DNA of 64,000 nt from Azolla caroliniana (lineage: Eukaryota > Plantae > Polypodiophyta): contig JBHGNT010000022.1 in assembly GCA_043228905.1 (NCBI GenBank), positions 2,976,001 to 3,040,000 of the forward strand, given 5' to 3'. Position numbers and translations under genes: made by a program. How positions within the stretch are numbered: position 1 is the first letter of the stretch; every line of letters begins with the position of its first letter. Under the pieces are notes generated by a model. It ran no database searches, was not told the DNA's origin, and worked only from the letters and a program-made list of their open reading frames with translations. Of the stretch, positions 1 through 64,000 are shown piece by piece.

Positions 1-851
1 GAAAGCAGCAGAAGAAGAACAAAGAAAGACTGTTGAGAACCTCCGCCGGGCAGAAGACAATCTGTGGAAAGGACATTAGGCATATGACCGGCTTAAGGAG
101 GAGAAAGAGAAAGTGTTGCAAGAAAAGGATAAGGTGTGACGGATGGCGGAAATGGAGATTGAAAGACTTAAAGAAGAACTCCGTCAACAGAAAGATCGGG
201 AAGACTGCAAGGAAGTAAACCCACATGTTTCTACTGAAGTCGTCGACTAGCAACATATAGTAGAGAGATCCACCCATTGCAAGAGTCACCATTTTTCCAG
301 AGAGATCGATGTGTATTAGTTGTAGAGGAGTCTTTGTCCGATTTTGACTCTCTTTTGGAATAGCTGATCTTTGATGCTTGCCCATCATACAAGCATCACA
401 AACATGACTTAAGTCAGATAGGGTTGGCAACCCAACTACCATATCCGACTTCTTCATCTCCTTCAACACAACAACATTGAGATGCCCAAATCTCTCATGC
501 CATTGCTTTGTGTTAGTACTTGTGTTGTGGTCAGTAGAAATGGTAAGTGCGCTCAGCTCATAGAGATTGTTGCACCTTACCCCTATTCCTACAATCTTGT
601 CAGCAGAATCTGTTATGTCTGCACCCGATTTCTTGAATCGAACATCAAGACCCTTGTCGGTCAGTGCAGAAATGGACAATAGATTCTTCTTGAGATCTGG
701 CATGTACAACACTTGAGAGAGATGCTTTGTCCCGCTGGTCGTTGCTTTGAGGGAGACGGTTCCGATTCCTTTGGCTGGACATCGAGCATTGTTCCCGACC
801 ACAACATTGATGGGCTCTTGTAGAGGTGTCCAAGAGCTATACCAGTCACGA

Positions 852-1833
852 TTACTGGTCATATGTCGGGACGCTCCATATGTCGACAACTTGGGTGTCA
901 ACTAAAACACACACTTCTTCAGTTGCGACCCATAACTCAAGCTCATGTACGACGTTGTTGGGGGACTCGGGCTCTCTCCAAGAGGTCTTACTAGAACCAT
1001 TCTTCTCGTCCGTCATCTTCTTTCGACAATCCTTGATTGTGTGACCCTTCTTGTCACAATAGAAACACGATCCATTGAACTTCTTCTTTGGTATCCTATT
1101 CACATTGTTTGAATTGGATGCTCCTGTACCCTTAGTCCTAGAGACAAATGCCGAATCTTCCCTTCCTTCTCTTGTCTTCGGCCGAAGCTCCTCTTCAAGT
1201 AGCATCGCACTTAGTTCATCAAATTTTAAAGGAGTGGGTCGAACCTGAGTGTTCAATGTTGTCACAATGCCATCATACTTGAAAGGAAGTACTCGAATGC
1301 ACCGACGAGCCATATCCTCTTGAGAGACGACTACTCCCAACAGCCGCCAGTTGATCTTGAAGATCCTTAATCCTTTTTACAAAGGATTCTACTTTCTCTC
1401 CATCAACGAGCTTCTCTGCCGCAAGCTGATTTTCAAGGTTTTGTATCCTTGTATAGTTTCTGGTCTCATACTGGTTGGCCAATATGCTCCAAGCTTCATG
1501 TGCCTTGGTTGTATGTTGCACTAATGTTAGTACAGAGTCACATACACCAGTGACTATGGTACACAACGCATCAACATTCCTTCTCTTCCAAGCTCGAAGT
1601 AGATCAGCATTTGGAGGGATTGATGTGGTAGGGTGTGTAGGGTCAAAGGTCGTCATGGGCTCAGGGTCTCCTTCTGTTGGTCCCATGATTGTCTCCAACA
1701 ACTCGTAGGAGTTCAAAATGGCAGACATTTTGAACTTCCATAGAGTGTAGTTGGTTCCATCTAGCTTTCCATCAGACAATGGAGGTGGGCGAATGCGTAG
1801 TGGAGCAGCTGCAACATTCATGGACAAGGCCAT
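852..1833 (-). pseudogene. Copia gag, frameshifted into two ORFs
   Basis: Overlapping ORFs 1273-1833 and 852-1340 carry the gag N-terminal motif and the CCHC knuckle in different frames. Confidence 0.8.
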
Positions 1834-1926
1834 TGATACTCTCTCTCTCTCTCTATTTCTCGGTGATGCCAGACATCAACTGCATGTATATACCTAATCT
1901 AGATCAACCTCTCTGCTCTGATACCA

Positions 1927-2565
1927 TGTTAGAAATATTGAGAATCGATTAGATAGGTATATAGAGTTACAACTACAGAGATGGGATATATGAAAACAAA
2001 ACTTCTATTACATATGAGAGTAGCTCACAATGGTAGTTTTCCCATACACTCACACCTTAGAGCTTAGATAGGATATGGACCAGCTCACTACAAAATTAGT
2101 GGGGACTAATAATCAAGCCAACCACTGTGAAAAGAAAGTGGATTGCTTTCTATGTTTGGTCTAAGTATAACATTATATATGCAAGTCATTTGATAGTAGT
2201 GGAGATATTCATTTTCTATCAACTGACTTGTCATTTAATATGACCAACTCCCTAGGTACAGGCTAGTGCTAGATAGTACTTATCTTGAAGTCAATGATGC
2301 ATACTTCAAGACTAAGTACATCGTAACTTGCCCACAAAATATTCTAGTTGACTTGATTAGCCAATCTTATTACCTATTTCTCTCTTTCCTAAATACATTG
2401 TGTCCTACGCATCTACAGTTTCCTAGATTAACACCTTATCGACCCATATGGTCGAGTTGCACACTAGCCGCTCCTCATTTGGGGCGCTATCACAAAATGT
2501 GCACTCTAAGAGCACATATGGGGATAGATTTACAACTTGGGGCTGATCATTGATTATATCTAACA
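1927..2565 (-). repeat. 5' LTR of the copia element (639 bp)
   Basis: 7-bp inverted termini TGTTAGA/TCTAACA, with the PBS immediately internal at 1915-1926. Confidence 0.8.
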
Positions 2566-2570
2566 ATTAT

Positions 2571-5500
2571 GACACGAAACGGACTCGTACCGACACACTA
2601 CCTCTTCGATCAGGAACCGGCATACCGCCGCGGTTGTCTTGTTCTGCAGTGCACAGCCTTCCACCTGGTTTGTTAAGTCTTCCCGCGCAAGCACCAAGTA
2701 TCGCATCTGTCCTACTCCCATCGGCATCGTCACCAAGTCCACCATCCACTTGAAATGGACCGCAGGCGGGTAAGTCGGGTGTAGCTCGTCCCGATGTCAG
2801 ACTACGGAGTGCATCTGACAACTTTCGCAAGTCATCACGAACCGATGCACGTCCTAGTACAGCCCCGGCCACCAGTACTTCTCCTTCAGCTTCTCGAACG
2901 TGGCCCACGTCCCGCGGTGCCCGTCCCAGGGACCCTCATGAAATGCCGCCAGTAGTTCCTCCTGTTCTTCTTTCTTTGCCACTACACGAAGCGGGATGTC
3001 GTTTTTCTTCTTTGGGTGCCTCCATATGCACTCATCCCGCAAGAAGAATCGGTACACCTTCTTCCGTACCCGGCTCACCCCTTCTCTCGTCCACACTGCG
3101 TCCGGCGTCATCGCCCGTAGGAACCTCCTGATTTGGAGCCACTCCCCGTCGTACCTTCTTTTGTCAAATTCGTTAAGCGACGGAGTGTCCCCTTTCCTCG
3201 TCGTTACGTTAGCTGACCCGAAGAAGTCCTTGCCGACTTCTTCGTCATCCGAAACCATGCCGTCTTCGTCGTTGAACCTCGCTCTCGAAAGCATGTCGGC
3301 CATGACGTTATCTTTTCTGGAGATGTGTCATATCTCCGGGTTCAGGGACTTAATGTACGCTATCCACCGGAGCATTGCTAGGTCCGGCGTCGCGCATCCG
3401 GATACCATGCCGAGTATCGGCTGGCAGTCAATCTCGATGATCACCTCCGTCCCGATCAGATAGTCCTTGTCGGCCTTAACTGCCGAAACGATACCCCAAA
3501 GCTCGCGCTTAACTTGGGCGTACCCTCGTTGCCACTCGCTCAATACCTTCGCCCCGAACCGGATCGGGAATCGTACGTCGTCCTTGTCCTCCTGACTTAT
3601 TACCCACCCGATCCCGGTTGGGCTCGTGTCCACTGTCACGCAAATGGGGACATCCTTACCGTAAACCGCTTTACGGAGAGTCGGCGCTACCGTAAGCGCC
3701 TCCTTTAGTCTCCGTAACGACTCCATGTGCTCCGTCCTCCACTCAAAGTTGCACCCCTTTTTCAATAGTCCGTAGAGGGGCTCCGCAACATGTGCGTAGT
3801 GCGGGATCCAGATGTGGTAGAACGTGCATGCTCCGTGACCGACCCGCAATCATCCATCATCGTGGAGATGGCCTCTACCTTTGCCGGAGACGGCTTCCTA
3901 CCGTAGGGCCCGCACAGGTGTCCGACCACCAAGATCTCCGACTGCCCGAACGCCAATTTTTCCCCAAAGAAGGTGAGTCGTGCGTTTTCGAGCCTCTGCA
4001 GCACCTTCTCGCAGTCGTTGATGTGGTTCACGACGAACCTCCGGCATCCGTCTGGCCCGACAGTCTCGTCCACATCATCCACCGGACACCCCTTTATCGG
4101 GATGTCATCCAAGAATGGCATGGTGATGTCCGGGATGCAGTCCCTCAGCACCTTGTTCATTGCGTTCACCATATGCACCACCGAATTTGTCCCGCCTTAT
4201 GGTAGGGTACACATCCGTACTAGGCCGAGAGGGGTTCGCATCGTCGTGATATCCCTGCTCTCCACGGCTAGCTGGAACTGGTCGTACCCCGAGTATAAGT
4301 CACCAACCGAATAGATCGACCTTCCAACGAAGGCCTTCGCGAACTCATCTATGGTCGGTCCGATTCCTGCATTACGGATGGTCACCCTGTTGACCAGTTG
4401 CAGGTCCTGAATGAAGCGCAGCATGCCGTTCTTCTTCGGCACCGTAAACCACCGGCTCGAATATGGGGCACTCGACGGTTCGAGACCCATCTCCACCTTT
4501 TGTTTCAGAAGCTCCATCAATTTCGGGATGTGAGCTCTCGGTACCGGGATCGGTTTGAGATTCCACGGTACATGCGGTACCGTGAAGATTACCATCGGTT
4601 CGACGATCGTCGGGTCCACGCACCCGATCTCCTCTGGCGAGAACGCGAAGGCTTTCCCATGCCTTCCGAGCATTCTCCGAAACCTGTCCTCCTCAGCCGG
4701 CAGTAGAAAGCCACCCCCACCAACCTTGAGCTCCCGTAGCGTTATGTCGGTGAACCGGTGCCCTATGCCAGCCGGATTCCGTAAACTTGGGTCCGACGCA
4801 ACCACTTTTATCTGCTCCTCGCTGCCCTCCGGCAAGGGTGCCGCGACTGGCTTCACCTTCCAGTCCACAGTCTTGTACTTTGTATCCACGCGGGCCGTCC
4901 GATCCGACCCGATCCTTTCCCCGAAGTCCGTGATGACTTCATACATTCCCATTGAACTAACCGGAACGGTCCGGTCTTCTCTAAGGTCTTCACCGATCAC
5001 CTTTTGCAATTCCCCCAAGGTGTCGTCAAAAGAGACCGCCTCCACGGCGTCGTTGATGTCTTCGTCGGGGGAGAGGACTCCGCATCCCCTGAGCCGCTCC
5101 TCCGCTCGCTTCCTCTCCCGGCCGTTGACGTCGGTTATAGTACAACCTCCGTTTTCAAAGAACCAAAACTTTCTACCTATTGTACATGTGTGGGGTTCTT
5201 CCGATATGTCCGGACTACCACGGCCCCACGCCTTGATAGCCCTCTCTAAAAATCCCCTCGGCTGCCGTTGCCGAGGGTCTCGCGATTCCTCTCATGATTT
5301 GGACGTACCGTCATGAATTGGACGGAATGCCAACCGTCCTGGCTCTTGATGCACGCGTACGCCGAACCGTTGTCCAGCACTTTCGTCTCCATGCGTGTTG
5401 CCGTAATGTATGGTTCGTCGAGAATCACCAGGTGCGAGGATGTTTCCTGCAGGAAGAAATGTTGATCTATCTCGACGTCACCGACCTTTACGCGTATATT

Positions 5501-6950
5501 TGGGCACGCACCATGCAGCTCCTCCGTAGCACGCGTCGCCGCGCGTATCTTCCACTCGTGCTTGGTGTTGATCGGCCATTTACCCTTCTTGTAGAAATCC
5601 ATGGACATCAGGTTGATTTCGGATCCATGGTCTAGCAAGGCCACCACCGGTTCCGGAACGTCGTTGATCCGCACAGGGGTTTCCGTAGTTGCCCTGGCCC
5701 AATGCGGCTTCGCGTAGTGGCTTTCCGCTAACTCTTCTTCTAGGGCCGCGTCTTCTAAGTGCGTAGTCCGCACCTCCACCGGCTTCTCCGGTTCTGGCTC
5801 CGTGGAGAGCCTCTTCCGCTTCACCAAGTCTACGATGGAGTCGTGGAACTCCCTCTTGGCGTTCCCAACACCTCTCGCAACGACAGCTCCACTTTACTGT
5901 CGAGGATCCGCTCTTCAAGGACCTTCCGTAGGTCCGTTGCTCTCTCGATTTCGGTGCTCAACCGAAACCCTGCCTGCTTCTTTCCGTTCGGCGCGCCTGG
6001 GTTGCCGGCACCAGTCGGTTTCGGTCCGAACTGGGTCTTGTACCTCGGGGGACCCACCCCCCCGGCCTTTCCTACCCGTTTTTCTTCCACCAGAACCTCG
6101 TAGTTCTGGCAAGCGGCTTCTACGAAGCCCGTTTTCTCTTCGACCGGATCGTCCCATCCGGTGACCTCCTGGACTCGCTGTTCCGCACGGTCCGCCTCTT
6201 CCTTCTTCAGCCGAACTCCGGAGAAGCCTTCTAGCACTAGCGGCCAGAATCCGGAGTCCTTCACCTTCCAGGACTCGTCACCCCCGACCCGAATTCCCGC
6301 CGACATTGAGTAGTTAACGGCTTCTACATGCCGTGTCGTGGCCTCTTCCATCAACCTCTTCATTCCACCGCGCCCCGTATTTAGTTCTAGGGCTCTCCGG
6401 GTCTCGCTCGCGTGCACCCACCCGTTCCAGAGGTACACCACGTTGGACCTGAGCGCGTCGGCGAAATCCGCGCAATCCTTCCGAATGTGACCGATCGCGT
6501 CACACCACATGCACCGCTGCCCAGCCGGTGGCCTCCGGTCCCGAGGTTGTTCGTCGCTGCCTCTTCGTGCTTGTGCGATCTACAGATCGCGCACCATCTG
6601 TGTCAGCTCCTCCAGAGCCGCTCCTCCGGATGGGCCTCTGACTACGTCATTCGATGCCGACCCCAACTCCAACCAAATTCGGGTCTCTTCCTTCCTACCG
6701 GCTGGCACCGATACCGGCTCCTCAAGCCTCCCCGCCGGAACCGGCCTTGACCCTGACGAGCTTCCGTCGCTCCAATCGCGCCATTTGTCGAAACAGCTAC
6801 AGACCCATTTTACCACGGCCCAATCTGTCGTGAGCCCTTCGTCCGTTTCCAATAGGGGACCCACCTTTTCCCTATCGAGCGCGTCTACCGACTTGACAAA
6901 CAGTAGTACTCAACTCGTTTCGAGCACGGTCCGGTTCAGCGTCGACAGCC
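2571..6950 (-). pseudogene. Degenerate gag-PR-pol of the older gypsy element
   Basis: Motifs ALLDHGSEIN, PFLDDIPIKG, VTVDTSPTGIG and GHRGTWATFEKL...WWPGLY are split across several frames. Confidence 0.9.
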
Positions 6951-6954
6951 GCGT

Positions 6955-7671
6955 TGTCGGGGTTACTACGCCCTTGCGTGTAGAAAGGAGGAGGGACCAC
7001 GGGGGTCTTGAACCGAAGAGCAAGAGAGAGAGGAGTAAGAGAGAGAGACCCGATTACACAGAACCGAAGATCCGATTGCGCAGAACCGACGATTGCACAG
7101 GGACACGGCCCAACAAACAGAGATCACAAATAAACGCCGACGCAGATGGACGCAACAACGAAAGATATGTACTTATGAATGCAAGAAAATAACAGACTAA
7201 AGTATTACAACCCACGGTGGGGCACGAAATAGATACTAACGAAAACGAACAGGGCGGCGAACAGATGCCGACCCCTGTATGTCGCGACGCACAGGAAGGG
7301 AAAACAGGTCGGAGGTGCTGCAGGACGCACTCGGGGCGTTCCACGGAACAGCGCAAGCCTCCTCGAAACCTGCACTGGTACGCGATGGAGCAGAAGACAG
7401 AGAAAGCAGGAGTGAGAGAGAGCTCCGAAATCGGTTCGGCAGCACTTCGTCCTCTCCGCGCGAGATACCCCACTTCTATTCTTCCTCTTCCCTTTTATAG
7501 CCCGTCAAGAGGCCGTTTGGCATTAACTGCATACCAACCGAATCTACCCACCTAGGATCCTCGTATGTACCTACTTCGTCCTTAGGTACTTCTTGGGGCG
7601 CGTGTGTGCGTAGAGCCGTTTCCCACGCCTTGTTCCTCCGATTCCTCTTGTGGGCGGTTTTCTTCACGACA
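6955..7671 (-). repeat. 3' LTR of the young gypsy element (717 bp)
   Basis: Direct repeat of 13402-14119. The ORF track gives identical translations inside both copies. Confidence 0.97.
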
Positions 7672-7743
7672 TCCGCCCCCACCTAACCGCGCATCCACCG
7701 GCATGCGCCAAAATAAGTTGGCACGGAGAAAACCGGCCCGCCT

Positions 7744-10700
7744 TTACTCTTCGCCTGCCGGCCCTTCCTCGGCCTCGGATCGGTCGTCGCTGCTGTTCAG
7801 GAGAATCGGGTCGGGTTCGTCGTCATGCCGCTTCTTGAAAGCTTTGATCCTCTTCCCGGCCACGGGTATCGCTATTCTCGTACCGTCGAGCTCCGCCAGA
7901 TGATACGTCCCGTTGTCGTTGGCGCTCTGTACCGTGTACGGCCCGAACCATCTCCGTGCGAACTTCCGCGTTGATCGGTGCTGGTTGTCGAGGCTGCTGT
8001 CGTAGACGAGCACCCAGTCACCTTGTTCGATCTTCTTCGGTCGGAGTCGGTGCGTTCGGTCGAACCTGGCCTTGTTCTTTATCCTCGCCACTCGGATCCT
8101 TTCTGCAGCCGTCTCCACGTCCTCCGGTCTCCGTTCGAGTTGTCGTATACGCGCTGCCAACAAGTCCTCCCGGCTCATCTCGTCCCTCCAGTCGACCGTC
8201 GCCCATGAGGAGATTGTTTGTTCCACCGGCATGATCGGCTTCTGGCCGAACATGAGCTCTGTCGGCATGTACCCGGTTACCGAACTGTGCGTAGTCCGGT
8301 CGGCCCACAAAGCATAAGGTAGAAGTCGCGGCCAGTTACCGACTTGGCCCCCGCATGCCCGAACCAGCGCTTTAACGATCGGCCCGTGTCCGCGCTCCAC
8401 CTTTCCATTCGCCTCCGGGTTGTACGCAGTGGTGAGCGAGAGTTTGACTCCCACCCGATCGAACAGCTCCGCGGCCTCCTCGGCGTCCAACTCCCCCCGG
8501 TCAGCCACGATCTTCCCGACGCACCCGTACCGGCATATCACGTCCTCGATCAGGAACCGACACACGGCCGCGGTCGTCTTGTTCTGAAGGGCTCGGCCTT
8601 CCACCTGGTTCGTCAGGTCTTCCCGCGCTAGGACCAGATACCGCATCTGTCCTACCCCCATCGGCATCGTCACTAGGTCTACCATCCATTTGAAGTGGAT
8701 AGTCGGAGGGTACGTAGGGCGAAGCCCATCCCGGTGTCGGACTATCGAGTGCATCTGACAACTCTCGCAAGTCGACACGAACCGATGCACGTCCCGGTAC
8801 AATCCCGGCCACCAGTACTTCCCCTTCAGCTTCTCAAATGTCGCCCACGTTCCACGGTGTCCAGCCCAAGGGCTGTCGTGGTAGGCCGTCAGCAGCTCCT
8901 CCTGTTCTTCCTTCATCGCCACCACCCGGAGCAGAGCGCCGTCCCTCTTCTTCGGGTGCTTCCATAGGTAGCCATCCCGGAGAAAGAATCGATATGCTTT
9001 CTTCCGGATCCGGTTGGCCTCGTCCTTCGTCCATGACGCATCAGGCGTCATTGTCTTCAAAAACCCGCCGATCTGCAGCCACTCCCCGTCGTACTTGCTC
9101 GCGTCGAACTCGTTAAGCGCCGGAGTGCTCATTCCGTCGGTCGTTATGTGTGCCGCCTCGAAGAAATCCACGCCGACTTCTTCGTCTTCCGAAACCATGC
9201 CGCCCTCGTCGTCGAACCTCGCCCTCGAAAGCATGTCGGCCATGGCGTTGTCTTTCCCGGAAATGTGTCGTATTTCCGGGTCCAGGGACTTGATGTACGC
9301 TATCCACCTGAGCATCGCCAGGTCCGGAGTCGCGCATCCGGAAACCATACCGAGAATCGGCAGGCAATCCGTCTCGATGATCACTTCTGTCCCTATCAGG
9401 TAGTCTTTGTCGGCCTTAACCGCCGAAACAATACCCCAGAGTTCGCGTTTAACCTGGGCGTATCCTCGCTGCCGTTCACTGAGGACTTTCGCGCCGAATC
9501 GGATCGGAAACCGATTGCCGTCCTCGTCTTCCTGGTTCACGACCCATCCGATCCCGGTCGGACTGGTATCCACCGTTATGAATACCGGGGTACCGTTCCC
9601 GTATACCGCCTTCCGGAGTGCCGGTGCCGCTGCAAGGGCCTCTTTCAGCTTCCGGACCGATTCCGCGTGCTCGTCTAGCCATTCGAACCTTCGCCCCTTT
9701 TTCAGCAACCCATACAGTGGCTCCGCGACGTGTGCGTAATGCGGGATCCATATGTGGTAGAACGCGCATGCCCCCAGGAATCTCCGTACTTCCGTGACCG
9801 AGCTGCAGTCGGGCTTCATCGCGGAGATGGCTTCTACCTTTGCCGGAGACGGTTTCCGGCCATACGGTCCGCACAGGTGTCCGACCACCATGATTTCTGA
9901 CTGCCCGAAGGCCGACTTCTCCCCGGAGAAGGTGAGTCTCGCATCCTCTAGCCTTCGCAGCACCTTCTCGCAGTCGTCGATGTGCGTCGCCACGAATCGC
10001 CGGCATCCGTCCGGCCCGATCGTCTCGTCCTTCTCTTCTACCGGGCATCCCTTGATCGGGATGTCGTCCAGAAACGGCATGGTGATGTCCGGGATACAGT
10101 CCCTCAGAACCTTGTTCATCGCATTCACCATGTGGGCCACCGAGTTGGTCCCTCCTTGCGGCAGTGTACACATCCGAACTAGGCCGAGGGGAGTTCGCAT
10201 CGTCGTAATGTCTCTGCTCTCCACGGCTAGCTGGAACTGGTCGTACCCTGAGTATAGATCCCCGACCGAGTAAATTGACCTTCCGGCGAAGGCCTCCGCG
10301 AACTCGTCTATGGTCGGTCCGATCCCTGCGTTCCGAATGGTCACTCGATTGACCGGCTGCAGGTCCTGGATGAAGCGCAACGAACCGTTTTTCTTCGGTA
10401 CGGTAAACCATCGATTCGAATATGGGGCGCTCGACGGCTCGAGAATTCCCATATCAACTTTCTGCCTCAGCAGCTCCATCAACTTCGGGATGTGAGCTCT
10501 CGGAACCGGGATTGGCTTGAGGTTCCATGGTACATGCGGTACCGTGAATATCACCATCGGCTCCACGATCGTCGGGTCAACGCACCCGATTTCCTCCGGC
10601 GAGAATGCGAAGGCTTTCCCGTGCCTTCCGAGCATTCTCCGAAACCGGTCTTCCTCCGCCGGCAGTAGGAACCCGCCCCCACCGATTTTGAGCTCTCGGA

Positions 10701-11241
10701 GCGTCTCGTCGGTGAAGGTGTGCCCTATGCAGGCCGGATCTCGTAGACTAGGGTCCGATGCAACCCCTTTGATTCTCGACGCGCTGTCCTCCGGTAAGGG
10801 TGCCGCGACTGGCCTTACCTTCCGGTCCACAGTCTTGTACTTGGTGCTTACGCGGGCCGTCCGAACTGACTCGAGCCCTCGACCGAAGTCCGCGATGACT
10901 TCGTACATCTCCTCGGAACACACCGGTATCGTCCGGTCTTCGTTAAGGCCTTCTTCGACTACCTTTCCCAGCATTCCCAAGGTGTCGTCGAATGAGACCG
11001 CCTCCACGGCTCCGTTGATTTCCTCGTCAGGGCCGAGAACTCCGCACGCTCGAAGTCTCCCCTCCGCCTTTGTCTTCTCTCGGCCGCCGATGCCGACTAT
11101 CGTACACGCTCCGCTGTCGGAGAACAAAAATCCCCTACCTATGGTACAAGGTTCCTTCGGTTTTATCGTACAGGTGTGGGGGTTTCCCGGGGTGTCCGGA
11201 CTGTCGCGGCCCCACGCCTTGGCAGCCCTCTCTAAAAATCC
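7744..11241 (-). CDS. Pol polyprotein (RT - RNase H - integrase), predicted to be entered by -1 frameshift from gag-PR
   Basis: 1127-aa ORF; the frame stays open upstream to the slippery site at 11241. RT motifs DLYSGYDQF, LPQGGTNS, PFLDD. RNase H TVDTS...KREL...ETD. Integrase H..H..CESC, VDLV, VADRG, NGKVER and a GPY module. No chromodomain seen. Confidence 0.93.
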   Translation of the reverse strand, partial: GFLERAAKAWGRDSPDTPGNPHTCTIKPKEPCTIGRGFLFSDSGACTIVGIGGREKTKAEGRLRACGVLGPDEEINGAVEAVSFDDTLGMLGKVVEEGLNEDRTIPVCSEEMYEVIADFGRGLESVRTARVSTKYKTVDRKVRPVAAPLPEDSASRIKGVASDPSLRDPACIGHTFTDETLRELKIGGGGFLLPAEEDRFRRMLGRHGKAFAFSPEEIGCVDPTIVEPMVIFTVPHVPWNLKPIPVPRAHIPKLMELLRQKVDMGILEPSSAPYSNRWFTVPKKNGSLRFIQDLQPVNRVTIRNAGIGPTIDEFAEAFAGRSIYSVGDLYSGYDQFQLAVESRDITTMRTPLGLVRMCTLPQGGTNSVAHMVNAMNKVLRDCIPDITMPFLDDIPIKGCPVEEKDETIGPDGCRRFVATHIDDCEKVLRRLEDARLTFSGEKSAFGQSEIMVVGHLCGPYGRKPSPAKVEAISAMKPDCSSVTEVRRFLGACAFYHIWIPHYAHVAEPLYGLLKKGRRFEWLDEHAESVRKLKEALAAAPALRKAVYGNGTPVFITVDTSPTGIGWVVNQEDEDGNRFPIRFGAKVLSERQRGYAQVKRELWGIVSAVKADKDYLIGTEVIIETDCLPILGMVSGCATPDLAMLRWIAYIKSLDPEIRHISGKDNAMADMLSRARFDDEGGMVSEDEEVGVDFFEAAHITTDGMSTPALNEFDASKYDGEWLQIGGFLKTMTPDASWTKDEANRIRKKAYRFFLRDGYLWKHPKKRDGALLRVVAMKEEQEELLTAYHDSPWAGHRGTWATFEKLKGKYWWPGLYRDVHRFVSTCESCQMHSIVRHRDGLRPTYPPTIHFKWMVDLVTMPMGVGQMRYLVLAREDLTNQVEGRALQNKTTAAVCRFLIEDVICRYGCVGKIVADRGELDAEEAAELFDRVGVKLSLTTAYNPEANGKVERGHGPIVKALVRACGGQVGNWPRLLPYALWADRTTHSSVTGYMPTELMFGQKPIMPVEQTISSWATVDWRDEMSREDLLAARIRQLERRPEDVETAAERIRVARIKNKARFDRTHRLRPKKIEQGDWVLVYDSSLDNQHRSTRKFARRWFGPYTVQSANDNGTYHLAELDGTRIAIPVAGKRIKAFKKRHDDEPDPILLNSSDDRSEAEEGPAGEE
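11172..11241 (-). promoter_or_regulatory. Putative -1 programmed ribosomal frameshift signal (slippery GGATTTT + stem-loop/pseudoknot)
   Basis: G GAT TTT TAG at the gag stop, with pol in the -1 frame. A 6-nt spacer is followed by stem GGGCTG...CAGTCC, whose loop GTGGG is complementary to a downstream CCCAC. The same layout occurs at 5188-5255. Confidence 0.75.
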
Positions 11242-13358
11242 TCTCGGTTATCGGAACCGAGGGAGTCGCGGTTACGCTCGTGGTTCGGCCTAACCGTCAA
11301 AAACTGGACCGAATGGCGCCCGTCCTGGCTCTTGACCCGCGCATAGGCCGAACCGTTGTCCAGCACCTTGGTCTCCATTCGAGCCGCCGTGATGTACGGC
11401 TCTCCCAGTATGACGGGGTGCGATGACGACTCCTGCACGAAGAAGTGCTGGTCTATCTCGACATCGCCGATCTTGACCCGTACATTCGGGCAGGCCCCGT
11501 GAAGTTCCTCGGTGGCGCGCGTCGCCGCCCTTATCTTCCACCCGTGCTTGGTGTTGATCGGCCATTTGCCCTTCTTATAGAAGTCCATGGACATCAGGTT
11601 GATTTCCGATCCGTGGTCCACCAAAGCTACTACCGGTTCCTGGACATCGCCGATCTTTACCGGGGTTTCCGTGGTCGCTCGGGCCCAGTGTGGCCGCGAA
11701 TAGTGGCTCTCCGCCCACTCGTCTTCCAGCGCCATGTCGTCCAGGTGCGCCGTCCGCACCTCTACCGGTCTTTCCGGTTCCTCCTCCGTCGACAGCCTCT
11801 TCCGCTTGACCAAGTCCACGATGGAGTCGTGGAACTCTTTCTTCGCGATTCCGAGCACCTCCCGTAGCGACAGCTCCACCTTGCTGTCGAGGATCCGTTC
11901 CTCCAGGACCTTTCGTAAGTCCGTGGTTCTTTCTATCTCCGTCCCCAGACGGTACCCGCCCTTCTGGGGTTTATCTTGCGTACCGGCCCCGCCGGCTTCG
12001 TCCCGTCGTGGCCCGGACCGGGTCTCGTATCGTTGTGAGGGCCCGGTCGTCCCGGGTTTCCCCACCCGCTTCTCTTCTACCAGAGCCTCGTAGTTCCGGC
12101 AAGCGGCTTCCACGAAGCCCGTCTTCTCCTCGACCGGGTCGCTCCACCCGGTCATCTCCCGTACCCGTTTCTCCGCACGGTCCGATTCCTCCCTCTTCAT
12201 CCTCGTATCGGCAAGGCCTTCCAGCACCGTCGGCCAGAATCCGGCTTTGCTTCCTCTTCGGGCCTCGTTGCCCCCGACTCGAATACCGGCCGACGCCGAG
12301 TAGTGGACGGTTTCCGCATGTCGGGCCGCCGCCTCTTCCATCAACCTCTTCATTCCGCCTCGCCCGTCGTTTCGGTTTAGGGGCCTTCTCGTGTCGTTGG
12401 CGTGAACCCGGCCTTCCCATAGGTACACCACCCGGTTCCTCAGCGCCTCTGCGAAATCGCCGCAGTCTTTTCGGATGTGGCCGACCCCGTCGCACCACAT
12501 GCACCTGTTCCCTGCCGCCGGCCGTCGGTCACGAGCAGGTCCTCCGCCTTCTCTGCGGGCTTGTGCGATTTGGAGGTCTTTTATCGCCCTCGTCAGTTCC
12601 TCCAACGCAGCTCCTCCAGTCGAGCCTCTGATCACGTCGGTCGTAGCTGAACCGGATTCCAGCCACTCCCGAGTCTCTTCCCTTCGCACCGGCTGCGCCG
12701 GCTCGAGTTTCCTCGCCGCGACTGAGCCCGACCCGGTTGCTCTGTCATCCTCCCATTCTCGCCGTTTGTCGAAACGGCCGCAGGCTCTCTTGACCGCCGC
12801 CCAGTCGGCTGTCAGCCCGTCTTCGGTTTCTAGCAGGGCGCCCACGTGACTCCGATCCCTCTCGTCAACCGATTTGACGAACAGCAGGACCCGGCTTGTA
12901 TCCAGGACCATCCTGTCAAGCGCCGAAAGGCGCGCGAAGTTCTCCTCGAACTCCCGGAGGAGTGCCGACGCATTTCTTCCTTTCCCGGGAGACTCCACCC
13001 ACTCCATGAAGCTTCGCTTCGAAAGCCGGAGCGCGTCGTCCAGTCCGTATTTTTCCAGGAGCCGACCTTCGAACTCCTCCCAGGTACGGCTCTCCGCCCG
13101 CACCTCGAGCACCTCCGCATGGATGCTCGGCATCGCCACTCGGGGAAAACCGGCAAGACGCCTGTCTTCCGGAATGTCCCGCATTAACATTTCCGCACCG
13201 TAGGACGCCAGATACTTCGTGGCATCCTTCCCATCGAACCGGCCGATCGTGCCGACGACCGCCTCAATAGCTCTGTCGAGGGCACCGGTGCCCTCGCGCG
13301 CGTTTACAATCCGATCCACGGCCGAAGCCATGGCCTCTGCGAGATCCGACCCCCTCAT
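11232..13358 (-). CDS. Gag-protease polyprotein
   Basis: Open frame (ORF-track start GTG 13385; first ATG 13358). CMWCDGVGHIRKDC zinc knuckle. Aspartic protease motifs ALVDHGSEIN and VILGEPY. Ends in TAG at 11232-11234. Confidence 0.92.
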   Translation of the reverse strand: MRGSDLAEAMASAVDRIVNAREGTGALDRAIEAVVGTIGRFDGKDATKYLASYGAEMLMRDIPEDRRLAGFPRVAMPSIHAEVLEVRAESRTWEEFEGRLLEKYGLDDALRLSKRSFMEWVESPGKGRNASALLREFEENFARLSALDRMVLDTSRVLLFVKSVDERDRSHVGALLETEDGLTADWAAVKRACGRFDKRREWEDDRATGSGSVAARKLEPAQPVRREETREWLESGSATTDVIRGSTGGAALEELTRAIKDLQIAQARREGGGPARDRRPAAGNRCMWCDGVGHIRKDCGDFAEALRNRVVYLWEGRVHANDTRRPLNRNDGRGGMKRLMEEAAARHAETVHYSASAGIRVGGNEARRGSKAGFWPTVLEGLADTRMKREESDRAEKRVREMTGWSDPVEEKTGFVEAACRNYEALVEEKRVGKPGTTGPSQRYETRSGPRRDEAGGAGTQDKPQKGGYRLGTEIERTTDLRKVLEERILDSKVELSLREVLGIAKKEFHDSIVDLVKRKRLSTEEEPERPVEVRTAHLDDMALEDEWAESHYSRPHWARATTETPVKIGDVQEPVVALVDHGSEINLMSMDFYKKGKWPINTKHGWKIRAATRATEELHGACPNVRVKIGDVEIDQHFFVQESSSHPVILGEPYITAARMETKVLDNGSAYARVKSQDGRHSVQFLTVRPNHERNRDSLGSDNREDF

Positions 13359-13380
13359 CTTCTGCTCTTCTGCCGCCTCT

Positions 13381-13398
13381 TTCACGTCGGGTTCACCA
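13381..13398 (-). promoter_or_regulatory. Primer binding site complementary to the tRNA-Trp 3' end
   Basis: Minus strand TGGTGAACCCGACGTGAA, 3 nt from the LTR. Matches the ...TTCACGTCGGGTTCACCA end of plant cytosolic tRNA-Trp. The same PBS occurs at 14568-14586. Confidence 0.85.
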
Positions 13399-13401
13399 AG
13401 A

Positions 13402-14119
13402 TGTCGGGGTTACTACGCCCTTGCGTGTAGAAAGGAGGAGGGACCACAGGGGGTCTTGAACCGAAGAGCAAGAGAGAGAGGAGTAAGAGAGAGAGACCCG
13501 ATTACACAGAACCGAAGATCCGATTGCGCAGAACCGACGATTGCACAGGGACACGGCCCAACAAACAGAGATCACAAATAAACGCCGACGCAGATGGACG
13601 CAACAACGAAAGATATGTACTTATGAATGCAAGAAAATAACAGACTAAAGTATTACAACCCACGGTGGGGCACGAAATAGATACTAACGAAAACGAACAG
13701 GGCGGCGAACAGATGCCGACCCCTGTATGTCGCGACGCACAGGAAGGGAAAACAGGTCGGAGGTGCTGCAGGACGCACTCGGGGCGTTCCACGGAACAGC
13801 GCAAGCCTCCTCGAAACCTGCACTGGTACGCGATGGAGCAGAAGACAGAGAAAGCAGGAGTGAGAGAGAGCTCCGAAATCGGTTCGGCAGCACTTCGTCC
13901 TCTCCGCGCGAGATACCCCACTTCTATTCTTCCTCTTCCCTTTTATAGCCCGTCAAGAGGCCGTTTGGCATTAACTGCATACCAACCGAATCTACCCACC
14001 TAGGATCCTCGTATGTACCTACTTCGTCCTTAGGTACTTCTTGGGGCGCGTGTGTGCGTAGAGCCGTTTCCCACGCCTTGTTCCTCCGATTCCTCTTGTG
14101 GGCGGTTTTCTTCACGACA
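13402..14119 (-). repeat. 5' LTR of the young gypsy element (718 bp)
   Basis: Direct repeat of 6955-7671 with one extra A (ggaccacAggggg). The PBS is adjacent. Confidence 0.97.
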
Positions 14120-14590
14120 GCGTGAACCGTTTTTCGAACTCCTGGAGGAGCGTCGATGTGTTCCTCCCTTTTCCAAAGCTTTCCACCCACGCCATGAAGT
14201 CCCGCCTTGACAGTTGAAGCGAGTCGTCAAACCCGTACTTCTCGAGGAGCTGCAGCTCGAACTCCTCCCAAGTCTGGCATCCGGCCAACACCTCGAGCAC
14301 CTCCGCATGGATGCTCGGCGTCACCACCCGAGGGAATCCAGACAGCCGCCTGTCCACCGAGATATCCCTCATGATCATTTCGGCCCGGTAAGCCTCCAAA
14401 TAACTTGTGGCGTCTTTCCCTCTGAACCGGCCTATAGTGCCGACGATTGATTCAATGGCTATGTCGAGGGTACCCTTCCCCTCACAAGCGCTTACCAGCC
14501 GGTCGACAGCTACCGCCATTGCCTCTGCTAGCTCCGATCCCCTCATCTTTTGACTCGTTTGCCGCCTATTCACGTCGGGTTCACCAAAGA

Positions 14591-14648
14591 TGTCACGAAG
14601 TTTGTGTTCGCGTGTAGGAAGAGGCGGGACCATGAGGGTCTTGGACCA

Positions 14649-14685
<37 letters not shown>

Positions 14686-15244
14686 TAAGAGCAAGAAAAC
14701 AGGAATCCGATTACTATAATCAATAGCTTACAACTCGAACAGTTACAACTGGCAACCCGGTAATGGACTTGACACGGGGTCCTACTCACACACACAGACG
14801 ACAACCACGCGACTCCAGGAAACAAAAAGGGGAGAGCCTCTGCTTGAAGCACACGGGTTGGGCTGTCAACGAAGCAGAGGCAGCGAACTCCCGACACCCA
14901 CAAAGACCGACGACCGGAGGAGGAGAAGAGAGAGCTCGGCACTCGGTTCTGCAGCAGCACTTCGTCCTCGCCAACGCGCCATCCCTTTCCTTCCCTCTCT
15001 CCCTCCTTAAATAGTTCGTAAAAAGGGGGGGTGCCCCTTTCTCCCTAGTCAAATTGCTTTATTCCCTGTCCCTTTCGACAGAGATATGCACAATCCCATA
15101 ATAAATGTATACTACCTAGTATCTACATCAACCGACCTAATTATGAATCATGTACAAAATATCAATTCATGCGTCCATCCGTGTAAGAGCCGGTTCATGC
15201 GCCCTTTTCTCCAATTCCGCCTATGGCCGGTTTTCTTCACGACA
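14591..15244 (-). repeat. 5' LTR of the older gypsy element (654 bp)
   Basis: Starts TGTC right after the PBS, ends ggttttcttcacgaca like the young LTR, and contains a (GA)n tract. Confidence 0.85.
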
Positions 15245-18200
15245 ACGTGTTGTTCCAGGAAATTATGAAGGTCTTGCTAGAGTATGGATTCGTGCATCCA
15301 TGGCTGCTAGCAATGCCAAAGAACAAAGTCGGCTTCATCATTGCATCATTTGAAGGCTTGTGGGTTGATTGGCCGCTTTTTACAACGGACTCCCTCCGGA
15401 TAGCAATCGCAGTAGTGGCAGATGGGAAGAAGTCCTGGACCGGAGTTACACAGTGGTTTGACCATCCTTGCATCACGACAACTCGCCATCAAGCCCAAAA
15501 AGAGAGGAAGAACATAAATGATTGTTTGCCAAGAATACTCCCGGTTGGGCTGAAAAAGAGTCCCAACGCTCAGAAATGCCCCAAGCCACTATGAGAGGAG
15601 CACTTCCCCGACCATTAAAACCCATTCGCATTAAGCTAAAGGGGAAAGATACGGTGCAAGGGCAGTCGGACGGCAGGGACCACCCAGATACTACTGATGA
15701 AGACGAGCTTGAGGAGGAGGAAGAGCATGTCACGGCGAGCAAGAAAAGGATAGATCGGGTCCAATGTTGGACAGAACGTTGACTGATAGCTCAGCAGTGG
15801 TGGAGCCAAGACCGGCGGAGAGTGCATCTATGGCAAGATCAAAAGCAGTTCAAACGGTTCAACCGGAACCGGAACCGAAAATGCATACTAAACCGGGCCA
15901 AGCCAATCAACAAGCGAATGAGACAGACAACCAGTCAACGAACCTGCAAGGTCAAAGCAACGAAACGCAAGAAGAGCAAGCATTTTGGACACTCAGGGAA
16001 GCCGGAGGACAAGAAGCAGAATGGTCAGAGGCAGCACAAGCATTTGCTATAATTACTCTGGTACCTTCCAACAACTTGTGGAATGACTAGAACAGAAGGA
16101 CTGGGACGATCAGTTGCGAATGCAATCAAACCGACATCTGAAGGAAAAAACTGACGATTTCGAGAAGCTATAACAGGAGCATAAGGAGCTCGAGAAGCAA
16201 TATGACCGGTAGTGTGACAAGTTAAAGGAAGCCTGCACATAAGTAAGAGATAAAATGGAAGCCTTGGTGGTGCAAGAAAAAGTCCTTGAGGAGACGACGA
16301 CAAAGTTGTTGGCGGGCGCGGTGAAGGAACGGTCGAAGCTGCTGATTGAGCAAACCTGGATAATCGAAGAGTCAAAGGTTGTATTAGATAAAGTGCTGAC
16401 AACCTACCAAACCCAAATCATGAATTACGAGGTTCAAGCAACTATGATTATCGGAGGCCGGCGTGAACGGATGCAAGCATGAATGGACGAATGTTTCGCG
16501 GTTGTATGGGAACAATGGTCAAAGCAGGTAGCCGAACTCTAGATACTCTGTGCCGATGCAGAAAATCGGAAGAAATACGGAGACAAATTCTACAAAATGG
16601 ACCAAGAGAGGATCATAACAATCCACGAAGCGTTGTTAGAAGATTTCTACACTCTGGCCCAGGTACAAATAGACGGGTTCCGAAGATTATTGGAGTTTGA
16701 AGACAATTAACTGCAAGTAACGCTGGAGTTGGAAACGTATGAGAGGGAGAGAAGGCGGAAAGCAGCTGAGCAAAGGACGGAGCAGATCAATATCAGCGAT
16801 GAAGACCAACAACGGAGCCGGTGTCGCAGAAATCCGCGAGTACGTGTAGGATCCTAGGCGGGACCACGGGGGTCTTGGACTAGGGAGTAGAGGAGAAATA
16901 GGAGCTTTGCTCAAGAGGAGATGAGGAAGAACAAGACATTAACATTGAACAACAAATAGATGGAGGCAAGATACAAAAACAAATTATATTAAGAATCCGC
17001 AAACGATTACAACTATGGCCGCATAGGCCAAACCAAACGATTACAAGAAACCCTAACCGGATAAGTAAAGAAGAAGGGTAAAACCCTAGACGAAACCCTA
17101 AAACCGAAATAGGAAGAAGAAGAACCTTAGAACTAAGTGGTATACCTCTCACACTCAAAATAGGCAACCCCCTCCAAAGTGATTCCTCGCTCCCTTTATA
17201 GTAGTCAAGAGTGAGGCACATTACAAAAAGGAGTGGTCAAATCCCCTTTCTTTCAAAGGAGAATCTTTGGCCTCGATCTTAGGTGGAGAGATTGATGGGC
17301 CTCAACTCTCTCTCCTCTAGCCATCCTACTCAATGCCCATTACTCCCTACACGTATGCTTCATGTACCTCTCTCTAGCCTACAAAGTGCACATCACCTTT
17401 ATGCCTTTACGAACCTCGTGGTGCACTTTTAGCACCTTAGATTATTACCCTTCCCCTTACATTTCGTTATCTTATTCTCATTATACAAATTTACAAGTGC
17501 ATGTGCAATGTTGCACATCCCCATTTTATTTGTCCCACCCGAGTTTCTCACCGTAGCCGGGAATCTTCACAACACCGGATACAACAAAGGAGCACCAGCC
17601 AGAGACACAACCTGAGCAGCGGGCAGAGCAAGCACCAATACAACAACAGGGTGCAAAGGAGCAATAAACGACTGAACCAAGTCCACAACAACAACAACAA
17701 ACAATAGAACAAGAAGAGCAGTCGGAACTGGTCGACCAAGACATCCTGGACATACTTGAGGAGGAATAGAGGAGCTGATCAAGACCCGTGGGTTCGACAT
17801 GTAAGGCACTATCCCACGGGCGTGCTATGTGTTGCCCAAAGAGGAGAATATGATCCAGAGGTGTGAACAGGAAGCCAGATAATTAGATAATTAGAATATT
17901 ATATAGTGACGGATCCATATAGATGTACCGATCCAAATCCGCATCGTTTTGTACCTTGCCAATTAGTGCATGCACCATTTTGTATCAGAACCGGATGCCT
18001 ATATAAAGGATCCAGATTGTATGTATTAAGGAGCGAGTAATATAATATATTATTTTCATCTTGCGTACTTGCCTGTTGTACTTTCATGTTATAATCTTAT
18101 GCATGTTAATGGGATGTTATGTATGTGTTCTGGAGCGTACCCAGATAAGTTATAATTATATGTGTGCATTAATCCATTCCTCCAACCACACCTTTGGTGA

Positions 18201-18472
18201 AAGTATTCTAGAAGGGGATAGCTAGTGTGTGTGGCTAAGGTCTAGCCCAGGATAATCATTTCAATCGGAAGTGAGCTTCCCATACCTCTGTCCATGTTCC
18301 TATTGTTCAGGAGAAAACTCTTCATCTCTGTGTTAATTTGTTTTGTCGACAGGGAAGGATTCTTCTAACCCTCGCGCTCTGATACCATGTAAAAGAATAC
18401 GTGTGGAAGCTTATGCAACACAAAGAAAGCCCAATCGGTTGTCTGAAAATACAACTGTTAGGTATACGTAGA

Positions 18473-18508
<36 letters not shown>

Positions 18509-18837
18509 AGTGAGCATGCAACAAAAATAATCTATTATCAAAAGACTCATTACATACAATGTGCTCACAGAGCACTTTTTATACAAGTCCTCAAAGGGAC
18601 GGACAGAAGTACTGACAAGTACTTCAATGCTCATAAATGAGCTATTGACACTAACATCTAAAATATTTCTACGAAGAATATAGGTCCTAATTGTCCTGAC
18701 GGCTCCCCACCGATCCGGCCTAACTGACCCGGCTCCTGGCATCTTCAGTCGATTCGGGCCTAACCAATTAGTTTCCATACGATCCGGTTTTCGACTTCTT
18801 CAGCCGATCGGCCCAAGTTGAGTTTGCTCGCTCAACA
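15245..18837 (-). mobile_element. Non-autonomous LTR element (Met-PBS, no gag-pol in the visible part, antisense ORF relics), interrupted by the gypsy elements
   Basis: PBS gctctgatacca at 18376-18387 and LTR 18388-18837 (TGTAAA...CTCAACA). Broken plus-strand ORFs at 15223-16900 (VDW motif, acidic and coiled-coil stretches) and a Q/E-rich relic at 17560-17800. Confidence 0.6.
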
Positions 18838-20772
18838 TGCTAATTTCGAGTTGAGCTCAAGGGATGATGCTTATGCTTAGCAATCCCAATGTTTGCTAAA
18901 AATAGATCAATTTCAACTCTTTACAACATGTATGTTACATTATGACTCTTTGCTTGAGGAGATAGCCAAAGCACTTCCCACCAACAAATTCACCAATGAA
19001 ATTGAACAAGGTCTTATTGATCTGTCTAAAACAAACAACAAGGAAGCCCTTGATCGCTTCATATTTGAGGGGGGGCTCCTTTACCAAGAGCATCTCTTAT
19101 ATGTTCCAGAGGGCCTATGTCGAACTCGAGTTCTTCAAAAGTGTCACAACAACCCATTGGCTAGCCATTTTGGAGTTACAAAGACCCTAGAATTAATCTC
19201 GTGAGGATATTGGTGGCCTCAACCGTGGAATTTTGTCAAGGAATTCATCAAGACATTACTTGGGCTTGATCCAAAGTCACCCACCACAGGCCATATGGTT
19301 TACTCCAACCACTTCCCATTCCCAACCAGCCTTGGGCATCTATTTCCATGGATTTCATCATTGACTTGCCTCAAGTCCATAGATATGACGTAGTGCTCAT
19401 CAGGGTGAATCAGTTTACAAAGATGGCTCATTTTGCTCCTTGTGCAAATACTATTTCACGTCAAGAAATGACATATCTATTTTTTAACGAATGTGGTGTG
19501 GTTTCACAGGGTGTCAGACGATGTCACCTCGGATCGTGAACCCTAAATTGTCTCTTGTTTTTTGTGACAGCTCCTTCATACACTTGCACAATAGTGAATT
19601 TGTACTCATCCTATCATCCTCAAACCGATGGGCAAACTAAGTAGGTGAATCAAATTCTAGAGCAATACATCATGTGCTCATTTAGCTACCAACAAGACGA
19701 TTAGATCGACCTCCTACCGTTGGCGGAGTTCACATATAATAATACGCTACATGGTTCAACTAGGGTCACCCTATTTTTCGCCAACGATGGTTTCCATTTT
19801 CGCTTCAACATCTCCATCCCTGCTAACTCTATCAACCATTCATCAAAACCCCTCCCTCGAGCTCATCCTTGTTGTGGACCATTACAAAGCGCAAGCTCAT
19901 TGTCATCGCTCAACCACACCCCCATTTGTAGTCGGTGATCAAGTCTAGCTCTTACATCGCCATGTCGACATTATGCAACCTTGTGCAAAGTTGGACTACA
20001 AAAAGTTGGGGCCTTTTCGCATCAACCCAGTCACTTTCTGGCTAGAACTTCCTCCGCATTTCCAGATTCATAATGTCTTCCATGCCTCTCTCCTTTACCC
20101 TCATCATCCATCCACCATTCCTAGAACATACTCTCCACCTCCACCTCCAGTCGGTCTTTCCACAGGTGAGGAGTATGAGGTTGACAAGATTTTGGACCCT
20201 TGTTGGCATGGACGACAACTTCAATACATTGTCCTATGGAAAGGGTGCCCCATTTCAAAGGCAACTTGGGAACCACCCCGACAGTTGGTGAATGCACCAG
20301 ATGTTGTTCACGCATTTCGTCACCAATATCCACAAAAACAGGGGTGACATCTTAGGAGACGGCATTAACTAAAGGATAATGTCATGGAAACGACATTTGT
20401 CATGTCAAGATTCAAACGCTTGACCTCTTGTATTGTAATCAAGTGTTGTGTTTTAACCAACACATCCGGTACATGGTCATGTTATGTACATGTTAGTAGA
20501 TTATCTATTGCATGTTCTAGGAGTTTTTAGAAGCTTCAAGAAAGCTCTAGAAGTTGGAACATTCCAGAAGCTTCTGCACGGAATTCAAAAACTACATGCA
20601 GAGCCCACAAACATGTATAAATACAGGGGTTCACCTTGATCCCAGTCAAGGTGAACAACGCCAGTTACGGAATCCTATATTCAACTTTGTCTATCTCTTG
20701 TTTCTCACTTCATCTCTCAGTATCTTACCTTTTTCCTTGCTTTGTTTTGCTCTGCTCTATCTGTCCATGACA
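18838..20772 (+). mobile_element. Degenerate chromovirus (Ty3/gypsy, Tcn1-like) 3' part: integrase, chromodomain, 3' LTR
   Basis: HNNPLASHFG...[37 protein letters not shown] and chromodomain EEYEVDKIL...YIVLWKG...TWEP. LTR 20380-20772 has perfect TGTCATGGA/TCCATGACA termini. Confidence 0.88.
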
Positions 20773-21199
20773 ACAAGTACTAACTAATGATAGAAGTGAG
20801 GAATGAAAATTTTGAAGGAAAAGAGATGTATTTCCAACTTTTTTGTACTATAAGAGAAAAAAACTACGTATGTCATGGACAGATAGAGCAAAGCAAAACA
20901 AAGCAAGGAAAAAGGTAAGATACTGAGAGATGAAGTGAGAAACAAGAGATAGAAAAAGTTGAATATAGGATCCCAGTCAAGGTGAACAACGCCAGTTACG
21001 GAATCCTATATTCAATATCTCTTGTTTCTCACTTCATCTCTCAGTATCTTACCTTTTTCCTTGCTTTGTTTTGCTCTGCTCTATCTGACCATGACAACAA
21101 GTACTAACTAATGATAGAAGTGAGGAATGAAAATTTTGAAGGAAAAGAGATGTATTTCCAACTTTTTGTACTATAAGAGAAAAAAAAACTACGTATGTC
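20638..21199. repeat. Duplication - inverted triplication - duplication of the LTR end and flank
   Basis: 20638-20874 is repeated at 20969-21199. The intervening 20871-20971 is the reverse complement of 20672-20772. Confidence 0.9.
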
Positions 21200-21299
21200 T
21201 CGAAAAATATGAGGTCATTCCCTAAACAATGTGGCCAGTTCAAGTTTTTCTTATCACTCTGTTAGGGGAGAGGTAACAAAAAGACATGTCACAAGCCAT

Positions 21300-22100
21300 A
21301 CAATGAAAAATGTTGTAACGTATACTGTCAAAATTTAACATCATTATTTTATTTGCAACTCATTCACAATAGAAGATATCTTGTAGTTTCAGTTAACAAG
21401 AAGGGTAAAACCCCATCTTATAAGCCATCTTCATTTGAAAAGGGCTTGAGTTTGCTTGTTGGTTCCTCAAGGAGTCAGTGACTTGTAATTGTTAAAGTGC
21501 ATCATAACATACTTTGATGATGTTTCTTATGTTTCTCATCATTTGGATGTTAGTTACATACATTTGAGGAATCCAAACTTTCTACTTTGAACTTAAATGC
21601 TTAGCTTTTTGCAACATGGATACGCCATCAAATCTCAATATTAGAATAGTTGAATTGTGCAAGATAAGACGATTGATTGATCTAAGTGAGGGCAATGGTA
21701 ATAATAGGTATTGCCATAGACAACTCACATTTCAATCCTTCAATGATGAATGTATAAGTTTGAGGGGTTATTTCTCTCAAAAGTTCAATAGGTTTGGATG
21801 ATGCACTACCATTTTTGGAATGATGATTAGGGCAGTACTTATTACTTTGGTTATCAACATAAGATCACAAGTCTCAATTGGTAAGTGGTAAGTTAGCTAA
21901 GGTTTTCAAAATGCAAATTAGATGATTCTAGTCACAAAACAACACCGACATTCCATTTTTTGTCCTACCCAAATTTATTGGAAGGCTCTCGTTGCTATCT
22001 TGGACCATTTATCTTGCCTAGGAATGTATTGAGGATTTTTTAGACTACAATCAGCCTAACACCTATAATTTCAAATGATAATATATTGAATTTAGCTTAG
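21300..22100 (-). pseudogene. Highly decayed copia RT relic
   Basis: Minus strand at about 21850-21870 reads roughly LVI-YVDN with a frameshift, resembling the copia YVDD region. The rest is fragmentary. Confidence 0.3.
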
Positions 22101-22774
22101 CAAAGGTGTCCCAAATGCAAAACTGATAGTTCTATTCATAGTGATAATTTCTTTTAATTAATAGAGTGAAAGTATATGAGGATATGTTCAATAGTGCATT
22201 GCCCATGCTCCTCAGCAAAAACCTACAATTTACATATGACAGAATAATCCAGATTTAAACATCAAGATGTAGTTTTTGGTTCAGACATTCATTGGACCAG
22301 GGAGGGCAATACGGATTTCGATTCATGCCAAAATTCAGCACACAAGAGGATCCTTAAATGTTCATTCTTGTAGGGATAAATTCCAGACCTAAAATATAAT
22401 GGATGTTTTTTATGACAACAATGATTCAAGCATTAAGATACATAACACATTGATTCATGAAATACCAAAAACTTTGCCAAGAAACAATTCCAGATCTTTT
22501 TTGTTGCATTCAACATAGTGATTATGATGTTATATTGATTTATTCATGCCAAGATTGGACACTAAATTTCAGATATTTTTTATCACAACAATGATTCATG
22601 AAACACAACCATCTTTGCCAAGAAAGAATTGCAGATATTTTTTGTTGCATTTGGCACATCCCTTGTGATGTTATATTGATTAATTCAAGCCAAGGCTGGA
22701 CATTAAACATAAGAATCGACAATAAGATTTTCTGGAATCTTGGAAAATTCCCCCAAAAATCTTCAATTCACAAC

Positions 22775-24786
22775 TTAAAAGCTGTGCCATTCTGACAATG
22801 GGATGGTCTCCAACTCCATGGTGCTCATGCTCATATCAGTATATCTATCACCTTTAGCACATTGGCTATGGAATATGGCTTCTAAATCTTCGATATCTTT
22901 CTTGGAGAGTTTAACATTGAAACAGCCCACATTCTCCTCCAAGTTCTTTTTCCTGGTTGTGCCTGGAATGGGAGCAACATCATCCCCTTGATGCTGTACC
23001 CATGCCAATGCAAGCTGGCCTGGTGTACACCCAACTCTAGAAGAAATCTCATTCAACTTCGCAAACAGCTCCACGTTATGGTCCAGATTGTCAGAAGCAA
23101 ATCTTGGTTGTGATGTCTAAATAACAATAAGAAGATTAAGGTTTAGCTAAATAATGCAAAAGAATTCCATTATAAGTTTTTTCTTAATCTTGGTTGTGAT
23201 GTCTAAACAACAATAAGAAGATTAAGGTTTAGCTAAATGCAGAAGGCTTCCATTATAAGTTTTTTCTTGAAATGGGAAAACATCCTCACTAACCTTTCGC
23301 ATATCATTGTCAGTTAAGTTTTCTAGAATCTTCTGTCCAGCTGAGAAAAACCCTCGTCCTAGTGGACTAAAAGGCACAATACCAATACCCAGCTCCCTGT
23401 AATCACATGATTCTCAAAACCCTAAAAGAAAAGAAAAAACTCTAAAACACAAATCAAAACACTAGAAGAATCCAACAATCATTACCAAAACACAAACAAA
23501 TCAGGGAAGGAACAAAACACTAAAAGTAAAAAAACCCTAAAATACAAATCAAAACACTAGAAGAATCCAACAATCATTAGCAAAACACAAACAAATCAGG
23601 GAAGGAGCAAAAACCTGCAAGTCGGAATGATTTCTCGTTCTGAATCACGAGTCCACAATGACCATTCCAGTTGAACAGCCGTAATTGGGTGTATTGCATG
23701 AGCTCTCCGGATAGTAGAAGCTGAAGCCTCAGAGAGGCCCAAGTACTTTATCTTCCCTTCTTCAACGAGCTTTTTCATCTCTCCAATCTAGGCATAGAAA
23801 CAATGGCTTCCCACAAAAAATGAGCTATTACACCACACAATGGCTACTGCTACTCTAGATCAAACATTTCCTTCTTTCCAAAGGAACTCTTCTCAATTTA
23901 CCGTAACCTCGATCGGCACTCTAGAATCGATGCGATGAACATAGTATAAATCGATATAATCCACATCCAATCTCCGTAAGCTTGCTTCACAGCATGATCG
24001 AACATAGCTCGGGTCTCCTCGGAAAACACGTTTTCCATCCTCATAACAAATGCCGAATTTGGTGGCTAGCTGAACTTTATGCCGAATGCCTTTCAAAGCC
24101 TGCCATGTACCAAATACAACAAATCAACGACTATGGAAAATCTATGGGAAAAACGCCAGTGGTGAAAACCTCCTAGAAATTCTATATTCAAGAAAATTCA
24201 ATCCCCCCCTAAAGTCAGTTCTATGGGAGAAGTGTGCCTTATGATTATGAAACTCAGCTGCAAAACATGACTAACCTTATAATGGTGGCTTTAGTGTAGA
24301 TTTTCTGGTCCAGAGGAATGAGTCAATAAGGTTCTTAGCACACATAAGAAGAATGGCAAAACAATACAAAAAACAAAACAGAGCAATGATTTAAAGATGG
24401 AAAGAAAACAGAGTTTGTTCAGGTTTAGCACACATAAGATAAATGAGAAAGAAATACAGACTAATGATTTAAAGAAAAAATAATAATGGTTAGGGTTTTA
24501 GCACACATAAGCAGAACGAAGGAATGAATGAATGAATGAATGAATGAAGTTAGATTTGATAGATCACCTTTCCAAGAAGGATTTCATTGGTGTGAGGGCC
24601 ATAGACATCAGAAGTGTCGAGGAAAGTGACGTTTAGCTCATTCACTGCGTAGCGAATGAGATCGATCATCTCCTCCTCAGGCTTGGGGGGTCCATAGGAA
24701 GAAGACATGCCCATGCATCCCAACCCTTGAGCAGAGACCTCGAAACCCTGCGATCCAAGCTTGATGCGAGGTATCTCCATCACCAT
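22775..24786 (-). CDS. Aldo-keto reductase (plant AKR, auxin-induced / perakine-reductase-like), 5 exons, about 344 aa
   Basis: GT-AG exons 24786-24568, 24099-23902, 23787-23615, 23396-23294 and 23116-22775 join in frame. Motifs [49 protein letters not shown]. Confidence 0.95.
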
Positions 24787-24884
24787 AGATCTCTCAGGCT
24801 CTGAGCTCTGCCTCTGTCTCTGCCTCTGGTTCTGTCTGAAACAGGGGAAGAATCATATGGCTCTGCTATTCCATTAGAGCTGGG

Positions 24885-24885
24885 T

Positions 24886-24924
<39 letters not shown>

Positions 24925-25079
24925 TCTACCCATGAAAACTCCCATTATGTAGGATTTTTTTATTTTTTATTTTTTATTTTTTATTATTTATTTATTTATT
25001 TATTTATCGATGAAAACTCCCATTATGTAGGATTTATTTATTTATTTATTTATCTATGAAAACTCCCCTTATGTAGGAT

Positions 25080-25142
<63 letters not shown>

Positions 25143-25236
25143 TCTATGAAAACTCCCCTTATGTAGGATGGATTTATTTATTTATCTATCTATCTATTTA
25201 TTTCTTTATTTATTTATGAAAACTCCCATTATGTAG
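24885..25236. repeat. Compound (TTTA)n microsatellite with five copies of ATGAAAACTCCC(A/C)TTATGTAG
   Basis: Motif copies at about 24932, 25010, 25056, 25146 and 25216, separated by TTTA tracts. Confidence 0.9.
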
Positions 25237-26990
25237 TTATAAAGGAAGGATTAGTTAAAAAACCATGTGATGATGATAAGAGCAGTAGTGAGGGAGGTAT
25301 TGGCCAAGATAAAGACCATCAATTGGTGATGAATGTGCCTCAGCTCTCTCTCTCGTTATTTCTTTCGGGGGAGTTTCAGTACAATCTTTTTTATGTAACA
25401 GTCGGCAATTGGTTCGGCTACAAAGAACCGAAGAGGCGAGGCCGGTACGAATTCGACCTATGGGGTAGCATCGGTGAAGAAGACCCATGAGAACGCCTGC
25501 CCACGCATTCCTAAGAGTTCGAGCATCGTTTCGCCCAACTCTCGATGAGGGATCGAAGATTGGTGGGGGGCTGAAATAAGGTCCTAATGTTCGTAAGGTC
25601 GATCGATCGAAAGGAAAAGGACGAAGATTCGGCCAAAATGGAAAGAGTATGTCGATGACACGACGAAAGGGAGGCACGAATCTTATCAACAATGGTGGAG
25701 CCCACTATCGATGGTCGAATGAGAACGAGACAGGTCGACCCATTGCCACCTAAGGACATGAGCTTGGCGCAAAAAGGTACTACAGTACTCAACATGGAAG
25801 CCTTCGTGAGGGAGGCTTATGAAAGCTTAAGGGTATGAGTCAAAGTTGAAGTGAAGTCTACAACGAAGCTAAAACCTACGCAAAGTGTGGACGAGGAGGA
25901 AGTCACCTCCCAACAAATGTGGATGAATGATGTGGTCGATATGAATGCCCAAATAGGTTACAACAACAGTACTACGGGAGAAGGTCTGGAACAAGTCTCC
26001 TTCTTGGCATGCGACGAAACGACGGCTAAGGATAAGGCCTATAACACAACTATGGGAAGCACCACTCCGAGAGTCGATGAGGGTTTCGAAACATGTGTTG
26101 TGCTCAAAACATTGAGAGATAACAGGACAAGCATAATCGAAGCTTACATAATCGAGGAGGACAACGAGTGTGAGGCCAAAGGTCGACAAGCCTTTGCGCG
26201 ACAAGGAGCCTTCGGTCTTTTCCGCCTTTCTGACTCCCTAATCCGAGACCCCCATGATCTCGCTCGAGTAGCACACGCACACACATTATCCCAACAATGC
26301 AATGCTTTTGTATTTGATGATAGGCATGGAGTGAAAGCATATCTACGTAAGTTGAAGGGAGTACTAATGTGGCAATTTTCTTTATTGGAGCAAGTGGAAA
26401 TTCTTTCCTCGGTGGAGTGTTCCTCTTGCCTATTGGCAATTCAACATGTTCCACTACCCATGTAGTGTAGTGTAGTGTAGCTAGTGGGTGACCATACTCT
26501 ATTGTGACACCCATTGCAAGTACTAATTTTCACACACATTTATTGATATAATTGTGTGTTTTCGCCAAAGAGAGAGAGAGAGAGAGATTGTTTTTCACGC
26601 TCTACTATTTTATAGTCAACAACAAAAAGTTACAAGAAGTTGTATTTGGATATATTATGTATGTGGTCATAACCACATCCACACACACACACTATTATTC
26701 AACCTCCCCCGTAATGGGCATACACAATGTAATCAAACTCAACTCGTCAATGCATGAATTAGCTTCAAAACCCATTTGAGTGCACAAATCTCGAAATATT
26801 GTTCATAACATCATATATGTTGTTGAGTGTTGCAATCTTGTTGATGACAATTCTCTTCTAGGTGACATATTCCCTAACAACTTATAAGGTGATCTCTATA
26901 TGTTTTGATGTCAAATGATTGATTGGATTCTTTGCCCAAAAATATTCCACCATGGTTGTCACTACATAAGGTTAGATCCGAGTTTGATTT

Positions 26991-27425
26991 TGTTGAGAAT
27001 CAAGCTCAACATAGCACAACGTGTGAACACACCTTTTAAGAATCTATGATTACTCAAAGGTCAAGAGTCACACCACTACTCTCTACACATTAACTATGTG
27101 TCATAGAATCATATTTTATGACACATAACTAATGAGTTACATATTCCCCATAACTATGAGTCTTCACATTCCCCAAGAGAGAGTGGTTGTTGTAAAGTAA
27201 AGAGAGAGGGTGACTCTCCTCATACTTCATACTAAGTCGGTTGTGACTCCTTGTTATGCTACATTTTGTAAATCTCATTCTACTTGTGAAATATACACCT
27301 TCTTCTTGAGTATTCTATTTTCCTATCATTTATCTATATTGAGTTCTCTTTTCTCTCCACTCTTCTTCTCACACACATAACACACATCTATTCCGCTACA
27401 CAAGAATCATACCTGATTCTTTACA
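26991..27425 (+). mobile_element. Solo LTR (435 bp)
   Basis: TG...CA termini with a perfect 5-bp TSD GATTT (26986-26990 / 27426-27430). Its ends are the reverse complement of those of 34714-35110. Confidence 0.88.
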
Positions 27426-28596
27426 GATTTGATTTGTCAAAATGTGCCAACTAGTCAACTAAGCTATAGTGCTTCCTTGGTTTCATTGAATGTAGGTGTT
27501 CATGCTTAGTTCTGATAGCAGGCACATATTTTGCTTTGGTTTTGGAGTCCAACTAATTAATAGAGCAAAAAATAAGGAATTATTCACCAAAGAAAGGAAA
27601 GAGGGGTGCAAAACCACCTAATAACCCCCTGGCAACGACATGAAACAAACCTAAACTGAGGGTTGATTCGAGTTGTACCTTGGATCCTATGAGGATCGCA
27701 CGTGCTTAGCTAACAAGAGCCATAGCCAAACTATCATATTCTCAACATAAGTTGAGCCTCCCTGATAAGAAGGTAGTTAGCCTTCTTATATAGGCATAAA
27801 CCCTAGGCCCTATTGTGTCTCACTTTATTGCTTTATTTGAATTGGTCAAGTGATAACACAATTAATAGTTATCCCACATCGTAGAATTGAATATTACAAT
27901 TCATACCCTCGTTCCTTTTAGAATTAACCCCCAAGTACTCATCATAAGACTAAACCCATCTCGTGATTAGTTATGGTTATGCACATAACATTTAACCATT
28001 GAGGTCATTGCACACGCTTGAAGTTCTGATCCCCATGAGATTGGTTCACTTGCGAATTGGAAGAAATAGATGCAATTTTATTTCTCACTATCCAGGTATC
28101 TTGCATAGTCTAACCAAATGACCTAGTTGTTTGAGTCGAGGGTTGAATTTGATGCTCAAGTCTTGTGTGCCAATAAGGTATTTGAAGATATGTTTCACTG
28201 CATTTCAATGTGGTATGTCGGGTTTGTGCATAAATATGTTTACTTTACCAACCACGCCCACTAAATTAGGTTGAGTTGCGACCATTGTATACATCATTTG
28301 CTATCAATTTCATGTGGACCCCCTTCATTTGACCGGATGTTAGGCAATCTCTTTGAGAAAGTAGAGATCAATAGTAGTGGTGTCATTGCTGATTTGGTGA
28401 ATGCATGTTGGATCTTTCCAATATTCACAAGATTTAATCGAACTGAGAAATTCAAGTGCAAGTGTTGTTCGAGTTTGGCAAGCTCACCAACATTTTGGAA
28501 ATTGATCAACATATCAGCCACTCAGAGGGTGAGATAGATGGTTGAACCGTTGGATGTGTCTTTTGAGTATAGGCAATTAGTGAGCAACATCTCATC

Positions 28597-29018
28597 TATT
28601 ACGGGCATGGCCATATAATATCCCGTGGTGAGAATTTACCGTAGTATTCTTTACACTCTCGTTTAACCCTCACACTTATCCACGTGTATAGAATGAGGGT
28701 GAGAATTTATCGTAGTATTCTTTACACTCTCATTTAACCCTCACACTTATCCACTTTACAAGAGTTGACCCACCACAAGATAGAGTCTCGACGTAGTCAA
28801 CAAGATAATGAAATGAGGGTAGCTAGGCCTCTATTTATAGTGATACCCAAGGCCCCCAACCCTGTTCACACTTGGCCTAATGGGTTGTCTCAATCTCGAG
28901 GATTTAAAAGTAATCCTCCACTTCTTTACACTCTCATTTAACCCTCACACTTATCCACGTGTATAGAATACTACGGTAAATTCTCACCACGGGATATTAT
29001 ATGGTCATGCTCATAACA
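28597..29018. mobile_element. LTR-derived insertion with the same LTR end at both termini (fold-back-like)
   Basis: About 54-bp terminal inverted repeats and near-TSD TCATC/TCATT. The body is homologous in reverse to 55355-55620. Confidence 0.65.
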
Positions 29019-30786
29019 TCATTCGTGTAGAGGATGAGATAGATGGTTGAACCATTCAATGTGTCTTTAGAGTACATGTAGTGGTCCTCATTGCTTCAAA
29101 AAAACCCGATCGATTGCATGAAATATTCGAATTTTTGATATCGTTGTCAAGATGCCTATTTTAGGCCACATAAACTATTCTTAAGCTGGCATATTAGATG
29201 TTTCTGGTTAGGTGACACGAAACCTTCCAATTTCTCCATAGAAATTTCCTCATCAAGATCACCATGGAGGAAGACCATTTTTATATCTACTTGAAAGATC
29301 ATTGACAACTACTAGCCCAAGTAAGAATTGAATGGTTGTCAAATTCAACACTAGTGAAAAAATCTCGTCAAAATCGAAATAGTATTCTTGGGTAGAAAAC
29401 CTTTATAATTAATGTAGCCTTATACTTTGGATTGGCCAAATTAGATGTCAACTTGAGTTGGAATTGCTCGTCGATAATGCGGTAGTGGAACTAAGTCCCA
29501 TGTGTTGTTTTCTTGAGTGAAGTTCATCTCTAACTCCATAACTTGTTATTAGTGAGCCTAGTAAGTTGTTGTCGTAATGTCTTTGTATGTTCAAGGTTCA
29601 TCAGAACCTCTATAGAAAATGTCAAGTGAATACCTTTCAGGTGGATGGGATAGTCTTTCAAATTGGTGTGGTAGGATTAGACTCATCAAATCATTGTTGA
29701 CAATGTCTTTAGTATGTGTGGGGGTGGTAGCGATGGTTGTTGGTACAGTCTATGGTCTATAATCAATTGCTTATTGGGTAGTTCATCAAGTGTATTGGGT
29801 GGGGTCCTCGAGAGAAGTAGTTAGATCGACAAAAGTTACCCATTTGAGTTTGATCGAGTGTTCAAATGCTTTTTGCATTGTCGAGTCATTAAAGACAATG
29901 TCCGAACTTCAAACAATTTGTCTTGTCTTAGGGTTCCACAATCGATGACCAAAAGTTCCATCATAATCATAGCCGAGAACAATGCATTTCCTCGTGTGAG
30001 GTTCCAACTTTCCTCTCTCATCCTTTAGCATAAGGGCGAACACTTCATGTCCAAAGCTCTTGTCAAATCTTGAAGTCGAGAGGTCTACTCAACAACAATG
30101 AGTAGAGATTTTGCACAAAATCCATCAAATGGACTGGAGTTCTTCGTTATGGCAACAAATCTCTCTTGAATTGTTCGTTCAATGACGTCATTATGTTCCA
30201 GACCATAAGTTGTCATGAATTCACATTGGATGCCTCATTGTTTGTAGAGCAATGCAATTTTCATTGGGTTTGTTCTCTCCCTTCTTACAAGGTCACAAAC
30301 TTTGAAGGTAAACCAAATGTGGAGTCAACAGTAAAGGTCAATTAGCGGAAACTTAAAAACAACAATTGATGACTAATATTTATAGAGAACTTTTTGAACC
30401 TCGAAATAGTAGCTACACCAACATTCACCATTATAACAACAACAAGAAGTGATCATTTCTATTGAGAACTTGTCAAGCTCAAGGATTTGAAAACAAAACA
30501 TATCATACATACAAGACATATTCTTTTACTGAGAACTTATCATGCTCAAGGATCTTAAAACGACATCCATCGATCCATCGATCCATACATAAGACAAATG
30601 TTGTATGAAAGAGATTTTAAAACCTTGGGATCTTAAAGAAGGTGACAACGAACGACATTGAACTTTTGGTAGAAGACGTTTTCAAACTCCGGAGCCTTCA
30701 ATGGCAAGAAGAGGATGGCTAGCAAAGTGCCAAGATGACTTACCATAAAGAGAAAGATGCTTTACCATAGAGAGAAAGGATCCACT

Positions 30787-31192
30787 TAACAATTGGCAAC
30801 AGTTCTCGAACCGCGAAACCGTGGCTTAATGGTAAAAGCAGTTTGATGGTTTAGGGTTGTGAGTTAATTTTAAAAAAAAATATTTTTTTAAACAACATTT
30901 TCATTTTTAGGCCTAATTCTCACATTTTAGGAAAAATCTTTAAAATTTTGAAAAATTTAAATTTGAAATAATGAAAAATTTGAAATTTGACCTAACTTGA
31001 AACCTGAAACGGAACCATGAAATCGTGGTTTTAATGGTTTAACGGTGTGGATTTTTTGTAACGGTTCGGTTTAAACGGTTTTGATTTAAATGGTTTCGTG
31101 GTTTGGTTCAGTTTAAGTTTCAAAATGTTTAAACGGTTTGGTTTTGAGACTCTCGAACCGAACCGACCGAACCGTTATGTTGCCGATTGTTA
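30787..31192. mobile_element. hAT-type MITE
   Basis: TIR TAACAATTGGCAACA / TGTTGCCGATTGTTA, 8-bp TSD GATCCACT/GATCCAAT, and AACCG/CGGTT subterminal repeats. Confidence 0.8.
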
Positions 31193-31365
31193 GATCCAAT
31201 CCAAGTCATAGGGGCAGGGCAGACTTTGCTTTTCTCACACACCCCTCATGGAAACCAGAACTGAGCTGCACTCTGTTTTTTTCTGCATTTATGGTTTTTT
31301 GTGTGTTTGGGTTCCTATGTAAATTCAGTGTTCTCCCAAACGTGGGTCCAAGACGAAACAGGGAG

Positions 31366-31504
31366 ATGAAGAACAGATCCTTAAGGTCTTCAGCTTCAGC
31401 AACTACGCCTCTCGTGTCCAAGAGAGCATGGAGTCGTTGTGAGTAAAACAAATTTATGTTTTCTTTTTGGGCTTTAATGCTTTTTGATTCTGCTTCATAT
31501 GTCT

Positions 31505-31535
<31 letters not shown>

Positions 31536-34500
31536 GATGATGATGATGATGATGATGAAGTGGTGGTGATGGGTGGCGATTAATGTGGATGATGACTGGA
31601 TATGTCTTATGTGACCCAGAAAGAGGTTCCAAGAGTCCCATATGCAGTGGTGAGAAAGAAAAGAAAGAACTATTAATGTCCACCGGAGTCCGAAATTGAT
31701 CCATCAGACAAATCACAATTACGAATATGTGTAACATCTGGTTATGCATACTGAAAAAATAAAAATTCTAGCTGTTCAAAAGATCCATGGTAATGATCTT
31801 ACCAGATCAGGTGGCTTTACAATTGGTAATGTTTTTTGAGATGGTTTTACAAGCATAAACTACTCTGTGTGGGATGAGTGATGCCGAGGAAATATGGTAT
31901 CCAATATCAATTGGTCCGGTGAAGTGAGGTATTGACAAGGTACACTGATTGCACATGGGTGTCTTCACTCAATTCTATAATTTTGAGGCTATGGTGTAAA
32001 CTACCAAGCCAACAGCCAAAAAGAAAGAGATAGATTATTAACGTCCACGAGGATGAGGCAAGGCCGAGCCCATGGTTAGGATTGACCTCGGATTCTCAGA
32101 GAGAGATAACTGGCATAGGAGAGAGAAAACTGGCACGTACGTGTCCAGGTATCCAGAATAGAAACAAATGACAATGTACAAAAAATGTAAGAATACTTGG
32201 TGAGAGTACAATGAGAGAGGTAAATGAAGACGAGGAACCTTGGAAGGAGTTGTTGGTTTCTCGAAAGCTAGAGTATCAAATGTATTCTTATATTCTGTGG
32301 ATATACAAGTATGAGATGCATATCCAGAGAACCTCAAGAGGGATCATCTTAGCATGTTCCACTTGGGTGGAGGTTTGTAAAGGGCCCTGACATTATTGTC
32401 TCTAGGTCTTGAGTGCCAAGTACACAAGCATGAGTGTTGATCCAAAGGGATCAGTCTGTGTGACAATTCAAAAGTATGTTAAGTATTGTACTTTAACTAT
32501 TCAATAAAGGAGCGTTGAACCTCATGTTCTTGGATCAATTCCTCGTACAACTTATACTCCCACACGCAACATCTTCTCTTGGATATGTCACTCGTGGCAG
32601 GCCCAGATATGTGTGATTCCTTCATTATACATCTCATGGTCTCATACTCAATCTTATGGCATCTGCTCCTAGCCTTAGTGTCATCTATTAGAGTTATGGG
32701 TGGTATGGTTCTTGCAAAAAATTCAGTAATCTGATCTCGTCTCTATATGCCATGAGTTGATGAGTTGACTGTTGGAAAGTCTCACCTTGTCATTAGTAAA
32801 TCTAGGCCGTTACCACCCATAACTTAGATGACCCCTCTAGCGTGGACTTGTCCATATTGGAGAACTTTTGAACATAGAAGTTTCAGTCCATTCAAGCTCA
32901 TGATTTTATAGTGCTTAGTAGCAATGGGCCTGGTTTCGGCTCAAACCGAACCGTTAAGCCATGGTTTAAAGGTTTATAAGTTCCAAAATAATTTAATTAA
33001 ATGGTTGGTTTGGTTTTAATTATTAATAAACAGTTCAGTTTTAGTTCGGTTTGGTTTTGAAACTAGGGTTTATCGGGTTATAGGTTTAAGTGCTTTGGTT
33101 TAAAGGTTTATAGGTTTTTGGGCTAACTTTTTTTATCCTTTAAATGTTTATGTAATTTAATGGTTTAATTAATGTTTTTTATTGATTTAATTCATTAACT
33201 AAAATGTTTATTTAATCTAATGGCTTAATTAATGCTTATTTATTTATTTATTTAATTAAACATAAATGCTTATTTAATTTAGTGTATTTTTATTTATTTA
33301 ATTTTTTAATTAGTTTGGCTTAAACATTCTGAAATGCACATAAGAGATCAAAACCAGCCTACTTAGCTTCTTACTTCTTGCTCAATTTATACTTGATATA
33401 AAGGTACCCATTTGGGTTGGCTTAGCACACAAAGGGTGTGCTAAAAGGGTGGGTCGGCTTAGGTACATGCATCCTAAAAAGGGTATGCTAAAAGGGTGGC
33501 ACAAAGGAACACATGCACACCACATTTCCCCTCGAGAGAAACAAGAGACCGAGGAGCAGGAACAAGAACAAGCATAGGAACAGGAGCAGTGGCTTGTCGA
33601 AGGAGGGGGAGCATCTGTTGGAGATAGAGCTCCCAAGTGGCACTATCCATGTTGGCAGGTTTCGAATAGACATCAATGGACGATTTTGGTGGGAGGCAAG
33701 GGTTACGCCAATAGAGTGCTCGAAAAGGGTTGATCCATGTCAACACCTGTATGGATGTATTGTAGGTGTGGGTGACGAAAGGCAAGATTTGTGTGGCCAT
33801 CTCTTGCTTGAGGGTCTTGTTGTGGCATTCAATCAGGCCATTTGTCTGAAAAATCAATTGCTCCTGTGGACTGAGGGCCACCTGGACTTGGTTGAGGTGG
33901 GGGACAGGAGGGCTATCGTGTAGGAGGGGGATCGGGGAAAGATCAATTGGCGGAGAAAGATCAATCACTCGTGTGGACTAAGGGCCACTTGGACTTGGCT
34001 GAGGTGGGGGACAAGAAGGCTATAGGTGGATAGAGATCAATTGCCCCTGTGGACTGAGGGCCACCTGGACTTGGCTGAGGTGGGGGATAGGAGGGCTATA
34101 GGCGGATAGAGATTAATCGCTCATGTGGACTAAGAGCACCTAGACTTGGCTAAGGTGGGGGATAGGAGGGCTATCATGTCGGAGGGGGATCAGAGAAACT
34201 CGTGGGACAAGAAGTTAATGGGCAACCTAAGGTGAGGGGGAAGAGTTGGAGGGGCAAGACATAAAAGTGGTGTGAGAAAGTGAGATTGCTTAAGGTGACG
34301 ATGCAACGGGCTTGTGTGCGAGAGTGGTATAGATGTTGGTGATCGCCAAAAAGGACTTGGATGTCGGGAGCGGTGGATGTCAGGAGGCCTAACTGGTGAA
34401 CTAAGGCGGTGCTAATGGAAGAGATACTACTACCAGAGACTAACAAGATAGTGGGGGTTGAGTGATTAATCGTGGTGAGAGCGATGCACACCTACGAAGC

Positions 34501-34780
34501 GGCAGAGACGGATTCTTGGACGTGGGGGACTAATACTCCGCATCTCCACCAATATGTGAAATGCACATAAGAGATCAAAATCAGGCTACTTAGCTTCTTA
34601 CTTCTTGCTCAATTTATAGTTGATACAAAGGTACCCATTTGGGTTGGCTTAACACACAAAGGGTGTGCTAAAAGGGTGGCACAAAGGAACACATGCACAC
34701 CACATTTCCCCCCTGTAAAGAATCGATGGTGATTCTTGTGCAGCGGAATAGACTAGAGATATGTGTTGTGAGTGTGTGTA

Positions 34781-34841
<61 letters not shown>

Positions 34842-37800
34842 CAAGAGATTTGAACAATAATAGAATACTCAAGAAGATGTATATTACAAAGGAGATTAAT
34901 CGACCTGATTACAAGTACGAGGAGAGTGCTTTATATAGTCACTCTCCCTCTTCATTAACTACCGAAGCTCATGGGTCATGGGGAATGTGAAAACTCATAT
35001 TCTATGACACATAGCTAATGTGTAGATAAGAGTGGTGACTTTTGACCTTTGAGTGCACACTCTCAAGGGTGTGTTCACACACTAGACTAGGTTGAGCTTG
35101 ATTCTCAACACCCCCTAAGAGAAACAAGAGACTGAGGAGTAGGAACAAGAGCAGTGGCTTGTCAAAGGAGGGGGAGCATCTGTTGGCGGTAGAGCCCCCC
35201 AAGTGGCACTATCCATGTTGGCAGGTTTCGAATGTACATCAATGGACGATTCTAGTGGGAGGCGAGGGTTACGCCCATAGAGTGCTTGAAAAGGGACGAC
35301 GTTGAGGACATCCTCCTGGAACTGGGGGCCCTGATCAGATAATAGTTGGACGGGGCTAGTAATGGAAAACGAGCTAACAATTGGCGGATAGAGATCAATC
35401 CCTCCGGTGGGTTGAGGGCCACCTGGACTTGGCTGAGGTGGGGGACATGAGGGCTATCGTGTCGGAGGGGGATCAGGGGAAGATCGATTGGCGGAGAAAG
35501 ATCAATCCCTCCTGTGGATTGAGGGCCATCTGAACTTGGTTGAGGTGGGGGACAGGAGGGCTAGAGGTGGATAGAGATCAATTGCTCTTGTGGACTAAGG
35601 GCCACTTGGACTTGGCTGAGGTGGGGGACAGGAGGGCTATCATGTAAGAGGGGGATCGGGGAAACTCGTGGGACAAGAAGTTAGTGGGCAACCTAAGGTG
35701 AGGGGGAAGAGGTGGATGCTTGGACGTGGGGGATTGGTACCCTGCTTCTCCACCAATATGTGAAATGCACATAAGAGATCAAAACCAACCTAGTTAGCTT
35801 CTTACTTCTTGCTCAATTTATAGTTGATACAAAAGTACCCATTTGGGTTGGCTTAGCTAAAAAAGGTGTGCTAAAAGGGTGGCACAAAGGAACACATACA
35901 CACCACAATATAGTTAGGTTTAAACTTTTTATTAAATGGCTCGGTTTGGTTTCAACTTTTGATTTAAATAGTTTGGTTCAATTTATAGTTGATACAAAGG
36001 TACCTACTTGGGTTGGCTTAGCTAAAAAGGGTGTGCTAAAAGGGTGGCACAAAGGAACACATGCACACCACAATATAGTTAGGTTTAAACTTTTTATTAA
36101 ATGGCTTGGTCTGGTTTCAACTTTTCTCTAAACGGTTTTGGTTTAAATAGTTTCGTTTACTTAAATAGTTTTCTTAAATGGTTTGGTTTAATGGCTTCAA
36201 AGTTCATAAACGGTTTAGTTTGGTTTTTGTTTTATATAAATGGTTTGGTTCAGTTCGGTTTGGTTTCAAGGCAAAGAAACCAAACCAAACCGAAACCAAA
36301 CAGGGCCTATTGCTAGTGCTTAGCTGCAAATATCTACATTTTTCTTATGAGCATGGAATGTTTTTGTGTTCTTAGCCAAATACTCGAGATAAAACCAGGG
36401 AACATTGGAGGTTTTACTAATTTGTTTCTATTTATATACTGTCTCCAAGCTGCGACAATTTTTCAGATGTAATCCCGTGTTCAGTCTCATGGGACACTTT
36501 GGCCTCTCAAGCAATATATTTTCCACCACCATCAAATTCCTTCTATATTGCAACTGTAGGGTTACTTTGGCTTGACTGAAACTTGCCCTCACCTCTTTTT
36601 TCTGAATTTGTGGAATCATCATATTTGTCGGGAGATCATAGATTTTACTCAGATGATGATTTATGCAGCCTGATTTTGTGCTGGTCTCAACATGGGTCCA
36701 TGATTCCACATGGGACACTTTGGCCTCTCAAGCAATATATTTTCCACCACCATCAAATTCCTTCTAGATTGCAACTGTAGGGTTACTTTGGCTTGACTGA
36801 AACTTGCCCTCACCTCTTTTTTTCTGAATTTGTGGAATCATCATATTTGTTGGGAGATCATAGATTTTACTCAGATGATGATTTATGCGGCCTGATTTTG
36901 TGCTGGTCTCAACATGGGTCCATGATTCCACATGTAGTAGATGAAGGCAGCACGAGGATTAGGGTTTAGGTCAAAAAACAGAGAGGGAGAGAGTCTGAGT
37001 GAGAGAGAGAGATGCACGCTGTCTTGGGTACAAAAGAGTGTACCTCTTTTTTTGGTTTTTAGATATTATGTATATACAACTCAAAAGTGTGCTACGAGTG
37101 CGTTCACACTCGTGTACTAATAAAAGGCACGATGGCCCTTTATTCCCAACAACCTCCCACCTAAAGGCAATGTGCCGTGAGAAGAAAAAAACAAAAAAAA
37201 AGTCAGCTAAGTCCAAGTATGTACAAAGCTGAACTACATACATACATCTATCCAACTCCCATCATCTATCGGCAATGAGCAAATCGCTTAGCTGGAAGAC
37301 CCTTCATGAGAAGATCTGCAGGATTATTATTTGTATGTACTTTGACAAGCTCAATGTTCTTGCTGTCAAGTACATCTCTGATGAAGTGATACTTCACCTC
37401 TATGTGCTTCGTCTTTGCATGAAAGAGGGATTTCGAGCTAGCATGATAGCACTCTGGCTGTCACAATGAAGAATAGGTAACTCTGTAATGCCAAGATCTC
37501 TCACTAGATATGAAAGCCATAAAGCCTCTTTTCATGCCTCAGTGGCAGCAACATACTCTGCCTTTGTAGTAGACAATGCAACACACTTCTGTAGTCTGGA
37601 GATCCAAGAGACCGCTCCTCCTGTGAAAGTAAACACATACCCAGAAGTAGACTTCCTGCAGTCTGCGTGACCTGCATAGTCCGCATCCGTAAAACCAACG
37701 ACAGATGCCTTTTGCTTTCCAAAGCAAATACACAAGTCCTTTGTGCTTTTGAGGTATCTCATAATACCTTTCACTGCTTCCCAATGCTTTTTGCCGGGAT

Positions 37801-40800
37801 TTGCCATATACCTACTAACCACTCCCACTGCAAAGGCAATATCAGGGCGTGTAGCAACCATCACATATATCAAACTGCCAACGGCAGAAGCATATGGAAC
37901 CTTAGCCATTTCAGCCTTCTCATCATCAGATGTAGGGCTGTCTTCTGCACTGAGTTTCAAATATGGAGGCAATGGAACCCCAATTGTTTCCCCCCCCTCC
38001 ATATTGAAACGCTGCAAAACCTTAGAGATATACTCCTGCTGAGATAGAAAGAGTACCCCTTTCGATCGGTTTCGGAGTATTCGCATGCCAAGGATGTGAT
38101 TTGCATCACCAAGATCCTTCATATCAAAGCTGCCATGAAGGCTTTGCTTCAATGAATTCAAGGCATGAACATCCTTGCCAGCAATCAACATATCATCAAC
38201 ATACAAAACCAAGATAATCAGGCTGCCATCTCCTGCCTTCTTGGTGTACAAGCAATGGTCCACTTGACTTCTACGAAAACCTTGAGACTGCATAAATGCA
38301 TCAAATTTATGATACCATTCTCTTGGTGCTTGTTTCAACCTATACAAACTCCTTTTGAGCTTACAAACCATCTTCTCTTTGCCTTTAGTGACAAAACCTT
38401 CAGGCTGTTGCATATATATGTCTTCATGCAGATCGCCATGTAAAAAGGCAGTCTTCACATCCATCTGTATGAGCTCCATATCTTCAGCTGCAACTAAACC
38501 CAAATGATTCTTAATGTAGTCATCTTGACTACAGGCAAGAAGATCTCATCAAAATCAACTCCATATTCCTGCTTGTATCCTTTTGCAACCAATCTTGCTT
38601 TGTACTTTGGCGAGGAATCAGAAATGACCTTCATTTTATAAACCCATTTGCATGGAAGTGTTTTCTGCCCTTTAGGCAATTGCACCAAATCCCAAGTATC
38701 ATTTTTCTCAAGAGATTCCATCTCTAACAACATGGCTTTATACCATTTCTTATTGTCCTGTCTGTCCATTGCTTCCTTGAAGCAAGTCGGTTCGCCACAA
38801 TCAGTTACCATGACATAATCAGCCACATTGTTTGCATCAGGAACAAATTTGTCAGGCTGTCTAGTAACTCTAGATGATCTCCTAACCCAATGCTCATTGT
38901 TTGGTAGCTGTTGAGCCTGCAAATCATCATTTTCAATTTGCAGTCCAGGCATTTCAGCCTGCAAATCAGCATTCACAGCTTGCTGTTCTAGCTGTTCCTG
39001 CACATTTGGTTGCTCATCATTATTGGCAAAGACTGGATGATCATTTCCAACCTCATTTTCTGCATTTGCAGGTAATTTTACAGCAGGTGTTTGCTGCTGT
39101 ACAGCGGGCACATTTTCCTGTCTAAAAGGTATTTCTTCTCAGAATACAACCCTACGTACTTCCTCAGTCTTTTCAGGTTGTTTATGCATGCGATTTTCCT
39201 GGAAGATAACATCATTGCTGCGTACTATTTTTCTTTTCTCGGGATCCCACAATCTATACCCCATTTCACCCTCGTCACCGTATCCTAGGAAAATACATTT
39301 GCAGGACTTTGGCTCAAGTTTGTTGCGTTGTTCTTTACGAATGTGCACAAAATCCTCACAGCCAAACACTCTCAAGTGAGCATATGAAGGTGGCTTGCCC
39401 GACCACGCTTCTTGGGGTATTCCCCCTCCCAAAGACCTGTTAGGTGACCGATTAATCAAGTGAACAGCTGTCATAACAGCCTCTGCCCAAAAACCATGGG
39501 GTAACACAGCATGAGACAGCATAGTACGGACCTTATCTTGAATAGTCCGATTCATACGCTCTGCAACTCCATTTTGGGGTGGATTATAAGGGGCAGTGAG
39601 TTCCCTCTTTATCCCTTTGCTGTCACAAAATGCTTGAAAAGCCTTGGACACATATTCCCCACCATTGTCAGAGCGAAGACACTTAAATGTCTTATCAATT
39701 TGATTCTCAACTAATGCCAAAAATGTTCGAAATTTGTCGAGCACTTTATCCTTGCTACGAATAGGGTAAACCCATACCTTCCGTGTAGCATCATTGACAA
39801 AAGTGACTAAGTATTTCTTCCCCCCTAATGATAGCCCTGGCATCTGACATACATCTGAATGTACTAACTCAAGCGGGGACGACTTCAGCGAAAGAGACTT
39901 TTTATGAGATGTTTGTACATGTTTACCATAAATGCAATGATCACAATGTTCAAAATCAGCATAATGAAGTCACGGCAAGTAACCCAAGCGAGAAAGTACT
40001 TTCATACCAGTTTCACTCATGTGTCCCAACCGGCCATGCCACAAAGAAACACTAGGCTGCTCGGTTATGGCAACAACATGGTCACTCACACTAGATACAT
40101 GGAGAGGATACAAAGTATCACTTTTACTATCCTTGGCAATAACTCTAGATCCCTTACAAATCTTCCATTTCCCATCACCAAAGGTTGTGTGAAATCCATC
40201 ATCATCTAGGTGTCCTGTGCTAATCAAGCTCTTCTTGAGCTGAGGTACATGCTGTACATGCTGAAGTGTGAAAGCAGAACCATGCTGAAACTGTAATTGC
40301 ACAGTGCCAATACCTGCAATTTCACATGCATAGTTGTCCCCAAGATGGACAACACCATGTCGACCCCCTATGTAATCTGAAAACCACTCACGATGAGGGG
40401 TGACGTGAAAAGAAGCACCTGAATCAAGTATCCAAGTGTGCATGTCACCATCCGTATCTGCAAGTAAAGTATGTTCTCTATGGCATGATGAAACAAAGAG
40501 TACATCATTTCCACTATCACTATCATGAGAGACTACATTCACCTCTTCACTTTTAGTATTGCCTTTCCTCAGTTGAATGTCTCTCTTTTCTTCTATGAAA
40601 TCATCTATCTTCTTGCCCTTTCCTTTCTCTTTCTTCCATTTGAAATAATCATGTTTAAAGTGACCCTTTTTGCCATAGTGATGGCATTCTACATCTTTAC
40701 CATGTGATTTACTACGGCCATAACTATCAGATTTGCCTCTTTGTTGTGACCTACCCCTCATATGCAACGCACTAGAGAACTTATTGGATGCATTATTTTG

Positions 40801-43800
40801 CCGACTCATCTCTTCCATGAGTAGAGAACTCTCTACATCGGCATAAAGAAGCATCGCATTTGAATTGCTCATAGCAGTCCTGAAAGTATCCCAACTTTCT
40901 GGCAAGGTGCAAAGTAAAAACGTGGCCTTAAACTCATCATCAATGATGAATTTCAAGGCAATCAACTGGCTGAAAACGGAATTGAACTCACTCATGTGAG
41001 TTGACATGGGTGTGCCCTCTATCATACGCAAATCCATAAGTTTCTTAAGCCAATAAACTTTGTTAGTTGCCGTCTTTTGGGCATACAGTTCCTCTAGTCT
41101 AATCCATATAGAATAGGCGGAGTCCAAACCTTCGATATTAAAAAGCAAGGCATCAGAAATCGACAACTCAATAGTCGAGTGTGCAAGCTCATTCAACTCT
41201 TGCCAATCATCTTCGTCCATATCTATAGGCTTTACCCCTTTGACTTTTATAGGCTTTGCATGCTTCTTTTGCAGCAGGATGTTGTAGCATTGCTTTTTCC
41301 AAACCGCAAAGTTATGTGCACCCTCAAGCTTCTTGATGTGCATAAGGTGGCTACTTTCTCTGTTGCTAGTCATGATTTTAGCCCAAACGGAGGACCAAAC
41401 TTGCACTGCAGAAAACGTGACCTGCTCTGCAGAAACCCTAAACTCTGCTCTGCAGAAACCCTAATCTCTGCTCTGCAGAAACCCTAATCTCTGCTCTGCA
41501 GAAACCCTAATCTCTGCTCTGCAGAAAAACCTAATCTCTGCTCTGCAGAAAAACCTAATCTCTGCTCTGCAGAAAACCTTAAACTCTACCTGCAGAAAAC
41601 CCTAAACTTTTCTCTGCATAAAACCCTAAACCTTGGCTCTGATACCAGTTTGAAGGCAGCACGAGGATTAGGGTTTAGGTCAAAAAACAGAGAGGGAGAG
41701 AGTCTGAGTGAGAGAGAGAGATGCACGCTGTCTTGGGTACAAAAGAGTGTACCTCTTTTTTTGGTTTTTAGATATTATGTATATACAACTCAAAAGTGTG
41801 CTATGAGTGCGTTCACACTCGTGCACTAATAAAAGGCACGATGGCCCTTTATTCCCAACAGTAGATGCCCTTTTGATGAGACTAGAAATTTCAAGCATTG
41901 TCTATCACTGTACAATCAAAATGATTTGACATGGCACAACACATCTCTTTTACTATCTTGGGAAGGTCTTCAAGAGATTTTGTTACTACCTTGGAATTAA
42001 GAAGATGATTTGCCTTCATAATTGTAACTAGCTTCTACTAGAGAAGGGCATTAGTCTATTTATCTTTTTATATTTGAATTTGGGCTGCAAAAATTAAGTT
42101 TTATTAAGCAAATACTTTGCATTTATTTTATAATTGTATTTTTTGAAGGTTTGGATTTGCTGCTCTTGGGAATCGTTGTATTCCACGTATGGATGGCACC
42201 ATACACCAAAGTGGAGGAAAGTTTCAATATTCAGGTTCGACAAGCCCAGAGGATATAAGAGAGTATTTGAGGGTTTAAAATATATATTTGACTATCATGC
42301 TGTGCTGAACACATGCTTACTTTTGTGTTATTACCTTGTTTTCACAATAGTCTTGAAGCTTAGGCTTGTCTCACTCATAATATCCCTCTCCTTATTGTTT
42401 GGCTTATGAAATGTTGCAATATAACTTCGAGTTTCAACTTTGTGATAGGTTTAAGGGGCTGATTGGTAGTGTAATCTTTATGTGAACAATATTTTGGGAC
42501 TATAGATGTGATTTTGAGTGGTTTGGAAATCCATTAAGCTGTATGTTTACAAAAAGCAGGAAAACTTATGGAACAAAACCTACAAGCAATAAAGAAATAT
42601 GGCCAATAGGATAGATGATTACATTTGGCTGTTCAGAATCTGACCCAATGGCTCAGAGAATTATGCCTTGGGAGGTCATAACACCATATCCCTACAACAC
42701 TGGTTAATGTTGGGTTACTCATGACATTATCAGCTAGTATTTTGAAGACATCATGTATTAAAAACATCTCTGAAGTTGTTAAGGCTTTTCTAGAAGCCAC
42801 GAAGTAAACGAAAAAAGCTTAGCTTTCTAAATTTTAGACACTTAATTAGTATTGGCAAGGTTGATTTGTGCCAATTCAGGTAAGCATCAGTGTAAAAGGA
42901 CATGGTAAACATGGTTTTTGGTAATATATATACTAGCACAGGCTGAGTGATAAGGAGAACAGTAGATTCAGCTTTTCTAGATTAATGTAATGTGGCACTA
43001 ACCCTGAACTTTTGGAAGATCAGTCTTGTTGATCTATAATCTGAGAATCATTTACTGATGCTTTTTAAGATATAGAAATAAATCAAAATATAGAATAGGC
43101 TGTAGAGCTTGCATAAATTTCAGGAGGATTAATGTAGCAGACAGATAATTGTAGTGCATGTGGTACACAATGTCATGTTATCCTTTTTATAAAGATTTTG
43201 TTTGTAGATAGTAACCTTGTGACATTTATTTTTGGCTTGGTGAAGTGTAGATCCTTTTTAAGTAAAGAATTTAATAGAACTTCCCCATCACTATTATGTA
43301 TGGACAGGCCATTCATGATATTTTATACCACAGGCATCAAATACATAAGGTAAGTATTTACCATTCTATGATTTGTTGATATTCTAGATTTTCTAGAACT
43401 GATTAACTTTTTTATTTCCTTTTGGATGTATGCCATTTGGTTATATTGATTTTCCATGTTTCAGTATGACCATCTGGCGTTTCCCGGAGTTGTGCCACGA
43501 ACTTTTATAGGTTTGCTCTGTTGCTTCCTATTGTACATCAAGGGTTTAAACTTAGTCTTATTTTTACAAGTGATTTAGGTAATCGTTCTCTTCATGTAAC
43601 CTAATCTTCTTGAGTTGCAAGAGTGGCTGCATAGAAGCAAGGTTATTTCATAGAACTTGATGCAAAAGACTTAATATTATAGATCTATATCCTCTCGAAG
43701 AGTGCCCATATGACACGGATGTGATTCATGTCATATAAGTCTCAAGGGCCAGAGTACATGCATGTACTAGAGTATGTGCATGGCATTGATGTAATCAAAT

Positions 43801-46800
43801 GTATAACATAACATGAGCCATGGCCCATGACCAACCAAGGTGAGGGAGGGTTGCAGGTTTCTTTTTATAGACAAAGTTTTCTTATGTTTGCAAGAGTTCT
43901 GACTTTGTAAAATGTTATAACTCCTGGTTCTTGAATAGTCTCTTTGCCAGTAAAAACCCGCTCTAGTTTCCCAAGATGTTTTTTAATTCATAAGACAATG
44001 GATGATGTATTTGAGCAGGTGCAATCATTGTTAGTCTTTTATCTTCACCATTTGTAATCATATCAACTATGTGGGACATTCCCAAGATTTTGAGCCTTGT
44101 AATTGGTAAGCAATATATTTTTCACAGAAATATTATTTGATTTTCTTATTACATCCAGTCAGCTTCGTGATCAACATTACATTTTTTTTAAATGATGATA
44201 GTACGCCTTATTCTTGGAGGTTTGGTGCTCAGTTCATTTTTCATGCTGCGCTTCCAGGTTCTTCTTCTTTGAATGGGATTGGTATTTTCTGGCTACCACT
44301 TATTGGAGTATAATATTAGCTAAATATTATCTACTGATTTGCAGATACGTAAATATTTTGGATTCTCCGTTTCCGTTGCTTATACAATACTTGCAATACT
44401 TCAGTTCCATCTACCCTTCTATATTACGAGGCCACTTCCAAACATTTTTGCACTGGCCATAGGTTAGTATTAGAAGTAAAAAGAAGTATAAGAGTAAAAA
44501 TAAATGTTGGTTGTCTTGATTATTGTTTTCTGAGTGTTAATATATCATTTGTCTTTGTCTTGTCAATGTACAGTAAACTTAGCCTTTGCAGCATGGATAT
44601 CTGGACAAGTACAAATAACTCTTGCATTTCTGGTACCATTTCATAGTTCAAGAATTTTATTGGACAATTTTTGTATGCTATTTAATTCTATACAATCACT
44701 TTGGGCTTGTTTGCTAGTGCATTCTATTGCTCTTGGTTTAGGTGCAATGTGTGGGATGTAGGAATAACATGAAAATGAGATCCCGTCTGTTAATGTGCAA
44801 CAATTCAGTTTCACTCTTGTACATCCAGGCTTAATGGCACTTCTTCTAAGTCTTGCCATCTGAAGATTTAGGGAAATCTTCTCATGCACAATCATGATGA
44901 TACTAGTATAAGAAAATGTTCCTTGGTCCCAACTGGATCCATGCTCAATTGCAAGAACAATGTCCTTTGATGTGGATGGGTATGGATTTTGGGATGTTGT
45001 GCAAAATGCACATCTTTGGATGAACATTCTATCTCACTAAAACATAAAGAACAGTATGGGATGAGTTTAACCGTGACCTTAATTTATTTATTTGAAGATA
45101 GCCGCACAGTAGCACATGTTGAACTTCGGATTGGTAAACCAATGTTCGAAATGTGTTGAAGCATGAGAAGTCCTCAACATATTTAAAATATACAGTAAGT
45201 GCATTTTTTCTGAAAGAAGTTTGTTTCTATTACAGACCCTCGCAGCTGTCATATTTAGATGTGATGTTGTATTATTGGCTTTACCAATTGGAGTTTCTCT
45301 GCTGCTGGTATTCTTTAAAAGGACAATATTCTATTAAGTTTTTTTTCTTCTCAGATTATATGCATGAATTGTGCTCATCATGTGTTTTTGATGTGTCAGG
45401 GGAGAGAAATCAAGATACAAAAGGCTCTAATTTGGTGTCTTGGCATCTTACTTCTAAGCATAGGTATTTAGCAATTTTATTAGTATATATGGGCATTTGA
45501 ATGTTTCATACTAGAAGAGATTGAGTTTGACTATTATGGTGACAACCCATTCGCATTCGGATATGCCAAATATTACCATTCTGAGACAATCCTGTGTGTT
45601 GCAACACGATAGGTAAAAGTCTTTGGATTATGTTTACAGTCATTCAAGATCCATCCGATTTGGAACATGTTCGGTGTCTTGATGCGGTGGGTCCAAAGGT
45701 GGAATAGAGAGAAAAGGAGAAAAAAGGGACAGCCACATAGATGTAAATATGTATATGTGAAAACAATAATATAATAACAAACAATAAATAAAGGCTGGAA
45801 TGTCTTTTTCTCCTTCATCGACGCTACCATAGTGAGTTGGCCGAGTTTGGTGGAGAGCAGTTGGGTTTCAGTTCGCTTGGTTGGGGAAGGACGCTCGAAG
45901 TGGCACGAGGACCCTATGTCGACAAGAAGTAGTGTAGCCATTGGCCGTAGGCAAGCCTTGTTGAAGACTACAAAGCTTAGATCCTTACCGTTAGCGTAAG
46001 CTTTGTAATCACATTGCAATCGCATTCTAAACTCTATTGTGAGGGGATTTCTTTGAGTCTTGATTAAGAACTTATTGTATTGAACAAGTGTAGTTAGCCC
46101 TAATCTGTGTTAATCACTTGAGTGCCACTGTGGTGTGTGTGAGAGAGAGTGAGGTCGAATTGTGGTATGGCGAAAACAGGAAGAGTTTCCTCGAGCTAGG
46201 GTTTTCCTCGAGCCTGGTATTCCTTGAACCAAGATTTCCACGAACCAGGAATTCCTCAAGCGAGAAGTTCTAGGAATTCCTAGAACCAGGTTTCCTTGAA
46301 TGTGGATTCCTCAGGCGAGGTGCTTCCTCAAAGTTGAAGTTTCCTTGAACCAAGATTCTTTGAATCAACTTTCCTGAAAGAGGTATTTCTCAAAAAGGGG
46401 AATTACTTGAGGGCTATCCACGAAGGTTTCTAAGTCTTCTCACACGGCATCACATCCTCCTTGGTCCAGGTCCCCCCGGTCCTGCTCAAATAGCACATAC
46501 ACGTGTGTTTACACAACTGCGTCTCTGAATGGGTTGAAGATTAGGTATATTGGTGTTAGAAATTTAGATATCACCACAGAAAATAGGTAGGTATAAGATA
46601 TATTGGGGATGCTTTCTATATAGATAATTCTGTTTCATTGTGGTTCTGCGCCAATTCAATCTTGTTGCAATGGTATCCTGAAGCAAAGTTTGATAATGCC
46701 CTTCTAGTTGTCTTTATTGTGAAATTCCCTGTTTATGACTGTAAAATTAAGCTTCTACTGCAGTCATTTTGTTTAAAAGAAGAGATTATATCCAATTAAT

Positions 46801-49404
46801 TTACACGTTATCATAGGGCATCAGTTGAACCTTGCCCTTTCTTAGTTATTTCTGACGTTGCCTTTGTTGATCATGGGAATACAAACTTTCCTTTTTCTCT
46901 CTTCATATATTGATGGAGTCTCTCATTGCGAACACATTTGTTTTCATAAACATGTTTCTGAAAGAATATGCCTCAACTTAGTGCTTTCTATCATTTTCTC
47001 ATGTTCATCATAAAAATATGGGGAATATCATGCAAATATCCACATTTATAGGAGTTTTCAAAGAGATCTACATGGGTCAATGGATTGAAAACATAAGGCT
47101 GATAATAGAAATGCAAGATTAATAAAGTGTATCTTTGATCTCAAATATAATAGTGGATACGTCCTTGGCTTCAGGTTTAACAGTGGCAGTTGATTCAATT
47201 TTCTGGCAGCGTTGGTTGTGGCCAGAGATGGAAGTGTTTTGGTTCAACTCTGTATTGAATCGAAGCTCAGAATGGGGGGTAAGCATTATATTACAGATCC
47301 ATTCATTCATGTTTTATAGTTGACTCCCTAAAATTGTGTGGTTAAGGATGACATAGGTTTCTCCAGCCCATTGGTACTTCACGTCAGCTCTGCCCCGGGC
47401 AATGCTAGGAGCTTATCCTCTTTCTTTTGTATGCAATGCTCATCATGCTCTATATAATTTTTAAGAGTATACTTAAATTGGGGTTTACATAGCGCACTAG
47501 ATAATTTTTAAGAGTATATGTATATTGGTGTTTTCTTACCAGCTTGGTTTAGTGTTGGAACGACGAGTAGCCAAATATGCACTTCCAATATTTGCTTTTA
47601 TTTTACTCTATTCAAAACTTCCACATAAGGTGAGCATTTTAGCCATGTATTTTGCATTTATTATATTGTAAGAATGAATTGAATATTTATAATTATGTAT
47701 AGGATATTGCTACTGCAGGAACTCAGATTTATATTTTTTGCTCTGCCAATCCTCAATTTGTCAGCAGCAGCAGCTCTTTCCAGAATGTAAGGTGTAATAA
47801 AGGTCTTAAATTGCTTGATGTAATATGTATAGTACGAAAGAAACCAGAAAATTGGTTGATGAACACTCATGGTTCCCATTCTGTTATCATGCACAGTCAC
47901 TATCTTTGATCCGACTGCCTATCATGTCTACTTTTCATATGCTATTTTCCTCCCTCAAGAATTTCAACAGAATTTTTTAATCATTATATGTGGTGTCTTG
48001 ACCTCCAGTTACAATAATCGAAGGAAACGAGTATGGGCATTCATGTTTATTGGATGTATTCTTTTGTTATTAGCAAGGTAATCTGATGGGTAGATAATTG
48101 CTAGATTCTTATTTTTTCAATTACTTTGATGGAACAGTTTTCTTGATTTTTCAGTGCAATTTTTGTGGGGATACTGTCATTAGCTTCTTATGCAAACTAT
48201 CCTGGAGGAAATGCTCTCGGTATCCTTCATGCCACAGGTGTGTAGAATATATGCACATAACATGGTCATTTCATAAATTCCTTTTATTTATTTTTATGGG
48301 TTTTAATTTCTTACATGATATTGAGGTTTCTCACTAGTAATAAAAGGTAGAAAAACCACGTAAGCACCTTATTAGTTTCAAAATTTACTGGAATGTCCTC
48401 CTTTAGTAACCCAACAACTACATCGGGTTATTTTGGTAATTTGGGTAAACTTAATTGTATTATGGTAATCGCCCAATAAATTTGGGGTATTGTGATATTT
48501 TCTTCCCTGTACTCCATTACCAAATAAAGTATGCATACCATGTGAAGTGTCATGTTGATTGGCTTTCTTTGGACATGACCAAACACGTTATCCTACAGAT
48601 ACTTCCACTACGGATGCAACGCGACTTGTCCACATTGATGTCCTTCCAGCAATGACGGGGGTGTCCCGTTTCTGTGAGAGAGGTCCACCATGGACTTATT
48701 CCAAAGAAGAGAACCTGTCTATTCAAGACTTACATCTGTATAACTTCACATACTTGGTCAGGTACGTTTTTTCTGTTGGTTGGGGTTACCATTATGTTTC
48801 TTTCAAATCTGTATGTATGTGTGTATGTGTGTGTGTGTTGTGTGTGTATGTATGTGTGTATGTGTGTGTATGTGTGTTTGTGTTAGATATATGTACATAT
48901 ATCTTATGCACACACATATATATACAGTTCACACCCCTCTGTCAACGAATATCGCTGCCTGATGTCAGTAAAAGGCTTCTCCAAAATTCAACTACATTTC
49001 TCACTTGTACCATTTCATCTGGTGAGTTCGTACCTCTCGCAAATATGTTTTGTAACTCTTATCATATCAATGTCACATTCCCATGATCACAAACTAAAAA
49101 CATGAAAACTTGTTACAAGGAAATGTAACTTTGGACTTACACCCACAACCTTAAAAGTCATAAAGGATAGATAACCATTGGCGCTTTATCATCATGATCT
49201 TCAAGCTAGTCTAGACTTACAATTTTCTATGAATATTGCTTTCTGAGAGTGCTTTTAGCTACATAATGTCTGGTTTAATATTACTTTGTTCTTTTTCTGG
49301 CTCGTGGATCGTGTTTGCAGTTAATGAAGCCACTAGTTTACATCCATGGACATAAAAAAAGCATGGTGGTTGATATGAACAAATGGCCTGGTTGTGAAGT
49401 ATGA
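31366..49404 (+). CDS. ALG12: Dol-P-Man:Man7GlcNAc2-PP-Dol alpha-1,6-mannosyltransferase (ALG12/EBS4-like), 19 exons, about 508 aa
   Basis: Exons: 31366-31438 (putative, phase-compatible), 42149-42234, 43308-43349, 43465-43510, 44019-44105, 44202-44257, 44345-44462, 44574-44632, 45236-45307, 45400-45463, 47175-47278, 47357-47428, 47543-47629, 47719-47786, 48009-48077, 48155-48237, 48599-48761, 48928-49021, 49321-49404. All are GT-AG and in frame. Motifs [56 protein letters not shown]. Confidence 0.93.
33328..35907 (-). mobile_element. Tandem miniature LTR retroelement (three ~150-bp LTRs, two internal units; TRIM-like, gypsy-derived), tRNA-Ala PBS
   Basis: LTRs 33328-33524, 34555-34704 and 35759-35907 (TGTG...CACA). 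PBS-like ccgcatctccacca at 34538-34551 and ctgcttctccacca at 35742-35755. PPT GGGG(GG)AAA. Protease relic (34174-34491) and integrase relic (33474-33968). Confidence 0.8.
34714..35110 (-). mobile_element. Solo LTR (397 bp) inserted in the TRIM polypurine tract
   Basis: TGTAAAG...CTCAACA termini and TSD CCCCC. The paralogous empty site is visible at 33525-33545. Confidence 0.88.
36488..36934. repeat. Tandem duplication, about 221-bp unit
   Basis: 36488-36712 is repeated at 36709-36934 with CATG at the junctions. Confidence 0.9.
37205..41406 (-). pseudogene. Copia gag-pol with frameshifts and stops
   Basis: ORFs 39970-41406, 39139-39843, 38494-39111 and 37532-38503 are successive pieces of one polyprotein. 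Confidence 0.9.
41405..41630. repeat. About 23-bp minisatellite (CTCTGCTCTGCAGAAACCCTAAT) in the copia leader
   Basis: About 8-9 tandem copies between the PBS and the gag start. Confidence 0.9.
45535..46578. mobile_element. Probable solo LTR / TE relic (about 1 kb) in ALG12 intron 10
   Basis: TGGTGA...TCACCA inverted ends, higher GC than the surrounding intron, and internal TTCCT(C/T)GA repeats. No clean TSD. Confidence 0.45.
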
Positions 49405-51888
49405 ATTTTGAGGTGTACATGCTTTTTGACATGAGCAAAATATGGGTGGATGCACCCAAGGCAGCAGATATTAAGGTATGATAATTCAACTAGAGAACAT
49501 TGAATATAGCCGTAAACCTGCCATTTTATTACCGACATATTCACATTAGGCGATACTTCTGCATAAAACTAGTTCATTGAAATTTGTAAAGTCCCCACTC
49601 AAATCTACTTATGAGAATTTATTCATAGAAATGTTTATTTGAGAACCTTAAATATTTTGCATCAATATTGAATCATGGAGACACAAGATGTTGGTTGAGA
49701 TTTATTAACATTTTAGACATTATTCTTCACATGAGGGTGAGGGTAGTTGAATGATTTCACAAGCAAATTCATCTATTGTAAGCTCACCCCTAAGTAATCT
49801 CATTGCGTTATATACATAAAATTAATTTGTAGCTTATTGGCTTGAGAATAATATGTAATATCATTTTGGAATTTTTTAGTCATGCGCTTGTATAGAAGTT
49901 TACATCTCTTGGAAAGTTATTGTCAAATTATCATTATTTTGTATACTTGGAGATCCATTGTTGGATTTAAAATTATTGGCTAATGTACACCCATTGATAT
50001 ATGTTTTATTACAATATTTGGTGTATTTGTGGAACTTTAGGATGGAGTGAATATGAAGAAATCATTTTCTTATCAAGATTCATAACATGAGCATAGTAGG
50101 ATATAAAGCCATAATTCAATTTGATGAACTTTAAATGAACAAAGAATTTTTTAGATAAGGCCTATCTCTCTTTGCTTTCTTTATCTACTCTCCTTATTGT
50201 TTCTTCACCCCCAAAAGGTGTCTTGGATGTACTAAGTCCATATGAAGAAGTAATGACTACATTTGGAGGCCCATCTCCTTTGGCATTTTATTCTATTTGT
50301 TTCCTTGTTTCTTCACCTTGAGAAGGGATACTTCTTGCTTGCTTTGAAGGCACAATGCAATGACTAGGTTTGGACCAATAGACCTTGCATATACAATAAA
50401 ACAAAATGCCTATTGTAGCACATGTCTAGCCCAACCCTAAAGGCCAATGTGAGGTTGATGTCATCCTCGATTTATTCAATAGTAGAATCACGAGAAATCT
50501 CTTGTGAGTGCAACATCAACAATGATAGTCATTGATCATAGACTAATCACAAATGGAATATAGATTCATTGCTAGATACCAAAAACTCAGTTACCATTGG
50601 CCTGTACTTAATTTGGTTATTATATCACCCACAACCCAAAAAGCAGGCTGGAAAGTTCCTCACAAGTTCTAGCTAATGAAAGGAAATGCATGTTGTATAG
50701 TATTAGGTAGGCACTTGAAAATCCATATGTTAGTTCAAACATGCTAGATGTGCACATGATTACATGGTGCTTAATGTAGTAGGAAATTCTATAAGATTTT
50801 GAAATCCAAACAAAGGTAATGTTTACCACTTCATCAAGTAATGGTTCATTTTTTGAAGAGGATCATAACTTGTAGACTTGTTCCACTCTATTTCTTAGTT
50901 AGGGTATAATGCTTCCATGGCTGAATTATACAAAGTACAAGCAATAGAGCAACTAGAGGATTGCGGCGCCTAATTGTTGGCCCAAATTTTATGTCCATGC
51001 TCAACTAGGAACTGATATAGTATTGACCTTTCTAGAACATAACTCATACCTATACTATAACATGATGTGAGTCTAGATGTCACTATCGATGACGTGTGTT
51101 CAATAATCTTTTGGCTATGGGGCCTAAAGTTTATCAAATCGTTGGATTTACCATTTGTTCCTATCATGCACTTTGATGAGTGAGTGGGGAGCAAATTCTC
51201 TCACGCACCTTGCTAACCTTGCAACATATTTGTCTCAAACTTTAATGAAGTAAAGTTGAAAATGTCATGTGAATCTATTGCACATCCTCATCATTGTAAA
51301 CTTTGTGAAATATTGACGCATTAAGTATAGCACTAATATTTCTTACTTATGTAGAACAATTGTTGAGATACAAGGTTTTTGTCTTCACCATCTACCATTT
51401 TGTAACCTTGAACTACAACCTTAAGCTTGTGAAGTGCAAGCAATTCCTAATAAGGTAACCTATGCAATATATAAATGATGACCAATAGCTTGCAATGGAA
51501 AGAAAATGGATTTTAAAAGACAAAGAAACTTGTCAAAGTTGGTTTCATGGATTACAAGCATCATCTTGTGTTTTGGCCACAATTTGTTCATGTCATGTGG
51601 AATTATAGATTGCAATAAGGCAATATTTTAGAATTGAAAGTACCAAAGATATCATGTGCCCCCTTTCTTGTGGTAAACATTTTATTTGCCTATAATTACA
51701 ATATTTATGGTCTTGCACCCCATAAGCATCATAATTAATCCACATATACATCAAAGCCATGTGTATCTACTACACAAGGCAAGTCATGCACCAACACTAT
51801 GATATCTCACTCCTTTCCAATAGATTTGAGAAACAAGTCAAAATTATAGCGTGTGCAACAATAATCAATCATTCCCCAACAATTCCTA

Positions 51889-52223
51889 CCAAATAAGAAC
51901 ATGGAAGCATTGCTTATCAACCTAAAAACAAACACTCGCTACTTTTGAAATGCTTTAGAACAGCTCGGAAAGCAAACTATGGAGAGAGATAGAGAGAGAG
52001 AATGTTCAGAAAGCACGGGGAAATTTGCAAGTACACCAACAAAACTAACATCCAAATTCGTGTTGAATAAGAACATGGACGCATTGCTTATCAACCTAAA
52101 AACAAACACTCACTACTTTTGAAATGCTTTGGAACAACTTGGAAAGTAAACTATGGAGAGAAAGAGAATGTTCAGAAAGCACGTAGAAATTTGCAAGTAC
52201 ACCAACAAAACTAACATCCAAAT
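51889..52223. repeat. Tandem duplication, about 178-bp unit
   Basis: ataagaacatgga...aaactaacatccaaattc occurs twice. Confidence 0.85.
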
Positions 52224-52597
52224 TCCATTGCACCTACAACGATAAGCAATGGAAGCAATGAAAATGTGAGTTGAAATGCATAAATCCTCCATGTCCTTCA
52301 TGCAACAATACATACACTTTGAAAGGAGAGTATCTACGATAGAAAAAAAGGAGACACATTTTTAACGAAACTACCATCAAGTTTCAATTTGCACTTGCAA
52401 TTGTGGTAAGCAAAGGAGCGGGCCAAAGAGAAGCCATAAAATGCAACATTCTACCAAAGTCCTCGAAGAGGGAAGCATGTCCCTTTTAGAGGGCAACATA
52501 GATCGACCCGGTTCTTCCACGTAACCATTGAAGCTACACTCAAAGAAGTGACCAAGAAAAAAAAGAACACTTCAGTCGTGCTGGCAATGTTGTTAGG

Positions 52598-52980
52598 AGG
52601 GGACATGTTTGGACATTTTTTATTGGCCCATAGTGTTGTCCAAGTCGGTACTTATTGCCACCCATTGTTTCCTGGACAACTGGTCTAGGCCTAGTCTCAA
52701 CTGGTTACGAAGATTTAGGCTTAAACTTCCCGATGGCCGGCTGGCCCCTTTGATATGCGGACACATTGGGTTGGCCAAGTTAGGAAGGGGACATGTTTGG
52801 GCATTTTTTTAGTAACCCATAACTTTGTCCGGTCAATACCTCCTGCCACCCATTGTTTACTGGACAACTGCTCTACGCCTGCCTAGTCGCAAGTGGTTAT
52901 GAAGCTTTGGGCGTAAACTTCCCTTCCCGATGGCCAGCTCGTCCCTCTGATATGATATGTGGACACATTGGGCTGGCCAA
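52598..52980. repeat. Diverged tandem duplication, about 190-bp unit
   Basis: aggggacatgtttgg...ggacacattggg(t/c)tggccaa occurs twice. Confidence 0.75.
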
Positions 52981-53097
52981 AGACGTTAATACATATATCT
53001 TTCTTTCTCTCTCTCTCTCTCTCCTTCTTTAAACCTAAGGATCCATAGATTGCCTCACACCTTTTGATATTCAGTTTCAAGAACTTGCCAATGCGTC

Positions 53098-53360
53098 TCC
53101 TGAACCCATCCATATCAATCAACAAGGTATGTATGTATGTATGTATGTATGTATGTATGTATGTATGTTTGTATGTGTATGTATGCATGTGCGTATGTAT
53201 GTATCCCCTGAATCCATCCATATCAATCAACAAGGTATGTATGTATGTACATATATGTACGTATGTATCTCCTGAACCCATCCATATCAATCAACAAGGT
53301 ATGCATGTATGTACATGTGTATGTTTGTATGTATATGTAGGTATGTATGTTTGTATGTAT
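53098..53360 (+). repeat. Three copies of CCTGAA(C/T)CCATCCATATCAATCAACAAG|GTATG with (GTAT)n tracts
   Basis: Copies at about 53099, 53207 and 53271. Confidence 0.85.
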
Positions 53361-54729
53361 GCGTTTGCCCATGCGTCCTTGAGAGTGTATGGATGCATGT
53401 ATGTATTTGTTCTCTTACTTTGATCTGAAAAAGGTTTTTGCTTCATTAATCGTGTTTACATGTTGATGTCATCCAGATTTTCATGTTAAAGTATTGCTGA
53501 TCAAAATCAATCATCAAATCCTTGAATCGGAGGTGGGTTCTTTAACCACATTTTATTTCTGTTTTGTTTTATGAATTCGTGTTGATTTTTGTCTCTTATG
53601 TATGTGTGTGTATGTGATTTGGGTTTCTTAATCGATGCAGCAGCATACATACACACGTATTGCATAAATATTCTCCATATTGTCACATTAATCTCTGCTA
53701 ATCAAACCCAATCATCAAATACGATTGCATGAGAGGTGATTTTTATCATTATTTCGAAATTCTGCCATGGTTAATGCATAGAAATGGCTTTCTTCTTATG
53801 TAAACATATGTGAGTATGTTGATGTATTCTCAACTGTATGGACAAGATTTTTTTTCCTCATCATGCAGTCATACTCAATGAACCCACACATATGTGAGCA
53901 TCTCAATGTATGCTAAACTTTAACCAGTAAACTTTCATACCATAGGTTTGGCGACAGCCCAGACACTCGTCAGGACCAAGACCTTATATATATAAATATA
54001 TATGTCCTCAAACCCTTGAATAAAGGATATATCTTATCGGAATTGTAGTTTTTATATCTATAGACTATAATCACATTTCTAGAAGGTAGCTATCCCTTAT
54101 ATGTATCCCTAACACCTAGTTCTAATGTCCGCAGTTGTTCAGATTCTCCATGGGTAAATACATCAACATACAAATGAGCTCATCTCGTTGTTATTTGTTT
54201 TGAATGTATCGGACAACTATGTCATATTCAACAAAAGATGAAATGGTTCATCAATTAATCAAAATCATGCTACAATCAAGAATTTTGAATAGCCTTCTTG
54301 GGTCAATTCTCATGAACTCATAACGCTCATGTACATATTATAGCCCTTTATACATGGAGGTTGCACACATTTAGGGATTATCTCTATCTACATTAACTTT
54401 CAAACATGTCATGGACTGTGTGTGTGTGTGTGTGTGCGCACACACACACACACACATCTGAAGCGTATGTGACATAAAATATGAAAGTAATCGTGCATTC
54501 TGTCATTTCATCCAAAATAAAAGGAATGGAGATAAACATCTAAATAAGTAATTTCACACATAGTAAATATGTTTGTGAATGTCCATTAAGTGTGTTTTCT
54601 AAAGAATGTTTATTGGTTCATGGTGGTCCTTCATACAGTAGGAAACCAAAAGAAGTGCAATGATATGAAAAGCTCGGTTCATAGGGCTTGGATTCACAAG
54701 ATTTTCAGTTGCGAAAACTTTACAAGTAC

Positions 54730-57700
54730 ATGAACATGGCATACAACCTGGTTAAGGTTTCCACTTCCACATTAGTTTTATGCCTTCAGTGTCCGCTATG
54801 CAACAATTTGATCCATGATGCAACTACCATATCTGAATGCCTTCATTCATGTAAGCAAACTATTCATACTGTTTTCAAAGTATCTCACTAAAATAAAAAA
54901 CGATTCATACATTTGGATTATGCTCTTAATATTCAAGTAGAGATTTAATATTAAGAAATGGGAGTTAAGTTTTTCACCAAAATTTAATGGTATGTAAAAT
55001 GTGGGTACATGCAATTAATAACCTAAAAGAGCATCAAGACAATGCATAGAAAATGAGCATTTGTTTGTCACATTATAGAAAATTGGCCATTATCACTTCT
55101 TTAATGTAAGGTTTGTGCAGGAAGAATACACATATAAACAAACCAACCTGAGTTTTGTTTTTCCTCTTAATAGGACCACCGGTAGCTTTTAAAAGGAGTT
55201 AAGTAGTCCCTCATTTGTGAGAGCTAGAGGATGAAAATAATGTCTATATTACAATAAAATTATCTACAATTGTGCCATTGTAAGGGGAAATAGGTGAAAA
55301 AAGCAAAAGCCACTGCAAGGGATGGCATCCCTGCTATCATGAGCCATCATCTCTTGTTACAGGTGTGACCATAATTTATCCAGTGGTAAGTGTACCATAG
55401 TATTCTATACACGAGGATGAAGTGTGAGGGTTAATTGAGAGTGTAAAGAAGGGAGGATTACTTTTAATCCTAGGAATTGAGACAACCCATAAGGGCCAAG
55501 TGTGAACTTGCCTGGGGGCCTTAGGTTTGGCTATAAGTATGAGACCTCGCTACCCTCATTAGAAAGGTCATTTGACTACGACGAGACTGTGATTTAGTGG
55601 TGATCAAACTCTTGTAGCGAGCGCGCCAGTACTAGGTACGACTCGATGCCAAGGAGGTGGTATGGGACGCCGATTGAGGCTTGAATCGGTCTCGATCCCT
55701 TCGCTAAGGGGTGGTCGGGTGGATCTGCACCCATCTTTCTCTCTCTTTTCTTATCTATCTATATTATAATCACTTATTTCATGCTTACATTTGGATTAAG
55801 CTCTAACATCTCATGACACCTAGATAGGTTTATGACTATGAAAACAACATTTTCTCCCAAAAGTAATAGGACTCATAACTTGTATATTGTGCAATCAAGC
55901 CCAGTAGGTACATCATTGGTGTAGGCACTTCATGTGATTCTCTTCATCCTTTTTTATAGTAGAAGTTAAGATTAGGGAAGAGGGTGACATACAATCAAGC
56001 TTTAGTGGAACCTTGTCTTGTGAATACACTTAGTTCATTTCCAGAATAAGATTGGCGAGAAGGTATGCAGCATGGGAATCACTTGATAGCACATGGTATG
56101 AGTTTGAGAGCCTTACATCAAATTATATTTTTCAACTTGCTCGGTCATTTGTGACACTGATTCTCTTATGGGGAGCAATTTGTCTGTTCTGCATACGAAG
56201 TAAGTTCGGCCATATTGATGTCGAAGAAAATCTGTGAGCATTTTGAACCTGGGTATTATGGTAACGGATGTCCTGTATGTATGACCTGTTCTTTAAGGAA
56301 GAAAACAAACAGACCTTTCTATTCTTGCAGTTTGTAAAGTTTGCATATATGAGGAGTTAGATGATGGAGAGGGTGACTGCTGTCCAATCTGTGATGTTAA
56401 TCTTGGTGGCTCACCTTTAGAAAAATTGAGGTATGGAAATCTTGTGTGAATCATTTACGAAATGATATAAAATCAAACATTATTTGGAGGGAGGGTTACT
56501 ACATTACATAAATCAAACACACCATATGTGTATGCATTTGACATTTATGGTGTGTTTTGCTTAGCAAATTTATAATGTATTCCTTGGCTTGATTTCAACA
56601 ATAACTCAGGGTGGATCGCCAACTCAATGACATCTGTGCCAAGTTGTTAACTGGCAAATTGAAAAAGAGAAAGTTGACTGATATTGATTTGGATGAAGAT
56701 GCCAAGCCTAACAAAAGGAGGGAAAGAACGCTTGCATCACTTGGGATAGGGTTACTATCATGTGTAAACCCTGGATTTGTTCAACGAAAGACTATATCTG
56801 TTTCACGGAGGTCTACTATGGCCACCATGTTAACTGATACTGAGGAATCAGAAGACGAAAAGTCAATGTGTATTGCCTCAGACTTGGACTCGGACCATGA
56901 AGGCACCTTTAATATAAAGAATAGGATCCTACGCACTCACAATAGGTATGACAGCATGTCTTCTACAGGCAAGGAAGAAGTTGTGTCTATAGACAAAAGA
57001 GTTCATGAACAGGGAGTTGTAAATGAACAAACATTAGAAGGGAAACAAGTAAATATTGCTTCATCCAGAAGAGACATTATAGATGGAGGCAAAAAAGCGG
57101 ACAGAAAGGAATATGGAAAGCTCCAGAAGGGAGTTCATGACAAAAAGAATAGAAGAGATGCAAGGGGCCCCATGCTTTTGGCCAAACCAGAAAAACCTAA
57201 GCAAAACCATATGATTTCTTATGTACCCCATGCGTCTCTCGTTCATGAGAAAATCCCATCCTTGTTTAATTCTTTTAGGCATGTAGATCAAGAAGTATCA
57301 GTAGCTGTTAAAAAAGGCCTTTCATATGACAAAGAAGTATCTGTAGCTGTTAAAACAGGGCATTCACACAATGGATCAAAATTGCCTCCAAATCATCTAG
57401 ATTCAGTGGAGAAGCCAAAGAAACAAAGCACCACAGGTGTTTGGTTTATTCTTCAAGCTCGAGATGCTCGGTAAGTTTTTCAACCTTGTTTTGGGTTTAT
57501 TGCTTTTTTCTTCACTTTAATGTTAGAATGACTTTCTTGTTTTGTTGTTTTGTTGCTTTCTTTTTTGTCATTTTTAGTTTTTTCTTCAATATTTTAGTTG
57601 CATTCTAGTACTAAGCCAAATTTTACTAACTCATGCATTCAGGTTCAAATCATATTATATTCACTCCACTCTTAGATACCATTGTTAAATGTATGGATGT

Positions 57701-58467
57701 ATGTAGGGGTTGAATGCATGACCTTCTGGTCACCACCAGATAACATTACCAAGTACGCTACAACTGTTAGGGCACTTTTTTATCTTTCTCTCTATTGATG
57801 GGGTGTCAGTCAATTGTTAATTGGGATGATCCAGACATAAAGTTTTCCTTTAGTTTTAAGTGTATATAGAACACTGAATTTTCTATTGATAATGCTAGAA
57901 TGGGAATGAATGGTCTTCCACAGCTATCTAATCAGTACGTAGAGATCAGGTACTTTTTTTTCTTCGGATGTTCATTTAAATTTTATTCAAACATGCCAAT
58001 AACTGTTTTATTTTGTCTCTATATTTTCACTAGAGATGGTAACATTCCAATTTCTGTTGTGAAAGAGTATGTGATGAAACAGCTCCATTTGAAGAGTGAA
58101 GACGACGTAAGTCTTGTTAGTTGCATATTTGGCCTCGTCATTTTGCTCATCTTTATCGGATCTAATTCAAATGATGAAAAATAGCATATGTTTTGTTCAC
58201 ATTTTGTTCAACTTTATCGGATCTAATTCAAATGACAAAACAAATTTCCTTGGATTTTTTGCAACTATCTAGGTAGAAATCGCTTGCAACGGTCAATCTT
58301 TGGCTCCAAATTTATCCCTCGAAAGTGTTCAAGGAATGTGGTTTTCTGCGGCACCGTCGATTAGAGTTCCGTCAATGAAGCATAGTCATTCAAAGGATTA
58401 CACGATGGTCCTAACATATGGGCTTACCCCTCGCCACAAATCCCTATCCTCAAACCCATGCCTTTAG
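54730..58467 (+). CDS. DRIP/BMI1-like C3HC4 RING E3 ubiquitin ligase with C-terminal RAWUL domain (PRC1 component), 6 coding exons, about 466 aa
   Basis: Exons 54730-54850, 56331-56430, 56610-57470, 57899-57949, 58034-58106 and 58273-58467, all GT-AG and in frame. RING CPLC...ATTISECLHSFCKVCI...CCPIC...PLEKLRVD. RAWUL VWFIL, LPQL, RDGNIPISVVKEY, VEIACNGQ, MVLTYG. Confidence 0.92.
55355..55808 (+). mobile_element. Solo LTR (454 bp) in the first coding intron of the BMI1-like gene
   Basis: TGTTA...TAACA termini, flanks TCTCT/TCTCA, and shared sequence with 28597-29018. Confidence 0.7.
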
Positions 58468-59099
58468 GTGGTGGTAAGAGATTTTTGCTACAATAATTAA
58501 AAGACAAAAAAGACGCTTTAGAGAATGATAAACACAAAATACCATGGCAACCTTCTTACTTCAGCTATAGTAAATATACAATCAATCTACCCCCCTTGTA
58601 CCATCTTAATATAATAAAATGTTGCCTTTGAGAGGGTTATGTTAGGTGTAGGCATGTCATGATGAAGCATACAATGATATGATATTGATGTGAGCACAAA
58701 CTGTCAATCTTTTGAGTGCAGCCCCCGTGAGATGCCCTTCGGAGTCCTTAAACATGAAGCGAGAGATTGTTAAATCACTATACATCAACTAATGAAAAGA
58801 ACAGTATAGTTTCCTATTATATCATACACCATGCATTTTAATCATTTGTTGGGTGCACAAATACACACTAAATAATGTACATAGATGAATAAGGCAATCA
58901 AAAAAGGTTATTACTAGGAGTATGGCTAGGAGAACATATAGGGCCATGTGTCTAACCTCATATGTATATAGGCTTTTGCAAGATTGGTTGATTCTTGTAT
59001 GAGTTCAATTTGTCTATGACAGTGAGAACGAGTATTTTCTATGCATTAGTGTTTCTTGTGAATGAATAAGGTTTGGTGTTGCAATGAAGGTAAGCATTT

Positions 59100-61250
59100 G
59101 TATGCATTTGCCAAAAGCGTTAATAGTTTGTATACCGAGTCGGTACACATCTTCTACTAGTTTAGGTATAAAAGATGATATGGTAAGATAATATTCTTGT
59201 TTTGTAGTAATGCTTTTGCCTTAGGTGGTTATTGTATTGTCAAATATATAATCAAATTAATGACAACTTAAAACATGTAAACATTCTTTTTATGCTTCAT
59301 TAGGATTTGAAATGCACCATTGCTCTTTTCTTGTTCACAACATGTTGAAATCTCCTTTTGTTTTTCTCTCTACTACCCATGTTTGACATGTTCTTTGCGC
59401 ATGATGATACAAACTTGCATTGTCTTTCTCTTTAGTCTCACTTTTTTTCTCCCACTTCATCATAAATAATGCTTCTCTTGCTTTATTTTTGTTGCATATG
59501 GGTTTTGCCTTGCAACCTTCAATCAAAATGTCTCCCTTGCCTCCTTTTGCCAATGTATACCTATTTATAATGACCCCTTCTTTATAGAGAATATGAATGC
59601 TTTGCTCACACATTCAAAGAACAAGTAACCACATAAGGCAAATCATCAAAGAACTTTGTTTGATGATCGTTGTAAGTGCACACATCATTTGGGAAGCCAC
59701 AACAAAAGTGAATTTTCAAGATAATGAATTGTAGAACTACAAGAGGTAATAAACTTGAGCTTTGTGGAAAACCCTTCTCTATGATGCAAGTTATCACAAG
59801 TTTTGTGGTTTTTGTTGTAGAATAATTGCAAAACTAGACAAGTTGGTTTGCATATAAAGTTTCACAACCAGATAACCAACAAAAACATCACAAATGTTTC
59901 ATTTTACCATGCCCATTCAATGGCAGTGTTAGCATTAAATTGAAAGAAGACACGATTTTTTTTTGTTTAGTTTTTGTGGATTGAATGAAGAAAAAACAAT
60001 AAACAACCATTAATACTAGTCCAATCAAATAAGGAAGTATTAAAAAAGTGTTCTACTAGAATAATGGATAGCCATAGGAAATTAAAACACCATACCATTT
60101 CATATTAAATACAATATATGAATGTATGACTATTTGCCCATGTTGTAAAGCCCCAATGGTGGGTTTTTCTACATTGCTCTTTGCATTGTTGGATCATTGG
60201 ATTGCAATCAATGAATCCATGTTCAACAATGGGTTATGTAGACCTATGTGAAACTTGCATTGAGAGTGCCATCACTTTAAAAGTGGGTTTATATTAAGCC
60301 AAAACCACAATCTCAAGGTGACACACAGCATTTGATTACTTTGGCAACGCAACACTTGGTGGATGCTCACTACAACTTATGTGTGAAAGCTTGTGATACC
60401 ACAACCAAGCGTCAAAAGTAGGGAATGCCCTTCATTACTTATTGTGGGGTAATGTAGCAATCTTTGATATTGAGTGAAACTCTATTCACATGTGTTTCAC
60501 ATGGTTCCCGACATTAATGTTAGTGCAACACATTGCCATTGGGCCCTCGCACTACCAATGTAATCAATGCTTGCATTCTAATGATTGCACTATTGTTAAA
60601 ACGTTGTTTAGCAATCAAAGAAGGTGGATACCAAAATCAATTCGATGGTTAGATTCTAAATCTTTATCTAAGATAGTCATTTAGCCGACTAATGGGTTCC
60701 AAGAATGGAAGAGAACAGGGATCCTTGAAGTCCAAGAGAATTAAAGGCGAGATTGCATTCAATGCACACCTTCCCATGGAAACAATTGTTGGTGTAATAA
60801 CTTTTTGTGGCCACGTTAATTGCGAGAGGGATTGGAAGCTAGCATTATTATAATTTATATCCATCCCTTTTACTCTCTCCACCAACATTTGGATTTGACA
60901 TACAACCTATAATTTCATGGGATGTCGTGTCAATCTTATTAGAAAGAAAAGTTTTCTAACTTGGCAATCGATTGACATTCTACCATTTTTATTAATTGTC
61001 CAAAAGCATAAATGTGAGATATTCTCATAATCCGCATATTATTATGTATACAAAATGTCAAGTTTTTTTTTCATAATTGGCTACAGCACATAAGCTTTAT
61101 AGAAAGTTGAAGTAAACACCCATATTAAGAGGTACTCATTAATTTATTCTCAGGAAGTACCTCATATGAGAGATGCAATATGAAATGCATTAGCACATGC
61201 ATTGCAAAGGAATGGCAAATGGAAAGTTTTGATAATTGATTCAAGATATC
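59100..61250 (-). pseudogene. Heavily decayed DNA-transposon (possibly hAT/DUF659) transposase relic
   Basis: Only weak minus-strand motif echoes (about 61170-61200 and 60850-60910) and no intact frame. Confidence 0.25.
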
Positions 61251-62049
61251 CTGTAATCTTAATTATAATTTGTGTGCCCTTCTAGTGATTTACATTAGCA
61301 AAAAAAACAAAAAAAAGTGGCACCTTATAATGAATTGATATTAATGCTAACTTCTTCTTCTTCTTCCAAAAACAAACTTTTTTTTTTACATACGATACAT
61401 TTATACATTGCAAATTTAAATAGAAATTTAACATAACTATATACAACAACGGGATTGAGTTGGAATTAGGAGCTAATTAAAGATAAAATGTTTGGATTCC
61501 ATATGTTTCTTTATGTGCTATTTATTTTTCAATTGTGTGAATCATCCTTACTTGTTGCCATTATCTAGAAACTCACATTATAGATTATGATCTTTGCACA
61601 ATTTTACATATACATACCACATAAATTTGTGTCCGCGTATGTTTTGGACGGGCAGTTTATAAAGCTACTTGTCTATGTGGATGAGAAACATATTTTCACC
61701 TTGTCCACGTTGATAGGTAAATGTTTTCCATTCCGGTCTTATGACGCGTTCAAACCATTTTTACATGTCACATGACATTTTCAAAGGCCAATCATCAAAT
61801 CCAACCAACGTTAGTCTTGCCTCTCCACCCTTGTAATCCAATTATTGGTCACTTCCAACTCTTCAAGTATTACACTCTCATTATCTTACCTATTAAGATC
61901 ATTAAGAGATGAGCTATTCAGTTATTCATTATCTCCTAACAAGAAAGGTGTTAAATTAAGTTATCTAAATTTTAATTGGGTATCGTTGCCTCTACTTAAG
62001 TCAATTATTAAGAGTTTGCGTGATCAATTGTCCATATTCCTAGTTATAG

Positions 62050-62760
62050 CTTTGATATGTGTGTTATAATTAAGTCTTGGGTTCCTATTGATGCTAAAAC
62101 CCATTTGGGCCATCACCATCATAAACATGTATCAGAACACATAGACAACAAACATGGTGAGATTAAACATGATAAAAAAACAAGTTCAAATCCTACTTGT
62201 AGGAATCCTATTGATATTCACATCTAGTGTGTCACAATTGCTTCCCTTTCTTGTTGTGGCATATATAATATACGTTTATCATTTTTGGGAACTCTCCAAT
62301 GTAGGTGATCGATATATTCTCACCGTGAACCAACTCTACAAACTACAACCCCTTCTCTTCAATGTTGGGGCTTCCATTCTTTTGGTGAAGAACCCACTCT
62401 AGTAAGTGGTGCGTTGATGACAGAATTAAAAGAATGCGCAAAAATGTGTAAAAACTATACAATTTCAACACCCTTGCCATAAGATTGTTAGGACCACATC
62501 TCCTTTATTCCACCAAGCAAAATGGTACCGTGTGCATATATGAATGTGAGTCCATGGCCACAAATCACAATAGAAGGCAAACAATCCATCATCATCTAGG
62601 TGATATTCACATCAAGGAAGACAACATCAATTGTCTTGTGACTCCATTGGTTTTAACGAGGGATCTTTATGCATTTTCTAGAGATCCTATAATCATTGAA
62701 CAAATATGCAAATACCAAGGTCCATGAAAAATAATAATTCAATCATCTTGTGGCCTCTCT
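62050..62760 (-). pseudogene. Decayed copia RT relic
   Basis: Minus strand reads MDLGICI (about 62710-62727) and HLHWRVPK (about 62285-62310), resembling the copia RT DLG and HW.A.KR motifs. Confidence 0.3.
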
Positions 62761-64000
62761 ATATGAGGAATTAGACTCCCGCCTATTTTGGAAGAGTGAT
62801 GTGAGTATGATAAACTCTACATTGGATATCCAAGAAAAATGTGCAAGGAGAATGACATATGTATAGCTACACATTGTAAATATAAGAGTTGCACTAGTCA
62901 TGAAAGAATTGTCACTGTAGTTGAAAATAGCATGCTTGCAAGTTTCACTGACAAAATTTGCATTTGAAAACTTGGTTTGTATTCGATATTCTTTATGTAA
63001 AAACAAAGATAAATAAATCAAGCACTCATGATGAGACAATGATGGAATACAGTTTAGCATTTAATACATTTAATGTAGAGAATATATTCCCATATACTCA
63101 TTACAAAAAGGATTATCATATATGTTCTCTAACAAGTGTCCTCACACACAAGGCGTTGTTGGGCAATCATTCAACTATCTGCAAGAGAGAGTCCACCAAG
63201 TGGGGAGATAAGTAGTGTAGAACCTATGCTCGAGGTCGAGCCTAGGTTTGGTTGATCAAGTGCAAGGTTGGTATTGTGGTTCAGCGCGTTGTCATCAACA
63301 TAACGATAGTTGCAACAATAGTAACCTTACCATCTACTCTCCCCCAATTCCCTTGTTGGTTGCTTGACAATCTCTCATTCATGATGAGCATTAGATCTAC
63401 TCGTCATTTTTCTTTTACCCCTTCCCGCGACTCCCAGAGGTCGACCTTAGCTATGGGTAATTTAGCTTTGGCCCTAGGGTAGGGTGGAATTAGTTCTTGC
63501 TTCTTCCTTTTTCTATAAATCTTTGCCTAATATAAAGTTTACCTTGGTTACAATTTTCACCAAAATTAGGCTTATGTTTGAAGTCAGCTCTCATTTGATT
63601 GTTGCAGCAATTTTTGTCGACACTTCATGGATGTTTCATCAAAGGAAAACCCTCAATCTAAGACTTTCTCCATATGAACGAGGAAAATAAACCTTCCGTA
63701 ACTTCATTTTTAGGCCTGAAAATCCCTATTAATCTACTATAATATCGTTGGCTAGTGGTAGAAGAGTCAACACTCAAAAGCGTGGGTTTTGAATCCCTAC
63801 TCTAACTAGATATTCAATAAGTGACCTTGAAATTTTCCAACAAAGGGAGAATCTTAAGCATTTTGAAATGTTCACTCAATCACTTAAATTCACACCGAAA
63901 CATGTAATTCTTAATGAAAGGGAAAAAAAACAAGTAAACCCAAAAGAGAATTTTTAAATCTTTGCAAAGTGTTTATAAACCTAACAAATTACAATAAGTT

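Follow-up and report, generated by a model that had tools for sequence, protein, structure and literature searches.

An intact Ty3/gypsy element in the genome of the fern Azolla caroliniana carries its Gag-protease (Gag-PR) and Pol reading frames in a -1 relation, and the two frames meet at a slippery heptamer that is followed, after a 6-nt spacer, by a covarying stem. We assign a probability of roughly 0.65 to the reading that an entire Phygy-like lineage, spanning mosses, liverworts and ferns, would obtain its RT and integrase through a -1 shift after the protease, at the G GAU UUU heptamer known from plant viruses and with the help of a compact local pseudoknot. The original prediction for this DNA was a conserved -1 cassette joining Gag-PR to Pol, and this is still the best reading of the junction, with frame, heptamer, 6-nt spacer and covarying stem all kept across families. 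Judged from these sequence patterns, a programmed -1 frameshift between protease and RT, leading from Gag-PR to Pol, is very probable.

In the mechanism that we propose, the Asp and Phe tRNAs would slip in tandem from GAU UUU to GGA UUU, prompted by ribosomes pausing at an H-type pseudoknot. A minority of ribosomes would shift back by one base and make a Gag-PR-Pol fusion of ~1,870 residues with the junction Glu-Asp-Phe/Leu-Glu-Arg, and the remaining ribosomes would stop at the adjacent codon. The expected outcome is an excess of Gag and protease over RT and integrase.

A young element nested in an older relative

The window, by which we mean the whole 64,000-nucleotide stretch analysed here, contains a young, intact Ty3/gypsy element of 7,165 bp on the minus strand (6955-14119). 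Its parts, and those of an older relative that surrounds it, are as follows.

13402-14119, minus strand: 5' LTR of the young element (TG...CA), with the ACGC target duplication at 14123-14120
6955-7671, minus strand: 3' LTR of the young element, with the ACGC target duplication at 6954-6951
13383-13398, minus strand: primer-binding site TGGTGAACCCGACGTG of the young element; the same motif follows the LTR in ~14 related loci
7672-7684, minus strand: purine-rich tract adjoining the 3' LTR
11232-13409, minus strand: Gag-protease ORF of 725 codons, with its first ATG at 13358, DUF4100 and a DHG protease-like motif near the C-terminus
7744-11247, minus strand: Pol ORF of 1167 codons in the -1 frame, with linker, RT, RNase H and integrase
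2575-6954, minus strand: body of the older related element, 77% identical, with frame breaks in gag and pol and its 3' end lost
14120-15244, minus strand: 5' LTR, primer-binding site and gag start of the older element, with an ACGT (NCGN) flank

The two LTRs of the young element agree at 717 of 717 aligned bases, with one gap that reflects a single indel. The domain order PR-RT-RH-IN, together with the LTRs and the target duplication, identifies a Ty3/gypsy LTR retrotransposon. The best solved-structure match to Pol is Ty3 Gag-Pol (E 5e-54), and look-alikes of Gag-PR in the ESM Atlas carry Asp_protease_2. ORFs spanning 13409-7744 fill the interior (13401-7672), which holds no extra domain or ORF, and Pfam found no chromodomain in Pol. 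The primer motif after the LTR is conserved and starts with TGG; the site may be of the tRNA-Trp type. A tRNA gene matching this motif was sought among 120 viral matches, which yielded one tRNA-Met and no tRNA-Trp, a chance-level result.

The young element (6955-14119) is nested in gag of an older member of the same lineage (2575-15244), and the 5' flanks of both fit an NCGN target preference. Elsewhere in the window we observed a Ty1/copia element (36942-41860) whose terminal repeats are 99% identical and whose ORF is split by in-frame stops, and a decayed chromovirus fragment (18881-20347) with an integrase zinc finger, SH3 and chromodomain. Exons of a plant aldo-keto reductase gene lie on the minus strand at 22775-24852, with a TATT-rich tandem array just upstream (24877-25287), and open frames on the plus strand at 56605-58184 resemble host-gene exons and have no Pfam match. 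The reductase exons and the chromovirus fragment mark the host as a plant, and the relatives of the young element suggest a seed-free one.

Gag-PR and Pol overlap in a -1 relation across relatives

In the young copy Gag-PR ends G GAU UUU UAG, and the RT-RH-IN ORF lies in the -1 frame with an overlap of only 13 nt. The sequences and coordinates originally given for the gag-PR/pol joint proved correct, as did the -1 relation between the two minus-strand ORFs (13409-11232 and 11247-7744). Because the overlap is this short, and shorter still in one relative (10 nt in L038), only the heptamer site is left for a shift.

We retrieved relatives by protease protein alignment, blind to the RNA signal. 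The scan extended over 30 of the 64 parts of a metagenome contig set, and of the 90 loci that it confirmed we kept the best 80; their median nucleotide identity in PR is 65%. These loci sample many element families, and the hosts are probably few because 75 of the 80 come from one series of assemblies. In two loci (L052 and L056) the stretch of PR from which the tree was built is frame-damaged, and their long branches, like the minimum identity, are artefacts. Scans of viral contigs with two protein alignments found no relatives.

Fifty loci include the end of PR as well as a match to pol, and in 48 of them Pol is in the -1 frame, as it is in both window copies. The two exceptions, L051 (+1) and L063 (0), are damaged copies. 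A sequencing error or chance indel at the junction was considered and is ruled out by the recurrence of the same offset in 48 of 50 loci. From the heptamer on, the linker between slip site and RT aligns as protein in the pol frame, and Gag-PR proteins end in DF or GF in 10 of 10 full-length first matches (37-93% identity).

The first ~135 codons of Pol, which run from the slip site to RT, constitute a linker that is conserved as protein and has no Pfam match. A distant relative outside the main clades (P0225, 57% RT identity) has PR and RT in one frame and still has DF at about the matching place; it represents either a side branch with a single ORF or an indel-bearing copy.

The frame relation also bears on whether Pol might be made separately, by internal initiation, by reinitiation or from a subgenomic RNA, with the stem as part of the signal. 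In favor of this, the gag stop adjoins the structure, and the available text of PMC2194720 describes a Candida Tca2 junction with a predicted pseudoknot that gave de novo initiation in yeast reporters. Pol had originally been described as having no AUG for more than 100 codons; this holds for the old copy (101 codons) but not for the young one, whose first in-frame AUG comes 89 codons on. Across relatives, the position of that AUG ranges from 3 to 111 codons past the slip site, yet the linker is protein-conserved all the way from the heptamer. A cluster of RNA starts was not seen (at low depth), and Pol made without Gag would lack the usual packaging route. We therefore consider separate synthesis of Pol highly improbable.

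A conserved heptamer at a fixed distance from a stem

The -1 frameshift reading places the following elements at the junction.

11235-11241, minus strand: slippery heptamer G GAU UUU (X XXY YYZ type, G_GA), GGATTTT, read 11241-11235
11229-11234, minus strand: 6-nt spacer, opening with the gag-PR stop TAG (11234-11232)
11221-11228, minus strand: stem 1, 5' arm GGGCUGCC
11198-11205, minus strand: stem 1, 3' arm GACAGUCC, with one C·A mismatch in the young copy
11210-11215, minus strand: loop segment GUGGGG, predicted 5' arm of stem 2
11176-11181, minus strand: CCCCAC, predicted 3' arm of stem 2 in an H-type pseudoknot
5190-5255, minus strand: the same cassette in the older, broken copy, with the heptamer at 5255-5249, stem 1 at 5242-5235/5219-5212 and stem 2 at 5229-5224/5195-5190

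A covariance model built from 31 cassettes matched 55 of the 80 loci, 29 of these being training members. In the remaining 25 loci the PR match or contig ends before the junction (16), ends at the heptamer (2) or has the junction deleted or rearranged (7). Within the 64-kb window the model matched only the young and old cassettes, both training members. It also matched a divergent subgroup (described below) that lies outside the training set, with E values of 0.01-0.06. Rfam, searched over 4900-14700 with E up to 5, gave no match.

The heptamer lies inside the overlap, in the upstream frame, and has the X XXY YYZ form. Among the 55 cassettes it reads GGATTTT in 42, GGATTTC in 4, AGATTTC in 3, GGTTTTT and GGGTTTT in 2 each, and GGATTTG and GGATATT in 1 each; GGNTTTY (GGNUUUY in RNA) thus accounts for 50, and in 48 the very next codon is a stop. 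The first base of the heptamer occupies a gag wobble position and is not read in the shifted product, and it is G in 34 of 34 cassettes over 11 gag amino acids, against a background of 30%. The spacer length is gap-free in an alignment of 31 sequences (A4, defined below). In 13 long pol ORFs, four-fold third-position identity reaches 0.78 over 15 codons counted from the site, and 0.72 over codons 5-19, which lie beyond the gag overlap, compared with 0.346±0.053 (maximum 0.559) in 586 other pol windows. The heptamer is conserved beyond protein need.

In three loci (L031-L033) two tandem in-frame GGATTTC heptamers stand 12 nt apart near the gag stop, and of the two, only the second lies 6 nt from the stem.

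The run of five consecutive T that heptamer and stop form in most copies would also suit a polymerase that slips on the U run and adds one base, mending the frame in the RNA. Intact GGATTTC families (L031-L033), however, have only three T, RNA reads show no inserted letter at the site (3% threshold, low depth) and a stem 6 nt downstream suits the geometry of a ribosome. We regard polymerase slippage as exceedingly improbable, and return to the -1 frameshift reading and its RNA structure.

Stem 1 covaries across families

After the 6-nt spacer the young copy reads GGGCTGCCAAGGCGTGGGGCCGCGACAGTCC (minus strand), and the older copy repeats this layout at 5255-5190 (GGGCTATC...GGTAGTCC). Alignment A4 comprises 31 distinct sequences from the better-preserved loci, with identical junctions and most of the decayed copies excluded, and is essentially gap-free through the stem. 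Stem 1 pairs columns 14-21 with columns 37-44, and 238 of 248 cells are paired (96%), with two-sided changes at 5 of the 8 pairs, in 22 cells. None of 500 shuffles had a paired fraction as high, and slid controls gave 21-45%. As a control with relatedness preserved, the PR alignment offered 11,165 helices of 8 bp, and not one was more than 79% paired. Stem 1 was the best covarying among 88,975 pol helices, and the single pol helix that is more paired is invariant and without covariation. Covariation across family copies had been set in advance as a check, and stem 1 shows it; together with the heptamer counts given above, the pairing also bears out the expectation that heptamer and stem would be conserved in other copies. 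The junction accordingly has a conserved, covarying 3' structure at 6 nt.

The G-C to A-U swap that had been noted between the two window copies is real and belongs to a wider pattern, in which pair 19/39 is A-U in 22 sequences, G-U in 4, G-C in 3, U-A in 1 and unpaired in 1 (n = 31). It is the sister group of the young clade that has the G-U state, an observation suggestive of a wobble intermediate between G-C and A-U. In the young copy the neighbor of the swapped pair is the C·A mismatch, which places its stem 1 among the weaker ones. Hairpin z is about -1 for the young copy versus -4.6 to -4.9 for the old copy, and the young 82-nt cassette folded alone has a minimum-energy fold without stem 1 (z +0.28). 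The local hairpin z lies below -2 in 25 of 34 sequences.

An inner GGC/GCC helix of 3 bp, which the original prediction included in the stem, did not hold up. It is 62% paired over the 31 sequences, with covariation no better than in slid controls, and we rejected it as a conserved element. The predicted structure is therefore revised: conservation extends to the lower stem of 8 bp and to a helix between the loop and a downstream segment, but leaves out the inner helix.

In pol alignment columns 886-921 and 1772-1830 (RT, RNase H) we saw two complementary 8-bp pairs that are nearly invariant. They are 98% and 93% paired over 13 sequences, show no covariation and may be due to conserved protein motifs or mark a second RNA element.

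A predicted local pseudoknot

The loop of stem 1 had been said to have a pairing partner in a downstream CCCCAC, and this segment is indeed present at 11181-11176. In A4 a partner for loop columns 28-32 is found at columns 56-63, at a fixed distance, in 30 of 31 sequences. The H-type pseudoknot that would result has a stem 1 of 8-9 bp, a loop of ~5-6 nt, a stem 2 of 4-6 bp that pairs GGGG with CCCC, a junction of 2-4 nt separating the stems and a last loop of ~14-16 nt.

The -1 shift could be real and yet be stimulated by stem 1 alone, or by a loop that pairs with a distant segment as in dianthoviruses and umbraviruses. RNAalifold, a method that cannot predict pseudoknots, predicts only stem 1, and several members allow this stem to be prolonged into the loop. 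A duplex-energy test of stem 2 was weak, as 10 of 31 sequences beat 95% of background windows taken within 1.5 kb and the median rank was 0.14. We fitted the register of stem 2 to each sequence individually, and the core of this stem consists mainly of invariant G-C pairs, with few two-sided changes. Against stem 1 alone or a distant partner stands the constant distance of the local partner, found in 30 of 31 sequences compared with control bins (n = 115) that average 0.13 and never exceed 0.61. The run of C persists although the codons and amino acids differ (P, S-P, T-L, S-L). A divergent subgroup (L037, L040 and L043) has new sequences in both stems and 45 of 45 cells paired; its stem 2 swaps to GCGGG(A)/(U)CUCGC or CCCGC and is fully paired. 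No covariation is seen within this subgroup, as it has only three sequences. Two further loci (L038 and L042) have one stem 2 pair changed from G-C to A-U.

Taken together, a stimulator consisting of stem 1 alone, or one that relies on a distant partner, is possible but unlikely, and the local H-type pseudoknot is the probable structure in our model. Our trust in it is moderate, given the weak energy-rank test and the fitted register. Confidence is higher for the -1 shift and stem 1, which we regard as highly probable, than for stem 2, which is likely.

RNA coverage of the junction

The RNA data comprised three raw poly(A) runs (~12% of each) and two contig sets. Depth over the element is ~10-20, and the signal is low-level, weakly stranded and derived from diverged copies. 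No splice joining gag to pol appears at the junction, which is covered without a joint in all five sets (three of them raw) at this depth.

These data address the possibility that Pol is joined to Gag-PR by splicing, as in Ogre, in which case the stem would be a splicing or packaging signal. Gene models of Riccia sorocarpa fuse PR to RT, and at a depth of ~10-20 a minor isoform could escape; the RNA coverage may be compatible with a minor splice form or with DNA carry-over. The layout nevertheless departs from an Ogre-type spliced gag-pol, in that the ORFs overlap with no spacer between them and the first 480 aligned columns of pol contain no AG acceptor that reaches 90% conservation. The junctions in the Riccia models vary widely (among the 29 PR-containing matches listed), as happens when a gene finder bridges a frame break, and splicing leaves the invariant heptamer G and the fixed 6-nt spacer unexplained. 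Splicing is thus a very unlikely route to Pol here, and a -1 frameshift remains our preferred one.

Riccia sorocarpa gene models such as P0141-P0148, P0161, P0180 and P0189 link protease to RT at many points, and these joins are probably false introns that bridge the frameshift. All 21 long fused relatives found are Riccia sorocarpa gene models, which is weak evidence for the absence of such fusions elsewhere. The only recurring joint in the RNA is a 105-nt in-frame skip inside integrase (8670-8776 of the window), seen in three RNA runs and one contig set. It lacks canonical splice ends and is probably a deleted genomic copy.

Host range and assignment to Phygy

The named relatives of Pol are Riccia sorocarpa gene models, and those of PR include four Physcomitrium patens proteins (60-71% identity) and proteins of Adiantum nelumboides and Riccia fluitans. 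In three of the four Physcomitrium patens proteins, and in the fern protein, DF is followed by five final residues (GEVPL, for instance). This ending matches that of the L037/L040/L043 subgroup, whose five codons form the 5' arm of stem 1. The Riccia fluitans protein ends in DF. From these protein ends alone we infer that the DNA signal would be present in moss, liverwort and fern hosts.

ESM Atlas clusters also contain basidiomycete proteins of 830-860 aa with DUF4100 and protease that are apparently stand-alone. Given their similar length, the split layout may extend to fungi.

The element probably belongs to Phygy. It was placed by its features, as our own tree contains no reference lineages and the Physcomitrium kin carry no lineage label. 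Features in common with Phygy are a 4-bp NCGN duplication (ACGC on both sides of the young element and ACGT at the 5' flank of the older copy), no chromodomain found, an interior filled by the coding region and Physcomitrium patens among the closest named proteins in PR. The REXdb entry for Phygy lists a 4-bp NCGN duplication, a tRNA-Trp primer in 81%, with which the primer motif here may agree, an organisation of 'ND' (not determined) and a length range of 7,656-9,968 (PMC6317226); at 7,165 bp, the young element falls under that range.

Comparison with known systems

A 2003 survey, as summarized in the available part of PMC5009743, placed pol in the -1 frame in 28 of 51 animal elements and named only two plant types with separate frames, both +1. 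The same source describes -1 signals of retroviruses, insect Ty3/gypsy elements and PEG10 that resemble the present cassette in having a heptamer, a short spacer and a 3' stem or pseudoknot that sets the Gag:Pol ratio. In contrast to those, the shift here comes after the protease, so that protease would be made at the Gag level. The second (pro-pol) shift of MMTV and HTLV has a similar position, but Gag and PR are in one frame here.

Red clover necrotic mosaic virus and pea enation mosaic virus (PEMV) RNA 2 use the same heptamer class, G_GAU_UUU, on plant ribosomes (PMC5009743). The original attribution of GGAUUUU-class heptamers to dianthoviruses and umbraviruses agrees with this source, which lists the G_GA variant for some members of both groups and reports that a nearby stop codon matters in PEMV. 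The bulged stem-loop of those viruses pairs kilobases away (PMC5009743), whereas the predicted partner here lies ~16 nt past stem 1. We saw no sign of common descent with the dianthovirus or umbravirus elements, and no Rfam match. Pseudoknots of Visna-Maedi and LDV have an interstem element (PMC5009743), and the likeness to the predicted structure lies in 2-4 unpaired nt between the stems and a long first loop; this resemblance is one of topology only, to a structure that is itself predicted here.

Among plant elements, Ogre (with GAG-PROT spliced to RT-RH-INT) and Retand (with a stop between them) also have two ORFs split at the same PR/RT boundary (PMC6317226). They differ in that they have a spacer or intron, or an in-frame stop, whereas the frames overlap here in a -1 relation. 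Tcn1, Selgy and SIRE are listed with an overlap after GAG, that is, before the protease and with the frame not stated, whereas here it follows PR. The REXdb table, as far as the available text of PMC6317226 gives it, has no lineage with an overlap after PROT.

We did not find this signal described in the full-text literature, including the available parts of PMC2864245, PMC7466625, PMC12885004, PMC6911290 and PMC11963269; subscription papers, Repbase reports or REXdb per-element files could mention it. The original claim of novelty for plant LTR retrotransposons therefore survives this literature search, with the qualification that an overlapping gag/pol was already on record for Tcn1, Selgy and SIRE. 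A -1 frameshift is in itself a textbook mechanism; its setting here is the PR/RT boundary of a plant lineage for which our literature search found no description.

Implications

If the proposed reading is true, a plant retrotransposon lineage would for the first time be credited with a -1 frameshift cassette, and the 'ND' entry for Phygy in REXdb would be filled. The recoding field would gain a frameshift signal that is endogenous to plants and comes in dozens of natural variants. The layout predicts an unusual stoichiometry, with protease at the level of Gag and with RT and integrase rationed. It would also explain why intact elements of this kind look broken, as in liverwort gene models whose introns seem to span the junction inconsistently, and active copies would be undercounted by any intactness filter that discards frameshifted elements.
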